From Candidatus Bathyarchaeia archaeon (lineage in GTDB: Archaea > Thermoproteota > Bathyarchaeia > Bathyarchaeales > Bathycorpusculaceae), in NCBI GenBank assembly GCA_049516875.1, contig JBEKSS010000002.1, forward strand, positions 1-64,000: 64,000 nt of DNA, written 5' to 3'. Below, piece after piece: positions 1-64,000 of this stretch. Every line of letters starts with the position of its first letter. Within the stretch, counting starts at the first letter, position 1. The position numbers and the translations under genes are program-made. The notes below the pieces were generated by a model. The model did not search any database. It was not told the DNA's origin and saw nothing but the letters and a program-made list of their open reading frames with translations.

Positions 1-342
1 GCCCTTGTCTCAGTGCCCATCTCCGGGCTACCGCTCCCACGGCCCGTACCGGTTAAAGGCTTGGTGGGCCATTACCTCACCAACAACCTGATCGGCCGCG
101 GCCCCATCCTTGGGCAACGCCTAGAAGCATGCCCTAAGCGCCCTTTAGGCGAAAATCCATTCCAGGAGTCTTCACCTATCGGAAATTAGCCCCAGTTTCC
201 CGGGGGTGTTTCTGTCCCAAGGGCAGGTTAGCCACGTGTTACTGAGCTGTGTGCCGCGCCTCCAGCATGGCTAGGAGGCGCACAACTAGCATGTCTTAGT
301 CCCATCCCGATAGCAGTAGGGTCCGGCAGGATCAACCGGAGT
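1..342 (-). rRNA. rrs: 16S rRNA gene, 5' portion (continues beyond the window start)
   Basis: The reverse complement begins ACTCCGGTTGATCCTGCCGGA and contains GCTCAGTAACACGTGG and GGCACTGAGACAAGGGC, which are conserved archaeal 16S segments. Confidence 0.98.
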
Positions 343-630
343 TAACTCCACATTGACCACAGCCATGTGTTTACTAACTTGTACAAACCGCAAATTCGAC
401 TGGATTTGGAGGGAAGATCAACCACTAAACGCCAAAGCCCAATTCAGACCTAACGCGATAAGCATTGTCAGGTCCACATTTTTGTCTCCGCAATTGGAGG
501 CCAACCATCCTCATTCTATAGGGCCTTCGCGCCTTTGCAGTCGGGGTTGAGCCGCCGCCGTAAAATTGCGGAGCTAACTAGTCGCCAAAACAGAATTGAA
601 GGCATCTCAGTCGATATAAACGTTTCTTTC
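343..630 (-). promoter_or_regulatory. rRNA operon promoter and structured 5' leader
   Basis: Minus strand has GAAAGAAAC followed by TTTATATC (BRE/TATA, about 613-630). The leader holds a 10-bp inverted repeat, CTCCGCAATT (486-495) and AATTGCGGAG (564-573). Confidence 0.65.
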
Positions 631-685
631 AAAACCAAAGCACATTTCTAATGTTCAATACCTATCATCAAGCACTTTCAACAGT

Positions 686-1379
686 TCAGTTAGGCTCTTG
701 ATTATCATGTAGGGTTTTGCAACAGTATCTTCTTCGCCTGATCCTCTCTTGAATTAAGTTGGTCTTCATTCTGACGCTCTGCGGACTTATAACGTCCAAG
801 GTCAACATGTCGCCAACGAAGACAGCCATTGAGGCGTCAACTCCCAACTTTTGCAGTGCCTCCTTGAAGATTTTGGGGTTGGGTTTGCGTTGGTTGCCTT
901 CAACACTTGTCACGACGATGAGGTCAAAATATTCTGTCTCCAGCAGCTTTCGGCGACATTCCGGAATACATTCCGGAATGCCGAAGTTCGAGATTAGACC
1001 GAACTTGTACTACTGGCGAAGTTTTTGCAGAACGTAGCCGGCATCCTTGTCTAGCTGCACCTGACGTATGAACTCGTCGGCAAAGCTCATCGTAGCCCCC
1101 GAAACAACCGCGTCAGAGACTCTGAAATCATAGCCTAACTTCTCCAGAGTTTGCGGAACTCGAACGTTGAAATGCGGCTCTTCCAGACTTTCACGAGATT
1201 CAGCATAGAACCTATCACGGATGTCAAAATAGACACGTTGGAAATCATCAAAAGAAACATTGACTCCTTTCTTAGTCAAGAACTTGTCATCTTTCTCAAC
1301 CAGGTTCATAGGAAGCCTCCACGTCCTCGAGAGGCAGCAGAGTATCAAACAGATCAAAGAACACTGCGTCAACCCGCAT
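686..1379 (-). pseudogene. HAD-superfamily hydrolase pseudogene
   Basis: Motif I FFDLFDTL, LISNF, RKPNPKIF and VFVGD are present. They are split by a frameshift near 1300 and an in-frame TAG at 1010-1012, and there is a 12-bp duplication (IPECIPEC). Confidence 0.85.
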
Positions 1380-1611
1380 AGGTCTCACACTTGAGAACCT
1401 GATTTTGTAACGAGGATAAGAACGGTTCTTGCAAGAGGCAATTGTAATTCTTGTTCTGAATTGCTTCTCATGTCCATTCGCTGCACGTTCGAACTTGGCT
1501 CGGAGGGGCATGACCGAAACTTCTTCCACGTAGCTGTCTGAAGGGTTTTTCCTATGGGGAGGCTAAAAGTTTATATTGTATAGTGCGACATAATAGTCTG
1601 GAAGAATTGCG

Positions 1612-1731
1612 ATGGGAATTGAATCGAAAAACGATGAAATCCGATGGCAAGTCCTTAAGGCTATGCTCGATGAATTCCCAGGGCTGAAGAAAAGAGTCAA
1701 GAAGTATTTGAAAGAGCAGAATCGAAAGTAG
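1612..1731 (+). CDS. 39-aa small basic protein (MGIESKNDEIRWQVLKAMLDEFPGLKKRVKKYLKEQNRK)
   Basis: ATG-to-TAG ORF below the ORF-track cutoff, downstream of AAAAG-TTTATATT (TATA at about 1570-1577), with an amphipathic helical pattern. Confidence 0.55.
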   Translation: MGIESKNDEIRWQVLKAMLDEFPGLKKRVKKYLKEQNRK

Positions 1732-1840
1732 AAACAAGGTTTCCAGTATTCTGTTATCTTGGCTTGTGCTTTTTCAGTAGCTTGTCTCCGGGTCAATTCT
1801 GGGAGGGAGTAAAAATACTGAGAACATTGATGTTTCTTGG

Positions 1841-2194
1841 TCAGCAAAGATTCTGGCTTCTTTTAAGCAGGTGTGGAGGTGGAATTTTGACTCCATTCTT
1901 GCCGTTGTTCTCATCATCATTTTTGAGAAGTTCTGTTATTTCCCGGTAACGCTGAAGAAAATCCATGCCTTTACCGGTTGTTTCATATCTTTCCCTTTCA
2001 TTCTCAGAGACCTTCTCCAACAGGTTAATCCTCAACATAAATCTGAGATAGTCATTCAACTGCGTGAAACTCAAGTTTGCTCGATACATAATCTGGGTTT
2101 TCAAAGTGCCCTCCCTGCCTATTTCCAGAATCTCAGCAATTATGAAGAGCTTGTCTCTTCTCTTTGAAGATGGATTCGAACCCCAAGGATTCAT
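1841..2194 (-). CDS. winged helix-turn-helix regulator (COG3432/HTH_45-like)
   Basis: RRDKLFIIAEIL...KTQIMYRANLSF...YETTGKG signature. Confidence 0.85.
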   Translation of the reverse strand: MNPWGSNPSSKRRDKLFIIAEILEIGREGTLKTQIMYRANLSFTQLNDYLRFMLRINLLEKVSENERERYETTGKGMDFLQRYREITELLKNDDENNGKNGVKIPPPHLLKRSQNLC

Positions 2195-2526
2195 TTTCTA
2201 TATTCCTCTTTTAGAACTGTTTTCTAGAATACAAGAATGCAGAGATTTTCTTAAGCAGTGTTTCGCTCGTCTACCTATTTCCAGAATCGAAATATTCTCT
2301 AGAACAAACCTCTATTCGTCTTGAATGATGGTTATTTCTTCATGGGTTCCAAGCGCACGGAAGGTAAACTAAAACGCGAGAATAGCTGCAGATTACACTG
2401 TGAACATGGAATTCTTACGGTTGCCCTACGCAAGCAAAAAAGGTCCAGAGCGTTAGCCTATAGACACAGAGAGAAGCTCACAAAGGTTTTATTCCTTGAA
2501 ACGAAGAGTGTGGCAAGGTGGAAAGG

Positions 2527-3060
2527 ATGCTGATAGGTTTGATCGCAGACACGCATGACAATCTGCCGATGGTTGACAGGGCTGTGAGGAAACTGAACGA
2601 AGAGAATGTTGAACTTGTGCTTCACGCCGGAGATTATGTGGCCGGTTTTGTAATTCCAAGGTTTAAAGAGTTGAAGGCAAGGTTGATTGGTGTTTTCGGC
2701 AACAATGATGGGGATCATGAGCTCCTAAGGAAGAGGTTCAGCGAAAACAAGAGGCTTGAATTGCGCGGCAGCTTTGCGGAGATAACTGCAGATGGCTTGA
2801 AAATCGCGTTGCTGCACGGAGGTGATGTGGAGCTCTTGGAGGCTTTGATTGATCGCGAGAGCTTTGATGTTGTGGTTCATGGGCACACGCACGTTGCTGA
2901 GATACATCGAAAAGGCAAGACATTGGTTGTGAACCCGGGTGAAGTCTGTGGGTATCTGACGGGCAAGTCGACTTTGGCTCTGCTTGACACGGTTAAGCGT
3001 GAAGCCAGAATAGTCGAGCTGCAGATGCACGTTGAATCAGAAAGCGTCGAGGCGACTTAG
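2527..3060 (+). CDS. metallophosphoesterase, YfcE/MJ0936 family
   Basis: DTHDN, HAGD, GNND, HG, GHTH and NPGE motifs. Confidence 0.92.
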   Translation: MLIGLIADTHDNLPMVDRAVRKLNEENVELVLHAGDYVAGFVIPRFKELKARLIGVFGNNDGDHELLRKRFSENKRLELRGSFAEITADGLKIALLHGGDVELLEALIDRESFDVVVHGHTHVAEIHRKGKTLVVNPGEVCGYLTGKSTLALLDTVKREARIVELQMHVESESVEAT

Positions 3061-3975
3061 ATATAGCTTATCACCGTACGTATCCTTGAACGAGGTGTCT
3101 GGACTTATGAGTTTAAACATCATCACTGAGTGAGCTTTTTCCTGAACTATGTAGCCACGGGACCTGTAGACTCCGAGCAAACCCTTGTCCAAGACTGCTC
3201 TATCGTAGACCAAGCCTCTGGTTCTCTTTTCCATCATATCTATCAGCAGATCAGCTTCTTTTGCGTCCAACACTATGAGCTCTCTAATCCATATTCCAGA
3301 CTTGTCTTCTCTGAAAATGACGTAACCATCCTTGCCAATGAAGCATTGCTTCGCCTTTATTCCTTCCACCTTCTTGAGCATTCTCAGGTACGATCTATCA
3401 CGCACCACGAACCCGGTTCTGTCCTTGGAAAACTCGCTATAGATACTCGGAATTCTGTCGACATCAAACCCTGAGCCCATTCCTTTGCCAGAACGCTTGG
3501 CCTTCTTGACGCTGATTACCTTGTATGCGCTTGGGTATTCAATCAGGTCGACGTAGCCAAGCTTCAGGTAGAGAGCGTGCGCTACCAGCGCGTGACTTGT
3601 GAACAAAAAGGAAAAACGGTAATCCTTTTCTTTGAAGTATTGATGTGCCATGCTCATCAGGGCTGTGGAGACGCCTCTGCGGGTAAAACCAGGCAACGTG
3701 GCAACACCGTATACTCCGCCAACTGGTTCCATCGTTCCGCCCAAAGTTCGAGTGGCTAAATCCATCACGCCTACATGACCAATTATCCGCTCGTTTTCAA
3801 CAGCGAAAAAGCCCACCGGACCATTCTTCAATCTGGGGTCAATCTTGATAGCATCCTCAAACTGGCGTCGGTCAAAAACCCAGTTGAAGGCATGATCCAA
3901 CAGAGGCAAGACGTCGTCTTTCGACTCCAAGTCTCTGTATGTCAGAATCTTCATTCTCTCATGCCTTCTTAGCAA
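3037..3975 (-). CDS. GNAT family N-acetyltransferase (Eis-like)
   Basis: Acetyl-CoA motif A VATLPGFTRRGVSTALM and LYLKLGY. Confidence 0.85.
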   Translation of the reverse strand: MLRRHERMKILTYRDLESKDDVLPLLDHAFNWVFDRRQFEDAIKIDPRLKNGPVGFFAVENERIIGHVGVMDLATRTLGGTMEPVGGVYGVATLPGFTRRGVSTALMSMAHQYFKEKDYRFSFLFTSHALVAHALYLKLGYVDLIEYPSAYKVISVKKAKRSGKGMGSGFDVDRIPSIYSEFSKDRTGFVVRDRSYLRMLKKVEGIKAKQCFIGKDGYVIFREDKSGIWIRELIVLDAKEADLLIDMMEKRTRGLVYDRAVLDKGLLGVYRSRGYIVQEKAHSVMMFKLISPDTSFKDTYGDKLYLSRLDAF

Positions 3976-4077
3976 TGGACCTAATGATTATTCGAAGAAA
4001 ATATAAGCTTCGCGCTCAATGTCTTAAGTAGTAATTTCAGGTTTTCTCAGGGGCTCCAGGGCTTACGTAGGCAAGAC

Positions 4078-5034
4078 TTAGTTTCTAAGAAATTTCTCAA
4101 AAAGTGGGCTCGTCTGGTATGGTTGTCTTTCTTGGTTGGCCAGCTGGAAAAGTCTGCTCAGTTCTTGATCTGTTGCTCCATTTCTGATTGGAGTCAGAAT
4201 ATCCGTTAGGTTGTCGTTTCTCATTAAGCAGGGTTTGAGTTTTCCGTCGCTTGTAACACGCAGTCGTGTGCAGTGCAAGCAAAACTCGGTGTTTTCTATT
4301 GGTCGTATGACCTCCACCTTGCCGTGCGGCAAATAGTAGATATGGCGGTTTTGCATGTACTGTCTGGTCTCAGTTTTCGCTGCCTTCTGTTTCAACATCG
4401 TTTCATATTCGTCTAGCGTTTTGTGTTTTCCACAGTAGTACTTGCTTGTCATGTTTATTGGTTCAAGCTCAATTAACTGCAAGACGGTTCCAGTTTGCGT
4501 CGCAAATTCAATCATTTCAGGCACAGCACACTCGTTTGCCCCTTTTAAAATGAGCATGTTGAGCTTGACTGGAGAGAATCCAACTTCAACAGCGGCCTTG
4601 ACGCCTCTCAGCACGTCTTCCACCTTGCCGCCGGTGAGCTCATGGTAGACTTCCCGATCCAGCGTTGGGAGACTTATGTTTATTCGTTTCAAACCACTCG
4701 CATGAAGTTTCTTGGCTATAGGCGCAAGAAGGGTTCCATTTGTGGTCATGGCGAGGTCTGTCAGTTCAGGTAGGGCACTGATTCCTTTGACGATGTCCAC
4801 AGCGTCACTGCGCGCAAGAGGTTCTCCACCCGTCAGTTTGATTCTTGAAATGCCCAAACCACCTGCGATCTTTGTGATGTGAATAATTTCCTCCGCCCTC
4901 ATCTCTTTAGTGACATTCTTGTTGCCCCTTTCTTCGCCTTCTCCGTGACAGTAAGAGCACTTTAGGTTGCATTTCGAGGTGATTGCTATGCGTAGATTAA
5001 GAAGTGGTCGTCCACAATTGTCTTTCAGAACCAT
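4078..5034 (-). CDS. moaA: GTP 3',8-cyclase (radical SAM)
   Basis: LRIAITSKCNLKCSYC, TGGEP and C-terminal FCLHCTRLRVTSDGKLKPCL. Confidence 0.96.
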   Translation of the reverse strand: MVLKDNCGRPLLNLRIAITSKCNLKCSYCHGEGEERGNKNVTKEMRAEEIIHITKIAGGLGISRIKLTGGEPLARSDAVDIVKGISALPELTDLAMTTNGTLLAPIAKKLHASGLKRINISLPTLDREVYHELTGGKVEDVLRGVKAAVEVGFSPVKLNMLILKGANECAVPEMIEFATQTGTVLQLIELEPINMTSKYYCGKHKTLDEYETMLKQKAAKTETRQYMQNRHIYYLPHGKVEVIRPIENTEFCLHCTRLRVTSDGKLKPCLMRNDNLTDILTPIRNGATDQELSRLFQLANQERQPYQTSPLFEKFLRN

Positions 5035-5170
5035 CGTTATTCCCGCACGTGCCTAACGATGTGACCAGCTTCGGAGAATATAAGTTTACCGAGCAGATTT
5101 TGCGCTTTCGGACGAAAGGCGGCAACGATAAATATCGAGAAAGTTGTTTTCACTATTGGTGGGCTTCTTG

Positions 5171-5521
5171 ATGAAAGTTTTTGTGCGTTCTCAATCGCCT
5201 AGCGCCCGCTACGACATAGAAACCGCAAGAGAAATGTCTTATCACACCTACTGTGACCCAGACATGGCAAATAGAGCCAGTGAAATACTCTCTCCCAAGT
5301 TCAAAGGGCGCATATTCTCTGAAGAAGATTGGTCAGTTCTAGAGCAGATATCGCTGCTTGCAAAAGAAACTGGCAGAGAATTCGAGATTCACGATGTTTC
5401 AAGTATAAAGGGAAGGATCATCGCGATAAAGTACGGTATTCGGAAAACGCCCGCAATAGTGATAAATGGGGAGAGATTTGAAGGAAAGGAAAGGGTCTTG
5501 GAAGCAGTTACAACAAAATAG
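5171..5521 (+). CDS. hypothetical protein, thioredoxin-like C-terminus without CxxC
   Basis: KYGIRKTPAIVINGE resembles the cis-Pro region of the thioredoxin fold. Confidence 0.6.
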   Translation: MKVFVRSQSPSARYDIETAREMSYHTYCDPDMANRASEILSPKFKGRIFSEEDWSVLEQISLLAKETGREFEIHDVSSIKGRIIAIKYGIRKTPAIVINGERFEGKERVLEAVTTK

Positions 5522-5544
5522 TCTTGCAGAACTATGGATGCGCG

Positions 5545-6075
5545 CTATTCGCGAGCGTGTTTGATTAGGTGGCCTACCTCGGGCAAGATGAGCTTTGAAA
5601 GACAGAGTTGCACTGCATTAGGCGAACCTGGAATGCAGAAAACAGCCTTGCCGTTGGCGATACCTGCAATTGTTCTGGACAAAACAGCCGCTGAACCGAT
5701 CTCATCGTAGCTTAGACGTCTGAATATCTCGCCGAAACCTGGCAATGTCTTGTCCAAGAAGGGCGTGACGGTTTCGATTGTGACGTCGGAAGGGGCTATG
5801 CCTGTTCCGCCGCAAAAAATGACCACGTCCACGTCCGCACGGTACATGACATCTTTCATGCCTTCGGCAATCATGGTCGGATCATCAGAAACTACTTTCC
5901 GAAACAGTACGGTTTGTCCAGCTTCTCTTAACAAAGATTCAATCAGATCCCCCGAAGGGTCCTGAACTCTCTCGCCTTTATTCACTTGGACACAGCGAGA
6001 CGTGCTGCATATGAAAATGCTGAATTTCAGTTTCTTTGGCGCTTCGGCCTTGTGTTTCTTTGTGGTTTCGCTCAA
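5545..6075 (-). CDS. moaB: molybdenum cofactor biosynthesis protein MoaB/Mog
   Basis: DPSG, GGTGIAPSDVT, LPGFGEIFR and PGSPNAV motifs. Confidence 0.93.
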   Translation of the reverse strand: MSETTKKHKAEAPKKLKFSIFICSTSRCVQVNKGERVQDPSGDLIESLLREAGQTVLFRKVVSDDPTMIAEGMKDVMYRADVDVVIFCGGTGIAPSDVTIETVTPFLDKTLPGFGEIFRRLSYDEIGSAAVLSRTIAGIANGKAVFCIPGSPNAVQLCLSKLILPEVGHLIKHARE

Positions 6076-6581
6076 TCTTGGGAAGCCTTCTTGCCGGTGG
6101 CTCTTTTTATTTTCTTGACTACCTGAATGTTTTCGATTGCTGTTGTCGGATATTGTCCTTCAGTATTTTTTTCATACTGTTTAACCATGTCCCATATCGT
6201 CAAAAGACCTATAGCCGTGGCAGTCAATGCCTCCATTTCAACGCCAGTCTGAGCCCTCGTCTTAACGGTAGCAGTGACTTGGACGTTGGATTCGTCTAAT
6301 ACCTCTGTTTCAACTTCGACTTTAGTTATCGGCAGTGGATGGCAAAGCGGAATCAGGCTGCTCGTTTTCTTGGCTGCCAGAATTGCCGCAATTTTGGATG
6401 TGTAAAGAGGATCTCCTTTGGCAATCTTTCCTTTTTTTATCATTTGTATTGTTTCGGGTTTCAATCTAATGATGCCTGTTGCTGTAGCTTCTCGAAGTAT
6501 TCCAGGCTTTTCTGATATGTCAACCATGGCCATTCTACTTTGTCTCCTCAGTTCTGCTCTGCTTTGAGGTTTGAAAGACAA
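6072..6581 (-). CDS. moaC: cyclic pyranopterin monophosphate synthase
   Basis: MVDISEK, LIPLCHP, TGVEMEAL and DMVK motifs. Confidence 0.96.
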   Translation of the reverse strand: MSFKPQSRAELRRQSRMAMVDISEKPGILREATATGIIRLKPETIQMIKKGKIAKGDPLYTSKIAAILAAKKTSSLIPLCHPLPITKVEVETEVLDESNVQVTATVKTRAQTGVEMEALTATAIGLLTIWDMVKQYEKNTEGQYPTTAIENIQVVKKIKRATGKKASQD

Positions 6582-7240
6582 AGCTGTCTCTTTTCTGTTT
6601 TGTTTTCCGTCCTGTTGGGTGGCTCCTCGGTCTTTTGGGACAGGGCCTTTAGGCTTTTTTCCTGCAGTTCTTGTACGCTTTGTTTAATTTCGCCGATTCT
6701 TTTTTCCAGTTCCGTCAGTCCTGTGCTCAATTCTTCAATGTGGTCTAAAACATACTTTATCAAGGGTTGAATGTCCTCTGAAGCTTGAATGTTTATGACT
6801 GAACCTTTTGTTTCCGAGACTTTTTTGAAATTAAGTAGGTGGTTAATGAGCGGTGAAGGATTGTCTCGGACTTCCCTCATTAGAAAGAGGAAGTCTGAAC
6901 CGTCGGTCAAGGCTTTTCTCAGTTGTTCGAAAGCCAAACGGGAATTTGCAACGGGGTCAGATGTGTTTTGGAGTAGGATATCCTTGAATGTTGTCAAGGT
7001 TTGGGCGAGGTTTTTGTATTTGGCTTTGATGGTGGGGGTTATCTCTGGTTTCAGAATAAGCATGGATTCCTGGTTGCTTGTCGCCAGTTCGGATAGGCGG
7101 TTGATGTAGTTCTCGGTTTTTTCAAGCAGCTTTGATGGTGAAAGCCTTTCGGAAAGGGCTCCGCTGGCGATGGCGCTTGCAACCTTTTGCAAGAGCTTCT
7201 CGAATTCGCTTGTTCTTGTGTCCAGCCCTTCCTTGATCAA
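6548..7240 (-). CDS. hypothetical helical/coiled-coil protein
   Basis: Long ORF lying in the cdc6-wHTH-moaC-moaB gene string, with a heptad-like C-terminus. Confidence 0.7.
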   Translation of the reverse strand: MIKEGLDTRTSEFEKLLQKVASAIASGALSERLSPSKLLEKTENYINRLSELATSNQESMLILKPEITPTIKAKYKNLAQTLTTFKDILLQNTSDPVANSRLAFEQLRKALTDGSDFLFLMREVRDNPSPLINHLLNFKKVSETKGSVINIQASEDIQPLIKYVLDHIEELSTGLTELEKRIGEIKQSVQELQEKSLKALSQKTEEPPNRTENKTEKRQLCLSNLKAEQN

Positions 7241-7273
7241 GCAACAGCACGCTCACGTAGATAACGTCGTTCA

Positions 7274-7543
7274 CTACTTATTTGCGTGTTCCCACGTTTC
7301 AATGAGAGTCTGTACGGCTTTGGCCTTGGGTGAATTTTCATTGAGCCTGTACAGGCGGATTCTTCCAAACACCTTGTGCACCAGAACGCCTTCATCTTCC
7401 AAAGCCTTCAGGTGTTTGCTTGTCGATACGTAGTTTACGCTTAATCTTCGGGCGATTTCAGAACCGTTGAGCTCGCCAACTTGAACCAGAATTCTCAGAA
7501 TTTTCATGCGAAGTCGGGAAGAGAAAACATCCTCAACATTCAT
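7274..7543 (-). CDS. ArsR-like winged-helix regulator
   Basis: VFSSRLRMKILRIL...SEIARRL...SKHLKALEDEG...RLYRL. Confidence 0.88.
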   Translation of the reverse strand: MNVEDVFSSRLRMKILRILVQVGELNGSEIARRLSVNYVSTSKHLKALEDEGVLVHKVFGRIRLYRLNENSPKAKAVQTLIETWEHANK

Positions 7544-7549
7544 GTCTTT

Positions 7550-8734
7550 TCACATTTCTTGTTTTTCCAGCAGAGTCTTCAACTCTTTTTCAAGTTCGTC
7601 AGCTGGGATTCTGGGCAAATAAATGCCCGTCGATCTACCCCGGGAAGCCCCTGTTACAACATCGGCTTTTACTATGCCGAGGGCAGAGAGGCTTCGAAGA
7701 TATTTCCACAGTTGCGTGTGGCTTTTTGGAGCTGTGCCAAACTCTTCGCACACGACAGCATAAGATTGTTCGGCCTCAGTGAAAGCAACGTAGGCCTTCT
7801 CGTTCTTCTTGAATGTTCTGGCTATTCCAAGCAAGAAGAGTTTCTCATGAAGGCCAAGAGTAGCTAGGTCGCTTTTCCGCATCGCTGGGATTATGCTTGA
7901 GACGGCTTTTCGAACGCATTCCGGCGGGACGGTGTTTAAATCTTCGGCGTCTGCGTATTTTCCGGCTCGCCAAAGTAGTTCGATTCCGAAGCGGGCGTTT
8001 CCGCTTTCAGAGAATGCAAGTTCGGAAATCAAGTTCACAGTGTCTTCGGACACGGCTAGAGGTTTAAAGGCTAGGGAGACTCGATCGTTGAGGATGTCGG
8101 CGAGTTGTTGTTTGGAGTATTTTTCAAGGTTTATTATGTTAGACTGTAATGTACTTCTTGTGCTGGCGTCCAATTGATCAATTGCCTTGAGGTTTCGCAA
8201 GACACCTATAAGCGAGAGCCGCTGGGGCTTGTTCTGTCTTGCCTCTTGCAGGCGGGTCAGCTTGTAAACAGCTTCGGAGCCTTCTCTGTCGATGAGACTT
8301 TCGAACTCATCCAAGGCCAAGATCACGTGTGAGTTTTGCTCGTCCAGAATCTGCATTAACGAATCTAGAATCTCCTCAGCGGAGTAGCCGCGTTTTGGAA
8401 AGTTTGGATGGAAAATCGACACCACGTGCTGCAAGATGAGAAAGAGGCTTCCGTGACATTCGCGGCAATTGATGTGAACGTAGCGAAGACCTGTTCCGCG
8501 TCTGTTTGCTTCGCTTGTGATGTTCGCTCCGAAACGTTGCGAAAGCGCAGTTTTGCCAGTGCCAACATCGCCAGTTATCACAACTCGCTGGGCCATTCTT
8601 TCAGGAGACTGCAGTGCAAAGCTGAAGAATTCCATAAGCAAGCGCAGTTCTGTCTCTCTGTGGGGAAGCTTGTAGGGGACATAGTTGATGTCGAGTTTTG
8701 TCTCGTCCTTGAACACGCTTCGGTATGTTGGCAC
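7550..8734 (-). CDS. cdc6: Orc1/Cdc6 replication initiator
   Basis: YVPYKLPHRE, Walker A GDVGTGKT, Walker B LDEFE, sensor-2 GNAR and a C-terminal winged helix. Confidence 0.95.
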   Translation of the reverse strand: MPTYRSVFKDETKLDINYVPYKLPHRETELRLLMEFFSFALQSPERMAQRVVITGDVGTGKTALSQRFGANITSEANRRGTGLRYVHINCRECHGSLFLILQHVVSIFHPNFPKRGYSAEEILDSLMQILDEQNSHVILALDEFESLIDREGSEAVYKLTRLQEARQNKPQRLSLIGVLRNLKAIDQLDASTRSTLQSNIINLEKYSKQQLADILNDRVSLAFKPLAVSEDTVNLISELAFSESGNARFGIELLWRAGKYADAEDLNTVPPECVRKAVSSIIPAMRKSDLATLGLHEKLFLLGIARTFKKNEKAYVAFTEAEQSYAVVCEEFGTAPKSHTQLWKYLRSLSALGIVKADVVTGASRGRSTGIYLPRIPADELEKELKTLLEKQEM

Positions 8735-8852
8735 TTGACTGCCCTCAAAGTGACTATTACATTAAGCTTTGTTATTCTTTTCCCTTGCTTGTCGGTTAGC
8801 GCTTCGTGGAAACAAAAGACTAATAAGCGCATCAACGTTATCTATTTGCAAA

Positions 8853-9416
8853 ATGATACCGAAGTATTTCTTTCTGACAAAGGGCGTTGGAAAACACAAA
8901 GAGCAACTTCAATCTTTCGAGTTGACTTTAAGGGATGCAGGCATACAGCATTGCAATATAGTAAGCGTTTCGAGCATAGTTCCGCCAAGCTGCAAACTCC
9001 TATCAAGAGAACGCGGCCTGAAACTGATAAAGCCTGGAGAAATCACCTTCGTCGTTTTAGCTAGGAATTCAACAAACGAACCGCACAGACTCATCGCAGC
9101 GTCAATAGGAGTCGCAATCCCCTCAGGCAAGGATGACTACGGTTACCTTTCGGAGCATCACTCTTTCGGACAGACAGATGACAAGGCTGGAGACTACTCA
9201 GAGGATTTAGCGGCAACAATGCTTGCGACAACGATGGGAATTCAATTTGATCCTGAAATCGCCTGGCACGAGAAGGAACAATTGTTCAAAACTAGCGGAA
9301 TGATGATTAAGACGGCAAACGTGACGCAATCTGCAACAGGAGACAAGAGTGGCCTGTGGACAACAGTGGTCGCGGCAGCGGTGTTCGTTCCTGGAAGAAA
9401 CATGGTGAAACACTGA
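8853..9416 (+). CDS. pdaD: pyruvoyl-dependent arginine decarboxylase
   Basis: [19 protein letters not shown] (Ser-Ser cleavage site), GYLSEHH and [10 protein letters not shown]. Confidence 0.92.
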
Positions 9417-9462
9417 AGGCGACATTCGAGAGTACGCAACCATTTTTATGCTGAAACGATAA

Positions 9463-10188
<726 letters not shown>

Positions 10189-10191
10189 CAG

Positions 10192-11088
10192 GTGAGTCTG
10201 CTAGATTTGAAGGTTGAAGCTGAATGCGTGGCTTGCATAATCAGCAGGGGAGCAGCTGAAGTCAAAGAGGCTACGACCAACCCTGCCTTGCGTTTCAGGG
10301 CTATGAGCGATCTTCTGAGGCTGCTGACCAAGGAGTTCAGGCCCACAGCTGTCCCGGCGAGCTTGGGCACAAAAAGAGACGTGGTCATAAGGATAGTGAC
10401 AGGCAATCCTGACCCATACAAGAGAAGCAAGAGGATAAGCAACGAGAAAGCGCTGAGACTTCTGCCCTATGCGAGGAAACTTGTGGAAGAAGGATATACG
10501 CTGCAGGATAGGTTCAAAAGAGCCTGCCTGTGCGCTATAGTTGGCAACATAATGGAATTTGACATTCCAGGTCACAGGTTCACGTTTGGCAGTCTGAAAA
10601 AAGCCTTCAGGGATGCATCAAAAGACTTGGTCATAGACGATACGAGCAAGGTTTACGATTTAGCCAGGAAGGCGCACTCTGTTCTTTATCTCACGGATAA
10701 TGCTGGAGAAATTGTGTTTGACACTTTGCTTGTTGAACAGCTAAAGAACATGGGGTTAACCGTGACTGTGGCCGTTAAGGGAAGTCCGATAATAAATGAT
10801 GCGACTCTTGAAGATGTGGAAGTGTCTGGGATGTGCAAGGTCGCGGACAAAGTGATTACTACGGGAACAGATTCTGTGGGTCTGACGATGGATGAAGTTT
10901 CTGCGGAGTTTCGGGAAGTCTACAATTGTGTTGACTTGGTTTTTGCGAAGGGAATGGGTTACGCTGAAACTCTTACAGAGTACAAGTTGAAAAAGCCTCA
11001 CGTCCTGCTTTTTAGGACAAAGTGCAATCCTGTCGCAAACTTTTTCGGTGTCCCACGCGAAAAGAATGTTGCGAAGCTGATGCAGTGA
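10192..11088 (+). CDS. damage-control phosphatase, ARMT1/DUF89 family
   Basis: ECVAC, GNPDPY, TDNAGE, INDAT, KGMGYAE and RTKC motifs. Confidence 0.9.
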   Translation: MSLLDLKVEAECVACIISRGAAEVKEATTNPALRFRAMSDLLRLLTKEFRPTAVPASLGTKRDVVIRIVTGNPDPYKRSKRISNEKALRLLPYARKLVEEGYTLQDRFKRACLCAIVGNIMEFDIPGHRFTFGSLKKAFRDASKDLVIDDTSKVYDLARKAHSVLYLTDNAGEIVFDTLLVEQLKNMGLTVTVAVKGSPIINDATLEDVEVSGMCKVADKVITTGTDSVGLTMDEVSAEFREVYNCVDLVFAKGMGYAETLTEYKLKKPHVLLFRTKCNPVANFFGVPREKNVAKLMQ

Positions 11089-13173
11089 ATGAAGTTGCCT
11101 TCAATGAGCCTTAACAGGGAAACGCTTTCCCGTTTCGAAGATGCAATTCAGAAAGAGTGGCTTATAACAAACGGTTTAGGAGGTTACGCATCTTCCACGG
11201 TTCTGGGCATAAACACGAGGAAATATCACGGACTACTTATTGCAGCCCTTTACCCGCCGGGGGATCGCAGAGTCTTTCTCACAAAGTTGGACGAAGACAT
11301 AAACATGCAAAACGACGTTTATCGGCTTGGGGCAAACGAGTTTCAAGACGGATTCTTTCCTCAAGGATACAGCCTTCTCAAGGAGTTCTCAGTCTCACCA
11401 TTTCCAAAATATGTTTACGCATTGCCGAACGTTGAAGTTCAAAAAACAATATTCATGCCTTACGGAAAAAACGCCGTCATAACACTCTACAACATTTTGA
11501 ACAATAACAGCTTTGACATCAAGGTGCAAGTTTTCCCGATTGTAAATTGGAGGCACTTCCATTCTGTAACCGACAAATCGAAAGCACCGGTGGAGTTTGT
11601 CCAAAAACAAGATGACACCAAAGTGGAAATGAGCCTGAAGCCTCCTCAGCCCGTGCTGATAATGATGACGACCGAAGGGCATTACTCTGCAAAAGGCAAA
11701 TGGATTGAACGGTTGTACCTGCGAGAGGAAGCTCACCGTGGAGAGAGCTGCCTTGACGATTGTTATCAACCCGGATACTTTGAAACAAGCGTAGAGGCTG
11801 GGGAGAGCAGGAATTTTGCCATAGCAGCGGTTGCGGGTGAAGACGAGGACAGTGCAAGAGAGGTCTTGACTCAGCTGCCCTCGAAAACGTGTGACGTGAA
11901 AGCTTTATACGAAGAGGAAATGAGTCGCTGTGAGAATCTTTTGATAGGCTTCTACGGAACGCACAGAACTCTTAGGGCAAACAGCTGGCTAGATTGGCTT
12001 GTCCTGGCAACAGACGCGTTTCTTGTTCAGGGCGGAAGTGAAGGGCAGAAAGCAGTGATTGCTGGTTACCACTGGTTTGAAGCGTGGGGAAGGGACACGT
12101 TCATTTCTCTGCCAGGCTTGGTGCTTGTACCGAAAAGATGTGAGTACGCGAGAAGATTCTTCCTAAGCTTCAAGAAATACTGCAAGCAAGGTTTGATGCC
12201 GAACTTTCTTCCAGATCGAGCTGAACAACCAGTCTACAACACCGCTGATGCGACCCTGTGGTTTGTGAACGCGACTCTGCAGTATCTGAAATATACGGGT
12301 GACTTCAAATTCGTCAGGGAGCAACTTTGGGAAACATTGGAGTCAATCGTTGAAAATCATGTGAAAGGAACCGCCTTCAACATACACATGGACGCGGACG
12401 GCCTGCTTTCTCACGGTCCACAGTTGACTTGGATGGATGCAGTGTTTGAAGGCAAGCCAGTGACTCCTCGGGTTGGAAAGGCAGTTGAAATTCAAGCTTT
12501 GTGGTACAACACTCTAAGAACGGCACAGTTGCTGGCAGAAAAGTTCAACGAGAAAAATCAGGCAGAAACGTATCGACAGACAGCTGAAAAAACGAGAAAG
12601 AGTTTCGCTGAAAAGTTCTGGAACGTAGAAAGAGGTTGCTTGTATGACGTCGTACACGAACCGGAACGCGACGATTCGTTGAGGCCGAATCAGATTCTTG
12701 CTGTAGCGCTGGATTTTAACATGCTAGACAGTGCAAGAAACGAGAAGATTGTAGACACGGTGGAACGTGGACTCTTGACGCCCTACGGTTTAAGGACTCT
12801 TGGAAGGAATGACTCGAGATACGTTGGAATCTACGCTGGTGACCGAAAAAGCAGAGACAACGCCTACCACAATGGTACGGTTTGGCCTTGGTTGTTAGGG
12901 CCCTTCGTCACGGCATTTCTGAAAACGAAAGGTCACACGGAGTCCCTGCGCGAATGTGCGCTGAAGAATTTCATTATGCCATTGTTTGCGGAAAAGTTGT
13001 TTGAAGGTGGGCTTGGAACCTTAAATGAGATCTTCGACGGTGACGCGCCGCACACTTCTAGAGGATGTATCTCTCAAGCTTGGAGCGTGGCAGAACCTCT
13101 CAGGGCTTGCGTGGAAGATATCATGCAGGTTAGGCCAAAATATGAAAATGAAGTTTTGCACGAGCTAGGATGA
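11089..13173 (+). CDS. glycogen debranching enzyme (amylo-alpha-1,6-glucosidase)
   Basis: EWLITNGLGGYAS, AGYHWF, WGRDTFISL, LTWMDA, RPNQ, YHNGTVWPW and QAWS motifs. Confidence 0.93.
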   Translation: MKLPSMSLNRETLSRFEDAIQKEWLITNGLGGYASSTVLGINTRKYHGLLIAALYPPGDRRVFLTKLDEDINMQNDVYRLGANEFQDGFFPQGYSLLKEFSVSPFPKYVYALPNVEVQKTIFMPYGKNAVITLYNILNNNSFDIKVQVFPIVNWRHFHSVTDKSKAPVEFVQKQDDTKVEMSLKPPQPVLIMMTTEGHYSAKGKWIERLYLREEAHRGESCLDDCYQPGYFETSVEAGESRNFAIAAVAGEDEDSAREVLTQLPSKTCDVKALYEEEMSRCENLLIGFYGTHRTLRANSWLDWLVLATDAFLVQGGSEGQKAVIAGYHWFEAWGRDTFISLPGLVLVPKRCEYARRFFLSFKKYCKQGLMPNFLPDRAEQPVYNTADATLWFVNATLQYLKYTGDFKFVREQLWETLESIVENHVKGTAFNIHMDADGLLSHGPQLTWMDAVFEGKPVTPRVGKAVEIQALWYNTLRTAQLLAEKFNEKNQAETYRQTAEKTRKSFAEKFWNVERGCLYDVVHEPERDDSLRPNQILAVALDFNMLDSARNEKIVDTVERGLLTPYGLRTLGRNDSRYVGIYAGDRKSRDNAYHNGTVWPWLLGPFVTAFLKTKGHTESLRECALKNFIMPLFAEKLFEGGLGTLNEIFDGDAPHTSRGCISQAWSVAEPLRACVEDIMQVRPKYENEVLHELG

Positions 13174-14202
13174 AGGGTTCTTTCGCATGCTTTCCGCTGC
13201 GGTTTCAGGGGTCATGGTGTTTATGTACACGCCTGTGCTTTTCTCGAACCCAGCCCAGATTGCAAGCTTGGGATAAACTTCTAGATGCCAATGATAATAG
13301 TCGTGTGCTTCTTTGTTTAATGCTATATGAAAACCATAATTGTAGGGCGGGTCGTTCACCAACGTCTTCAACCGGAGGAGACACGTTTTCAACGTTTCAG
13401 CGAAGGTTTTCACCTCGCTTTGAGACATTTCAAGAAGGGAGCTTTCATGCTCCTTAGGAAACGTCCAGAACTCCATCGGGTTAACGCTTGCATAGGGGGC
13501 GAACACGATGAACTTCGAGTTTTCAAGCACAAATCTAGGCCCATTACGTTCTTTTTCGATTATGTCACAGAAGACACACTTCTTGTTTTGTCTCCAGAAT
13601 CTTCTGCTTGCGTTCATCTCTTCCTTCACGGTTTTTGGAACAAACGGTGTGGCGATTATCTGGCTGTGTGCGTGCGAGAGTGAGGCTCCGGCCTCCAAAC
13701 CGTGGTTGCGGAAAATGGAAACGTACCGCACGTAGGGTTTGGCAGACAGATATCGAAGCATGTCAATGTAGCCGTTGACGACATGAACAAGTTGCGGTAT
13801 TGCCGCGTTTGCTGGGCCTTCGTCGTGGGTTGGTGATTCAACCAAGACTTCGTGGTCACCCACCGCTACTGCTAGATTTTCGTTTTTCATTATTTGTTTT
13901 CGACTGATTCTTTCTCTCGGCGGTGAGAAAGCAGGATACAGGTTGGGGATGACGCGGATTAGCCAGTTTTTGCGTCTGAAGTCATCTTCGTCCTTGGTTT
14001 TCCTGATTCTGTTGCCTGATTTGAGGTAAACGAGAACTGCCGGAGGCGTCATGTGCTCGTTGCCTGGGCACATTGGACAGACTGCGGCTTTGGCCTGCTG
14101 TCTCTCTTTTTTGGCAAAGTCTGTAGGTCTGCGACCTCGCTCGGTGGCAATCACAACCCAGCGATCAAGCAGATAATCCTTGCGAACTTCGTTAAACGTC
14201 AT
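13165..14202 (-). CDS. galT: galactose-1-phosphate uridylyltransferase (HIT family)
   Basis: ERGRRP, CPMCPGNE, PNLYPA, GASLSHAHSQ (HxHxQ) and HWHLE motifs. Confidence 0.92.
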   Translation of the reverse strand: MTFNEVRKDYLLDRWVVIATERGRRPTDFAKKERQQAKAAVCPMCPGNEHMTPPAVLVYLKSGNRIRKTKDEDDFRRKNWLIRVIPNLYPAFSPPRERISRKQIMKNENLAVAVGDHEVLVESPTHDEGPANAAIPQLVHVVNGYIDMLRYLSAKPYVRYVSIFRNHGLEAGASLSHAHSQIIATPFVPKTVKEEMNASRRFWRQNKKCVFCDIIEKERNGPRFVLENSKFIVFAPYASVNPMEFWTFPKEHESSLLEMSQSEVKTFAETLKTCLLRLKTLVNDPPYNYGFHIALNKEAHDYYHWHLEVYPKLAIWAGFEKSTGVYINTMTPETAAESMRKNPSS

Positions 14203-14333
14203 ACCCAAACTTCCAGTCAGCATCAGAATAGATTCTGACGGCATTTATCATTTTCTAAAACTCTCTTCTTGCATGACCGTTGATTGTTTGCAGCGAATCG
14301 AGTTCCTTCGGGCACGCCCGTTGATGTTAAGAA

Positions 14334-14651
14334 GACGGTGGGCCACAGAGGGTCGACGCCCAGAATCTACCGGACCTTCAAACCCTACACTCGTACCCGA
14401 ACCCCCTTGAGCGCTGAACGTCCAGACTTAGGTTGCTCCCTCCCGGGCCTGGCCAGATTCACCTGGTCAACATTGAAGACGGCTTCCCTACGGAAACCGC
14501 TCAACGACCGCCAACCCCAAGGGACGGATAGTCTTCGCTTCGGAAGTAAAGGCCCAAGCAGCCTTAAACGCCTCAACCTCAGCTTTCGGCCCGTCCTATA
14601 GAGGGTTTACGGTACAGGGGACCCCTACCCCCCCGCCTGAGACCCACCGCC
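14334..14651 (-). ncRNA. ffs: signal recognition particle (7S) RNA
   Basis: Terminal helix GGCGGTGGG/CCCACCGTC, Alu domain GGGGGGTAGGGGTCCCCTGTA, helix 6 with a GTAG loop and helix 8 GCCAGGCCC-GGGA-GGGAGCAA. TATA box TTTTATA at about 14675-14681. Confidence 0.92.
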
Positions 14652-14801
14652 AACAATGTCTCAATGCTCAACACTATAAAACTTTACTCCTAGACGCAAG
14701 AAATGGAAACGCGAGAAAGTTGTAACTGGGCCCGAATGCTTGCGTTGAAAAAGAATTTATGTGACCCGCAGAATAGGTGCTTCGCTACAACGGTGAAGGG
14801 C

Positions 14802-14868
14802 ATGAGTGCGAGTTCTCCTTTAGACGAATGGCGATTTCTCATTGGCACTTGGAAGGGCAAGGCAGAGG
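14802..14868 (+). pseudogene. short gene remnant resembling a nitrobindin/DUF1579-type N-terminus
   Basis: MSASSPLDEWRFLIGTWKGKAE resembles the 'L..LiG.W.G' motif, and similarity is lost immediately afterwards. Confidence 0.3.
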
Positions 14869-15247
14869 CGCGCGCTAGTCCTGGTACAAGGCGGTTATAT
14901 GAGATGCATCATTTCAAACAATTCATGGGCAAATAGACAATGGGTGAGGTCTTCTTGGAACTGGACATGGAAAACACAAACGAAGTCAGAAACCAAGAAG
15001 CGTTTAGAAAGCCCAATCAGCAAATGATGCCATGACAAGACCAACATTCGTTTTTTGGACTTGGGACAAAACTTTACCCCGAAAACCAGTGGGGCATTCG
15101 AGGCTCTCATGTCTTTGGTGTGTGTGTGCGCAGAGGCCCTACCCCCGGTTCGATATATGATTCAAATATGATTTAACAAGAGGCACTTGCTAGGAGACAT
15201 TAAAAAGGTGAGATGTCGTTCGCAAACTGGTTGCGTTACAATCGACA

Positions 15248-15478
15248 TTAGGACTGTTGGAAAACGTTAAAGGGCGCTTCTTCCTTTCTTCCTTGCCAGT
15301 TATCTCCTCGTCGTGCCCATGCTTGTTTCGGGTCAAAACTGAAGCGCGTGTCAACACTTTCTTGCTGTTTAAACGTGCGTTTCGAGAAACATGTGCTGCA
15401 ATAAACTGGTTTGCCTATTGTAGGCTTGAAAGGGACCATGGCAGTCTTGCCACAATCAGTACATTTAGTCTCAAACAT
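15248..15478 (-). CDS. CxxC-x17-CxxC zinc-ribbon protein
   Basis: CTDCGKTAMVPFKPTIGKPVYCSTCF. Confidence 0.85.
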   Translation of the reverse strand: MFETKCTDCGKTAMVPFKPTIGKPVYCSTCFSKRTFKQQESVDTRFSFDPKQAWARRGDNWQGRKEEAPFNVFQQS

Positions 15479-15660
15479 TCTTTTTTGGAACGTGTAGAAC
15501 CACCTCTATTAGGTTTGCACTGAAATTGAAAATGCTAATTTTCAATTATCACTGATACAACGTCCGCGGTAGACTTAAAGGTTTCGTTGTTCAAAAACGT
15601 ACCTGCTTTCAAATACGCCGCAGATATTTCTATACTTTCCTGGTTTTGATAAACGAAGAA

Positions 15661-16146
15661 CTATTTGTCCTCCAGTTTCACGACTTTGCAGCATCTTCGT
15701 TCCAGATGGCCCATCAAGTCTATGCCTGCTTTCGCCCTTTTCTCTTCTTCTTCGAGATGCTTTTGGAATCCCACCTGTTTGACACTGTTATGGTTCTCGA
15801 CGACGAAAGGATACCACTCTCTTTGATATTCTGTGTTCTTGCATGTTAGATAATTATTGCATAGAAGGCATCTTTCAAGCTTCTTTTCAGAAGCACATTT
15901 TCTGTTTTCGCAGGGTGCACCCCCACCATTGAGGCACATAGGGCACTGTGCATTGGCAAACCACTCTAAGCCTTTCCTAAACTCTTCAAACTTGAATGAT
16001 TTGACAACGGAACTGACCCAATCGTAGCGAACTGTATCCACGAGTCTCTTCAGTTCGCCAGCCATCATCTTCACTCTTCCGTTCCCGTTCGGGCATTGAC
16101 CACAGTAAACGCCACATACCCCGTATTGATAGTTCTTTGCGTTCAT
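15661..16146 (-). CDS. DUF3795-like cysteine-rich protein
   Basis: CGVYCGQCP, CPMC, C..RKCA and CLLC....C motifs. ATG at 16146 is the preferred start. Confidence 0.8.
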   Translation of the reverse strand: MNAKNYQYGVCGVYCGQCPNGNGRVKMMAGELKRLVDTVRYDWVSSVVKSFKFEEFRKGLEWFANAQCPMCLNGGGAPCENRKCASEKKLERCLLCNNYLTCKNTEYQREWYPFVVENHNSVKQVGFQKHLEEEEKRAKAGIDLMGHLERRCCKVVKLEDK

Positions 16147-16342
16147 TTCAGATCGCTCATGATTACTAGATAACGCTTGATGTTGATAAGAATAGCGAAC
16201 TCTCCTAGCTTGAAGCCTATCTCCGTAGATCTTCTTAGCGCGTACTACCAGAATTGTTTCGGTTGTTCGAAGGCTTCCCATAAACAACAGCAAACGCTAA
16301 TAGTCAACGCGGCAACAAGCTTCGATAAAGGAGGAGTCTTGG

Positions 16343-17305
16343 TTGAAGAGGATAGGCGTGGTCACGAGCGGCGGAGACGCGCCCGGCATGAACGCTGCTA
16401 TTCGAGCCGTCACGCGGATAGCTCATTCGAAGAACTATCGGGTTTATGGGTTTGAGAGAGGCTGGGAGGGTTTGATAACGAACACTTTCAGAGAACTTAC
16501 TCCCCGCTCAGTGGGAGGGATCATACAGTTGGGCGGAACCATCCTCCACACCTCAAGGTGTCCGGAGTTCGAATCAAAAGAAGGGGTTAGAAAAGCTGCG
16601 GAAACACTTGCTTCAAACAATATTGATGGGCTCGTGGTCATCGGAGGCAACGGCTCTTTCAAGGGAGCTTTTGAGTTGAGCAAACAGACTGATGCGTTGA
16701 TAGCCGGGGTTCCCGCGTCTATAGACAACGACGTTTTTGGAACGGATGAAACGATAGGCTTCGACACGGCGGTGAACACGGCCGTAGACGAGATCGACAA
16801 GATAAGAGACACTGCAATTTCGCATGAGAGAATATTCATAGTTGAAGTCATGGGTCGGACAAGAGGCTTTCTCGCTTCAACAGTGGGACTGACTGTGGGA
16901 GCAGAGATAATTTTGGTCCCAGAAGTCAAGTTTGAAACCAGCAAGATTGTCAAAAGGTTGGAGGAGAACACTGCTAAGGGGAAGAAGTCGGGCATAATTG
17001 TGGCGGCAGAAGGAATCGGGGACACGCGAAGACTTGGAGCAGAGATTGAGAAAGACGCGGGAACAGAGGTCAGGCTCAGCGTTTTGGGCTATGCTCAGAG
17101 GGGAGGCAGCCCTACGGCAAGAAGTCGTTTGTTGGCCAGCTTGTTTGCAGACAAGGCCGTCGAGCTGCTTTCACAGGAGAACGGCAGCAGCGTAGTGGGA
17201 CTGCTGAATGGCAGAATAGCGACTCTTGACATTATGAAATCATGTGAAACCGAGAAACCTTTGGACCTGAGCTTGCTAGATCTGGCGAGTGTGCTCGCAA
17301 GTTAA
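16343..17305 (+). CDS. pfkA: 6-phosphofructokinase, PfkA family, predicted ATP-dependent
   Basis: TSGGDAPGMN, GGTIL, GGNGS (Gly at the specificity position), PASIDND, VMGR and QRGG. Confidence 0.92.
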   Translation: MKRIGVVTSGGDAPGMNAAIRAVTRIAHSKNYRVYGFERGWEGLITNTFRELTPRSVGGIIQLGGTILHTSRCPEFESKEGVRKAAETLASNNIDGLVVIGGNGSFKGAFELSKQTDALIAGVPASIDNDVFGTDETIGFDTAVNTAVDEIDKIRDTAISHERIFIVEVMGRTRGFLASTVGLTVGAEIILVPEVKFETSKIVKRLEENTAKGKKSGIIVAAEGIGDTRRLGAEIEKDAGTEVRLSVLGYAQRGGSPTARSRLLASLFADKAVELLSQENGSSVVGLLNGRIATLDIMKSCETEKPLDLSLLDLASVLAS

Positions 17306-17319
17306 GATATCATCGAATT

Positions 17320-18348
17320 TCAGCCGAAGAACACGCTTACTATGTCGTAGAGTTCCAAGTCTACAGTTTTCCGTTTGCCGACAACCTCCTTGAGTGGCAC
17401 TGAAACGATTCTGTTTCCTTTTATGGCGGTCATGTGACCGAATTTTCCTTCATGAACCATGTCTATGGCTGCTATTCCGAATCTTGTGGCTAACACTCTG
17501 TCAAAGGCTGTTGGACTGCCGCCGCGTTGAACATGTCCTAAAACCACAACTCGGGTTTCAACGTTCAAGCACTTTTCAACCTCCTTCCCAAGATAGTAGC
17601 CGATGCCGCCAAGTCGAATGTGTCCGAACTCGTCGAGGCTTTCACTGTAAACTACCTCAACTCCGCCCCTCGGTTTGGCCCCTTCGGCAACGACTATTAT
17701 GCTGAAGTTTCTGCCTCTTTCCTGCCTTCTTTTTATCAGTGCGCAAACCTCATCTATGTCAAAGGGTTTTTCAGGGATCAGTACGATGTCTGCGCCTCCA
17801 GCTATGCCTGCTTCCAGGGCTATCCACCCGGTGTATCTGCCCATGACTTCAAGAATTATGACCCTGTGATGCGTTTCCGCAGTTGTGTGAAGCCTATCGA
17901 GTGCTTCGGTGGCTATGGAGACTGCCGTGTTGAAGCCGAACGTGTAGTCGGTTCCGGCCAAATCATTGTCAATTGTCTTTGGTACCCCCACAGATTTGAG
18001 TCCATACTTGGCCATTTTGTCAGCAACACTTAGAGTGTCGTCGCCGCCGATGGCGATGACTGCTTCAATCGCGGCTTCTTTCGCGTTTTCCATCATTTTT
18101 TCGGGGCCGGTTTCAGTCTTGAACGGGTTGGTTCTAGAAGTGCCCAAAATTGAGCCCCCGCGTGGAAGAAGACCCGAGGCAGCCTTCAAGTCCAGTGGCA
18201 GGTACTGGGCTTCAAGAAGTCCAGCCCACCCGTCTTTTATGCCGAGGATTTCGTATCCGTAGTTTTGGATGCCCTTTCTGACAACTGCTCTTATGACCGC
18301 GTTGATTCCTGGAGCGTCTCCTCCGCCGCTCAAGATTCCAACTTTCAT
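17320..18348 (-). CDS. pfp: 6-phosphofructokinase, PfkA family, predicted PPi-dependent
   Basis: GGDD and PKTIDND (Asp/Lys signature of PPi-PFKs), VMGR and QRGG. Confidence 0.88.
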   Translation of the reverse strand: MKVGILSGGGDAPGINAVIRAVVRKGIQNYGYEILGIKDGWAGLLEAQYLPLDLKAASGLLPRGGSILGTSRTNPFKTETGPEKMMENAKEAAIEAVIAIGGDDTLSVADKMAKYGLKSVGVPKTIDNDLAGTDYTFGFNTAVSIATEALDRLHTTAETHHRVIILEVMGRYTGWIALEAGIAGGADIVLIPEKPFDIDEVCALIKRRQERGRNFSIIVVAEGAKPRGGVEVVYSESLDEFGHIRLGGIGYYLGKEVEKCLNVETRVVVLGHVQRGGSPTAFDRVLATRFGIAAIDMVHEGKFGHMTAIKGNRIVSVPLKEVVGKRKTVDLELYDIVSVFFG

Positions 18349-18360
18349 ATGTTTCCCACT

Positions 18361-19278
18361 TCACGCTTCTCCCGAACTTCCGAACAGGCGCATTTTGCCC
18401 CTGATGACTTCTTTCATAGCGTCTTTTGCAGGACCCAAGATTTTTCGGGGATCAAATTCTTTCGGCGAGTTTGCCAAGACTTCCCTCACACTTGCAGTGA
18501 AGGCTAACCGCAGGTCTGTGTCAATGTTTATCTTCGCGATTCCCAGAGAAATGGCCTTTTGAATATGTTCCTCGGGAATTCCCTTTGCTCCTTCAAGCTG
18601 AGCTCCATACTTAGCTGCTTTTTCAATGATCCATTTTGGAACGCTCGAAGCCCCGTGCAAGACAAGCGGGATGTCAAGCTTTTCGCTGATAATCTTTAAC
18701 CTTTCAAAGTCCAGTTTGGGCTCGGCCTTAAACTTGTAAGCTCCATGAGACGTGCCTACTGCGACTGCAAGAGCGTCTACGGCGGTGCGGTTGACGAACT
18801 CTTTTGCGCTGTTGGGATCGGTGAGAATGGCGTCCTTTTCTTCAACGGTTTTCTCTTCAACCCCTGCTAGTCTGCCGAGTTCCGCTTCGACAGAAACTTT
18901 TTTGGGGTGAGCCAAATCAACCACCCGCTTGGTTAGCGCAATGTTTTCCTCATACTTCAGATGGGATCCATCTATCATGACGGATGTGAAACCTCCCGTT
19001 ATGCATTTGGAGACCGTTTCAAAGTCTTCTCCGTGATCAAGGTGTAACGACATCGGCGCAGCCGAGGATTCGGCTGCTGTTCTGACAATTTTCGCTAGAT
19101 AAGGCAGACCGCCATATTTTATGGCGCTCGGCGTGACAGCAACTATCGCAGGAGATTTTTCTTCGACTGCAGCCTCAGAAACTGCCAACACAGTTTCCAA
19201 GTTGTTGATGTTAAAAGCGCCCACGGCATAGGCTTTTCGCCTAGCTGGCACCAACAAATCCTTGTTTGTGACAAGCAT
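18361..19278 (-). CDS. fba: class II fructose-1,6-bisphosphate aldolase
   Basis: AVGAFN, LHLDHG, SVMIDGS, EAELG, GTSHG, LVLHG and KINIDT motifs. Confidence 0.95.
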   Translation of the reverse strand: MLVTNKDLLVPARRKAYAVGAFNINNLETVLAVSEAAVEEKSPAIVAVTPSAIKYGGLPYLAKIVRTAAESSAAPMSLHLDHGEDFETVSKCITGGFTSVMIDGSHLKYEENIALTKRVVDLAHPKKVSVEAELGRLAGVEEKTVEEKDAILTDPNSAKEFVNRTAVDALAVAVGTSHGAYKFKAEPKLDFERLKIISEKLDIPLVLHGASSVPKWIIEKAAKYGAQLEGAKGIPEEHIQKAISLGIAKINIDTDLRLAFTASVREVLANSPKEFDPRKILGPAKDAMKEVIRGKMRLFGSSGEA

Positions 19279-19447
19279 TCTGCTTACCGCGAACTGATAG
19301 TTATCGTCAACAATATAAATGATTTACAATTCACTGAGGAAGAATGTTTTCTCAATTTCATACGCAGACTCCACAAAAAACGTAGACGCGTGCGCTTAAA
19401 TTCCAAGTGGAGATAAGTTATCGGTTAAGAAGACGGGGTGTGTTGTG

Positions 19448-20347
19448 ATGAAGGTTGTTCCAAGAAGCAAAGTCATATTCTGCTTTGATCCTGCGGCTGA
19501 ACCCGCCGTACGCGTTAAACCTGGAGAACTTGTTTTGGTTGAGACTGAGGACACTTTTGGGGGGCAGGTGAAGAGTGAGAAGGACTCTGTTGACAAGCTT
19601 GACTGGTCTCGGGTTGACGGGGCGACAGGATCCGTATCCATAGAAACTGCAGAGCCCGGCGACACCCTTGTCACAGAAATACTGGACATAAGCGTTGAGA
19701 AGAAGGGTGTAATAGTCACGATTCCGAAATTTGGGATTTTGGCAGACAAGAAATTCAAACCTTCAACCAAAGTAGTGAAGTTGCGTGATGGACGCATCAG
19801 TTTTGAGAACGGCGTTCAGGTCAAAGCGAACCCTATGATAGGCACAATCGGAGTCACCCCTAAACGCAAAGTTCCCACTGGTTCCCTTGGCAGGCATGGT
19901 GGAAACATGGACGTCAAAGAGTTAACGGCCGGTGCTAAACTGTATCTGCCAGTGCTCACTGAAGGCGCCTTGTTTGCGGCTGGTGATTTGCACGCGGTTC
20001 AAGCTGACGGAGAACTGTGCGTCTCGGCCATCGAAGTGGCCGGCGAATCCTACTAAGGTTCAGCCTGATCAAGGGCAAGAAGCCTGAATGGCCGGTGCTT
20101 GAAACAAAGGACTCCTTCGCCCTTCTGGCTTGCGGGAGCACGCTGGATGAAGCTGCACGACTTGCAACGGAGGCTGGGGTGAAGGCGTTCATGCGGGAGT
20201 ATGGCTGGCCTTTTGAGAGGGCATACATGTTTGGAAGCTTCGATAAACTTGAAAATTAATCAGGTCGTGGATCCGAAAAAAGGGGTTAAAGCAGTGATTT
20301 CTAAGGATTTCATTACTCTGAGGGGCCTGCTTACCCGAGGCACCTGA
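19448..20347 (+). pseudogene. acetamidase/formamidase family pseudogene with two frameshifts
   Basis: PMIGTIG, HGGNMD and GDLHAVQADGE are present. The frame shifts near 20045 and near 20240, and the third frame continues INQVVDPKKGV to TGA at 20345-20347. Confidence 0.82.
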
Positions 20348-20403
20348 CCTTTTATAAAATCTATAAACTTATGCGCGTCATTTGTTTGGTGAGGTGAGTT
20401 CGC

Positions 20404-20649
20404 GTGACCTGCTACTTCAGGCATCTTCAAGAAATCTTTCAGAAAGCAGGAATAGAAGTCACTAACGCTAACAAGCGGGAAATCGACAAAGTGATTCACG
20501 AGATTGTGGGCGTCAATTACAAGGATTGCCCAGCTACTTGGAAGGAAGTGAAGAAGCGAATAGCAGAGAATGAGGGATCTTTTGTTTCCGAGTTGAAGGA
20601 AAAATGGAGCAAGCATTCCCAGAATTCAGTGGACTGCAAGCGGCGATGA
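20404..20649 (+). CDS. conserved-looking small hypothetical protein
   Basis: GAGGTGA Shine-Dalgarno before the GTG start and a globular helical sequence (MTCYFRHL...CPATWKEVK). Confidence 0.7.
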   Translation: MTCYFRHLQEIFQKAGIEVTNANKREIDKVIHEIVGVNYKDCPATWKEVKKRIAENEGSFVSELKEKWSKHSQNSVDCKRR

Positions 20650-20807
20650 AAGAACATTCCCAAAGAAAACAGAACTGAGGAAACAATGGATGTTACTTAG
20701 GACTCTTCCAAGAGACGTGAAATTGAATAATTGAAAATGCTGACCAAGTACACTACCTGCCCCGTTTTAAGCAAAAAATAAGAATGTGGAGGGAAAAACT
20801 GAACAGC

Positions 20808-20957
20808 TCACTTCTTTGGTTTTGCCTTTACCTCTTTCATCGGGGCTTCACAGCACATTGGGACGCATACTGGTTCACATTCGCATGCCTCATCAACGAC
20901 TAAGACAAGTCCACATTCTTCACACTTGTATTTCGTACCCTTCTTTGCCTTTGCCAC
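20808..20957 (-). CDS. 49-aa desulforedoxin-like Cys-rich metal-binding protein
   Basis: MAKAKKGTKYKCEECGLVLVVDEACECEPVCVPMCCEAPMKEVKAKPKK, with a GGAGGTGA Shine-Dalgarno and TTTTATAT TATA box upstream. It is not in the ORF track. Confidence 0.8.
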   Translation of the reverse strand: MAKAKKGTKYKCEECGLVLVVDEACECEPVCVPMCCEAPMKEVKAKPKK

Positions 20958-21463
20958 ACCTTCACCTCCTCACTGTTTTGCTGTACAAAAAACTCGTGTT
21001 TCTCTTGGATATAAAAGTATTCAAAAAACATTGCACCGCTTTGAAAGCGCGCGCTAAGAGAGAATACGATGAGCCAAAGCGTAAGGACTATCCATAGCCG
21101 CAAGTCTGTGGAGGAGGGTGTCCGTTAGAACTGCAGAAAGAGATCTACATTTGCAGCGAATCCTAGGTCCTTTTCTTCCTTTTTGGATGTACTAATATTA
21201 GGGTGGAAAGCTTACTTTTGCAGGACTTCTTTCAATTCCATCAACTGCATGACAGAAGGCAACCTTGTTCTGCGCGTGCTACTGCATCGCTTACGGGTAC
21301 TGGGTTGAGAGAGTTGAGACCTGCTTTTTTTAAGCGTGAAATAGGCGTGTATCGTTATCCAAAATAGAGAATGCGTAGTGAGAGGCGTATAGAACTTTGT
21401 GCCATAAGTCTTTTTAACTTAGAAAGAGTACTATATCTTGCGAATTAGTAGGGAGAAAGGAAA

Positions 21464-22921
21464 ATGAGGCATATTAGATATGAAGTTGTATCTTTGATTC
21501 TCATAGCGATGATACTAGGAGGTACAATTGCACTCTTCAGTGCACATGTGCTAGCAGCTCCATGGCAGGGCTATGTTAAACCCGCATTCACGGATTACGC
21601 TCCCAGCGGAATGCCTGATTTTGACGAGAAGCAAGATCTATGGGGCCCAGCCCCAGGTACCTACACGTGGTGTGTTCCGGTGGCTGTTGCGGATTCGTTG
21701 TGGTGGCTCGACTCAGAATACGAATCAATAAACTACTCGAGTCCAGTGGCTCCTCCAACGATTAGTGATCATTTCAACCTCGTCAAAGCCTATGGACCGT
21801 GGGACGATCATAATTCCTCGAACGTTGACCCACTCGTGAGAAACTTGGCTTTGTTGATGCACACTGATGGTCAAGGCATGGGTGGTGGTTGGGTGGGAAC
21901 ACGTTGGATGGATGTCGCACCCGGAATCCAAGCATACCTCGTCCAACAGGGTGTAGATAGCTTGTTCGAGGTTCACCAAATGGATTATCCCGTTTTCCCC
22001 TGGATAGATGCCCAAGTCACGCAGTGTCAGGACGTTGAGCTTTTCCTCGAATTCTGGTACTTCAACCTCGGGACTTGGCAAAAGACGACTAATCCGAACT
22101 TTGAATCCGGCCACTGCGTGGCCGTAGCTGGATCCAATGCCACAACAAACCAGGTGCTCATAAGCGACCCATACTATGACGTGTCCGCCCCCGCAGTCAA
22201 TTCCGCAGTCCACAACGATGCGCAATACGTGTCGCAAGATCCCTATACCACGGCACAAATTGTGTTTCCGCCGCTTCCTATACCGCCAGGGTACCCGCCC
22301 AGTGTGTTGGAGTTGCAGAACTATGGGCTACTCACTAGTGGTGACCCGAACTTGCGTGCGTTCGTAAGAGGTGCTGTTGCAACGTCACCGCTCCCAGTCC
22401 ATGACGTAGCTGTGATCAACCTCACGTCAGCCAAGACTGTTATAGGCAGAGGCTACGGAGGAAACATTACGGTAACAGCTCAAAACCAGGGGAACTTTGC
22501 CGAAACCTTCAACGTCACACATTACGCGAACTCGACTACAATCAATGCACTCAACTTTACCTTGGCAAGTGGAAACAGTGCATCTCAACTTTTCGAGTGG
22601 AACACAACCGCCGGTTTAGCATATGGCAATTACACGCTGAAGGGATGTGCCGATGTGGTTTCGGGAGAAACGGATACCGATGACAACAACTGTACGTGCA
22701 GCTATCCAGTTCACGTGGGTGTTCCTGGTGACGTGTCAGGCACGACCCCTGGAGTGTACGACGGAACCACGAACATGAAGGACATAGCCTACTTGGTCAG
22801 CTTGTTCAACACTAACCCGCATTCGCCGAACTGGCAGCCCAACGCGGACGTAAACAACGATGGCTTCTGCAACATGAAGGACATAGCAATCGCTGTAGTC
22901 TTCTTCAACCAACACGAATAG
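21464..22921 (+). CDS. secreted papain-fold (C39-like) cysteine peptidase with CARDB and dockerin domains
   Basis: Signal peptide, putative triad WCVP / SGHCV / ISDP, HDVAV..L CARDB module and a duplicated Ca-binding dockerin (GDVS..DG..NMKD / ADVNNDG..NMKD). Confidence 0.8.
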   Translation: MRHIRYEVVSLILIAMILGGTIALFSAHVLAAPWQGYVKPAFTDYAPSGMPDFDEKQDLWGPAPGTYTWCVPVAVADSLWWLDSEYESINYSSPVAPPTISDHFNLVKAYGPWDDHNSSNVDPLVRNLALLMHTDGQGMGGGWVGTRWMDVAPGIQAYLVQQGVDSLFEVHQMDYPVFPWIDAQVTQCQDVELFLEFWYFNLGTWQKTTNPNFESGHCVAVAGSNATTNQVLISDPYYDVSAPAVNSAVHNDAQYVSQDPYTTAQIVFPPLPIPPGYPPSVLELQNYGLLTSGDPNLRAFVRGAVATSPLPVHDVAVINLTSAKTVIGRGYGGNITVTAQNQGNFAETFNVTHYANSTTINALNFTLASGNSASQLFEWNTTAGLAYGNYTLKGCADVVSGETDTDDNNCTCSYPVHVGVPGDVSGTTPGVYDGTTNMKDIAYLVSLFNTNPHSPNWQPNADVNNDGFCNMKDIAIAVVFFNQHE

Positions 22922-23059
22922 GTTCAAAACCCACCCCTCTTTTTTCACAGAATGATTTCTGCACCGAAGGTTTTTCCAGACGCCTGTTTGCGCACAACCG
23001 AAGGTCAAAAGCAGATCCTGCTGGTTGCGTAGCCAAAGATACGTTTTTGGGTTCTGCGC

Positions 23060-23326
23060 CTACTTGGTTTGTTTTCGTTTGGTTTGAGGGTGGGCTAGCT
23101 TGAGTTTCTGGGTGTGGCTCAGTTTTTTGATTCTTTTTTCTCTTCTCATTGCTTCTGCTCTCGAGTGAAATTCTTCGACGTGGACCAGCTTCTTTGGTCG
23201 GTGCATTCTTGTGTATCTGGCAGCCTTTCCTTTCTCATGAAGCTTGATGCGGGAATGTAGATTCTTTGTGTAGCCTGTGTAGAAACTGTCCCCCTCGCAA
23301 AGTATGATGTAGACGTAGTAGGGCAT
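23060..23326 (-). CDS. GIY-YIG nuclease (UPF0213)
   Basis: YVYIILC...YTGYT...R...H..GK.ARYT...A.RRE..IK. Confidence 0.92.
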   Translation of the reverse strand: MPYYVYIILCEGDSFYTGYTKNLHSRIKLHEKGKAARYTRMHRPKKLVHVEEFHSRAEAMRREKRIKKLSHTQKLKLAHPQTKRKQTK

Positions 23327-23457
23327 CCGCCATTGGCGCCTCAGTTCGAAATCACGTTTCGCTGTTTTCTTGCTAGATATCTGTAACCGCGATAGTGAGA
23401 TAAAAATTTATAAGAAAAAGTGTATAGTATGGACTCTAAAACTGGCAGGGTTGCGGG

Positions 23458-23658
23458 ATGGTTGACGTGGTGAAACTGAACAAGGTTGACGAAGCTGTGG
23501 TTTCAGCGTTGAAGAAGTCTGAAAAGGGTTTGACGCTCAAGGAGATTGCTGAAAAATGTGGAGAAACGGAGAAGAAGGTTTTCAAGTCTCTGCGCAAACT
23601 GTTTGATAACGAAGTAATTACCTGTGAAAACCATCAGTACCAGCTTACAAACCCTTGA
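23458..23658 (+). CDS. small winged-helix protein
   Basis: GLTLKEIAEKCGETEKKVFKSLRKL helix-turn-helix, with TATA TTTATAA upstream. Confidence 0.75.
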   Translation: MVDVVKLNKVDEAVVSALKKSEKGLTLKEIAEKCGETEKKVFKSLRKLFDNEVITCENHQYQLTNP

Positions 23659-23763
23659 AGCTCATCTGGTGTGCAGGAGAACTGTCACATCCGCGTATTC
23701 GTCTTTTCAAGACATAGTTTTGGAATCTCTAATGAATGCTGTGAGATGCGTGAGGTGACATAG

Positions 23764-24519
23764 TTGACGCGGAAACGCGGTTACAGACGCGGATACTCTG
23801 TTGCCGTTTTAGTCGGTTTGGAGGAGGACTGTGCAGTCTTGTGGCGGGTCTTCAGCAACGTGGTTAAGCCCTTTGTCAGGCTGAGATTGGATGGAACGAG
23901 AGCGGACGGAAAGGCCCTTTACAACTTTCATGAAGCAATAGTGGAGGCTTTGAGGCCTGCGCTCAAGGAGGGAGTGAAGAGCATCGTCGTTGCTGCTCCC
24001 ATGAAAACCAGTTATGCTAATGTCTTTCTTGATCATGTGCGGAAGCATGATGCGTGGCTAGTTCAGGCGAAGGGACCGAATTCCGTGGCCTTCGGCATGG
24101 TTGTTGGCTCTGCCTGTGAACTTCACGAAGTAACTGAGCTGGTGAAGACAAAGCGTTTCCGCGACTTGATGAGCGAAACCACATCGGCAGGTGCTGACCG
24201 GACCGTGGACACGTTGGAAAAGTGGCTCAGCGAATTTGCAGACGATGCAAAGGTACTGTATTCGCTTGAAGAGGCGGAGGATTTGGTCTATGGTCAATGG
24301 ACAAAGGGCGGAATCAAGCCTGAATGCGTGATGCTTACGAACGAATATCTGACGAACCATAAAGAAAGGAACAGGGTTAACAGACTCTTGCAGATTTCAA
24401 ACAACAAGAACGTCAAAACCGTAATTGTTGGCGCCGACACTCCAGCTGGCATTCGATTGACCCAATTCGGAGGCTTTGTTTGCCTCGCGAGATCAACGCG
24501 GACGGACAGTTCGCACTGA
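23764..24519 (+). CDS. Pelota/aRF1-related protein (middle and C-terminal domains only)
   Basis: IVVAAP, KVLYSLEE and VIVGADTPAGIRLTQFGGFVCLAR resemble the eRF1_2 and eRF1_3 domains. Confidence 0.65.
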   Translation: MTRKRGYRRGYSVAVLVGLEEDCAVLWRVFSNVVKPFVRLRLDGTRADGKALYNFHEAIVEALRPALKEGVKSIVVAAPMKTSYANVFLDHVRKHDAWLVQAKGPNSVAFGMVVGSACELHEVTELVKTKRFRDLMSETTSAGADRTVDTLEKWLSEFADDAKVLYSLEEAEDLVYGQWTKGGIKPECVMLTNEYLTNHKERNRVNRLLQISNNKNVKTVIVGADTPAGIRLTQFGGFVCLARSTRTDSSH

Positions 24520-24540
24520 TCCTTTCGATGTCAACTTGAA

Positions 24541-25296
24541 TTATTGTGATGTGTCTGCTCCCGTTTCTTCTCTGAATTGCAGTCTGTAGAATGAGCTGTA
24601 GAGGCCTTTTCTGCGCATCAACTCCTCGTGAGTGCCCCTCTCCACTATCGCGCCGTCGTCGATGGTTAATATTTCATCGCAAAGCCTGATGGTTGAAAGG
24701 CGGTGGGCGATTATTATCGTCATTCTGTTGAGCATCAGTTTCTTCAGGGCTCTCTGTATCACCAGTTCGGTGTAGGCGTCGACTGAGGATGTTGCCTCGT
24801 CCAGCACTAGGATTTCCGGATTTGCGACCAGTGTTCTGGCGAAGCTTATGAGTTGTCTTTGGCCTATAGATATGTTTGAAGATCCTTCCTGTATAACGTA
24901 GTCGTAATCGTTGGGAAGCTTCATTATGAAATCGTGGGCACCGATGGATTTTGCTGCTTCTACGATTTCTTGGTCTGATGCTTCGAGTTTCCCGAATCTT
25001 ATGTTTTCCTTTATGGAGACTGAAAAGAGAAACGAGTCTTGTAGCACTATGCTTATGCGCCCTCTCAAAGATTCAAGCGGGATGTCTCTTATGTCGTGCC
25101 CGTTGATGAGTATTCTGCCTTGGCCTGGATCGTAGAATCTGGCCAGAAGGTTGATTATTGTGCTTTTTCCAGCGCCCGTCTGGCCGACAATCGCGAGTTT
25201 CATGTTGCGTTTTAGGACGAAGCTGATGTCCTTTAAAACTGGGACGTCTATGTCATACGCGAAATTGACGTTTTCAAATTTGACTTCTTCTATCAT
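24541..25296 (-). CDS. ABC exporter nucleotide-binding domain (split from the upstream TMD)
   Basis: GQTGAGKST, ISIGQRQ, VLDEATS and IAHR motifs. Confidence 0.88.
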   Translation of the reverse strand: MIEEVKFENVNFAYDIDVPVLKDISFVLKRNMKLAIVGQTGAGKSTIINLLARFYDPGQGRILINGHDIRDIPLESLRGRISIVLQDSFLFSVSIKENIRFGKLEASDQEIVEAAKSIGAHDFIMKLPNDYDYVIQEGSSNISIGQRQLISFARTLVANPEILVLDEATSSVDAYTELVIQRALKKLMLNRMTIIIAHRLSTIRLCDEILTIDDGAIVERGTHEELMRRKGLYSSFYRLQFREETGADTSQ

Positions 25297-26354
25297 TGTA
25301 ATGTGATACTCCTTTCAGGCGGTGCGTCCACGACCTCTACTTTTGTGTCTATCACGTCGAACATTCTTTCAATTGCAGACATGGTTGACTGATACTGGTC
25401 GTACATGGTTACAAGGTCAACCAGCGGCATGAAATACGAGAACTGATACTCGGTGAAAGCTACAAGAATTCCTAACGAGATTGTTCCATACAACAAAGCG
25501 TTGACGCCGTAGAACAGGATTATCATGGTTCCAACCAGCCTTAATGCCATTACGAACGGCGTGTATGATGAGCCTATAAGGATGGCTCTGATGGTTGCCT
25601 TAACGTTTTCGTCTTGGCTTTTCTGGAACTTCTTTTCTGTTTCCTTCTCCTGTGCGTAGGCTTGCGTGACTTTTATGCCTGCAAGGTCTTCCTGCATCCT
25701 CCCGGTCAACCCTGAAGTCGTGATTAACGTTCTCCTGTAAGCAGCTCTTGAGTATTTTCCAAGAAACCAGACTAGCACGAGGGCCACAGGCAGAACCGAA
25801 ATGGCAAGAAGTGACAGCCGAAGGTCGAGATAGAACATTATGGTGAAGGCACCTAGTATCGAGGAGATGTCTATGAGAATGCTCGTGAGTCCCAATCTGA
25901 GGAATATTCTGACGGTATTGGCGTCGTTCGTCGGGCGGGAGATAATTCTTCCAATTTCACCTTCTGAAAAATACCTGAGAGAAACGACTTGCAGTTTATC
26001 CATCATATCGTCTCTCATCTTTGCGACTACTTTTTCTCCAACTACTCGCATCTGATAGGTTTGGATGTACTGAAACACGTAGTTGCCCAGAATAATGGCG
26101 GCGAATAGGGGTATCCACCATATGAAGCCTGAAAGGTTCTTAGGCGTAATTATTTGGTCGATGGCTATTGCGTGCATGTAGGGTGCGGCCAGTCCAGTCA
26201 GTGCACCGGCTACCGTGGCCGATACGCCGATTATGAGGTTTCTTCTGTGAGCTTGAGCGTAACCGTAGACTCTTCTGATCATAACCCGGTCAGGGACGGT
26301 TCTTTTTCTCTTTTCTTCCTGTTTTGTGGAAAACGTTCCGTATGAACCTGACAC
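25293..26354 (-). CDS. ABC exporter transmembrane domain
   Basis: Six-TM ABC_membrane pattern ending with the linker SAIERMFDVID. Confidence 0.88.
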   Translation of the reverse strand: MSGSYGTFSTKQEEKRKRTVPDRVMIRRVYGYAQAHRRNLIIGVSATVAGALTGLAAPYMHAIAIDQIITPKNLSGFIWWIPLFAAIILGNYVFQYIQTYQMRVVGEKVVAKMRDDMMDKLQVVSLRYFSEGEIGRIISRPTNDANTVRIFLRLGLTSILIDISSILGAFTIMFYLDLRLSLLAISVLPVALVLVWFLGKYSRAAYRRTLITTSGLTGRMQEDLAGIKVTQAYAQEKETEKKFQKSQDENVKATIRAILIGSSYTPFVMALRLVGTMIILFYGVNALLYGTISLGILVAFTEYQFSYFMPLVDLVTMYDQYQSTMSAIERMFDVIDTKVEVVDAPPERSITLQ

Positions 26355-28198
26355 TAGGCACCACCTGTTTCCTCTAGAATGGGCGAAGCTTTTTGGACAA
26401 ACTGTGTTTCATAGACCTTTTTGTACACGCCGTTCTTTGCTATGAGCTCGTCGTGCGTGCCGAATTCAGCTACTGAACCGTTTTCAAGGACCAGTATCTT
26501 CTTAGCAGTCTTTATTGTTGAGAATCTCTGCGCGATTATGAGGGTCGTCCTCGTCTTTGTTGCTTCTTCAATTGCAGATTGAATTTCCTGCTCCGTTCTA
26601 GCGTCTACGAAAGAGAGCGAGTCGTCCATTATCAGCATCTTCGGGTTGCTCACGAGCGCTCTGGCTATGGTCATTCTCTGCTTCTGTCCTCCCGAAAGCG
26701 TCAACCCTCTCTCTCCCACGGGCGTGTCGTAGCCTGTTGGAAGGGATTCGATGAAATCGTGTATTTTGGCCGTCTTAGCGGCTTGCACTATTTCATCCGT
26801 TGAAGCGTCAGGCTTGCCGAATGCAATATTCTCTCTAATAGTTCCAGAGAACAGGAAAACGTCCTGTAGCACCACGCCTATTTGCCGTCTGAGGGAAGCA
26901 AGCTTTAATTGGCGTATGTCTGTGCCATCTATCTTTATGCTGCCTGATTGGATGTCATAGAACCTTGGAATTAGGTAGATCAGAGAGCTCTTTCCGGATC
27001 CTGTTGCGCCTAGTATCGCTATTTTTTCACCGGCCTGCACAGTAAAAGTGACGTTGTTTAACACAGGCCTGTCTTTTACGTACCCAAAGGTCACGTTTTC
27101 CAGTTCAAGCTGTCCTTTTTCTATCTTTACGTCTTTGGCGTCAGGCATATCTTCAACGTTTCTCGGCGTGTCTGTGATTTCAAAGATTCTTTCCAGTCCA
27201 GCGTAGGCTGCGATCCATGTTCCGAGAGTCTGGCTTGCGTCCCTTATGGGAAAGGTTAGTCTCATCATGTATCTCGCAAAGAGGATGATGTCACCGACTT
27301 GAGCAACCGCCAAGGCTGAGCCCGGAATGCCCAGTGTGTATCCTGCGTACACGTAGACCAAGGCTATTCCCAACGTGAGTATCGCTGGACCGAGTGGCAT
27401 GTAGATTGATTGTATCTTGCCAGCGCTGATCGCTGTGTTCACATATATGTCTTCTACTTCTTTGAATCCGTCAACAACATCTTTTTCTCGACGGAATATC
27501 CTGACTGTTTTCATTCCCACGATGTTTTGTTGTATGTAGGAACCCAGTCTTCCTATGATTAGCTGCATGTTTCTGAAGAGGGGCATTGTGTCTGTCCAGA
27601 GGCGTGCCGTGAAATAGAAGATGAACGGCATCGTGGCCATGGAAATCAGGGTCATGATTGGACTTATTGGGAGGATTATCACGATAATGATGATTGTCGT
27701 GAAGACAGCATTGAGAACAGTGCCTAGCCATGTTCTTAGAAACGCGTCAACCAGTTGAAGGTCTACTGTGGCTCTTGACGTGAGGTCACCAACGCCCACA
27801 GAATCGTAGAAACTGAAGGATTTGCTCTGGAGTGAACGGTAGTATTCCGTTCTTATGTCTCGCACTATGTACTGAGACATTACTCCATGCACGAAAGTCA
27901 AGATAAAGTTTGAGATAGCAAAGCCTATTCCGGCCAGTATGATGACGAGTAAGTAGCCCGGCAATAGACTGGTGTTGGTCGGCGGTCCGATGACGTTGAT
28001 TATGATGTAAGCGGTGTACAATGGTTCGATCGAGAACAGAATGGATCTTATCACTGCGAGAACGGTTATCGCCGCGACGTACCATGGATATCTACTGTGG
28101 TACTTCATCAGCCTCCTAAAAGCCGAAAAGGACTGCGTGAAACCCTTTCGCGTTTTAAGCGACTTAGCATAATCCAGGAGAGGCTTTGCTATGCTCAT
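26354..28198 (-). CDS. heterodimeric ABC exporter subunit (TMD plus degenerate NBD)
   Basis: GATGSGKS and LSGGQKQR are present, with Walker B MDD and switch IAQR (degenerate site, TM287-like). Confidence 0.92.
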   Translation of the reverse strand: MSIAKPLLDYAKSLKTRKGFTQSFSAFRRLMKYHSRYPWYVAAITVLAVIRSILFSIEPLYTAYIIINVIGPPTNTSLLPGYLLVIILAGIGFAISNFILTFVHGVMSQYIVRDIRTEYYRSLQSKSFSFYDSVGVGDLTSRATVDLQLVDAFLRTWLGTVLNAVFTTIIIIVIILPISPIMTLISMATMPFIFYFTARLWTDTMPLFRNMQLIIGRLGSYIQQNIVGMKTVRIFRREKDVVDGFKEVEDIYVNTAISAGKIQSIYMPLGPAILTLGIALVYVYAGYTLGIPGSALAVAQVGDIILFARYMMRLTFPIRDASQTLGTWIAAYAGLERIFEITDTPRNVEDMPDAKDVKIEKGQLELENVTFGYVKDRPVLNNVTFTVQAGEKIAILGATGSGKSSLIYLIPRFYDIQSGSIKIDGTDIRQLKLASLRRQIGVVLQDVFLFSGTIRENIAFGKPDASTDEIVQAAKTAKIHDFIESLPTGYDTPVGERGLTLSGGQKQRMTIARALVSNPKMLIMDDSLSFVDARTEQEIQSAIEEATKTRTTLIIAQRFSTIKTAKKILVLENGSVAEFGTHDELIAKNGVYKKVYETQFVQKASPILEETGGA

Positions 28199-28388
28199 TA
28201 TGGTCTTGGCATAGTGGATACAAGTTGAATCGATATAAACATTTTCAAACGATTCTAGATTCTTTAATCGATCAAACTGAATGCAGGCAAGTCCGCCTGT
28301 GCTAGCCAAGCTTGTCTAGATTCGCGGTTGATCATCCGTTAATGATGTGCTGGCAAGTGCGTTGAGGGAAGGCTCGAATGTTCATATG

Positions 28389-28829
28389 CTAGTTTCTGGA
28401 TTTTGCCATTTCTGCAATTTTCGCTTTAATCTCGTCATAAACGTTCTTTGCTGCGTCCACTTGGAGAAAGTAAGGGTCTTCAATGCTCCACACGACCACT
28501 CTGTCCTTACAGTCTGGACATCTTATAATGACGGCGTCTTTGTGTCTCTGTTCCATGGCCACGATAAGGTCGTACTCGGTGAGCCGTTTGGTATCCAGAC
28601 TTTCAGGCGCTTTCTTGAGGTACTGCTCAGCTCTCTCTTTCCTCAAGTATGACTTCACTTCTTCTGAGACTGGAATGGCAACTTGTAGTCCTGCGGAATC
28701 CACTTTCCAGTCCGGTCTCAACTTCTTCAACAAGGCTTCGGCAAGTGGGCTTCGATGAGCATTTCCAGAACAAACGAACAGCACTTTCAATCTGTCTTCT
28801 TTCCCAAACGGTTCTTGAGGCCCTATCAA
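28389..28829 (-). CDS. low-molecular-weight phosphatase / ArsC family protein
   Basis: VLFVCSGNAHRSPLAE (CX5R), DSAG and WSIEDPY. Confidence 0.9.
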   Translation of the reverse strand: MIGPQEPFGKEDRLKVLFVCSGNAHRSPLAEALLKKLRPDWKVDSAGLQVAIPVSEEVKSYLRKERAEQYLKKAPESLDTKRLTEYDLIVAMEQRHKDAVIIRCPDCKDRVVVWSIEDPYFLQVDAAKNVYDEIKAKIAEMAKSRN

Positions 28830-28945
28830 TGAAGTCCATACTTAAAAACAGTTGACGAACGCGGGAGAGCCACTTCCAACGCGCCTGCGCGTAACTCTTC
28901 TGTCAAAACAGGCCAAGGACATAGCTTTCATGCACACGAAGAGAA

Positions 28946-29034
28946 TGGCGCGGGGTGTGGGATTTGAACCCACGCGGCCATTACTGACCACAGACTTAGC
29001 AGGCCTGCCCCCTACCAGGCTAGGGCAACCCCGC
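28946..29034 (-). tRNA. tRNA-Ser(GCT)
   Basis: GCGGGGT acceptor stem, anticodon loop CT-GCT-AA, long variable arm, GGTTCAAATCC and encoded CCA. Confidence 0.96.
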
Positions 29035-29158
29035 CCCGTTTTTCGTTGACTCCGCAGTTTTCTAGGTGTTTGTTCTTTATTTGCGTTTTCTGAAGTAAGC
29101 ATGCGCGATGGACCCCAAGCTTGCTTACTTGCCCTTTTATTGTTAGTGAATATCCCGC

Positions 29159-29848
29159 CTATGCTAGAAGAACAGCTATGATGCCGGTTAGAAAAATGCC
29201 GTCGAACGTGCCTGCTCCGCCTATGCTTGCAACGGGTGCACCGAGTTTGGGAATGCGGTTGAGGTTAGACAGATCGGCGCCTATGAGTGTTCCCAAGACG
29301 CCAGATACATAGGCAATAACTCTTGGTGCGCCTGGAGAAAGAATATAGGCCGATAGGGCAGCAACTAAAGGGGGAATGAAGACCGGTGTGCTGATGCCTA
29401 CTCCCTTGACGGGTCTCGCAACGATGTGGGTCACTAGAGCGACAACAGCAACGCCTACTAGGGCATAAAACATGGCTGACGGCACCTTCCATAACAGATA
29501 GGATGAAACAAAAGTGGGTATCAACGCTCCTCCGACGTTGACGGCTACCATCGTCGTTGTCTCACCATATTCTGCTTTTGGGATTCGATAGATAATGCCA
29601 AAGTAACTGGCAAACTCTTCCCTTATTATTGGGATTTTGGTTTTGAGCTTCAGAATCGGGATGTTAATGAAGCTTCCAATGAGAGTGGCAACTAGAATTA
29701 AGGCGGTGATGGCTGGACTGAATCCAACGTCCTCGAAGGCTACTCCGACGACTCCTATAAAAATCAAACCTACTACTAGGACAAGAATCAGCGCCAAAAC
29801 TGCGAACACCAAGAAATTGTGAGGAAAATAGATGGTTTTCCTGCTCAT
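29159..29848 (-). CDS. DUF1614 family membrane protein
   Basis: GSFINIP, AVNVGGALIP, LGTLIGADL and SIGGAGTFDGIF motifs. Confidence 0.88.
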   Translation of the reverse strand: MSRKTIYFPHNFLVFAVLALILVLVVGLIFIGVVGVAFEDVGFSPAITALILVATLIGSFINIPILKLKTKIPIIREEFASYFGIIYRIPKAEYGETTTMVAVNVGGALIPTFVSSYLLWKVPSAMFYALVGVAVVALVTHIVARPVKGVGISTPVFIPPLVAALSAYILSPGAPRVIAYVSGVLGTLIGADLSNLNRIPKLGAPVASIGGAGTFDGIFLTGIIAVLLA

Positions 29849-30070
29849 GACTCCGCAGCCTTGCGTTTCACTTCTCAAGAAGTCAGATTCTTGTTCTAGC
29901 GTATTAATATAGTATCTGCCAAGAATGCTAAGGTCGAGCGCAATGCTGCAAGACGCAACGGGTCAATGTTGCATATCCTCAATCTAGATTTCAACTCGTG
30001 GGCTCTCATGCCGAAGTCGTCCCAGCACCTTTCGTGCACTTTGCCCAGTCTTCGAATCTGTACCGCTTCC

Positions 30071-30277
30071 TCAAATGGTGGGCATAACTTTTTTTGGAAG
30101 GTCGTGAACGTGTCTTTTTAATCGCACTCGACTGTGACAGTGGGGACACATTTGAGAACCTGAACTATTCGATGCTAAGGCTGTTTTTGAAATCCAACGC
30201 TGGCAATGGCCACAGTATGCACAATTATCATACTTCCAATTCATCGTGATTACCTGCTGAGCGCGGCCTACGTTCAT
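30071..30277 (-). CDS. small zinc-finger protein
   Basis: CGHC...CPHC, translationally coupled to the HtrA stop codon. Confidence 0.55.
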   Translation of the reverse strand: MNVGRAQQVITMNWKYDNCAYCGHCQRWISKTALASNSSGSQMCPHCHSRVRLKRHVHDLPKKVMPTI

Positions 30278-31548
30278 AGCGATTGTCGGGTTCCCAGCGT
30301 GAGCGGCAATGTCAGAGTCGCGTTGTTTCTCACTACTGCAACACTAATTGTTTGGCCTGGTAGAGTGTATTCTTCGAGGTAAGTTGAAAGGTCATCCAAG
30401 TTCCTGATTCTCGTGCCGTTGAGGGATATTATGATGTCGCCTCCTATCTGAACGGATGCTCCTTCTATTTGGGTCTGACCAGTGCTGGCTTTGAGACCGG
30501 CCTTGTCAGCTGGCCCTCCGCTCGTTACTTGGGTGATTTGCACCCCGTAGGTCACGTCTGTGTTCATCGCCTGTGCAACCGCGTAGGTCATGTCTTGCCC
30601 GGATATTCCTAACCAGGGATGGTTGTTGTATGAGCCGTTTGTGATTAGAGATTCGACTTCTCGCAGTATCGTGCTCGAAGGAATCGCCAGTCCCAAACCT
30701 TGAGCAGCTACTCCTTGGGAAGTGAGTGCGGTGTATGAGGTTATGCCGACAACTTCGCCCTTATAATTCAGAAGAGGTCCTCCGGAGTTGCCGGGGTTTA
30801 TGGGTGTCGATGTTTGTATGCAATCAGCTATACTGTAGCTGGACCAGGAAACCGAGACTGTTCTGCCGAGGGCGCTGACTATCCCTGAAGTCATTGATCC
30901 GGCATATCCCAAAGGATCGCCGACAGCAACTACGGGGTCGCCGACTTTCAACGTTAACGAATTCGTGATGTTGAGGGGTTCGTACTCATCTTGTGGCGCG
31001 TTTGCCAAGAGCACGGCGAGATCGGCATAGGGATCTGAGCCCGTCACGTTGGCTGGGTAAGTGTCTCCGTTTGTGAATGTTACAGTGATGTTGCTTGCAC
31101 CTTCGATAACGTGGTAGTTTGTGATGATCACAGACTTGCCCGTCGAGTTGAAAACAAAGCCTGATCCTTGTACGTCTGAGTAATAGTAGTATGGTCGGCC
31201 CCAGAAATCGTATTCTACGGTTACGGTTACTCCTTGAACCACTACGACAGAGCTATCGACCTGTTCGAACAAGTGGGACAGTGAAGCATTCTCTCCCAGA
31301 ACATATGTGGTGTTGTTGATGGTGGCGTTTTCATAGGTTATGTTTTGGGTGGATGGGTCCTCTGACTGGAGATTTGAAACCTGTGTTTTGAGCGTTGACA
31401 CCTGATCTTGTAGGCTGCTGATTTTGCTTGAAGTGGTGAGGCTACTTGCTGCGTAGCCGAATATTCCTCCTATGAGCAGGCATATTATGACTGCTCCTAC
31501 CAACACGTTGGATAAACGGGGGGCTTTTGGTTTTTCAGGTAATTCCAT
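30274..31548 (-). CDS. membrane-anchored HtrA/DegP-type serine protease with PDZ domain
   Basis: N-terminal TM and coiled coil, TNYHV, ADLAV, INPGNSGGPL and PDZ motif GGPADKAGL. Confidence 0.93.
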   Translation of the reverse strand: MELPEKPKAPRLSNVLVGAVIICLLIGGIFGYAASSLTTSSKISSLQDQVSTLKTQVSNLQSEDPSTQNITYENATINNTTYVLGENASLSHLFEQVDSSVVVVQGVTVTVEYDFWGRPYYYYSDVQGSGFVFNSTGKSVIITNYHVIEGASNITVTFTNGDTYPANVTGSDPYADLAVLLANAPQDEYEPLNITNSLTLKVGDPVVAVGDPLGYAGSMTSGIVSALGRTVSVSWSSYSIADCIQTSTPINPGNSGGPLLNYKGEVVGITSYTALTSQGVAAQGLGLAIPSSTILREVESLITNGSYNNHPWLGISGQDMTYAVAQAMNTDVTYGVQITQVTSGGPADKAGLKASTGQTQIEGASVQIGGDIIISLNGTRIRNLDDLSTYLEEYTLPGQTISVAVVRNNATLTLPLTLGTRQSL

Positions 31549-31560
31549 TTACATTCCTCC

Positions 31561-32352
31561 TTAATCATTCACAGTCTTTTTTTTGCAACTGGGGCATCTT
31601 TCATCACTAGGCTGAATTTTGCCTCCACAGTAGGGACACATGAGCTTCTTCTTTGTCAAATGAAGCCCCTGCTTTTCCTTCGTGATTTTTCCATCCTTCA
31701 GAAGTAGCATTCTTTCGGTGTGCGAAGCCAATTGGCCGTCGTGCGTTACCACCACGACGGTGGTTCCTCGATCAATGTTCAGGTTTCCGAGCAATCTAAC
31801 AATTCCGTATTTGTTCTCCGTATCCAAATTCCCAGTGGGTTCGTCTGCCAGAATTATCGCTGGATCATTCGCAAAGGCCCGTGCGATAGCTACCCTTTGC
31901 TGCTCGCCTGCACTCAGCCGTTGAGGCCTATGCTCTTCTCTTCCTGACAACCCTACCAGTTTCAACAATTCGCGAGACCTTTGTCTTCTTTCGCTCTTGG
32001 ATTTTTTTGTGCACTCCATCGGCAGTTCCACATTTTCCCCGGCGTTTAGGTATGGCAAAAGGTTAAAAGTCTGGAAGATGAACCCAATCTTGTTCCTTCT
32101 TATCTTGTAGAGCTCCTTTTCGGGCAATCTTGAAACGTCAAGCCCGTCCAGAATCACTTTTCCACCAGTCGGTTTGTCAAGACAGCCCAGGACATTCAGT
32201 AGAGTTGTCTTGCCAGAACCAGAAGGACCCATAATTGCGACAAACTCGCCCTTGTTCACCTGAAGATTCAGATCGGATAGGGCTCGGACCTGGCGTTTGC
32301 CCATAGCATACGTCTTGGAAACGTTCTCTGCTTTCAGAACAACCTCACTCAT
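31561..32352 (-). CDS. MacB/LolD-type ABC ATPase with C-terminal zinc ribbon
   Basis: GPSGSGKTT, LSAGEQQR, ADEPTGNLD and a C-terminal CPYC...CPSC. Confidence 0.92.
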   Translation of the reverse strand: MSEVVLKAENVSKTYAMGKRQVRALSDLNLQVNKGEFVAIMGPSGSGKTTLLNVLGCLDKPTGGKVILDGLDVSRLPEKELYKIRRNKIGFIFQTFNLLPYLNAGENVELPMECTKKSKSERRQRSRELLKLVGLSGREEHRPQRLSAGEQQRVAIARAFANDPAIILADEPTGNLDTENKYGIVRLLGNLNIDRGTTVVVVTHDGQLASHTERMLLLKDGKITKEKQGLHLTKKKLMCPYCGGKIQPSDERCPSCKKKTVND

Positions 32353-33781
32353 ACCTCATTGCCTCCGCAGGCCTCGTTCTTGAAGCTCTCCAAGCCGGGT
32401 ACAGACTGCCCACGGCCCCAAGCAACGCAGCCGCACCAATCCCAAGCAGCATGATCTGCGGGCTTATGGAAGCTGAAGCACTTATTGATCCAGAAATCCC
32501 TGCATTCGTGCCGGTGGTTGGGAAGCTTCCTCCGAAAGCACCTCCCTGGGTACTTGAGCCAAACAGGTTTATATGAGGGAGTAGGAGGCCAGATAGGATG
32601 GGTGCTCCCACGGTTCCTATTGCAATGCCAACCACGCCTGCCACCAAGCTCAGCAGTACTCCTTCGAGCATAAACTGACTCATAACGTTCCAGCTGCTGA
32701 AGCCTATCGCTTTGAGTGTTCCTATCTCCTTCGTCCTTTCTCGCACTGTGTACAGCATCACGAACAGGACGATGAGACTTGTTGCAGCGAGTGCCACGAT
32801 GATCTCTTGGGTTGCAACCGATTGGGTCTGGGCCACGGTTGATTCGGCGTTGTTCAGAAGCTCGGTGTATCTTGTTTGTTGGCTCTGAAGGTTTGCCAAG
32901 CGATCCGCGTATGTTTGGACAGAAATCTCACGTGTATTGATCTCAGTTGAATACATTGTCTGTATCTGCGTGTTTATTGTGTCCACACTGGAGACATCCT
33001 CTGCATACACGTCAAGCCTGCTCACGTTTCCTATTTCATTCGTAATCGTTTGAGCATCAGTCAGATTCATGTACACTCCCCTCGTCTCCATAGAGTTTTG
33101 ACCCGTCTGGTCATAGATTCCTATCACCGTGAAGGATGTGCCATTAACCTCCACTTCGCTGCCCACTCCAACTCCGTAGTACTCTGTGAGGTTAAGACTC
33201 ATGAGAAGAACGCCACTATCCCCTTCGCGCAGATTTCTGCCTGCTGTTATGTTTGTGGGCAGTACAGAGTATTCGTTGATGAACGAGGAATTCAGACAGA
33301 CACCCGTAATCGTGTAGAGCGGTCTGGACATGGGAAAATCTCCCATCGGTGTAGTTATGGTCTCCTGGGTGGTCTCCGAGGATGATTTCACCAGGAACGG
33401 AACAACGTCCTTGACACCAACAATGGAACTAATGTTGCCAACAACGGATTCATTCATATAGAATTCTTCTCGTCTAAACGAGAAGCTGGATCGGTCCATG
33501 CCTGATGGAGGACTAGACATATTTGACGGCGGACCGGAAAACATGCCTCCACTCGACGTTGAGCATTCTATCAGCGTAGTAGACTGGTTGATTTGCGCTT
33601 CGGTCTCGGTGATGGTGCTATTGAAATTCTGTGTCATGCTCTGCGTGGATTCTTGGTTTGCAACCAGACCGGCTGGAATAGATATCATTATTGCGAAGGA
33701 AAAACTCAAGGCAACGATTACTAACAATGCCCTTATCTTCCTTCTTGAAATGTTCCTTATTGCTCTTGTCAAGGCACCCAA
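32345..33781 (-). CDS. MacB/FtsX-type ABC permease
   Basis: AIRNISRRKIR..L, large extracellular domain, VRERTKEIGTLKAIG and PAWRASRTRPAEAMRYE. The TTG start at 33781 is inferred. Confidence 0.9.
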   Translation of the reverse strand: MGALTRAIRNISRRKIRALLVIVALSFSFAIMISIPAGLVANQESTQSMTQNFNSTITETEAQINQSTTLIECSTSSGGMFSGPPSNMSSPPSGMDRSSFSFRREEFYMNESVVGNISSIVGVKDVVPFLVKSSSETTQETITTPMGDFPMSRPLYTITGVCLNSSFINEYSVLPTNITAGRNLREGDSGVLLMSLNLTEYYGVGVGSEVEVNGTSFTVIGIYDQTGQNSMETRGVYMNLTDAQTITNEIGNVSRLDVYAEDVSSVDTINTQIQTMYSTEINTREISVQTYADRLANLQSQQTRYTELLNNAESTVAQTQSVATQEIIVALAATSLIVLFVMLYTVRERTKEIGTLKAIGFSSWNVMSQFMLEGVLLSLVAGVVGIAIGTVGAPILSGLLLPHINLFGSSTQGGAFGGSFPTTGTNAGISGSISASASISPQIMLLGIGAAALLGAVGSLYPAWRASRTRPAEAMRYE

Positions 33782-33943
33782 ACTTATCACTGTTCCAACT
33801 GTTCCATGTTTAATTCGATGAAGCAAGGAGGGTCAGCAATGAACCCAGATATTCTGTTATGTCGTCCGTGGCCCAGGTCCTTCACGTCTTTCACTGCTGC
33901 CATCTCCATGTCTAGTGACAATTCATCTTGAAAGAGCAGAGTG

Positions 33944-33990
33944 TTATTAAACTGTTTTTCAGAATTACACCAGATTCTTTTCCTAATTCA
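33944..33990 (-). promoter_or_regulatory. 47-bp promoter/operator, copy A
   Basis: Matches 35586-35632 at 42 of 47 nt and includes minus-strand BRE-TATA GAAAAACAG-TTTAATAA. Confidence 0.7.
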
Positions 33991-34121
33991 ACGTCCTGCC
34001 TCATCGTCGACGAATGGATACACGCGCCGTTCTGTTCGTGAAAAGACTCATGTACACGGTCTGGCCTGCGGATGTGAGGCGCACAAACTCATTCCAAGGC
34101 GACTGCCAACCTTAGAAGCAT

Positions 34122-34934
34122 CTAGGGCTTTCCTAGTCCATTATTAAGCTTTGATTTGTTGCGCAGTCGGATGATGATAGGAACAAGCTTTTCCGCCAGA
34201 AGGAAGGCGCACGTGCCGTAGATGATTCCGCCTATTATGTCTACGACGTAGTGCTCTCCGAGATAGACGGCACTGAACCAGACGCCTGCAGGAAACAAGA
34301 GTATCGGCAACGCGCGTGTTTTCTTGATTTTCAGTGCGTAGAGTGAAATCAGCCATGGATACATCGCGTGAAGACTCGGAAACGCTGCAAACGGATTGGA
34401 TTGAATGAAATCGAAAATGGTGCGATAGAAGGGCACGCCTAGATCTTTGTCCACTTGAAACAGGATTCGTGTGGCACCTACTCCAAACCATGGAGGCGCA
34501 ACCGGATAAACAAGAAACGTTATCAAGGCGCTGTAGGTGCCGATTGCGAAGGCGAGAACGTATCCCCGATAGTTTTTCGGGCTATACTTCCACAATACGA
34601 AGGCAAAAACCGTTGGAGCTATAAAATGCAGAGAATAAAAAAAGGCTCCAAGATAGTCCAAAAACGGGGTTCTGTAAAGCTGTTGAAGCACAAGGGTCGG
34701 GATCGAACCGAACAGCTGCAACTCCGCAGTCATAGGCTGTTCAACATGCACAAGCCTTGGCAAGCTTCCAACTATCCCGAACATGGCTTCAAAAGACAAG
34801 AAAGTCGAAATGAGCGGAGCCCAATCCTTTACGAAACGGTGGCTTCCTTTGTTGTACGCAGCATATATGAAGAAAACCAAAACTATGAATTCAGGTCCTG
34901 GAAGCACGCCGTATACCAAGCAGAAGACACCCAA
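34122..34934 (-). CDS. PAP2/AUR1-like membrane phosphatase or phosphotransferase
   Basis: YPVAPPW, AAFPSLH and HYVVD motifs. The reading frame stays open upstream to about 35048. Confidence 0.88.
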   Translation of the reverse strand: MGVFCLVYGVLPGPEFIVLVFFIYAAYNKGSHRFVKDWAPLISTFLSFEAMFGIVGSLPRLVHVEQPMTAELQLFGSIPTLVLQQLYRTPFLDYLGAFFYSLHFIAPTVFAFVLWKYSPKNYRGYVLAFAIGTYSALITFLVYPVAPPWFGVGATRILFQVDKDLGVPFYRTIFDFIQSNPFAAFPSLHAMYPWLISLYALKIKKTRALPILLFPAGVWFSAVYLGEHYVVDIIGGIIYGTCAFLLAEKLVPIIIRLRNKSKLNNGLGKP

Positions 34935-35128
34935 TATCGCTACATAGATACCGGGGAAGGCAACCCCTAAAAGGCGTGAATAACGGTAATCAAGCTTCGG
35001 GCTTGGTATTAACGCTTTTTTGTCTTCCGTAGCATTCCCCGTTCTCAGTCAGCGCTAGTTGATAATATAGATTGCGATTGGAATTTTTTCTTCCCGCATC
35101 CACGTGTACGCCTTACAATTCGAATGCC

Positions 35129-35557
35129 CTAGAAACACATTTCGTCTGGACTCTGACGCGAGTTAGAGTCTTCTATTGCGTAGAGTCTAAGGATTGATGG
35201 GAAATCCTTGGCAGAGTGTAGGAAAATGATGATTTTGAATATGCGGACCGTGCCTTGCACAGCCCTTGCAACTTCTGTGCAGGCCGTTTGGACAGCACGT
35301 TTTGCGCAGTCCCCAGGGTGGGGATGATAGGTTGTGACTTTGTTCATTATCGTCGCCGCTGACAACGACGTTGAAATCCTGTCCTTATCCATTTTCACCA
35401 TTTCCTCGGCTGCTTTGTCTATTCTCTTTTGGTGCTCGGTTAAGGTCCAGAAAAGCTGAATGGAGAAAGGAGAGAGGCAAGAAAGATATTCTTCAGCTTT
35501 TCTGGGCCTTTGCGAGCCCCTTTTTTGAGGAATAGGGCCTTGCAGACTTTTTCTCAA
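35129..35557 (-). CDS. hypothetical protein or degraded gene
   Basis: ORF lies directly downstream of promoter copy B and has no recognisable motif. Confidence 0.3.
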   Translation of the reverse strand: MRKSLQGPIPQKRGSQRPRKAEEYLSCLSPFSIQLFWTLTEHQKRIDKAAEEMVKMDKDRISTSLSAATIMNKVTTYHPHPGDCAKRAVQTACTEVARAVQGTVRIFKIIIFLHSAKDFPSILRLYAIEDSNSRQSPDEMCF

Positions 35558-35585
35558 CCTCCGACTGGCAAAGGAGATGCCCTCA

Positions 35586-35632
35586 TTATTAAACTGTTTT
35601 TCAGAATTGGACCATATTCTATTCCTAATCCA
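35586..35632 (-). promoter_or_regulatory. 47-bp promoter/operator, copy B
   Basis: Near-identical to 33944-33990 and located in the divergent region before the ArsR regulator. Confidence 0.7.
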
Positions 35633-35739
35633 GTTCTAGGCTGCCGTCAGATCTTGGGGTGAAAGATTGAACGACATGTTTATTATTCTAGTTCAAATAG
35701 GTCTAACGAAAGACTCTTCAAGCTTGCGGAGCGGTACGA

Positions 35740-36042
35740 ATGTCCACTAATGTGCGCCCTTTCAAGTATCTGCTCGGGTGGCTAATTGCAGGCACGAGAG
35801 GTGGTGTGAGCCGCGCCAAAATAATCCAAGCCCTAAATGCAACTCCGCAGAATGCAAATCAGTTAGCGACCCTGCTTGGAATGGATTATAGGACAATAAG
35901 GCACCATCTTGACGTGCTTATGAAAAACAGAATAATCACGTCTGCAGGAGAAGGGTACGGTATAACATATTTCTTGTCTCCGGCAATGGAAGAGAACTAT
36001 GCTCTATTCGAGGAGATTCTGAATAAAATCTGGAAAAAGTAG
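35740..36042 (+). CDS. ArsR-family winged-helix regulator
   Basis: WLIAGTRGG..RAKII..L...PQNANQLA..L.MDYRTIRHHL. Confidence 0.9.
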   Translation: MSTNVRPFKYLLGWLIAGTRGGVSRAKIIQALNATPQNANQLATLLGMDYRTIRHHLDVLMKNRIITSAGEGYGITYFLSPAMEENYALFEEILNKIWKK

Positions 36043-36059
36043 AAAAGGGAGGAATGTAG

Positions 36060-36518
36060 ATGAAGAATCGTATGAATACGAACCTGAGAAATCTGTTAAT
36101 ACTGGCAACGGTGATAGCGGTGGCTATCATAGCAACACTTTGGGCTACATCCACCTCCTGGTTTCCACCATATCCATTTCGGCCTCGCTTTGAGGAGCCG
36201 CGACCTCCCCTTGAGAACATTCGTGGAGACATAGAGCTTTTCTATACGGTAGAAACAGTTGTTTCTACGATCAATGTGACGCTTTCGACCATCCTGTTGC
36301 TCATGTATGTCAGCATATACCGAAAGACGCGATCGGAGTTCACAATAGGGTTGATAATATTTTCGGCAGTCCTTCTTCTGCATGCTTTTGTCTCCATTCC
36401 TTTATTACACCTAGCTTTTGGTTTCTATCCGATCGGTCTCGGCCCGTTTGCAATGTTGCCAGACCTGTTCACATGCCTTGCACTGGGAGTTCTGCTGTAT
36501 CTCACCTTCAAATACTAG
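36060..36518 (+). CDS. 4-TM membrane protein co-transcribed with the ArsR regulator
   Basis: Four hydrophobic segments, YRKTRSEFTIGL, and a GGGAGG Shine-Dalgarno. Confidence 0.8.
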   Translation: MKNRMNTNLRNLLILATVIAVAIIATLWATSTSWFPPYPFRPRFEEPRPPLENIRGDIELFYTVETVVSTINVTLSTILLLMYVSIYRKTRSEFTIGLIIFSAVLLLHAFVSIPLLHLAFGFYPIGLGPFAMLPDLFTCLALGVLLYLTFKY

Positions 36519-36692
36519 AATACGCCAGAAAGAACATGCGGCCGCGATCAACACCTCTTCTAATAGCAAAAGACATCTAGTGTGCATTTCTTGCGCTAAT
36601 GATCCATGCATTCTTTTCTTCGTTGGGATCATGGGACGCGAGAGTGATTATCAAGACACACTACTCGGGAGAGAATTAGCATCCACAGTTTT

Positions 36693-37280
36693 TTAAGAAA
36701 GATGTTGGTTGATGAGTTTGGCCAAATCTATGACTTCGAGACTGTGTCCACAGTTAGGGCAGATTTTGAACACTTCCTCCGATTCTGCTCCAACTTTCAA
36801 GGGAGTTCCGCAATGGCAGCAGTGGTAAGTCAGTGTTTGTCCTCTGTCAGCTAGCTGTCTGATGAGACTGTTTACATCAACATGTAAGACAGTTATCTCT
36901 TTTTCTTTTCGTCTGAGCTGCCCTGCTTTTTCAAGCATCCCGAGTTTTTCGCACTCTTGAGCAGCTTCCTCATAGCGTCCGGCTTTTTCGAGATTCTCAA
37001 CAGTTTTTTCTTTGCTCTCAATCTCTTCGTCTGTGTAGTGAGAGCATTTTTCTGCTTGGACAAAATAGTCTCCATATCCAATTGAGATTGGTTTCAGTTT
37101 GCTTCCAGTTAGCTCGCACGATTCCTTATCAAAGTGCCTGCAGTCAACGCAGTTTTTCTTTTTGTCGTATTCCTCTCTAATTCTCCCGTAGCAATCTGCA
37201 CATAATATCTTCTGCTTCCCTTCTAGCGTCAAGCTCAATCCAGAGCCTGAAAACCGCTTTCCGCATTCATCGCACTGCAT
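36693..37280 (-). CDS. multi-zinc-finger hypothetical protein
   Basis: CDEC, CADC, CVDC, CCHC and CPNC motifs plus a TPR-like helix pair. Confidence 0.75.
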   Translation of the reverse strand: MQCDECGKRFSGSGLSLTLEGKQKILCADCYGRIREEYDKKKNCVDCRHFDKESCELTGSKLKPISIGYGDYFVQAEKCSHYTDEEIESKEKTVENLEKAGRYEEAAQECEKLGMLEKAGQLRRKEKEITVLHVDVNSLIRQLADRGQTLTYHCCHCGTPLKVGAESEEVFKICPNCGHSLEVIDLAKLINQHLS

Positions 37281-37451
37281 GTTATGTCTTTGTTACTCTA
37301 GCATGGTCTTCTTTATTTGTCTTACATTGGTTCACGCCGATTTGTTGCTTGTAAGCTGGTCCACTGTTAAATGCTTGTGTCCATGAGCGAGTGTACGCTT
37401 AAATATCTGTCAAATGATAGAAGAAACCAAGGACGTTTCTAGGTAGGTCTT

Positions 37452-37502
37452 GTGCCCTACTGTCCAAAGTGCGGCGAAGAAGTATTTGTTTTGAGACGAT
37501 AA
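37452..37502 (+). pseudogene. truncated zinc-ribbon gene start (MPYCPKCGEEVFVLRR)
   Basis: Typical zinc-ribbon N-terminus after an SD-like AGGTAGGT, stopping after 16 codons next to the 3' end of the gingipain gene. Confidence 0.4.
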
Positions 37503-37515
37503 CCTTTTCAGCACA

Positions 37516-40500
37516 CTATTCGTGGTTGTTGAAGTAGTGGATGGCTACGGCTATGTCTTTCATGTTGCAGACGCCGTCGTTGTTCACGTCAGCATTGGGC
37601 TTCCAGTTCGGCGAGTTCGGCTTAGTGTTAAACAGTGCAATCATGTAGGCGACGTCCTTCATGTTGGCCACGCCATCATAAACGCCTGGCACTGTGCTGG
37701 AAACGTCGCCTGGAACACCCACGTGAACTGGGATCGTGCAAGTGCGATTATTGTTTGCCGTGTTTGTTTCGCCTGAAACTGGGGGTACGTAGGCACTCAG
37801 AGTGTGGTTGCCATAGGCAAAGCCGGTGGTATCCCACAGGAAGATTATCACTACTGCATTTGCAGCTGTGAGGGATGTTGCCGTTTGCGCTATAAGGGTT
37901 GAGTCTGCAAAGACTGATAGGTTGAAGTTTTCGTCAAATGTTCCGTAGTTTGCGATGGCTACGCTTACGTTCATGCAGTAGCCCTGTCCAGCGACAGTTT
38001 TGAGAGGCGTGATATCCGTGACTGCCACGTCGTGACCGGGTGTGTAGAAGCTCATAAGCGGGTAATTGTCTATGTTATTCATGTCAATTTGATAGGACGT
38101 GTCTCCTATTCCGTCGCTTCCCGTAACGTTTTGGCAGGGTCCCTTGTAGTGATCAGTTCCGGTGTAGTCGTCCCAGTAGTTACCGCCTGAGGGATAGCCT
38201 TTGTCCCACGTGTTGATCGATGGAAAAATCAGGCCAGGATCGGCGCAGTCCCACACGGCGTCGAAGACATGGACTAATTCGTTAGCAAATATGTTATCAT
38301 AGATAAGGTTGTTTGAAGACATGTAGAGGTAGATGCCGCTTCCAAGGGGACCGTTGTTCCCGGTTATTCTGCATCCCGTTACACTGTTATTGTCTGAGAA
38401 GGACAGTAGGCTTATGCCGTCATAATTGTTTGTAACGTTTGTTTCTACAACGTTGTTGTTTGAAGATTCTAAAAGAAATATGCCATGGATGTTGTTTGAC
38501 GTGTCGGTTCCCAGAATCGTGTTGTTTGAGCACTGTTGTAGATAGATGCCGTACAAGTGCGTTTCAACTGCTACATTCTTGATTGTTACGTTGCTTCTTC
38601 CAAGCAAGTATATTCCAGCTGCGCCTCCTCCGCTGCCTTGAACAGTATAGCCTGCCCCATCTAACATGATGTTGTTTCTTTCGATTACAATTCCTTCACT
38701 GTCACTGTAGATGTTGCCGCTTAATGTGTAGACATCTCCATTATGCTGTATTGGTGCTGTCGGCGGGTCAACACTTCCATCAGCTCTAATGTGAACAGGA
38801 AGCGCGTTCGTGCTGACGACAACTATTTGCCTGTCTTCTCCAACCAGACCGTTCACATCAAACACAGTCAGCTTAAGCGTGTAAGTGCCCTGCGCAACTC
38901 CAGTCGTGTTCCAAGTTGCTAGGGTTCCGTTGACAACCTCGCTCTTGCCGTTGTTCGCTAGGCTGATTCCAGTTGTCATCCAAGACGTTGGAGCTGTTCC
39001 CGAACCGAATGCTAAGGTGTAATTGCTGAAAGTCGCGCTAGGTGTCGTGCCCCGTTTTGCTATGCCCTGAAGGCCGACAAGTCCACCGAAGCGGGGTGGG
39101 GTCAGCAAGTCTGTCCTTGTTTTAAAATGGGCCGTCGGTGCGCTGATCGCTGTGACTATTTCAGTTTCGGGGTCTCCAAGCAAATTGAGGTCGAAGTAGG
39201 TCCACCTGTCGAGTATTGGTTCCTGTTCTTTTGAAAGTTGCAACGCCTTTCCCAAATTCCTGGTACCACTGTTCAGCACTGAGAAAAATGATCTGTCGTA
39301 TCGCTCTCCAGGCCCGTCAAGAGAGGCTGAACAGTACCAGCCGTATCTCGAGTTGCCTATATACGCGAAAGCGCCGTGCGCACTGAATAGGAAGTGCTCT
39401 GCGATGGCCTGCTGAGATCCACTTGTGGCTTCGTCAAATGCGGCCGAGTAGCAACCCATGCTGTAAACAAAAAAGTACTGCGTGTTGGTGAGGCTGTCAA
39501 CATCTGAAATTGACAGTCCCATTGCGCTCTGGTAATTCGAATGTCCATCGTGGTTTATTATATGCGTGCCGCTGTTCATTTCGTTGATTACCGCAGTGCG
39601 GCTGAATGTTCCGTCTCTTTGGTACAGTCTCGTAGTCGTGTATTGAGGTATGATGTCCGTGACGGTATCTTCTCCATTTCCGCCCTCGGTGATGTCGTCG
39701 AGTTTTGTGCCGATGACCAAGGCTTTCTTGAGATAGTCTGCTTGAGTTGATTGCTCGTAGGCGATTGTCTTGTTGACGAAGTTTGTTGCTTCCTGTGGAG
39801 TGTCAACGGGGGCTCTGCCAACGTACACTTCTGCGAAGAAGTCGGCCTCTTCGCCAGCTGTTCCGTTTTCAGGTCCAGGCCAGTGGTAGACGGCTTCTCC
39901 AAATATCGTGTCGTTATTCTTGTCCCAGCTTCCGTCCAAACTACCATAGTACATGTCGCTAGGAATGTTGTAGTCGGTCCAGCTGCCGTCATAGGCAGCA
40001 TAATCGTATATGCCTCTTGCAGGGATGATGTCGTCATCTCCGCCTAACAGCACGTATTGGGTTCCCCAGTTCAGATAGGCGTCTTTTATGAAGTTCCTGA
40101 CGTGGGCTTGGGTATCATTGAATTTCGGGCTACCGTTTCCGTCACCGAACTGGCCATCGGAATTGTATTTTGGGTTTTTCATGATGTCTTCAATTAACAC
40201 GATTGTTGCGTTCAGTCCCTTCTGGTTTTTCCAATCTACCAAGGGTTGAAATGAAGAGCGTAACGTGTTGTTAGTTATAACGACGTAATCGTAATGATTC
40301 AATGATCCCGCCAAAACCGTATACTGCATGCCTGTCGGGGTTTTGGTGTACGTTTTCGCCGCGTCAGGATTATCCACCATGCCTACAACCTGCGCTCTAT
40401 CTTGAGGCAGGTTTCTGAACAATGAGGATATCTCGCCTGTCTCTTCCAGAGCCACAGTGATGGTCATTGTTTCGAAATAGTACAGTTCACCCGTTCTTGG

Positions 40501-41049
40501 GACGTACTGAACTGGGTAGATTTTCAAAAGAAGTATCTTGTACCCCGTCAGATACTGTTCGGAAATGTCTGAATATAATGAACTTGGAAAAGGATTCGTG
40601 GAGCTGTAGATTGCTTCGTTTGGCTTGTCAACCGCAGTGACATTTGAAGAGATAGGCATGGGTGTTTTCCCGTACATCACATTGAATCTGCCCTGCAACA
40701 CTTCTCTATTGCCAGGCGTTACGTCAACGCGTTTTACGCCCTTTCCTTCCGGAATCAAAATCCTAATCTGCCTGAAGGGCAGAACAGGTTCTCCCGGAGC
40801 ACCATACTGAGGCAGCGTAGGCATCGTGACAGAACTACCAGAAACGTTTAGAGCAATCTCAGGTGCGAGAAAATCAAGTTTTAGCACGATCGAATTGGAT
40901 GATTCCGTTTGCGATCCAACGTTTGGAACCGCGGAAAAATAAACACTGGATGCGAAAACAAGCATGCTAGTCAAAAGAATCATCAGGGCCGTGCCCAGAA
41001 ATATCCTGCTTGACAGGGACGCTCCTCCATTAGAGCTACAGTGTTTCAA
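37516..41049 (-). CDS. secreted gingipain-like peptidase (C25) with propeptide, beta-helix (NosD-like), CARDB and dockerin
   Basis: PGEPVLP propeptide, YVLLGGD, VGRAP, catalytic HDGH and MGC, NLLGDP, GNYWDDY..D..GIGD, and a C-terminal dockerin. Confidence 0.92.
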   Translation of the reverse strand: MKHCSSNGGASLSSRIFLGTALMILLTSMLVFASSVYFSAVPNVGSQTESSNSIVLKLDFLAPEIALNVSGSSVTMPTLPQYGAPGEPVLPFRQIRILIPEGKGVKRVDVTPGNREVLQGRFNVMYGKTPMPISSNVTAVDKPNEAIYSSTNPFPSSLYSDISEQYLTGYKILLLKIYPVQYVPRTGELYYFETMTITVALEETGEISSLFRNLPQDRAQVVGMVDNPDAAKTYTKTPTGMQYTVLAGSLNHYDYVVITNNTLRSSFQPLVDWKNQKGLNATIVLIEDIMKNPKYNSDGQFGDGNGSPKFNDTQAHVRNFIKDAYLNWGTQYVLLGGDDDIIPARGIYDYAAYDGSWTDYNIPSDMYYGSLDGSWDKNNDTIFGEAVYHWPGPENGTAGEEADFFAEVYVGRAPVDTPQEATNFVNKTIAYEQSTQADYLKKALVIGTKLDDITEGGNGEDTVTDIIPQYTTTRLYQRDGTFSRTAVINEMNSGTHIINHDGHSNYQSAMGLSISDVDSLTNTQYFFVYSMGCYSAAFDEATSGSQQAIAEHFLFSAHGAFAYIGNSRYGWYCSASLDGPGERYDRSFFSVLNSGTRNLGKALQLSKEQEPILDRWTYFDLNLLGDPETEIVTAISAPTAHFKTRTDLLTPPRFGGLVGLQGIAKRGTTPSATFSNYTLAFGSGTAPTSWMTTGISLANNGKSEVVNGTLATWNTTGVAQGTYTLKLTVFDVNGLVGEDRQIVVVSTNALPVHIRADGSVDPPTAPIQHNGDVYTLSGNIYSDSEGIVIERNNIMLDGAGYTVQGSGGGAAGIYLLGRSNVTIKNVAVETHLYGIYLQQCSNNTILGTDTSNNIHGIFLLESSNNNVVETNVTNNYDGISLLSFSDNNSVTGCRITGNNGPLGSGIYLYMSSNNLIYDNIFANELVHVFDAVWDCADPGLIFPSINTWDKGYPSGGNYWDDYTGTDHYKGPCQNVTGSDGIGDTSYQIDMNNIDNYPLMSFYTPGHDVAVTDITPLKTVAGQGYCMNVSVAIANYGTFDENFNLSVFADSTLIAQTATSLTAANAVVIIFLWDTTGFAYGNHTLSAYVPPVSGETNTANNNRTCTIPVHVGVPGDVSSTVPGVYDGVANMKDVAYMIALFNTKPNSPNWKPNADVNNDGVCNMKDIAVAIHYFNNHE

Positions 41050-41147
41050 CCCTTAAAAACAATTTGCCGCCAGGCCATTTAGGACGCGATCGCCTTCCTT
41101 GGGCAGTTTCTGCCTTGGTTCTGTTATCTTTGCATTGCTTGCCAGCT

Positions 41148-41351
41148 TCAAGTTGGGCTGAAGTGGCCGTCGTTGACGGTGGGAACTGTTGATTGCTCGG
41201 CTGAGTTCAAAAGAGTCGCGTCATACAGACGTAAGCAGCAATCTCCATCATCTTTTACGTGAAACTGTATAGTTGCTAGAATGGCGCTTCCATTGATCTC
41301 GCGCACGCGAGGCGCTTTTCCAGTCAACAAAGCAAAGTCATTCGCGCACAT
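41148..41351 (-). pseudogene. C-terminal half of a cohesin-like domain
   Basis: NGSAILATIQFHVKDDGDCCLRLYDATLLNSAEQ...NDGHF resembles the cohesin strands G.G.La.i.F.v...G...l.l.....l...dG. Confidence 0.55.
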
Positions 41352-41413
41352 CTCTATATTGGCAAGATTTTTACCGTCAGAAATCTATTGAGAGAAGGGA
41401 GAAAAGAAGCAAT

Positions 41414-43306
41414 TTGTCCGAATTGAGCAGGGAGACAAAGAGGATTTCCGATGTGCTCAAGCTTGGAGCATCGTCACAGGTGTCCGATTATGAACGGCGG
41501 TTCTCGTCGCTTGAGAACCTTTACGATGGTCTTCTTTCGAACCTGACAAGAATGGAGTTTAGCCACAAGGAGGCGTATGCGACTGCAAGAGAATTTTTTA
41601 ACGGTTCCACGGTTCGTTTTGCAGGCATAGACGGCACAATGTATTCCAGGCCGCTTTTTGATATGGTGATATTCTTCGGAGGCGCTTATGCCTCAACGGG
41701 TACTGTGACTTTCAGAGAAAACGATGAGCCAATTGTCAAGTATGACGAAAAGACGATGCTGCAAAGAGCCGGCATATCGAGCGTTGTCCCAATCTACATC
41801 AACGAAGTAGTTGACCTGGATCAGGCTTTCTACGGGGATCAACCTTCGGAGGAAGTCAACCCGAACAGACCTTTCACGGATGAATCGATAATAGACAATG
41901 CAACAATTGCAAACTGGATAATGACTTTCTCAGAATATTACCTTGCCTACAAACTTGCCTCAGATGAAAGCAAAAACATGCGTATACTCCTTATGGACAG
42001 AAGTCTCTCAATCGAACGCGCAAGCCTTCTCTACGACACGTCAAAACACGAATTCTGGAAGACCAAAAGCAACATAAGAGGATACGAAATTGACGGAGAA
42101 CCCATCGACGAAAACGATTTGACCTTAGCCAGGCAACACGTGTGCAACCAAGTTTTGGGCTTGCCGCCGGCAAGAGCGGACTACCTCCTTCACGCGATAA
42201 TCAACTTGATTCAACGAAAGGGACCATTAACCCTGAAGCAGATCCTCAGTGAATTGGGCGTAGACGACGAGAGGAGAGCGAAAAGAGCCAAACGAAGTCT
42301 GAACAGCTCGGTTAAAAGAGGAATGCTGAAAGAGGAAAAGAACGAGAGTTATGTTCTTAACCCCAAATACGCCACAACCTGGGAACGCGTTAGAAAGCTT
42401 GTGACAAGCTTGGGCGACCAGTTCTTTTTTGCAGGATCAGACAAGGCGATGAAGATTGTGAAGGGCGGTGAAGAACATTGGTTGACAACCCTTGATGTCG
42501 CTTTTCTCACCCTTTTCACGTTGCACTTGCTGATGGAAGAGTGCTGGAAAAAGCACATCTTGCTGATAGGTATGACGAAGGACACGGCGGCAAGAGACTT
42601 CAAGCGCCAGTTGATCCCACTGCTGCACAACGAGGGATTGTTGAAAACTGCGGTTTCCCAGGAAGCTTTTGCTGCTCTGCCTAACACGGATAGAATGATA
42701 CTTCAGTCAACGAGCATTTTCAACCCGGAGAAAATCAAGCCTCCTTGGAGTCTCATCGAGTACGACTCTGCAGTTAGAACCATGGTTCCAGACAGGCAAA
42801 AAAGTCCGGCCTACGTTTCAGGCGCCATAAAGAATAGAATAACCCTTGAAAAAACGTTCCTCAAGACATACGTACAGCTAAGCCAGGCTAGGACGGACCC
42901 TATGCTGCGCAGCAACGTGCTTCTCATCGACCGCCTTGTCTATCCAGAACATGACTACAAGCATGAAAACGTTGTAAAACTCTGGAACGAATTCGGCGGC
43001 GCGACAGAACCCGTGGAGATCATGATTTTTAAAGACAAGAACGTGGTCAACAAGCTTCAAAATCTTGTCATGAACGTGCTGGTTGCCATGGCTCCTTCCA
43101 GCATCCCTGAAGCCTTCGGTCACAACAAACCGCTGTTCATCGCTGACAAGATTGCGAAATGGAATTACAGCCAGTTCAAATGTGTGGTGGACACAACGGC
43201 AAGCTGGATGCTGAACAACCATAAATTGAGAAAGTTCATATTCTATATGAGCACTTTCAGGGAAAGGAGGGCTTCAATTGAGTCCACAAGAAGAGAAAGC
43301 GTTTAA
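41414..43306 (+). CDS. nurA: NurA-family nuclease, long form with internal insertion
   Basis: FAGIDGT, LLMDRSL, GMTKD and HNKPLFIADKIAK motifs. It overlaps the herA-like gene. Confidence 0.75.
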   Translation: MSELSRETKRISDVLKLGASSQVSDYERRFSSLENLYDGLLSNLTRMEFSHKEAYATAREFFNGSTVRFAGIDGTMYSRPLFDMVIFFGGAYASTGTVTFRENDEPIVKYDEKTMLQRAGISSVVPIYINEVVDLDQAFYGDQPSEEVNPNRPFTDESIIDNATIANWIMTFSEYYLAYKLASDESKNMRILLMDRSLSIERASLLYDTSKHEFWKTKSNIRGYEIDGEPIDENDLTLARQHVCNQVLGLPPARADYLLHAIINLIQRKGPLTLKQILSELGVDDERRAKRAKRSLNSSVKRGMLKEEKNESYVLNPKYATTWERVRKLVTSLGDQFFFAGSDKAMKIVKGGEEHWLTTLDVAFLTLFTLHLLMEECWKKHILLIGMTKDTAARDFKRQLIPLLHNEGLLKTAVSQEAFAALPNTDRMILQSTSIFNPEKIKPPWSLIEYDSAVRTMVPDRQKSPAYVSGAIKNRITLEKTFLKTYVQLSQARTDPMLRSNVLLIDRLVYPEHDYKHENVVKLWNEFGGATEPVEIMIFKDKNVVNKLQNLVMNVLVAMAPSSIPEAFGHNKPLFIADKIAKWNYSQFKCVVDTTASWMLNNHKLRKFIFYMSTFRERRASIESTRRESV

Positions 43307-45152
43307 CACCTCGTGCTTCACCGACTTTGACGGGAAATTCAACGCGAGGCTTGCTGCCGTTATTCCAAGATTCTTCGTCGGCGGCGGTGAAGAAACGAAG
43401 GTCGCAGGCACAAGTGCACGCTATCAGTGCCGCGTCAAGGTTGAATATCAAAAGGATCTGATGGGACTTTTAGAAGAGGGCATGTTGCTGGCTGTAAAAA
43501 ATTTCAAACACGTTGAGCTTGGCTCTGAAAGGTACACGCTAATGGAGGTCAGTCGCGTTTGGCCTGAACATTTCGGTCTGCGCGGCTTGTCCGACCACAG
43601 CTACTATCCTATGCAGTTTGAAATCATAGAACAGTCGGAAGGTGACTGGCAGACGGATGACACTTCTACTATGATGATTCAGATAGATGCTGTTCCAGTG
43701 AACTATGACTTGATTCTGAACAAGAACTGCGAATTCAAGTTCGTTAAAGGCTTTTCCTATCCGGTGGCAGGAAGCTCATGCTTTGTCTTGAACGGTAAAA
43801 TGATAAATCGCATGTACAACCAGAAAATTGCTGAAGAGTATGGAATAGACACATCTAAGACTGTGGAAGATGCTGGAATCGACCAAAGACTGGGCCTAAT
43901 CAAAATGTTTGAGGCAAGCAAGACTGCCATCCCAATATACGTTGACTTTGAAAAACTCGTTCGCTACCACTTTGGCGTCTTCGCCTTCACAGGCGGCGGC
44001 AAAAGCAACTTGATGTCAAACATCCTTCGCAGACTTCTTCTTCACACGGACAATACAAAAGTGGTCATCTTTGACATAAGCTGCGAATACATGTTTCTGC
44101 TACTTGACATGCTTGCAGACCCCAGAATCAACTCAAAAGTAATTCTTGAACACAAGATAGACTCCTTGGAACAGTTCTTCAACTCCGTTGTTAAGCCTAG
44201 AGAATACGAGACAGATGAGCGCACGAAAAAGGGACTGCAACGCATAATTGACCAGGGCAAACTTGCTTATTACACGAAGCCGCGACAGCAGATTCCAACT
44301 TACAGCCAATTCATGGAAGAGCTTGATGACCAAAGAGGAGGATCGCTGGACAAACCGCATTACATCAACGCCTTAGACAGAATATACGATGCTATTCGTG
44401 AATATGTCGAAGAGCAGGGTCTAAGCGAAAACCAGCATGTCACCGAGGACTTTGTCCATTACGTAGACCAGATTGCAAGTGAAACCGTCGAACAGTTCAA
44501 AGTCCACGACAAGAGCGGTTTGTACGCTTGGGCAACAACAAGAAAATCGATAATCGACATAATAGACAAAAGCCAAGAAAAGGAAACGGAAAGCACAAGT
44601 GGACTAACCGTTGAAAAGATCCGCGAAGTACTTGAAGACAAGAAAACTAACCTTGTCTGCATTTCAATTTCGGACCCCTACACCATAAAGGAACTTGCCA
44701 TAAACCTAACGCAGGACCTGCTTGTCCGTCGAAAACGTCGATTCACGGTGAAACCCTACATCCTATTAGTCTTTGATGAAGCGCAGGAATTCATCCCCAG
44801 TAACGCTGCAGGCATGGAAGCCAAATGCTCAGCTCACGTTGAAACCCTGCTCAGACAGGGCAGAAAATACGGCCTCGGCGTGTGCATAGCGACACAGCGC
44901 ATCGCCTACCTGAACACTAACGCGCTCCAACAGATCCACACTTACTTCGTGGGCACTTTGCCCCGTCCATACGACAGGCAGCTTGTCAGCGACACATTCA
45001 TGATAGACAAAGGGATACTGGAAAAAACCCTGGAATTCGCTCCAGGCGAATGGCTCCTCTCAAGCTACATAGCCACGGGCATGGAAAACGTTCCAATATT
45101 CATAAAGGCAGACAACGCTGAAAACGAAATAGAAAAGTACCTGAAGACATAG
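43278..45152 (+). CDS. herA: HerA/FtsK-family ATPase
   Basis: HAS-barrel-like N-terminus, HFGVFAFTGGGKS, VFDEAQ, RQGRKYG and ATQR. Confidence 0.88.
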   Translation: MSPQEEKAFNTSCFTDFDGKFNARLAAVIPRFFVGGGEETKVAGTSARYQCRVKVEYQKDLMGLLEEGMLLAVKNFKHVELGSERYTLMEVSRVWPEHFGLRGLSDHSYYPMQFEIIEQSEGDWQTDDTSTMMIQIDAVPVNYDLILNKNCEFKFVKGFSYPVAGSSCFVLNGKMINRMYNQKIAEEYGIDTSKTVEDAGIDQRLGLIKMFEASKTAIPIYVDFEKLVRYHFGVFAFTGGGKSNLMSNILRRLLLHTDNTKVVIFDISCEYMFLLLDMLADPRINSKVILEHKIDSLEQFFNSVVKPREYETDERTKKGLQRIIDQGKLAYYTKPRQQIPTYSQFMEELDDQRGGSLDKPHYINALDRIYDAIREYVEEQGLSENQHVTEDFVHYVDQIASETVEQFKVHDKSGLYAWATTRKSIIDIIDKSQEKETESTSGLTVEKIREVLEDKKTNLVCISISDPYTIKELAINLTQDLLVRRKRRFTVKPYILLVFDEAQEFIPSNAAGMEAKCSAHVETLLRQGRKYGLGVCIATQRIAYLNTNALQQIHTYFVGTLPRPYDRQLVSDTFMIDKGILEKTLEFAPGEWLLSSYIATGMENVPIFIKADNAENEIEKYLKT

Positions 45153-45205
45153 CAGGCTGCGCGAGCTGACTTATTTACCATCTATAGCCAATACAAGCAG
45201 ATCAT

Positions 45206-46003
45206 CTAATCTATAATCCTTTTTGCTCGGACGAGGATATACTGCTTGCAGGGTTTGAACCCCACTTTGCTGTACACTTGCACAGCCGGGGCGTTGTCGC
45301 TGAGCACATGAATCAATGCCGGCGGAGACCTCTTGAGAATCTCCTCTGCCAAAGCTGAAACTATGGACGTTGCAAAACCCCTGTTCCTGTACGCTTTGTC
45401 TGTCGCTATGGCTCCAACGTTGCTGCCGATGTCCACAAACCGAGTTAACCCGACCGAAACCAACTTGTTATCCTGTCTTATACCCAGCATGTAAGCGTCT
45501 TTCCAAGCCAACTTCTGCCGTTCAACATCAAGATCCCCCCAAACCTCAGGATCAACCCCCCGCATCACGTCAACAACCTCGCCAACATCTTCGACGCCCA
45601 GTTTCACTAGCGCGTGCTTTACCTGAAGGTTCTCTTCACCCTTCTTCAGACACATGAGAACCAGCACGTGCCTAAACCAAGGCCTGTACCTTCTAAGCAC
45701 AATTTCTTCACAATCAACAGGCGCCTGCAACTCCACTCTCTCAAAATCAACAGACTCAAGCAGCTGTTCAACCGCTTTACGACTTCCCCTCAACTGAACA
45801 ACGTCGTCGCGTCCCTGCGCCGTATATATCAGCATCGCACCCACAACTCTTCCATCTTCCATCGCCAGCAGAACCCTGGTCTGCTCTCTTCGACGGGTCC
45901 AGTCGAAAATGAAGAAATAGTAATTCAAAGGATCCTTGTTGACAACGTCCCAGAAAACCCGCTCAAAACCATCCTCGACCGAAACAACCCGCATAGCAGC
46001 CAC
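45206..46003 (-). CDS. GNAT acetyltransferase (FR47-like)
   Basis: IATDKAYRNRGFA and NAPAVQVYSKVGF. Confidence 0.88.
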   Translation of the reverse strand: MAAMRVVSVEDGFERVFWDVVNKDPLNYYFFIFDWTRRREQTRVLLAMEDGRVVGAMLIYTAQGRDDVVQLRGSRKAVEQLLESVDFERVELQAPVDCEEIVLRRYRPWFRHVLVLMCLKKGEENLQVKHALVKLGVEDVGEVVDVMRGVDPEVWGDLDVERQKLAWKDAYMLGIRQDNKLVSVGLTRFVDIGSNVGAIATDKAYRNRGFATSIVSALAEEILKRSPPALIHVLSDNAPAVQVYSKVGFKPCKQYILVRAKRIID

Positions 46004-46055
46004 TTCAAATCTGTGACACTGTAAGAAGCAGAGGGAAAAAAAAGATTTAAGGTTT

Positions 46056-47051
46056 TTACGCTGCTGTCTTCGCCTGCGTTAACCCGCATTTTTTGAGTAG
46101 CCGCTGCCACTTCTCGTCGGTGCGCCTTTGAATCTCGTCAATCATCTTCTCGTTCTGCGGCGTGAACAAATGCCTAAACCGTCCCTGAACCTGCAGGTAC
46201 TCTCGCACAGGCTTCTTCTTCTGAGGAGCCAAAGCCATTACCTTGCTCGGTGTTGAGAGCTGATACTCACCGTTCACGGCTTCCCACAAGGGAAAAACGC
46301 ACGTTTCAACAGCCAAACGCGAAAGCTCAATCGACTTGCTAGGATCACTGCGCCAACCTCTGGGGCAAGGAGCAAACACGTGCAGGAACGCCGGCCCGTT
46401 CACCTCTATGCCCTTCCTAGCCTTCGTTATCAAATCCTTCCAATAGTACGGCGACGCTGTTGCAACGTGGGGCATGTCATGAGCCACCATAATGTCAGCA
46501 ATAGGCTTCTTCTGCTCCAACTTGCCAGGAACAACCTTGCCAGCCTGCGAAGTAGTCGTTGAGGCACCGTAGGGCGTGCCGCCGCTCCTCTGAATGCCCG
46601 TGTTCATGTACGCCTCATTATCGTAAAGCACGAACAGGAAATCATGTCCCCTCTCAACCGCCCCGGAAAGGGCCTGAATGCCAATATCGTACGTGCCACC
46701 GTCTCCAGCAAAAGCCACCACGTCAACCTGCTCATTCTTTATCCTGCCCTTCTTCTTCAGAATCTTCAAGGCCGCCTCGATTCCAGACGCGTTAGCTCCC
46801 GCAGTTTCGAAGGCTGTGTGCAGCCACGGTGTTGCCCAGGACGTGTAAGGATAGATCGTTGAGGCCACTTCCATGCAGCCTGTGGCTTCAGTGACTATCG
46901 TCGGTCCTCTTGTGGCCTTCATTATGAGCCTCAGCACAGTAGCCGGGGCGCAGCCTGCGCAGGCTCTGTGTCCAGACAAGAACAGTTCAGGTTTCTCAGC
47001 TATGTCCTTCGCAGTGAATTTTCCTTCCGAAATAGTACTCATCTTTTTCAC
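46056..47051 (-). CDS. porB: pyruvate/2-oxoacid:ferredoxin oxidoreductase beta subunit
   Basis: GHRACAGC, ATGC, TPP motif GDGG...YDNEAYMNTG and APCP. Confidence 0.95.
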   Translation of the reverse strand: MKKMSTISEGKFTAKDIAEKPELFLSGHRACAGCAPATVLRLIMKATRGPTIVTEATGCMEVASTIYPYTSWATPWLHTAFETAGANASGIEAALKILKKKGRIKNEQVDVVAFAGDGGTYDIGIQALSGAVERGHDFLFVLYDNEAYMNTGIQRSGGTPYGASTTTSQAGKVVPGKLEQKKPIADIMVAHDMPHVATASPYYWKDLITKARKGIEVNGPAFLHVFAPCPRGWRSDPSKSIELSRLAVETCVFPLWEAVNGEYQLSTPSKVMALAPQKKKPVREYLQVQGRFRHLFTPQNEKMIDEIQRRTDEKWQRLLKKCGLTQAKTAA

Positions 47052-48286
47052 TCCCTCAACCCAACGAATCGTACAAGACCATCAACCCGTTTAGCATGAA
47101 TTATCTTCTGCAAATCGTCATAGACCCTCCGTATCTGGCTCGGGCTCGTGTCTCTTCCGCCCAGACCGTGAATATAGTTCACGATGAAAGGACGTGCTGC
47201 TGCGTCGTAGAGCGCGTGGCGAACTTCATGGAATACTGCCCCGCCTCTGCCACCGAAACTCATGCTTCTCTCCATCACGGCCACGGCGTTCACCTTGCTG
47301 AGCGCCTTGATTATTGCTTCAGCTGGGAACGGTCTGTAGGTCCTGATCCTGAGCAGTCCGGCCTTAACGCCTTTTGTCCTCAACTCGTCGACAACCGTCT
47401 TCACGGTTCCGGCAGTCGAACCCAAGCATACGATGGCGACTTCGGCATCTTCCAGCGCATACTGTTCAAGCAAACCGTCTCCGTAGCGTCTGCCGCTCAT
47501 CTCGGCATATTCATCGTGTACTTGAGGAATTACTGCAAGCGCGTTTCGCATGGCTTCTTCCTGTTGCCGCTTGAACTCGAAATAATAGTTAGGCATCGCC
47601 ACGGGGCCCATCGTCATTGGATTCTCAGGATCAAGCTTGTAAGGCACCGTTTTGCCTTCGTGTGTAAGAACCACTGGAAACTGTCTTGTTTTGACAAACC
47701 TTTTGACAGCATCATCTGAAAGAACTTGTACATTCTCAAGCGTATGGCTTAACGTGAACCCGTCTAAACCCACTATCACCGGCAATTGAACATCCAAGTG
47801 CTCAGCAATCCTGAAAGCTTGAATAACTGAATCATAGACTTCCTGAGCGTTTTCACAGTAAATCTGTATCCAGCCACTATCCCGTTCAGCCATGGCGTCA
47901 GAATGGTCACCGTGAATGTTCAATGGTGCCGACAACGCCCGGTTTGCGATCGCCATCACTACGGGCGCCCTACAGCCAGAAGTGACGAAAAGCATTTCAT
48001 GCATCAACGCCAAGCCTGCAGAAGCCGAAGCAGTGAATACTCGTGCTCCCGTGGCTGAAGCTGCCAGGCAAGCAGCCATGGCACTGTGCTCGGACTCTGT
48101 GCAAACATACTCCGTTTCAACTTCACCGTTAGCCACATACTCGCTGAGCTTCTCAACGATTATCGTCTGCGGAGTTATCGGGTACGCCGCAACCACGTCA
48201 ACGTCACATTGCTTCACAGCTAAAGCAACAGCCTCGTCTCCGTTCAAACCCTGAATTTCCTGCTTAGCAACACTGTTCACTCTCAA
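47048..48286 (-). CDS. porA: pyruvate/2-oxoacid:ferredoxin oxidoreductase alpha subunit
   Basis: AYPITPQT, ESEHSA, NRALSAP and GLGGRD motifs. Confidence 0.95.
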   Translation of the reverse strand: MRVNSVAKQEIQGLNGDEAVALAVKQCDVDVVAAYPITPQTIIVEKLSEYVANGEVETEYVCTESEHSAMAACLAASATGARVFTASASAGLALMHEMLFVTSGCRAPVVMAIANRALSAPLNIHGDHSDAMAERDSGWIQIYCENAQEVYDSVIQAFRIAEHLDVQLPVIVGLDGFTLSHTLENVQVLSDDAVKRFVKTRQFPVVLTHEGKTVPYKLDPENPMTMGPVAMPNYYFEFKRQQEEAMRNALAVIPQVHDEYAEMSGRRYGDGLLEQYALEDAEVAIVCLGSTAGTVKTVVDELRTKGVKAGLLRIRTYRPFPAEAIIKALSKVNAVAVMERSMSFGGRGGAVFHEVRHALYDAAARPFIVNYIHGLGGRDTSPSQIRRVYDDLQKIIHAKRVDGLVRFVGLRE

Positions 48287-48296
48287 CAGCCTCCTC

Positions 48297-48569
48297 TCAC
48301 ATCTTCATTATAATCGCTTTTGCAGGGCATTCATTCGCGCAAATACCGCATCCCTTGCAAAAGTCCATATCGAACTCGATGTCTCCCTTCTCAGGTTTCC
48401 AGTGTATCGCACCATCTGGACAATAGATGGTGCATATCAAACACTTCGTGCACTTTGCAACGTCTCTCTCGGGTCTGAAGGTTTTCCAGTCGCCTGTCAA
48501 ATACGTGGCGCTGGATTTCCAGCAGACGCCCGCGGGTGAGGCTTCTTTCCAGCCTTTTTCTTTCGTCAT
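48297..48569 (-). CDS. porD: oxidoreductase delta subunit (2x[4Fe-4S])
   Basis: TGDWKTFRP, CTKCLICTIYCP and CKGCGICANECP. Confidence 0.95.
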   Translation of the reverse strand: MTKEKGWKEASPAGVCWKSSATYLTGDWKTFRPERDVAKCTKCLICTIYCPDGAIHWKPEKGDIEFDMDFCKGCGICANECPAKAIIMKM

Positions 48570-49144
48570 TCAGATTTCACTCCTTGATAAGCCTCTTTCA
48601 CTACAGCGAAGTTCTTCGTCGCCACGTCTGCTTTGAAACGTTCACTTATCATTTTTTCGATAGTTTCCAAACTGACAATTCCTGTTACACGCGCCACAGC
48701 ACCCAGCATGGCTGTGTTCGTTATCGACATTCCCAATATCTTCAATGAGATGTCAGAAGCCTCCACAGTCCACACCTTGCCAGCGTTTGATTTCAGCTTT
48801 TTCCTAACCTCCACCGGATTCTCCTTGGTGTTGACTATGATGTTTCCCCGTTCCTCGTCCAAACCGTCGGCCACATTAACCGCCTTAAGCAATGTTGGGT
48901 CTAGAACAGCTACGACATCGGGGCTGTAAACAGCACAATGTGTCCTGATCGGCTCAGTGCTTATTCTCGTGAAGGCTGTGACCGGCGCCCCCATCCTTTC
49001 CGGGCCGAACTCCGGAAAAGACTGGATGTACTTTCCTTCGGCGATGGCGGCTCTTGCCAGAAGCTCGCTCGCGGTCCATGCTCCCTGGCCGCCTCTGCCG
49101 TGCCACCTTACCTCCAAGATTTTCTTCAACATGTTTCTCTCCAA
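48566..49144 (-). CDS. porG: oxidoreductase gamma subunit
   Basis: HGRGGQG, FGPERMGAP and NTAMLGA motifs. Confidence 0.95.
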   Translation of the reverse strand: MERNMLKKILEVRWHGRGGQGAWTASELLARAAIAEGKYIQSFPEFGPERMGAPVTAFTRISTEPIRTHCAVYSPDVVAVLDPTLLKAVNVADGLDEERGNIIVNTKENPVEVRKKLKSNAGKVWTVEASDISLKILGMSITNTAMLGAVARVTGIVSLETIEKMISERFKADVATKNFAVVKEAYQGVKSE

Positions 49145-49475
49145 AGGTCTTTCACCATAATTGCAGAACCCAAGATATACACTTTACTAGGTTTTTTTTG
49201 CTTTTTCTAGGATATTTCTCATTTTCTCTTTGGGAACAACACGATGGCGCGGTTGAAAAAGACTTTAGGTCAGCTAGATGCATCAGCTCGGAATGAAGGT
49301 GACACGTAGAAAAGAGCGTGCGCTCATGTTGAGAAGAAACAGAAAAAGGGGGAGTTACGGGAGATGTCGCCACTTTCGTTGGAAATACACTTTTCTAGGC
49401 AAATATGACGAGAGAAAGGTTGGTCAAAAGCAAATCTTTAATTAAAAACATCGTTACTAATCATTCGGAGAGTCG

Positions 49476-50960
49476 GTGTGTTTGGAAGACAAGATAATCC
49501 TAACTGCCGACAGTACCCTGATGAGTGATTATCATCATAACGAGTTTCTGGGTTTCGGAACATGCGCTCCATCAAATTTCATCCCGGACTTCCTGTATGA
49601 ACAACTCTTCTTTCCAGCAATTAAAACAAAAAGTGGTGCACCAGTTGAAGCGCCTTACGGGCTGAGAAAAATAGAGGCTCAGCTCGTGAGAGAAGGTTTC
49701 AACGTTTCGACGGTGGCGCCAGACCATCTTAAATCATGCGTAAAAGAGGCGAAGGTGCTTGGCATTCACGTGATGGACCCTTTCGGTTTAGGTCCTGCAT
49801 CAAGCACGTTAGCAGCCATCATGAAGAAAGAACCGTTCTTGGCCAGACACTTTCGCGAGCTGCTGGGTTCTTCAGAAATCAGGGAGGCAAAGAAGCGGGG
49901 CTTGAAAATCATCGTGGGCGGTCCTGGTGTTTGGCAGATGCACTACAGGCCAAACTTCGTCAAGAATTATGGGATAGACTGTATAATTGAGGGAGAAGCT
50001 GAAAACGTCGTTGGAAAAATCTTCAAAGCAGCAATCAACGGTGCAGACCTTCCTGCTAGTTATGAGACAAGCGTTCAAGAGACGCCAAGCTTAGACGAGA
50101 TACCTGAAATCGTCGGGCCTTCTGTTAACGGTTTGGTAGAAATCGGGCGTGGATGTTGCCGAGGATGCAGCTTCTGCAGCGTGACTCTGAGGCCGCTTCG
50201 ATGGTTTCCGATTGAGAAAATACTCAAGGAGATAGAAGTGAACCTCACAGCCAACGTTGGAGGAGTAATCCTTCACACTGACGACGTCATGCTCTACGGC
50301 TCAAAGAACACTCTACCAGACGACGAGAAACTCTTCAAACTCAACGAAACAGTCCTGAAGAAATGCAACAGCATATCGTGGAGTCACTGTTCAATAGCAG
50401 CTGTAGCCTCAAAACCGAAACTCTTCGCGAAAGTGGCTGAGCTAGTCCGCCAGAAACAGCCTTGGTGGGGCGCCGAAATAGGACTGGAAACAGGTTCCCC
50501 AGAACTTGCCAAAAAAATCATGCCGGCAAAAGCTCACCCGTTCAAACCAGAAGACTGGCCTGAAGTCGTGCGGACCGGCATGGGACTGATGCACGATAAC
50601 ATGCTCGTTCCAGCCTTAACGCTCATTGTAGGAGTTCCAGAAGAAACGGAGAACGACTTAATAAAAACGATAGAACTAATGGATGACTTGAAAGCCTTCA
50701 GAAGCCTAATAGTTCCTCTGTTTTTCGTTCCGATGGGCAGGCTCAAGGACGAGGACTGGTTCAGAGACACACATATGACGAGGCTACATTATGAGCTGCT
50801 GACAAAGTGTGTGGAACACGACCTCTACTGGATGGGCAATTTGATAAGCATGGGCTTTTCCAGCAACTGGAGAGAACGCGTCATAAGCCCCTTCTACAGG
50901 CTCTTCGTGAGCATAACCAAGTACAAATTGAGACAGGCCGGCATCAACGTAAAGCTGTAA
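49476..50960 (+). CDS. radical SAM protein with B12-binding-like N-terminal domain
   Basis: APYGLRKIEA, IIVGGPG, GEAE, GRGCCRGCSFC (CxxxCxxC) and GLETGS. Confidence 0.88.
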   Translation: MCLEDKIILTADSTLMSDYHHNEFLGFGTCAPSNFIPDFLYEQLFFPAIKTKSGAPVEAPYGLRKIEAQLVREGFNVSTVAPDHLKSCVKEAKVLGIHVMDPFGLGPASSTLAAIMKKEPFLARHFRELLGSSEIREAKKRGLKIIVGGPGVWQMHYRPNFVKNYGIDCIIEGEAENVVGKIFKAAINGADLPASYETSVQETPSLDEIPEIVGPSVNGLVEIGRGCCRGCSFCSVTLRPLRWFPIEKILKEIEVNLTANVGGVILHTDDVMLYGSKNTLPDDEKLFKLNETVLKKCNSISWSHCSIAAVASKPKLFAKVAELVRQKQPWWGAEIGLETGSPELAKKIMPAKAHPFKPEDWPEVVRTGMGLMHDNMLVPALTLIVGVPEETENDLIKTIELMDDLKAFRSLIVPLFFVPMGRLKDEDWFRDTHMTRLHYELLTKCVEHDLYWMGNLISMGFSSNWRERVISPFYRLFVSITKYKLRQAGINVKL

Positions 50961-51013
50961 ATGACTAAACTTAAATACAGCCACAAAATTCAAAGCTTGT
51001 AAGTCTGAAAAGA

Positions 51014-51090
51014 GCCGCCGTAGCTCAGCTAGGTAGAGCGGCTGGCTGTTAACCAGTCGGTCATAGGTTCAAGTCCTATCGGCGGCGCCA
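51014..51090 (+). tRNA. tRNA-Asn(GTT)
   Basis: GCCGCCG acceptor stem, anticodon loop CT-GTT-AA, GGTTCAAGTCC and encoded CCA. Confidence 0.97.
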
Positions 51091-51638
51091 CACACAAACC
51101 GAGGACTACCGACCTTTTCGCCTTCCAACCCAACTTTTTCCTATCTTTTTCTAGCTCTGCAGAGAGGTTTATTTGAGGTTCCAACTAAACAAAACATCAT
51201 ACGACTCTGCCCCGTTTTCGCCTAGACCCCCTAGTTTTTTGCTTGCATGAAGCCTCCGACGTATCATAGTTTGTGGTATCAGAACCCTTAGACTATGCCG
51301 CGCGTCGGGTTTGTGCCTACGACGAAAGGTGATGTCACCCCAACCCCCTTTTTCCACCCAGAAAGGAATGGTCTGTGCATAGGTTGCTAAACATCAACCT
51401 ATTGAACTGTGGAGACCGCTGGGCGCGCGCTTCAATCGTCCTCATTCATTCTAGTCTACGATATTGTTTCATAATGGGACTACACGAGAATATCGGTCTG
51501 CCTAACGCTACGTAGACATAGCACAGCACTGAACGACAAGTAAATATCATAGATGTCGATTCGTGGTTAGTATACCTTATTATCAACTGGAACAAACACT
51601 TTAAATCTCAGCCGTTTGGAAAAGGGAAAGAGGGTCAA

Positions 51639-52008
51639 TATGGACCAAGAAGGAAAGGAAGAATATACCGAATTCCTCAACCTCATAAAGATATTCATTT
51701 CCATGCTTAGCGAGAACGGTAAGTTGATTACGAAGATGGGAGAAATAGAGAAGAGATTTCCGAACGAATTCAAGATGATGAAAGAGTTCTCTCCGGAGAG
51801 ACTTGATGCTTTTGTGGAAAAAGCACCACCTGAGATTGCAGGCCTGTTCCTGAAAATAATGCTCAGGGCGGCGGCTATGGGGCCAAAGACTAGTAGAGCC
51901 ATGGAACTGCCGGCTGAAGAAAAACTCGAACTTGGGAAGCAGATAAACGAGCTCGTCAAAGATCTAGAAATCCTCTTGAAAAAAGTTGAAGAGGAGAGTA
52001 AGAAATGA
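51639..52008 (+). CDS. hypothetical helical protein (island)
   Basis: First of three translationally coupled ORFs, with ATG at 51639 (ORF-track start 51616). Confidence 0.7.
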
Positions 52009-52376
52009 GCCTAGAACCACAACAACTGTTTTCAGGGTTATGGTCATCAATCAGAGAAGGACTAATCTCGATGTTTTTCCCGTCTGATTTGTTGCACCCG
52101 ATAGAAAAGGCGGCACAGTACATTTCCACAAAGTTCGAACAGAATGTTGTTCTGGAAACAGATATGATTCTCAAACAAACAACGCTGAAAACCATCATAG
52201 GACCAGAAGATCACTATCAGAGACTATGCCTCAGATCTCTTGCAGGTCTTCCCGCGATTCCTAGGACCATTAACGAAAACCCTGTAAGCGTGACAGACCT
52301 CAAAGGTTGCTTATCTTGGGTCTCAAAAGGCAAGATCGATGTAACTGAACTTATCCGAGAAATCCGGGATAGCTAA
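52005..52376 (+). CDS. putative antitoxin
   Basis: C-terminal KIDVTELIREIRD resembles archaeal VapB-type tails. Its stop overlaps the PIN start (TAATG). Confidence 0.55.
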   Translation: MSLEPQQLFSGLWSSIREGLISMFFPSDLLHPIEKAAQYISTKFEQNVVLETDMILKQTTLKTIIGPEDHYQRLCLRSLAGLPAIPRTINENPVSVTDLKGCLSWVSKGKIDVTELIREIRDS

Positions 52377-53026
52377 TGACCGATTCTGCACCAGTGAGAA
52401 TCTATCCGGATACCAACATTCTTGTCTCGTATTCATTAGGGGATTCAGATGAGAACTTTGAACTTGCTGAAAAGCTGTTCGAAGAAGTCCAGAATAACAA
52501 ATACATGATGGTGGTCTCCAATTTCACCCTAATGGAGACTCTGCATGCGCTTCGGACAATAGTCACGAAAATGAAATATCAAGAACTTGACAACAGCCCA
52601 TCTCAAGGCGATTTGATACAAATCGCAAACTCAAAACCTTTCGAAGAAACTGTACACAAAGAGAGCATGAAGGCCTTCAGCACGATCATCGACAAGATAA
52701 CGAAAGACACACAACACTTCAGTTTCGAACCAGACGGCTTAACATACCCAAACGAAACATTTGCGGCAGGTCTCCCCTTGCTGTTGGCAACCAAAGGATC
52801 TTTTCGCGTATACAGGTTTCGCTGCCAGAAATGCAACAGCTATCTGAAATGCTCTTCCTGCAGAGTTGATAGCGAGATTGTCTATAAGGAAGCAAATGCT
52901 CCAGATCTAGTTCACCTATTGATATCAGAGCGGCTCGGATGCAAACTGTTTTTCACCATGGACAAATCCTTCGCAAACATACCCATTAAAGATGGGCGAG
53001 TGAAGATAGAAGTATTAGCAAAGTGA
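52376..53026 (+). CDS. PIN-domain (VapC-like) nuclease with inserted zinc finger
   Basis: IYPDTNILV, SNFTLMET, DLVHL and FFTMDK motifs with inserted CQKC-x4-CSSC. Confidence 0.85.
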   Translation: MTDSAPVRIYPDTNILVSYSLGDSDENFELAEKLFEEVQNNKYMMVVSNFTLMETLHALRTIVTKMKYQELDNSPSQGDLIQIANSKPFEETVHKESMKAFSTIIDKITKDTQHFSFEPDGLTYPNETFAAGLPLLLATKGSFRVYRFRCQKCNSYLKCSSCRVDSEIVYKEANAPDLVHLLISERLGCKLFFTMDKSFANIPIKDGRVKIEVLAK

Positions 53027-53388
53027 ACGCACGACAGATGAACCTGTCATAAGGAAACGCTTTGCCGACAACAAATAGAAAAAAGAGGATATGCAGGAGA
53101 CTTCACCACTTTTCTTGAGTTCAAGTCCTATCGGCGGCGCCACGCCTCTGTTCTTTGGTGTTCCAGAAGGACATTTAGCACACACCAGCTCCGCGCGAGC
53201 GAACTTGCACGGGGGCCAACAGGATTGCCTCCACGACATAACACGCGCATCTACAAAGTCTCCCGTCTGTTCCTAATGACCATCCACGGTCAGTGCTAGC
53301 CCTCGTTCAAACACGCGCTCTAGGTCAACATGAAAGCCGATTAGCAACCAACTCTGTGTGCATCATGCCATACGGCAAAGTGTTGATG

Positions 53389-53450
53389 GTTTTGACACTC
53401 AAAGAAATCACGGATTGAGTACTCAAACACAAGGGCTCGAAACCCAACAT
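53389..53450. repeat. 62-bp double-palindrome repeat, copy 1
   Basis: GTTTTGACACTCAAAGAAATCACGGATTGAGTACTCAAACACAAGGGCTCGAAACCCAACAT, matching copy 2 at 58 of 62 nt. Confidence 0.9.
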
Positions 53451-53491
53451 TAAACCCCACGAGAAGTATGTTGACGCGCCATAATCATGGG

Positions 53492-54439
<948 letters not shown>

Positions 54440-54546
54440 CTACTAGATAACCCTTGTCAACAACGCAAAACCGCGCGGCCAGGGCAAGGGTTAAAGTCTT
54501 TTATTCGTGTTCCGATCATAAGCCTTCTCTCAGAGGGAAATCTGGC

Positions 54547-55011
54547 TTGAGCGAAACAGAGCTGCGGGTTTCCAAAATCAGAGACGGCACGGTAATCGAT
54601 CACATCACCGGCGGCCACGCCCTAGACGTTGCCAAAATCCTGGGAATAACGGGCCGCGAGAAAGGACCCATAACCATAGCCATCAACGTTCCAAGCAAAC
54701 GGTTCAGAACAAAGGACATCCTCAAAATCGAGGGCAGAGAACTCAACCCTCAGGAAGTGCACAAAATCGCCCTCATAGCGCCACACGCGACCATCAACAT
54801 CGTCCGCAACTACAAGGTGATAAAAAAACAAGAAGTCAAGCTGCCGAAGACCATAGAGAACATCATCAAGTGCGCGAACCCCGCTTGCATAAGCAACAGC
54901 AACGAGCCTGTTAAACCCAAATTCTACGTTGAATCCGAGGATCCCCTGTTGCTGAAGTGTCATTACTGCGGCAACATCATCGAGAAAAAGGATTTACTCC
55001 AACAGTTCTAG
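54547..55011 (+). CDS. pyrI: aspartate carbamoyltransferase regulatory subunit
   Basis: GTVIDHI, KDILKIE, CANPACIS and CHYC motifs. Confidence 0.96.
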   Translation: MSETELRVSKIRDGTVIDHITGGHALDVAKILGITGREKGPITIAINVPSKRFRTKDILKIEGRELNPQEVHKIALIAPHATINIVRNYKVIKKQEVKLPKTIENIIKCANPACISNSNEPVKPKFYVESEDPLLLKCHYCGNIIEKKDLLQQF

Positions 55012-55133
55012 CCTCCAACGAGAATCCAACTCGACGAAACGTTTATATCGTAAGATAGCATATTGTATAAGTGGATAGGTCTGGAAACAGACATATTGTA
55101 TCCGTGGAGAACACAAATACAGATGGTGAAAAC

Positions 55134-55472
55134 ATGTATGAACTGTTTACCTCCAATCTGTGGATCCTCACGCCCACGACGTGGGTGTGTTTCACAATGT
55201 ACCTAGGATGGTACTTCACGAGGGCAAAACGTTTTTCCCCAGTAACCCCGGCAGAAGCAAGACAGCTATGGACCATTCACAAACAGACTGCGCACTGTGA
55301 AGGCAAGAAGTGGCGGCGGGTGAAGAACGGAAACCAAACCGTGGGTTTCCAGTGCGAATGCGGATACAGACACGTGCAGAAAAAGCCGCTAATTACTCAC
55401 GCGCCTGCCACTCTGAACACCCCCGAAATCTCCGCTTTCGACAGGCTACACACCTCACACAAATCAGCATAA
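55134..55472 (+). CDS. hypothetical membrane-anchored protein with possible zinc site
   Basis: N-terminal hydrophobic segment, H..C and CECG, with GGTGA SD before the ATG. Confidence 0.65.
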   Translation: MYELFTSNLWILTPTTWVCFTMYLGWYFTRAKRFSPVTPAEARQLWTIHKQTAHCEGKKWRRVKNGNQTVGFQCECGYRHVQKKPLITHAPATLNTPEISAFDRLHTSHKSA

Positions 55473-55639
55473 GCCTTCACCCGAGCAAGAACGGGCAACC
55501 ATGATGACACAGCGAGAGCAGCGCGCTTAATGACCAAAAACCAGGCTTTGTTCTAACTTCAGCTACGAAACAGCCGCTGCGACGTCTATGGAACACGGCC
55601 GGTTCGGCAACGGTGACTCGCCGTAACTCCCCTTGCCAT

Positions 55640-56110
55640 CTAGGCACCGAGTTGCCGGCAGGCTCGCCTAAACAGTCCTTCAAAGTAGTCTTTTTCCAGC
55701 TTCTTGCCCTCACCTATTCCGGGGCATTCCTGTGTGCAGAAGAATCCGTGTTTTCCGTCCTTCATTCCTCTCAGCTCGAACGGGTAGAAAACGCACACCA
55801 AAGGCCTAAGCTCGTAAACACTGCAGTTTCTTCCCTCAAGAAAAAAACATTTTCCCTCTTCACCAGTTTTTCTCATCTCGTAAACGTAAGGCTCTTGGCC
55901 CTCGATCTCCACCGCAAACGTCTCAACCGGCTTCAGAACGGCCTTCGAGATTGCCTGAGCCTCTCCCCACAAGAGCAGAACATGCCTCCTTCGACTCTTC
56001 GTGTCTCCACAACAAAGCGCACACCTCGTGCATTGAAAACACACATCTCTGGGATAGCTAAAACCCGCTCTCCCCCGCGATGTCACGCACTCACGACTCA
56101 AGGCTCTCAC
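55640..56110 (-). CDS. YkgJ-family cysteine-cluster protein
   Basis: CTRCALCC, CFFL, CSVYELRPLVC..YPF and CPGIG motifs. Confidence 0.88.
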   Translation of the reverse strand: MRALSRECVTSRGRAGFSYPRDVCFQCTRCALCCGDTKSRRRHVLLLWGEAQAISKAVLKPVETFAVEIEGQEPYVYEMRKTGEEGKCFFLEGRNCSVYELRPLVCVFYPFELRGMKDGKHGFFCTQECPGIGEGKKLEKDYFEGLFRRACRQLGA

Positions 56111-56291
56111 AACTCAAGTTCAAGTTTCCGGTCTTGCGCAGCCGACAGCGTTCTATTGAAAACCGCAGATATATACCTTCAACCCAAAGCAAAACACCCG
56201 TAGCAGCGCAAGAGCAGTCCACGCTTCACATCAACATCAAAGCCAATCAGCAACAATCCTGCTCGCGCCTCAAGCGCAGAAGGCCGTTCAC

Positions 56292-56353
56292 GTTTTGAGA
56301 CTCAAAGAAATCACGGATTGAGTACTCAAACACAAGGACTCAAAACACAACAT
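56292..56353. repeat. 62-bp double-palindrome repeat, copy 2
   Basis: GTTTTGAGACTCAAAGAAATCACGGATTGAGTACTCAAACACAAGGACTCAAAACACAACAT. Confidence 0.9.
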
Positions 56354-56391
56354 ACCCACAACCAAAAAACAACATCGCACAAACAGCAGAA

Positions 56392-56469
56392 TGGTGGGGC
56401 TGCCCGGATTTGAACCGGGGTCACGAACGCCCGAGGCTCATAGCCTAGACCAAACTAGCCGACAGCCCC
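56392..56469 (-). tRNA. tRNA-Pro(CGG)
   Basis: GGGGCTG acceptor stem, anticodon CGG, GGTTCAAATCC and encoded CCA. Confidence 0.93.
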
Positions 56470-56578
56470 AAACCCTTCACCCATTCCTATTTCCAAAACC
56501 ACAAAATAAGCCTATCCCAACACCTTTAAACCCCACACACCCAAAATAGTACACCCCCACCACCACAGAGGCCAAACC

Positions 56579-58771
56579 TTGTCCGCCAGCCACCGCACCC
56601 ACGGAATCAAAATCCTCAAAGCCATAGGCTCACCCCTAAGACTGCAAATCCTGAACCTCCTTTTCGACAAAGGCTCCCTCAGCTACACGGAACTCATGAG
56701 CAACTTGAAAATGAACCCAAGCAGAGACGCAGGAAGATTCGCCTACCACCTCAAATTCCTCCTCAAAGCAGACCTCATCGAAGCCATCGTCGACCAAAAA
56801 AAATACGGCCTAACCGACCTCGGCAAAATGGTCATCGACGTCGCCGACAGAATAGACAAAAAAGCCTACAAAACAAAAAACACACTCATCCGCGCCAGTA
56901 GATCAGCCATAGAAGAATTCGACGCCAACAAAATCGCAAACGCACTAATAAAAGAAGCCAAAATGCCCCCCGAACAAGCACAAAAAATAGCCAAAGAAGC
57001 CGAAACCCAACTCCTCAAATCCAAAACCAAATACCTAACCACCCCACTCGTGAGAGAACTCGTAAACGCCATCCTCATCGAAAAAGGCCTCGAAGAATAC
57101 CGAAACAAACTCACACGCCTCGGAATACCCGTCCACGACGTCACCAACCTCCTACACACACAGCAACAACCAACAAGCCCGCTGGAAGCAGCAGGACAAA
57201 CAGTCTTCAAAGAATACACACTCCTGAACACGTTGCCAAGAGACATCGCAGACGCCCACCTCTCAGGCGCCCTACACATCAACAACCTCAGCACATGGAT
57301 ACTCAAACCCACAGAAACCGTACACGACATCAGATTCTTCCTACAAAACGGCCTAAACCTAGAAACAATCAACCCCACCCAAACCAACCAACCCCCACCC
57401 CACAACCTGGACACAGCCCTAACAACACTCTTCAACGTCCTCCTCCACTCACAAAAAGAAACAGAAACAACCCAAACACTCGAATACTTCAACACCCTCC
57501 TCGGCCCATACACAAAAAACCAGGAACCAGCAAAAACAAAAGAAGCACTGCACCAGTTCATAACAAACCTAAGCCAACACACAGACACCGCCATAAGCCT
57601 AGAACTCACGACACCAGGCTTTTTAGCCGAAAAAACCGCCATCGCACCAGACGGCAAACAAGCCGGCAAGTACGCGGACTACACGGAAGAAACCCAGCAG
57701 CTAGCATCACTGCTCCTGGACACATTCACCGAAGAAAGCGCTCAAAAACCGTTGGTCAACCCCAAACTCATCATCAAAATACGCCCAGAAACACTCAAAG
57801 ACGAAACAGCAAAAGCCACACTCCTCAAAGCCCACGCACTTGTAGCACACAACGGCACACCATACTTCGCCAGCTTAACAGAGCATAAACAAACAGTCCA
57901 CACCCCTTCAGGGTTCAAACTGGACGCCGAAGCAGACGACGACTGGGAAATCGACACTCTCCGCACCGGACTCCTGGGCACTGTAACAGTAAACGTGCCA
58001 CGTGTAGCCTACGAATCTGGAAACGACAAGACAAAGTTCCTCGAAACGCTCAAGGAAAGACTTGAAATGGCAAACCGCGCCCTGGAAATCAAACACCAAG
58101 CCCTAAGACAACACGGCAAGAACCTGCTCCCATTCCTCATGCAGAACACCGACGGCGACCAGTACTTCAGACTCGAAAAAAGCATACACACGATAAACCT
58201 GGCAGGACTGACAGAAGCCGCAGAAGCCTTCACGGGCAAGAGCATCGAAGACGAGAAAACCGTAGCCTTCGTCCAAGAAACCGCACAGAACATCACAACG
58301 TTCATAAACAAAATCGGAAGAAAACGCGGAAAACACCTGTACGCAGCAACGATGCCAAACCCCGAAGCCTCAGCAAGACTGGCACAACTGGACATCGAAA
58401 GATACGGAATCGCAAGAGTCCACTTCTCAGGCACAAGAGACAAACCCTACTACTCCACAACAGACACAGTCACACTCAAGAACGGCAACATCCCCCAACA
58501 ACCCCAAACGACGAGGAGCAGAACAAGCCAAACACGCACGGGCGGAAACCTAACGCTGATCGAACTCGACGAGACACAACACGAACCAGAACAGCTTCTT
58601 TCGGTAACTAGGCAACTCGTAGAAAACCGCAACATGGAATTCTTCACCTACAACCGCAAAACAACCTACTGCACAAACTGCAAAAAAACTTGGCCCGGCC
58701 AGGCACACAAGTGCCCCCAATGCAACGCCGTGAGCACACTCACGTACTACGACAGATCCGACCAAACCTAG
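56579..58771 (+). CDS. wHTH + ATP-cone + catalytically inactive class III ribonucleotide reductase (NrdD-like) fusion
   Basis: N-terminal wHTH (SPLRLQIL..SYTELM..GRFAYHL), ATP-cone (FDANKI..LVRELV) and NrdD motifs (PRDIADAHLSG.LHI, RTG.LG.VTVN.PR, RLA.LD, PYY, CxxC..CPxC). No RxxGY motif. Confidence 0.85.
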   Translation: MSASHRTHGIKILKAIGSPLRLQILNLLFDKGSLSYTELMSNLKMNPSRDAGRFAYHLKFLLKADLIEAIVDQKKYGLTDLGKMVIDVADRIDKKAYKTKNTLIRASRSAIEEFDANKIANALIKEAKMPPEQAQKIAKEAETQLLKSKTKYLTTPLVRELVNAILIEKGLEEYRNKLTRLGIPVHDVTNLLHTQQQPTSPLEAAGQTVFKEYTLLNTLPRDIADAHLSGALHINNLSTWILKPTETVHDIRFFLQNGLNLETINPTQTNQPPPHNLDTALTTLFNVLLHSQKETETTQTLEYFNTLLGPYTKNQEPAKTKEALHQFITNLSQHTDTAISLELTTPGFLAEKTAIAPDGKQAGKYADYTEETQQLASLLLDTFTEESAQKPLVNPKLIIKIRPETLKDETAKATLLKAHALVAHNGTPYFASLTEHKQTVHTPSGFKLDAEADDDWEIDTLRTGLLGTVTVNVPRVAYESGNDKTKFLETLKERLEMANRALEIKHQALRQHGKNLLPFLMQNTDGDQYFRLEKSIHTINLAGLTEAAEAFTGKSIEDEKTVAFVQETAQNITTFINKIGRKRGKHLYAATMPNPEASARLAQLDIERYGIARVHFSGTRDKPYYSTTDTVTLKNGNIPQQPQTTRSRTSQTRTGGNLTLIELDETQHEPEQLLSVTRQLVENRNMEFFTYNRKTTYCTNCKKTWPGQAHKCPQCNAVSTLTYYDRSDQT

Positions 58772-58805
58772 ATAGTAGTGTTCTGCATTGTAACCTTCTG
58801 CTGGT

Positions 58806-59107
58806 ATGTTGGCTTGTGAGCCCTTTTGTTTGAGTGCTCAATCCGTGATTTCTTTGAGACTCAAAACATTGTTGAAGCATGTTGGTTTGAAGCTTTTTTT
58901 ACTCAATTCTGCCTGGTTTTTGAGTGTCAAAAGTTTCGGCATGCTGAGTTTCTCATGTTAGAGTCGGAGGCCTTGCGTTTGAGTACTCGATGCGTGATTT
59001 TTTTGGGTGTCAAAAGTGGGTTTCGATGTTTGCTCGTGCGTGTTGCATGTTGGGTTTTAGGCTTCTGGCTTTGAGGTTCAATTCGTGGTTTCTTTGGGTG
59101 TTAAAGG
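58806..59107. repeat. tandem array of four degenerate 62-bp repeat units, inverted relative to copies 1-2
   Basis: Units at 58806-58867, 58879-58933, 58955-59016 and 59047-59107. Each starts ATGTT and ends with a TTTG(A/G)G..T(C/T)AAA-like motif. Confidence 0.85.
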
Positions 59108-59144
59108 CGGGTGGTTTTCTGTTTGTTGGTGTTTTGGGTGTGGG

Positions 59145-60062
59145 TTATCTTGTTTTTGCGGGTGGTTTGGATTTTTTTATGGCGAGGTAGATGGTTGTGG
59201 CTGCTAGGATGATGGTTGATGTTATGAGGGTGTAGTTGATGTTTGTGCTGAGGGCTTGTTGGCCGCGAGCGGCGTCGTAGTTTGCTGTGAGGCTTGTGTA
59301 GCTTGAGTTTAGTGCGTTGTAGTATTGTGTTAGGTTGTTGTAGTTGGAGTTGAGGGATTGGAGGCTGTTTTGTAGGCTGGTGTAGTTTGCCAGTAGTGCG
59401 TTGAATGTTGTGTGGAGGCTGTTGTAGTTTGTTTCTTGTGAGTTGTAGTTGGCTGCTAGTGAATTGTAGTTTGCGGTTAGGCTGTTGTAGTTGGCGAGTA
59501 GTGTGTTGTAGCTCAGGTTGAGTTGGTTGGTCTGGCTGAGAAGGTTGGCGTAGGCTGTTGAGGTTTCGTTGAAGTTGGTGAGTAGCTGGGTGTAGTTGGC
59601 GAGTAGGTTGGTGTAGTCGGTGAGCAGGGAGTTGTAGGTGGCGTTCAGGGTCGTGTATTCTGGGGATGGGACGAATTCTGTTATTGTGAAGGTGAAGTTG
59701 AAGCTTACTGGGCCGTAGTTGAAGATGGATGAGTCTACTCGGATGGTGTGGTTTCCCACGTTGGACAGCGGAGGCTCGGTAGGGACTGTCAGGTTGTAGT
59801 TGTAGGAGCCGTCTGCTCCTAGCGCGCCCTGCTGGTTGAGGGCTACGGTGGTGTCGTCCCAGAAGATGTCGGCTGTCTGGACGTTGCCCACGCTTGCGTT
59901 TGTCGTGGTGAATCTGAGGAGGATGATCGTGGTGGCTGTCCCTTGTGAAGGAAGTATTTCTGCCTCTATCGGGCTGCCCTGGGCTCTCACTTGCATCGCC
60001 GTTAAGCCTATCAGAGATATGAGAACGAAAATTGCCATCAATGTCTTGTAAGGTTTGTTCAT
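59145..60062 (-). CDS. surface protein with signal peptide, beta-rich domain, Asn/Tyr heptad coiled-coil stalk and C-terminal TM anchor
   Basis: Repeated NYNSL.A heptads, many NxS/T sequons, and a TM helix followed by a KKSK tail. Confidence 0.85.
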   Translation of the reverse strand: MNKPYKTLMAIFVLISLIGLTAMQVRAQGSPIEAEILPSQGTATTIILLRFTTTNASVGNVQTADIFWDDTTVALNQQGALGADGSYNYNLTVPTEPPLSNVGNHTIRVDSSIFNYGPVSFNFTFTITEFVPSPEYTTLNATYNSLLTDYTNLLANYTQLLTNFNETSTAYANLLSQTNQLNLSYNTLLANYNSLTANYNSLAANYNSQETNYNSLHTTFNALLANYTSLQNSLQSLNSNYNNLTQYYNALNSSYTSLTANYDAARGQQALSTNINYTLITSTIILAATTIYLAIKKSKPPAKTR

Positions 60063-60434
60063 GGTCCTTGGCTCCGTATTCTAAGCGTATGAACTCATGT
60101 TATAGTTAAGGGTTCTATTTTGTTTTCGGTTCATGTTCGACCATCCTAAGTCTCATGTGACCTTGCTTTTGCCAAGTAGAGTAGCCTTTGCTTGATTGTC
60201 AGGCGGTTTTGTCGCGCCTTGTCGGGAGAAGCTCGTTATTCTCGTGGAGGTTGAGCTGCAACCTATCTTCCGTTTTGATGTATCGGAGGGTTGTTCTTGG
60301 CTACCATGCTTCGGAGCGCGCGCTATCCATCGATCGTTATTGGTCCTTGAAGTCGGAGGAAGATTATTAAGCGCGCTAGATCTTTGAAAACTGGGAAAAA
60401 CTAGGTTATTTGTAAAACGATTCGGGTTTGAAGG

Positions 60435-61136
60435 ATGGCAGTCGACCAAGAAAACGTGTCAAAAATTCTGTCCGTAATATCTCATAGCCTGAGAAGAGAG
60501 ATTCTCCTAAACCTCAGTGAAAAGAATGAATGCTCCTTCACAGAATTGATGAATGATCTCAATGTGGACACAGGAAAACTTAGTTTTCACATTCGAAGTC
60601 TCGATGTTTTTCTGGAACGGACACCAACTGGGAAATACAGATTAAGCAAAGTAGGCGAAAATGCGGTAAGACTGGTCAAAGACTTAGAAGGGTGGGCAGC
60701 AGAAGCAGAGGTTGCAAGAAAAACATCCAGTCTGCCAATTGCCACCTTCAAGAAAAGAACTCTCGCTTTTCTCATAGACTTTTCTCTGACCCTTGCAATA
60801 TCAATTCTGATAACGCTGCCGAATGCTGTTTCTCTGCTGGCGGGAGGCGCATTCGCTTTGGATACAACCCTCGTTGTTTTTCTCGTTCTTCTGTGGGGAT
60901 ATTCGACCCTTTTGGAGGGATTTGCTGGTCAGAGTTTAGGAAAACGTATTATGGGCCTGAAAGTTGTGAAAATCGACGGCAAAAAACTGTTCTACGACGC
61001 TGCAGCTGTGAGGAATTTTGGCAAAGCTTTTCTACTACCGTTTGACCTGCTCATTGGCCTGAGATTAGAGGACGAGAGGTTTATCAGGTACTTCGACAAG
61101 TTCGCTGGCACAACTGTAATAGACTTGAAACCCTGA
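60435..61136 (+). CDS. wHTH + RDD-domain membrane protein
   Basis: SFTELM..L.VDTGKLSFHI, then RDD motifs KRTLAFLID, GQSLGKRIMGLKVV and DKFAGT.V. Confidence 0.85.
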   Translation: MAVDQENVSKILSVISHSLRREILLNLSEKNECSFTELMNDLNVDTGKLSFHIRSLDVFLERTPTGKYRLSKVGENAVRLVKDLEGWAAEAEVARKTSSLPIATFKKRTLAFLIDFSLTLAISILITLPNAVSLLAGGAFALDTTLVVFLVLLWGYSTLLEGFAGQSLGKRIMGLKVVKIDGKKLFYDAAAVRNFGKAFLLPFDLLIGLRLEDERFIRYFDKFAGTTVIDLKP

Positions 61137-61305
61137 GTCTTCCGTCCTATTTGTCAGCTCCTCTTTGAAAAATGTGCGAAGTCGCATTCGCATTCTTTCC
61201 AAGCAATGTTGACTATTTGCGGAAGTGCGCTTCTTAAAAAGTCTTAAAATCGCCCTCTGTGTTGTCAAAATGGAAAATGAAAGCAAAAAAAGAGGTGAAT
61301 GAAAC

Positions 61306-62652
61306 ATGAAATTGAGTAAACTTCAAATCATAGTGTTGTTCTGTGGTGTTACGGTGGTGTTCTTCGGGTTAAGCCCAAAAAGCCTAGCCTTGACTTCCTC
61401 AAACATATTATTCAAAGAGAACTTTGATTCTGGTTCAACTAGCATGTGGATACCCAAACAATCACATGGCACAGGTACAGTCGTGGCTGAAGCTGCTTTA
61501 CATGGAAGTTATGGACTGAAGCTTTCGACGGATGGAACGGTAGCAGCAGAAACCAAAGCATTGGCAAACCTAGGTTCCAGCTATACTGACGTGTACGCAA
61601 GATGTTACATGAAGTTCCTAGGTCTGCCAACGGGATATGATTTCTGGAATATAATCAGCATGCTTCGTCCTGATTGGATCCCGGACGTGGGCATAAGGCT
61701 TTACGGTCCGAGTCGCAGCAGTGCAAATCAAGTGGAGTTCGGGGTAGGATACCTCAAGAATGGTGCTCTTGCCTGGCTCACTTATGGTCCTGTTGGAGCG
61801 AACAGAATGTACTGCATCGAACTTCATCTAAAAGAGGACGTGACAAACGGAGCAGTTGACCTTTACATCGACAACAATCATGTGCTGGGAGACAGCGGCT
61901 TCGGCAATGGCCATTCTATCCAGCAAGTCCAGTATAACCTCTACGTTGGCAACGCTGGTTCTCCACACACGATTTATGTTGACGATATAGTTGTTGCCAA
62001 CACGTACATAGGAGCTATTCCTCCAGCGAGTACTCCGTCAGTAACTTCGCCACCATCAACCAATCAAACCACTCCACCATATGTTAAAACCAATTTGGCT
62101 GCTATTCCTAACGATTGGTATTTGACTTATGGCAATGGCAAACAAATCATCTTCTTAGACTCCACTGTCGTGCGAACATCGGGAAAACCAAGCATCCGCC
62201 TTGAACCTCATACCGCGAATGACATGAATCGTGCCAGAGAAGTCGACGGCATATGGTATCCCATTAAGCCTGGCGATCACATTGTTGCTAAGTGCTGGAT
62301 GAGAGTCTTAACTGGACCATCAACCTATGGTTACCCTTATTGCGGAGCGCGAATCGGAATAGATTTCGACGGTTATGACGGTGACGGCAAATACGTCATT
62401 TTAGATGCAGCCCAATTCTGGAAGGCGTACTACCAGGGAGATTTCTCTCGGAGCTATGTTCGGGATAGCAATGGCGGCGCGTGGCAGCAGAGGACAATAG
62501 ATATTATCGTTCCTGCAACTGTAGGCGACACTCTAAATCGTCCGTGTGTACCTGATACAATGGTTCTGTGGATGCAAGGAGCACCCTGGATTATCAACCC
62601 TACTGCCAGCAATGTATGGTTTGCCGATGCAGAATTATACATTAACCCATGA
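61306..62652 (+). CDS. secreted protein with lectin-like/carbohydrate-binding beta-sandwich domains
   Basis: Signal peptide, FKENFDSG...IYVDDIVV domain, Pro/Ser/Thr linker and a second domain ending VWFADAEL. Confidence 0.7.
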   Translation: MKLSKLQIIVLFCGVTVVFFGLSPKSLALTSSNILFKENFDSGSTSMWIPKQSHGTGTVVAEAALHGSYGLKLSTDGTVAAETKALANLGSSYTDVYARCYMKFLGLPTGYDFWNIISMLRPDWIPDVGIRLYGPSRSSANQVEFGVGYLKNGALAWLTYGPVGANRMYCIELHLKEDVTNGAVDLYIDNNHVLGDSGFGNGHSIQQVQYNLYVGNAGSPHTIYVDDIVVANTYIGAIPPASTPSVTSPPSTNQTTPPYVKTNLAAIPNDWYLTYGNGKQIIFLDSTVVRTSGKPSIRLEPHTANDMNRAREVDGIWYPIKPGDHIVAKCWMRVLTGPSTYGYPYCGARIGIDFDGYDGDGKYVILDAAQFWKAYYQGDFSRSYVRDSNGGAWQQRTIDIIVPATVGDTLNRPCVPDTMVLWMQGAPWIINPTASNVWFADAELYINP

Positions 62653-62883
62653 GTTGCAACTTACAACGTTCACTTAGAGCATGCGCTAGCGTCAATCTGA
62701 AAGAAAAAGAGGATTTGCAGGACGTGAATAAGGCGGGCTGATTCATTACTTTATTTTTTCTTTTGTCTTTTCTGCGGCTTTTTTGGTCTCTTCGACTCCC
62801 TTTTCCCCAGCCCGCGCATTAGATATTAGCGCGCGCCAGTTAGGGGAAAATGTTGTATTCGCGCGCGCGGGGACGGTGTTTCT

Positions 62884-63762
62884 CTATTCGGTTTCTTTTT
62901 TCATTTTTTCGAGTGCTTCACGTATTCTTAGTGGTTTGTTTGTGAGTGTTTGTTCTGCTTTTTCTACGTTTAGTGAGGAGTCTTTGGGTCTTTTTGCCAA
63001 CCATTTGATGTTTTTCGCTTGTGCGGGTGTTATGTATTTTGTGTCGAGGTTGAAGGTTTTGGCGATGTGTTCGGCGAATTCGTGCCTGCTGAGGCGGGTT
63101 GCTCCGGCCGTGTGTAGGATTCCCTTGACTCTTCTTTCTAATGCTTCTATTATCATCTCAGCCATGTTGACGTTAAGTGTTGGTGAATTCCACTGGTCGG
63201 TTGCTATTTTGACGTCTTCTCTCTTCTGGAGTTTGTCAAGTAGCCATAATGCGAAGTTGGTTTTTTCTGTTGCGGGTGTTGAGCCGTAGATGACGCTGCC
63301 TCGGGCGATGCAGTAGTTGTCCAGGGCTTGGACGGCTTCTTCACCTTTCAGTTTTGTGAGGCCGTAATGGTTGACCGGCGCGGGTTTGTCTGTTTCTTCG
63401 TACATTCCCTTTTCTCCGTCAAAAACGTAGTCTGTGGACACGTATGTGAGAAAGACATCGTGTTCTTTGCAGAGTTGTGCGAGGTGGGCTGTTGCTTGAA
63501 AGTTTGTTCTCCAAGCGAGTTCTTTTTCCAGTTCGCATTTGTCTACGTCGGTCAGTGCGGCGGAGTGTATCACGGCTTCTGGTTTTATTTTTTCAAGGGC
63601 ACGCTGCTGGCCTTTGAGGTTGAGGATGTTGAGTTCGACGAGGTTTCCGTACGCTGGCTTGTGTTGGCTGTAGGCAGAGTAGACTTCGTGCTTGTTTCTC
63701 AGGGCCGTCTCGCACAGTTTCGTGCCCAGTAAGCCGCTTGCACCAGTGATTAAGAGCTTCAC
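62884..63762 (-). CDS. rfbD: dTDP-4-dehydrorhamnose reductase
   Basis: ITGASGLLG, STDYVFDG, YGLTKLKGE, DQWNSPT and AKRP motifs. Confidence 0.95.
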   Translation of the reverse strand: MKLLITGASGLLGTKLCETALRNKHEVYSAYSQHKPAYGNLVELNILNLKGQQRALEKIKPEAVIHSAALTDVDKCELEKELAWRTNFQATAHLAQLCKEHDVFLTYVSTDYVFDGEKGMYEETDKPAPVNHYGLTKLKGEEAVQALDNYCIARGSVIYGSTPATEKTNFALWLLDKLQKREDVKIATDQWNSPTLNVNMAEMIIEALERRVKGILHTAGATRLSRHEFAEHIAKTFNLDTKYITPAQAKNIKWLAKRPKDSSLNVEKAEQTLTNKPLRIREALEKMKKETE

Positions 63763-64000
63763 AGGGGCTCACTTTTCTTCCAGGGTGTCGGACTCAAGAC
63801 CTGTTCTGTCGCTAGCTGTTTCCACCATGACTCGTTGTGGATGTACCAGTCAACGGTGTCCTTCAGAGCCTTTTCGAAAGAATGTTTGGGTTTCCAGCCT
63901 AACTCTGAGCGTATTCGTGAAGAGTCTAGGCTGTATCTTGCATCGTGTCCCGGTCTGTCTTCCACGAAGGCTATTAGATCCTGATGTTTGCCCAGTTGTT
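63759..64000 (-). CDS. rfbB: dTDP-glucose 4,6-dehydratase, 3' part (partial)
   Basis: FVEDRPGHDARYSLD...ELGWKP...TVDWY..NESWW. Confidence 0.92.
   Translation of the reverse strand, partial: QLGKHQDLIAFVEDRPGHDARYSLDSSRIRSELGWKPKHSFEKALKDTVDWYIHNESWWKQLATEQVLSPTPWKKSEPL

Follow-up and report, generated by a model that had tools for sequence, protein, structure and literature searches.

A winged-helix protein built on a catalytically dead class III ribonucleotide reductase: a candidate nucleotide-responsive regulator in Bathyarchaeia and related archaea

The described system closest to the protein analysed here in its proposed way of working is NrdR, which joins a Zn-ribbon to an ATP-cone. To our knowledge the Archaea mostly lack NrdR, and the literature searched contained no account of how dNTP and pyrimidine synthesis is controlled at the gene level in archaea without it. 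PyrR and PurR are phosphoribosyltransferase folds that have been reused as sensors regulating nucleotide biosynthesis; PyrR binds RNA and has kept its enzyme activity. In the beta-herpesviruses, M45 and UL45 are catalytically inactive homologs of the class I ribonucleotide reductase (RNR) large subunit that have been kept as scaffolds. A fusion of a winged helix-turn-helix (wHTH) to the class III RNR NrdD, or a catalytically dead NrdD, is undescribed in the literature searched, including papers on RNR evolution (main texts; the RNRdb subclass lists may treat such sequences).

The window, a stretch of 64,000 nucleotides from Candidatus Bathyarchaeia archaeon (assembly GCA_049516875.1, contig JBEKSS010000002.1, positions 1-64,000), encodes a 730-residue protein (P0001) that resembles NrdR in linking a DNA-binding module to an ATP-cone, with nucleotide-dependent DNA binding as the proposed mode of action, and in the position of its gene, which adjoins an RNR gene in one large lineage. 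Unlike NrdR, it carries a winged helix, has no match to TIGR00244, bears a VRTS-variant cone and a dead RNR body of 520 residues, and has pyrB or pyrI rather than an RNR gene as its main conserved neighbour. The view that the protein is an archaeal analogue of NrdR, put forward in an earlier sequence-only reading, therefore holds for the proposed way of working and fails for membership, as a true NrdR is also encoded in this genome. The nearest active archaeal NrdDs (for example P0187, P0175 and P0211) share the fold, the sequence of the cone and linker, and the Zn ribbon. In contrast to these enzymes, the protein lacks the thiyl Cys, the β1 Cys, the glycyl-radical Gly, the NxN flap and the GxQ of loop 2, has a degraded HxHD motif, carries a wHTH in place of the N-terminal cone and has no adjacent nrdG. 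In common with PyrR and PurR, an enzyme fold would be reused as the sensing part and there is a link to pyr genes; their folds are unrelated to this one, however, and in this protein the former enzyme is dead and sensing probably falls to the ATP-cone. M45 and UL45 differ in deriving from a class I RNR, carrying a RHIM module and acting in host cell-death signalling, as opposed to class III, a wHTH and, as proposed below, gene regulation.

Domain architecture and predicted structure

The gene is read without interruption over all 730 residues (Table 1), and its TTG start and N-terminus are common to six of the seven orthologs compared, the seventh starting at GTG. In Pfam the N-terminal domain matches DUF7347 (residues 13-87, 30.5 bits, cut-off 27.6) and HTH_5 (residues 18-68, 28.9 bits, cut-off 22), and in the AF2 model it forms helices at residues 19-31, 36-42 and 47-63 and a β-wing at 67-78. 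L28, H57, Y76 and G82 of this domain are invariant among 60 diverse members of the family. No sign of ArsR/SmtB metal sensing was found in the wHTH, which has no Cys and scores 28.9 bits against NF033788 (HTH_metalloreg), under the cut-off of 55. The recognition-helix motif, DAGKFAYHL, also occurs in an unrelated neighbouring wHTH-RDD protein and may therefore be structural rather than target-specific.

The ATP-cone matches PF03477 (residues 107-174, 35.9 bits, cut-off 25.8), and residues 203-726 match PF13597 (NRDD) with about 240 bits (E 6.8e-71), compared with 657 bits for the real NrdD of the same genome; the score against the TIGR02487 equivalog, 246.7 bits, is under the cut-off of 326.35. 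Structure prediction, which the sequence-only reading had suggested as a check, gave a confident AF2 model of the whole protein (pLDDT 89.2, pTM 0.80) with a class III RNR fold, and the Foldseek matches listed for it (ranks 1-36) are class III RNR chains throughout, with a target-normalised TM of up to 0.76. Two copies of residues 200-690 are predicted to dimerise, with an ipSAE of 0.51 against 0.00 for the best control. Of the proteins used to set this mark, 20 of the 30 solved as one-chain pairs and 1 of the 23 solved as single chains attain it; since NrdD dimers are solved structures, the pass may reflect memorisation by the predictor. Separate dimer runs have at least 89% of their contacts in common, the partner pLDDT is at least 81, and the predicted dimer uses the same helices as NrdD.

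Table 1. Features of the gene and its surroundings, in window coordinates
Feature	Position	Strand	Basis and remarks
pyrB, aspartate carbamoyltransferase (ATCase) catalytic chain	53492..54430	-	TIGR00670, 398.6 bits, cut-off 237; 2.1 kb upstream of gene
pyrI, ATCase regulatory chain	54454..55011	+	PF01948, PF02748; divergent from pyrB
Inverted repeat, left arm	56292..56356	.	Repeat search; 65 nt, 89% complementary
tRNA-Pro(CGG)	56392..56469	-	Sequence; just upstream of gene
Putative promoter/leader	56480..56578	+	TTTAAAC box 54 nt before start; GAGG about 10 nt before TTG
Whole gene: wHTH, ATP-cone and catalytically dead NrdD body	56579..58771	+	730 aa, TTG start
wHTH (DUF7347 / ArsR HTH_5), residues 13-87	56615..56839	+	Pfam
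Variant ATP-cone and conserved linker, residues about 103-184	56885..57130	+	Pfam, invariant columns
NrdD-like α/β-barrel body, residues 203-726	57185..58756	+	PF13597, Foldseek; without radical-chemistry or substrate-loop residues
Former Cys finger loop (HTPSGFKLDAE), residues 441-451, without Cys	57899..57931	+	MAFFT and HMM alignments
Retained Zn ribbon, C698, C701, C712, C715	58670..58723	+	Sequence, family alignment
Shortened tail, NAVSTLTYYDRSDQT-stop, replacing glycyl-radical loop	58724..58771	+	Alignment, ortholog ends
Inverted repeat, right arm	58803..58867	.	Repeat search

Catalytic and nucleotide-binding residues

The only Cys of the protein are the four of the Zn ribbon (CTNC...CPQC), residues 1-697 containing none. 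In a MAFFT alignment with the genome's own NrdD, the finger loop reads TVHTPSGFKLD against VRSMCCRLRID, and the C-terminal YDRSDQT-stop stands against YSRVVGYLRPV. The MAFFT and HMM alignments place the finger loop four residues apart, and residues 439-460 hold no Cys either way. This comparison bears out the sequence-only reading, which had described a dead NrdD with four Cys, a changed finger loop and a YYDRSDQT end. Its statement that no GY follows the stop also holds, the next 330 nt or so containing no R..G[YFW] in any forward frame, as does its statement that no nrdG lies nearby: none was found near the gene in the window, and the real nrdG (NrdG2, TIGR02495, 178 bits, cut-off 131) is on another contig (C5), beside the true nrdD. 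A 494-residue radical-SAM reading frame at 49476-50960 matches B12-binding/radical-SAM and MiaB-like models only, all under cut-off.

The earlier reading had overlooked further losses, those of the NxN flap, the loop-2 GxQ and an intact HxHD. The β1 Cys column holds E246, the HxHD triphosphate motif is degraded to H233-I-N-N, the NxN flap is missing, and loop 2 has become shorter and no longer contains GxQ, with gaps in the flap and loop-2 columns; the Glu that bridges substrate and flap is degraded alongside them. The roles of the β-strand 1 Cys, HxHD, NxN flap, loop 2 and bridging Glu are those given in PMC11226230.

The same residues were tabulated for 94 wHTH-bearing representatives against nine active NrdDs. 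In the thiyl Cys column, Cys accounts for 0 of the 94 among the four commonest residues (S, T, D and N), and the β1 Cys column holds T, E, S or N instead. The NxN flap is gapped in 80-88 representatives, the loop-2 G in 37 and the loop-2 Q in 60, while the Gly-Tyr column of the glycyl radical is gapped in 49, with Gly retained in 13. The Zn-ribbon Cys are retained in 73-76 of the 94 and are invariant among the 60 diverse members. RxxGY is absent from all 120 of the closest database homologs (59-95% identity), whose sequences stop within a few residues of the second CxxC; because it is shared by all 120, this loss is not due to chance. Judged by its residues, the protein is a pseudoenzyme, from which all those serving radical chemistry and RNR-type substrate handling are gone.

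The N-terminal motif of the ATP-cone is I/V-R-x-S-R...E-E-F in place of V-x-K-R-D-G (VRTS for KRDG). Taking V-x-K-R-D-G, F-x-x-x-K-I and the terminal Y-R as the canonical references for the phosphate-holding residues, R105 replaces K and A106 replaces R, and K118 and Y174-R175 are kept; R105 and R175 are both among the residues of cone and linker that are invariant in the 60 members (R105, F114, I119, L123, E126, R159, L166, R175, R180, G182 and P184). A BLAST comparison with the genome's own NrdD shows seven residues missing before the final Y-R. Because the cone lacks the canonical K-R-D-G and these seven residues, binding of ATP or dATP cannot be taken for granted. According to PMC4390871, a Pfam ATP-cone hit does not tell a functional cone from a non-functional one. 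The VRTS cone and a TRLGxPVYD linker also occur in the nearest active archaeal NrdDs.

At the specificity site, HMM alignments to three solved NrdD structures disagree, and sequence alignment to solved NrdDs is thus unreliable in this region. The columns numbered K200, Q217 and Q249, which are invariant in active NrdDs, lie near the dimer helices and presumably have an effector-site role, are kept in 40, 16 and 14 of the 94 representatives, respectively. The claim that the protein keeps the RNR allosteric nucleotide sites survives for the ATP-cone, in its VRTS variant, but finds no support elsewhere, given the shortened specificity loop 2, the lost flap and the degraded HxHD.

Family, selection and gene neighbourhood

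A wHTH followed by a cone was found in 93 of the 152 sequences scanned (150 representatives, P0001 and the genome's own NrdD). The number of representative clusters matching at E<=1e-3 is 1824, and the family profile matches 329 of 401 genomes of the phylum at E<=1e-20, the weakest of which are probably true NrdDs. Named members come from Bathyarchaeia, Nitrososphaerales, Nitrosopumilus and the Asgard Jordarchaeia, and in a tree the family falls within the archaeal NrdDs that carry one or two cones of the VRTS type. For the 40 closest ortholog pairs, whole-gene dN/dS (Nei-Gojobori) is 0.02-0.16, far below 1, with one exception. Constraint is strongest on the wHTH (0-0.12 in all 38 pairs that gave a value for it), and the ratio is 0.02-0.14 for the cone, where computable, and 0.04-0.19 for the body in 38 of the 39 computable pairs. 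The exception is the 40th pair (WIN-L005), the window copy with its closest ortholog, at 0.28 for the whole gene, 0.25 for the cone and 0.30 for the body. These ratios, the recurrence of the wHTH with the cone and the absence of RxxGY from the closest homologs bear out the proposal that the Cys and Gly losses and the wHTH fusion are conserved under purifying selection, which is strong and acts on this architecture in Bathyarchaeia, Nitrososphaeria and some Asgard archaea.

The active RNR that was expected elsewhere in the genome is present as a canonical nrdR-nrdD-nrdG operon, together with a separate class I/II-type RNR large-subunit gene. A true NrdR scores over cut-off in only 25 of the 401 genomes of the phylum, all within the window's own family, and most carriers of the dead NrdD therefore lack NrdR.

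In 79 of 80 named Bathyarchaeia-type loci, pyrB lies directly downstream of the gene in convergent (tail-to-tail) orientation, the 80th locus ending inside the gene. With a crude gene caller, pyrB was at position +1 in 76 of 78 loci, whereas the commonest gene elsewhere reached at most 14 of 72; the identity of pyrB was confirmed in all six cases tested. In more distant families pyrB or pyrI is at most 3 kb away in 7 of 20 loci, and pyrI is at most 6 kb away in 27 further genomes from 11 families. Within the Nitrosopumilus-type family (f15; 61 genomes searched), the gene stands beside the class II RNR gene nrdJ (TIGR02504, 715 bits) in 55 of the 60 genomes that have both, upstream of nrdJ on the same strand in 54 and divergent in one. 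Genes that supply the precursors of DNA and RNA thus adjoin this one in hundreds of relatives, and the protein most likely controls them. The earlier suggestion that the protein couples dNTP pools to DNA binding is thus backed, by its pyrB, pyrI and nrdJ neighbours, in its link to nucleotide metabolism; that the coupling runs through DNA binding is what we infer.

In five of the Nitrosopumilus-type loci, the two spacers on either side of the gene contain 51 GATC sites in 3002 nt, compared with 20 in 6312 nt of the remaining spacers. Some of these sites fall in the stop region of the upstream gene or in tandem repeats, making the observation a lead rather than a finding.

In the genome analysed here the gene has moved away from the 3' end of pyrB by a local rearrangement. 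The arms of an inverted repeat bracket the tRNA-Pro and the gene, additional degenerate copies of the repeat lie at 58967-59015 and 59068-59112, and the same tRNA-like sequence is found 5' of the gene in many orthologous loci. The real start of pyrI is probably about 30 codons into the frame, as homolog alignments begin at residues 26-32. The stretch between the tRNA and the gene is a putative promoter or operator, in which AAAATAGTAC stands about 14 nt downstream of the TTTAAAC TATA-like box. Of the 71 upstream regions compared among orthologs, 65 have an alignable box, which is of the TTTAAA type in 61 and reads TATAAAT in 4, and the promoter is strongly conserved, TTAAG-TTTAAAC being followed about 14 nt downstream by AATAATAGGTA. 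Beyond general promoter/initiator features, no motif was convincingly common to the 71 ortholog promoters and the pyrB or pyrB-pyrI spacer regions.

Proposed function and its alternatives

The protein, built on a dead class III RNR, probably works as a dimer that responds to nucleotides and regulates the transcription of genes for pyrimidine and dNTP synthesis. The NrdD body would no longer bind substrate and would act as a dimer scaffold, holding two winged helices for a two-part operator. The ATP-cone would bind an adenine nucleotide (ATP or dATP), and this binding would reposition or oligomerise the N-terminal modules, as occurs in active class III RNRs and in NrdR, turning DNA binding on or off. 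The transcription of pyrBI, of RNR genes and probably of the gene itself would in this way be coupled to the nucleotide pool. Because a canonical NrdR lies beside nrdDG in the same genome, the likely local targets are pyrB/pyrI and the gene itself. It should be noted that the commonest pyrB layout, tail-to-tail, speaks against a regulator, being neither the operon nor the divergent arrangement typical of local regulators, as do the displacement of the gene from the pyrB 3' end and the dN/dS of 0.28 in this genome.

The combination of wHTH, ATP-cone and dead RNR provides a concrete, testable candidate regulator for archaeal dNTP and pyrimidine genes, encoded next to nrdJ in ammonia oxidisers and next to pyrB/pyrI in other archaea. 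If the proposal is correct, it would be a clear prokaryotic case of a whole radical enzyme recycled into a regulator, and would offer a natural system in which the mechanics of the cone and the RNR dimer are uncoupled from catalysis. A broader version of the proposal is tentative, and on balance we lean slightly against it. It holds that the protein is the main regulator of the nucleotide pool in the Thermoproteota, both in Bathyarchaeia and in the ammonia-oxidising Nitrososphaeria, which are abundant worldwide, and also in some Asgard archaea. It would have arisen when a duplicate of an archaeal NrdD exchanged its outer ATP-cone for a winged helix and lost all catalysis. The cone repositioning of RNRs, retained on a dead dimeric barrel, would switch DNA binding and control nrdJ and pyrBI, in the roles of bacterial NrdR and PyrR.

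An action at the protein level is unlikely. The dead RNR would here bind ATCase (PyrB/PyrI) or the class II RNR and modulate its activity through nucleotides in the cone, the wHTH serving as a protein-protein or nucleic-acid tether. Active enzymes are often regulated by pseudoenzyme relatives, the conserved neighbour is an enzyme gene, placed convergently, and not a promoter, and the Cys4 Zn ribbon has been kept, the window's PyrI likewise having a metal-binding domain (PF02748), which we take to dock PyrI onto the catalytic chain. PyrI, however, persists in 331 of the phylum's 401 genomes, and in almost every genome of the window's class, and hence has not been replaced; the same count ruled out replacement of PyrI by the dead NrdD as a main reading. 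In addition, the wHTH is the most conserved domain and matches DNA-binding families, and the partner varies by lineage (pyrB, pyrI or nrdJ), a change that a DNA-binding regulator would accommodate more readily than a docking surface would.

It is highly improbable that the protein is still an enzyme, with non-radical nucleotide chemistry in the old barrel (for example as a hydrolase, or in binding or storage) and a wHTH for controlling its own gene, as trigger enzymes do. Positions that are indeed kept include the AH-motif His (83 of 94), NxPR (79-93 of 94) and the equivalents of D548 (87 of 94) and Y571 (86 of 94), and the barrel has the low dN/dS given above. These positions are, however, a subset of those conserved in active NrdDs, the 60 diverse members show no family-specific invariant cluster marking a new active site, and the HxHD, NxN flap, loop 2 and bridging Glu are all degraded.

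The replication-licensing sensor suggested by the sequence-only reading, which would bind an origin or replisome genes according to dNTP supply, is scarcely credible. Joining a dNTP sensor to a DNA-binding domain would fit such a role in a general way, and a local minimum of cumulative GC skew adjoining the gene also speaks for it. The skew, however, does not extend past the gene and the one next to it and tracks the strands on which they are coded, and the conserved neighbours examined are pyrB, pyrI and nrdJ, with no cdc6/orc, mcm or polymerase gene among them. A decaying or mis-assembled nrdD copy without function, to which the TIGR02487 score under cut-off and the raised dN/dS of the window copy might point, is refuted: the conservation data show an uninterrupted frame in the window copy and in almost every ortholog, an architecture kept throughout the family and a dN/dS far below 1 in every domain, and the AF2 model is confident.

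Public records call members of the family ‘anaerobic ribonucleoside-triphosphate reductase’, even in the aerobic Nitrosopumilus, and metabolic reconstructions that take these proteins as a class III RNR, and hence as evidence of anaerobic dNTP synthesis, are probably wrong.

Sequence and fold of the window protein, and the active reductases of its genome

The window protein (P0001) comprises a winged helix (wHTH), an ATP-cone and a body related to the class III ribonucleotide reductase (RNR) NrdD. Its TTG start and N-terminal sequence are common to six of the seven orthologues compared, the seventh starting with GTG. Against the NCBIfam NrdD equivalog the protein scored 246.7 bits, under the cut-off of 326.35. 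It contains four cysteines, at positions 698, 701, 712 and 715, and alignment with the true NrdD of the same genome, to which it is 22% identical, placed TVHTPSGFKLD opposite the Cys finger loop VRSMCCRLRID and the C-terminal tail YDRSDQT-stop opposite YSRVVGYLRPV. No R..G[Y/F/W] was found in any forward frame in the ∼330 nt past the stop. An AlphaFold2 model, for which 60 family members were the input, was confident (pLDDT 89.2, pTM 0.80), and all chains listed at Foldseek ranks 1–36 were class III RNRs (S. thermophilus, P. copri, T. maritima and phage T4), with a target-normalised TM of at most 0.76. The sequence-only reading, which described a catalytically dead NrdD fused to a wHTH, was thus right in all details checked. 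The window copy is an ordinary member of a wHTH-NrdD family.

That reading had also suggested seeking an active RNR in the rest of the genome (2.43 Mb in 20 contigs, 97% complete). A complete canonical nrdR-nrdD-nrdG operon was found on contig C5, together with a 698-aa frame for a class I/II-type RNR large subunit on contig C10. Its statement that no gene for the NrdD activase, NrdG, lies near the window gene holds, the true nrdG being on C5; a 494-aa radical-SAM ORF 5.6 kb upstream was ruled out as the activase, as it is of the B12-binding/radical-SAM type. The ATP-cone of the C5 operon is of the canonical KRDG type. NrdR scored over cut-off in 25 of 401 phylum genomes, all within the window's own family, a distribution that would fit acquisition of the C5 operon by that family. 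Stand-alone ATP-cone ORFs (92–136 aa, ∼100 aa), present in many phylum genomes, match the NrdR model over its cone region alone.

Positions and supporting scores of the features discussed
Feature	Position	Remarks
Window gene	56579-58771 (+)	730-aa ORF, open throughout
Winged helix, DUF7347	residues 13-87	Pfam 30.5 bits, cut-off 27.6
Winged helix, HTH_5	residues 18-68	Pfam 28.9 bits, cut-off 22
ATP-cone	residues 107-174	Pfam 35.9 bits, cut-off 25.8
NrdD body	residues 203-726	Pfam 240 bits
Inverted repeat	56292-56356 / 58803-58867	65 nt, 89% complementary; brackets tRNA-Pro and window gene
Degenerate copies of repeat unit	58967-59015, 59068-59112	downstream of window gene
pyrB/pyrI	53492-55011	divergent from ∼115-bp spacer
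PIN-domain protein	52376-53026 (+)	preceded by two small overlapping ORFs, 51616-52376
305-aa ORF	59145-60062	opposite strand to window gene
233-aa protein	60435-61136 (+)	DUF7347/ArsR-type winged helix and RDD membrane domain
C5 operon (L001)	776-4082	
nrdR	contig C5	TIGR00244 161 bits, cut-off 125
nrdD	contig C5	705 aa, has MCCRLR and RVVGY; PF13597 657 bits
nrdG	contig C5	TIGR02495 178 bits, cut-off 131
Closest orthologue (L005)	10001-12196	84% identical to window copy
Tandem family copies (L133)	∼6998-11400	766 and 708 aa
Split family gene (G414)	C1:1756007-1758075	two overlapping pieces, internal TGA

Distribution, constraint and origin of the family

A word-indexed search returned 1598 hits. 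Among the best 120 (59–95% identity) most have the three-domain layout, the shorter entries without a listed HTH family probably being truncated gene calls, and all end shortly beyond the second CxxC. Searching 1.84 billion cluster representatives exhaustively with HMMER yielded 1824 matches at E≤1e-3, 338 of them at E≤1e-30. The homologues thus collected conserve both the wHTH fusion and the residue losses: family-specific HMMs detected wHTH and cone in 93 of 152 scanned sequences (the 150 best representatives, P0001 and this genome's own NrdD), and the losses recur in the 94 representatives aligned below. Named members come from Bathyarchaeia, Nitrososphaerales, Nitrosopumilus and the Asgard Jordarchaeia/Freyarchaeota, and are labelled ‘anaerobic ribonucleoside-triphosphate reductase', ‘ArsR family transcriptional regulator' or ‘ATP-cone domain-containing protein'. 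The family profile matched at E≤1e-20 in 329 of 401 sampled phylum genomes, the weakest matches likely being true NrdDs. In most genomes of the Nitrosopumilus-type family f15 the dead protein is the sole match, so the window-family profile revealed no second NrdD-like gene in them at this threshold. One Bathyarchaeia-class genome carries a tandem pair of family copies; the split copy in the f15 genome G414 reflects a frameshift, a sequencing error or a broken copy.

Nei-Gojobori analysis of the 40 closest orthologue pairs (84–93% identity) gave whole-gene dN/dS values of 0.02–0.16 in 39 pairs; values near 1, which would have spoken against a conserved function, were absent. By domain, where computable, dN/dS was 0–0.12 for the wHTH, 0.02–0.14 for the cone and 0.04–0.19 for the body. 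The exception is the window copy and its closest orthologue, L005 (0.28 overall, cone 0.25, body 0.30), a figure probably inflated by extreme codon bias. Third codon positions of the window gene are nearly without T or G (AT skew +0.89, GC skew −0.63), those of L005 are similar (+0.97 and −0.84), and the neighbouring opposite-strand 305-aa ORF displays the mirror-image skew. Absolute skew stays below 0.2 in almost every other 2-kb bin of the window, and the bias is absent from most orthologues. The A/C-dominated mRNA of the window gene could hardly self-fold.

The catalytic losses were tabulated for the 94 wHTH-aligned representatives at columns where nine active NrdDs all agree; functional names of NrdD elements follow passages of the P. 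copri NrdD paper (PMC11226230). Missing from the family are the two Asn of the NxN flap (gaps in 80/94 and 88/94), the β-1 Cys, Gly and Gln of loop 2 (gaps in 37/94 and 60/94), the thiyl Cys with the next Arg, the Glu bridging substrate and flap (kept in only 20/94), Asn-Ser in YTNS, and the radical-loop Gly-Tyr (a gap at this column in 49/94, Gly kept in 13/94). In the window protein the HxHD triphosphate motif is represented by H233-I-N-N. Positions that are kept are mainly structural (the AH-motif His, NxPR, several Gly/Pro, and R...D and Y motifs); 73–76 of the 94 also retain the Zn cysteines. Judged from this alignment, the barrel is without the elements for radical chemistry, for holding substrate and for transmitting specificity. 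Loss of the latter two argues against the proposal that the protein keeps the RNR allosteric sites, of which the ATP-cone survives while loop 2, the NxN flap and HxHD are lost or degraded. The 13 members with Gly at the glycyl-radical column (for example P0137, P0145, P0154 and P0166) have a long C-terminal domain and no finger-loop Cys, and may be intermediate forms.

The N-terminal strand of the cone reads I/V-R-x-S-R...E-E-F in place of V-x-K-R-D-G. Invariant in 60 diverse members are R105, F114, I119, L123, E126, R159, L166, R175, R180, G182 and P184, and cone plus linker (TRLGxPVYDV) are constrained to the same degree as the wHTH. This variant cone and linker also occur in the nearest active archaeal NrdDs, where the linker is followed by an ENANL flap that the dead family is without. 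Some of these active enzymes have tandem double cones, and in the dead family the winged helix stands where the outer cone would be. In a FastTree phylogeny (110 sequences, root placed on the canonical NrdD of this genome), the wHTH-bearing proteins group as one clade (86 of 87 tips) nested among these archaeal enzymes (local support 0.555 at its node, 0.989 one node deeper). Dead NrdDs without the wHTH, such as P0190 and P0206, branch apart from it. These further lineages (P0190, P0206, P0192, P0234, P0253 and others) have neither finger-loop Cys nor glycyl motif, some are also without the Zn site, and the family HMM found no wHTH in them; P0190 and P0206 have a second ATP-cone at the N terminus, where others have an ∼80-residue stretch. 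As they adjoin different active archaeal NrdDs in the tree, catalysis may have been lost more than once.

Gene neighbourhood and upstream regions

Neighbouring genes were compared across species-representative genomes at the 80 loci of highest similarity (76 labelled Bathyarchaeia/Bathyarchaeota, two Nitrososphaerota, two ‘uncultured archaeon'). A homologue of pyrB, encoding the catalytic chain of aspartate carbamoyltransferase (ATCase), lies directly downstream and convergent in 79, the 80th locus stopping within the gene; the stop-to-stop gap is mostly ∼10–80 bp, and pyrB identity was upheld in all six cases tested (TIGR00670 over cut-off). With a crude gene caller the pyrB cluster occupied +1 in 76 of 78 loci, while at the remaining positions from −3 to +3 no gene exceeded 14 of 72, which argues that the pairing is not residual synteny. 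Only 25 of the 80 loci have the regulatory-chain gene, pyrI, after pyrB. In seven of 20 loci from more distant families (29–43% identity) the family gene has pyrB or pyrI no farther than 3 kb away, and coordinate comparison placed pyrI at most 6 kb from it in a further 27 genomes of 11 families.

In f15, one copy of which is identical to a protein recorded under Nitrosopumilus, the family gene and nrdJ were each found in 60 of the 61 genomes. This nrdJ encodes a B12-dependent class II RNR (TIGR02504, 715 bits). The two genes adjoin in 55 of 60 genomes, the family gene being directly upstream on the same strand in 54 and divergent in one; in the remaining five they are on separate contigs.

In the window, the block pyrB(−) pyrI(+) 133-aa(+) 156-aa(−) is upstream rather than downstream. 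This layout is a local rearrangement after which the genes are still no more than 2.1 kb apart. Relative to orthologous loci, the bracketed tRNA-Pro and gene block has swapped sides with the pyrB-pyrI-133aa-156aa block. The divergent pyrB/pyrI layout, rather than the usual pyrBI operon, is also seen in the 25 orthologous loci retaining both genes together. The 233-aa wHTH-RDD protein and the dead NrdD have in common the recognition-helix motif G-K-x-x-F/Y-H-I/L-R. The PIN-domain cassette (51616–53026), possibly toxin-antitoxin-like, is not conserved in orthologous loci.

The promoter of the family gene is remarkably well conserved: a TATA-like box aligned in 65 of 71 orthologue upstream regions (61 TTTAAA-type, four TATAAAT), followed in many by a AATAATAGGTA-like element. 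No operator was separable from general promoter features in the 71 regions, nor was an operator motif from them found at pyr promoters. At five f15 loci (L115–L119) GATC occurs 51 times in 3002 nt of the two gene-flanking spacers (upstream of the gene, and between gene and nrdJ) versus 20 times in 6312 nt of other spacers, an ∼5-fold enrichment, often as AAACTGATCA; L117 and L118 have tandem repeats of GATC-bearing units. Part of these sites is accounted for by the stop region or tandem repeats, and the sites represent a candidate operator array.

Proposed role and rival explanations

Domain architecture, catalytic inactivation, conservation and gene neighbourhood are shown by the data above. 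We consider the family probably to be a dimeric, nucleotide-responsive transcription regulator of pyrBI and nrdJ. Self-pairing of the body was predicted via helices 278–290 and 326–334 with an ipSAE of 0.51 (best control 0.00), a value reached by 20 of 30 proteins solved as same-chain pairs and by one of 23 solved as single chains; dimer runs agree in at least 89% of contacts, with partner pLDDT of at least 81. Dimerisation of the NrdD-like body is a model prediction, and one that may reproduce a known complex, as NrdD dimers have already been solved. Such a dimer would offer two winged helices to a two-part operator. Binding of ATP or dATP by the cone could then move the N-terminal modules or alter their oligomeric state, so that pyrBI, nrdJ and probably the family gene too would be transcribed according to the nucleotide pool.

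The main rival, a regulator acting on ATCase or RNR at the protein level, appears unlikely: it is weakened by the retention of PyrI in 331 of the 401 genomes, by constraint being strongest on the wHTH, and by the neighbouring gene varying between lineages. There is little or nothing in favour of a new non-radical enzyme activity, which is very improbable, of an origin or licensing sensor, as the sequence-only reading had also entertained, which is more improbable still, or of a decaying gene, which can practically be dismissed.

In the full-text literature searched, including RNR-evolution papers, neither a wHTH-NrdD fusion nor a dead NrdD family is described, although RNRdb subclass tables could mention them. 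Inactive herpesvirus RNR subunits are known pseudoenzymes, and NrdR is a known ATP-cone regulator. The components are known in this sense; their combination and its pyr/nrdJ context appear to be undescribed.
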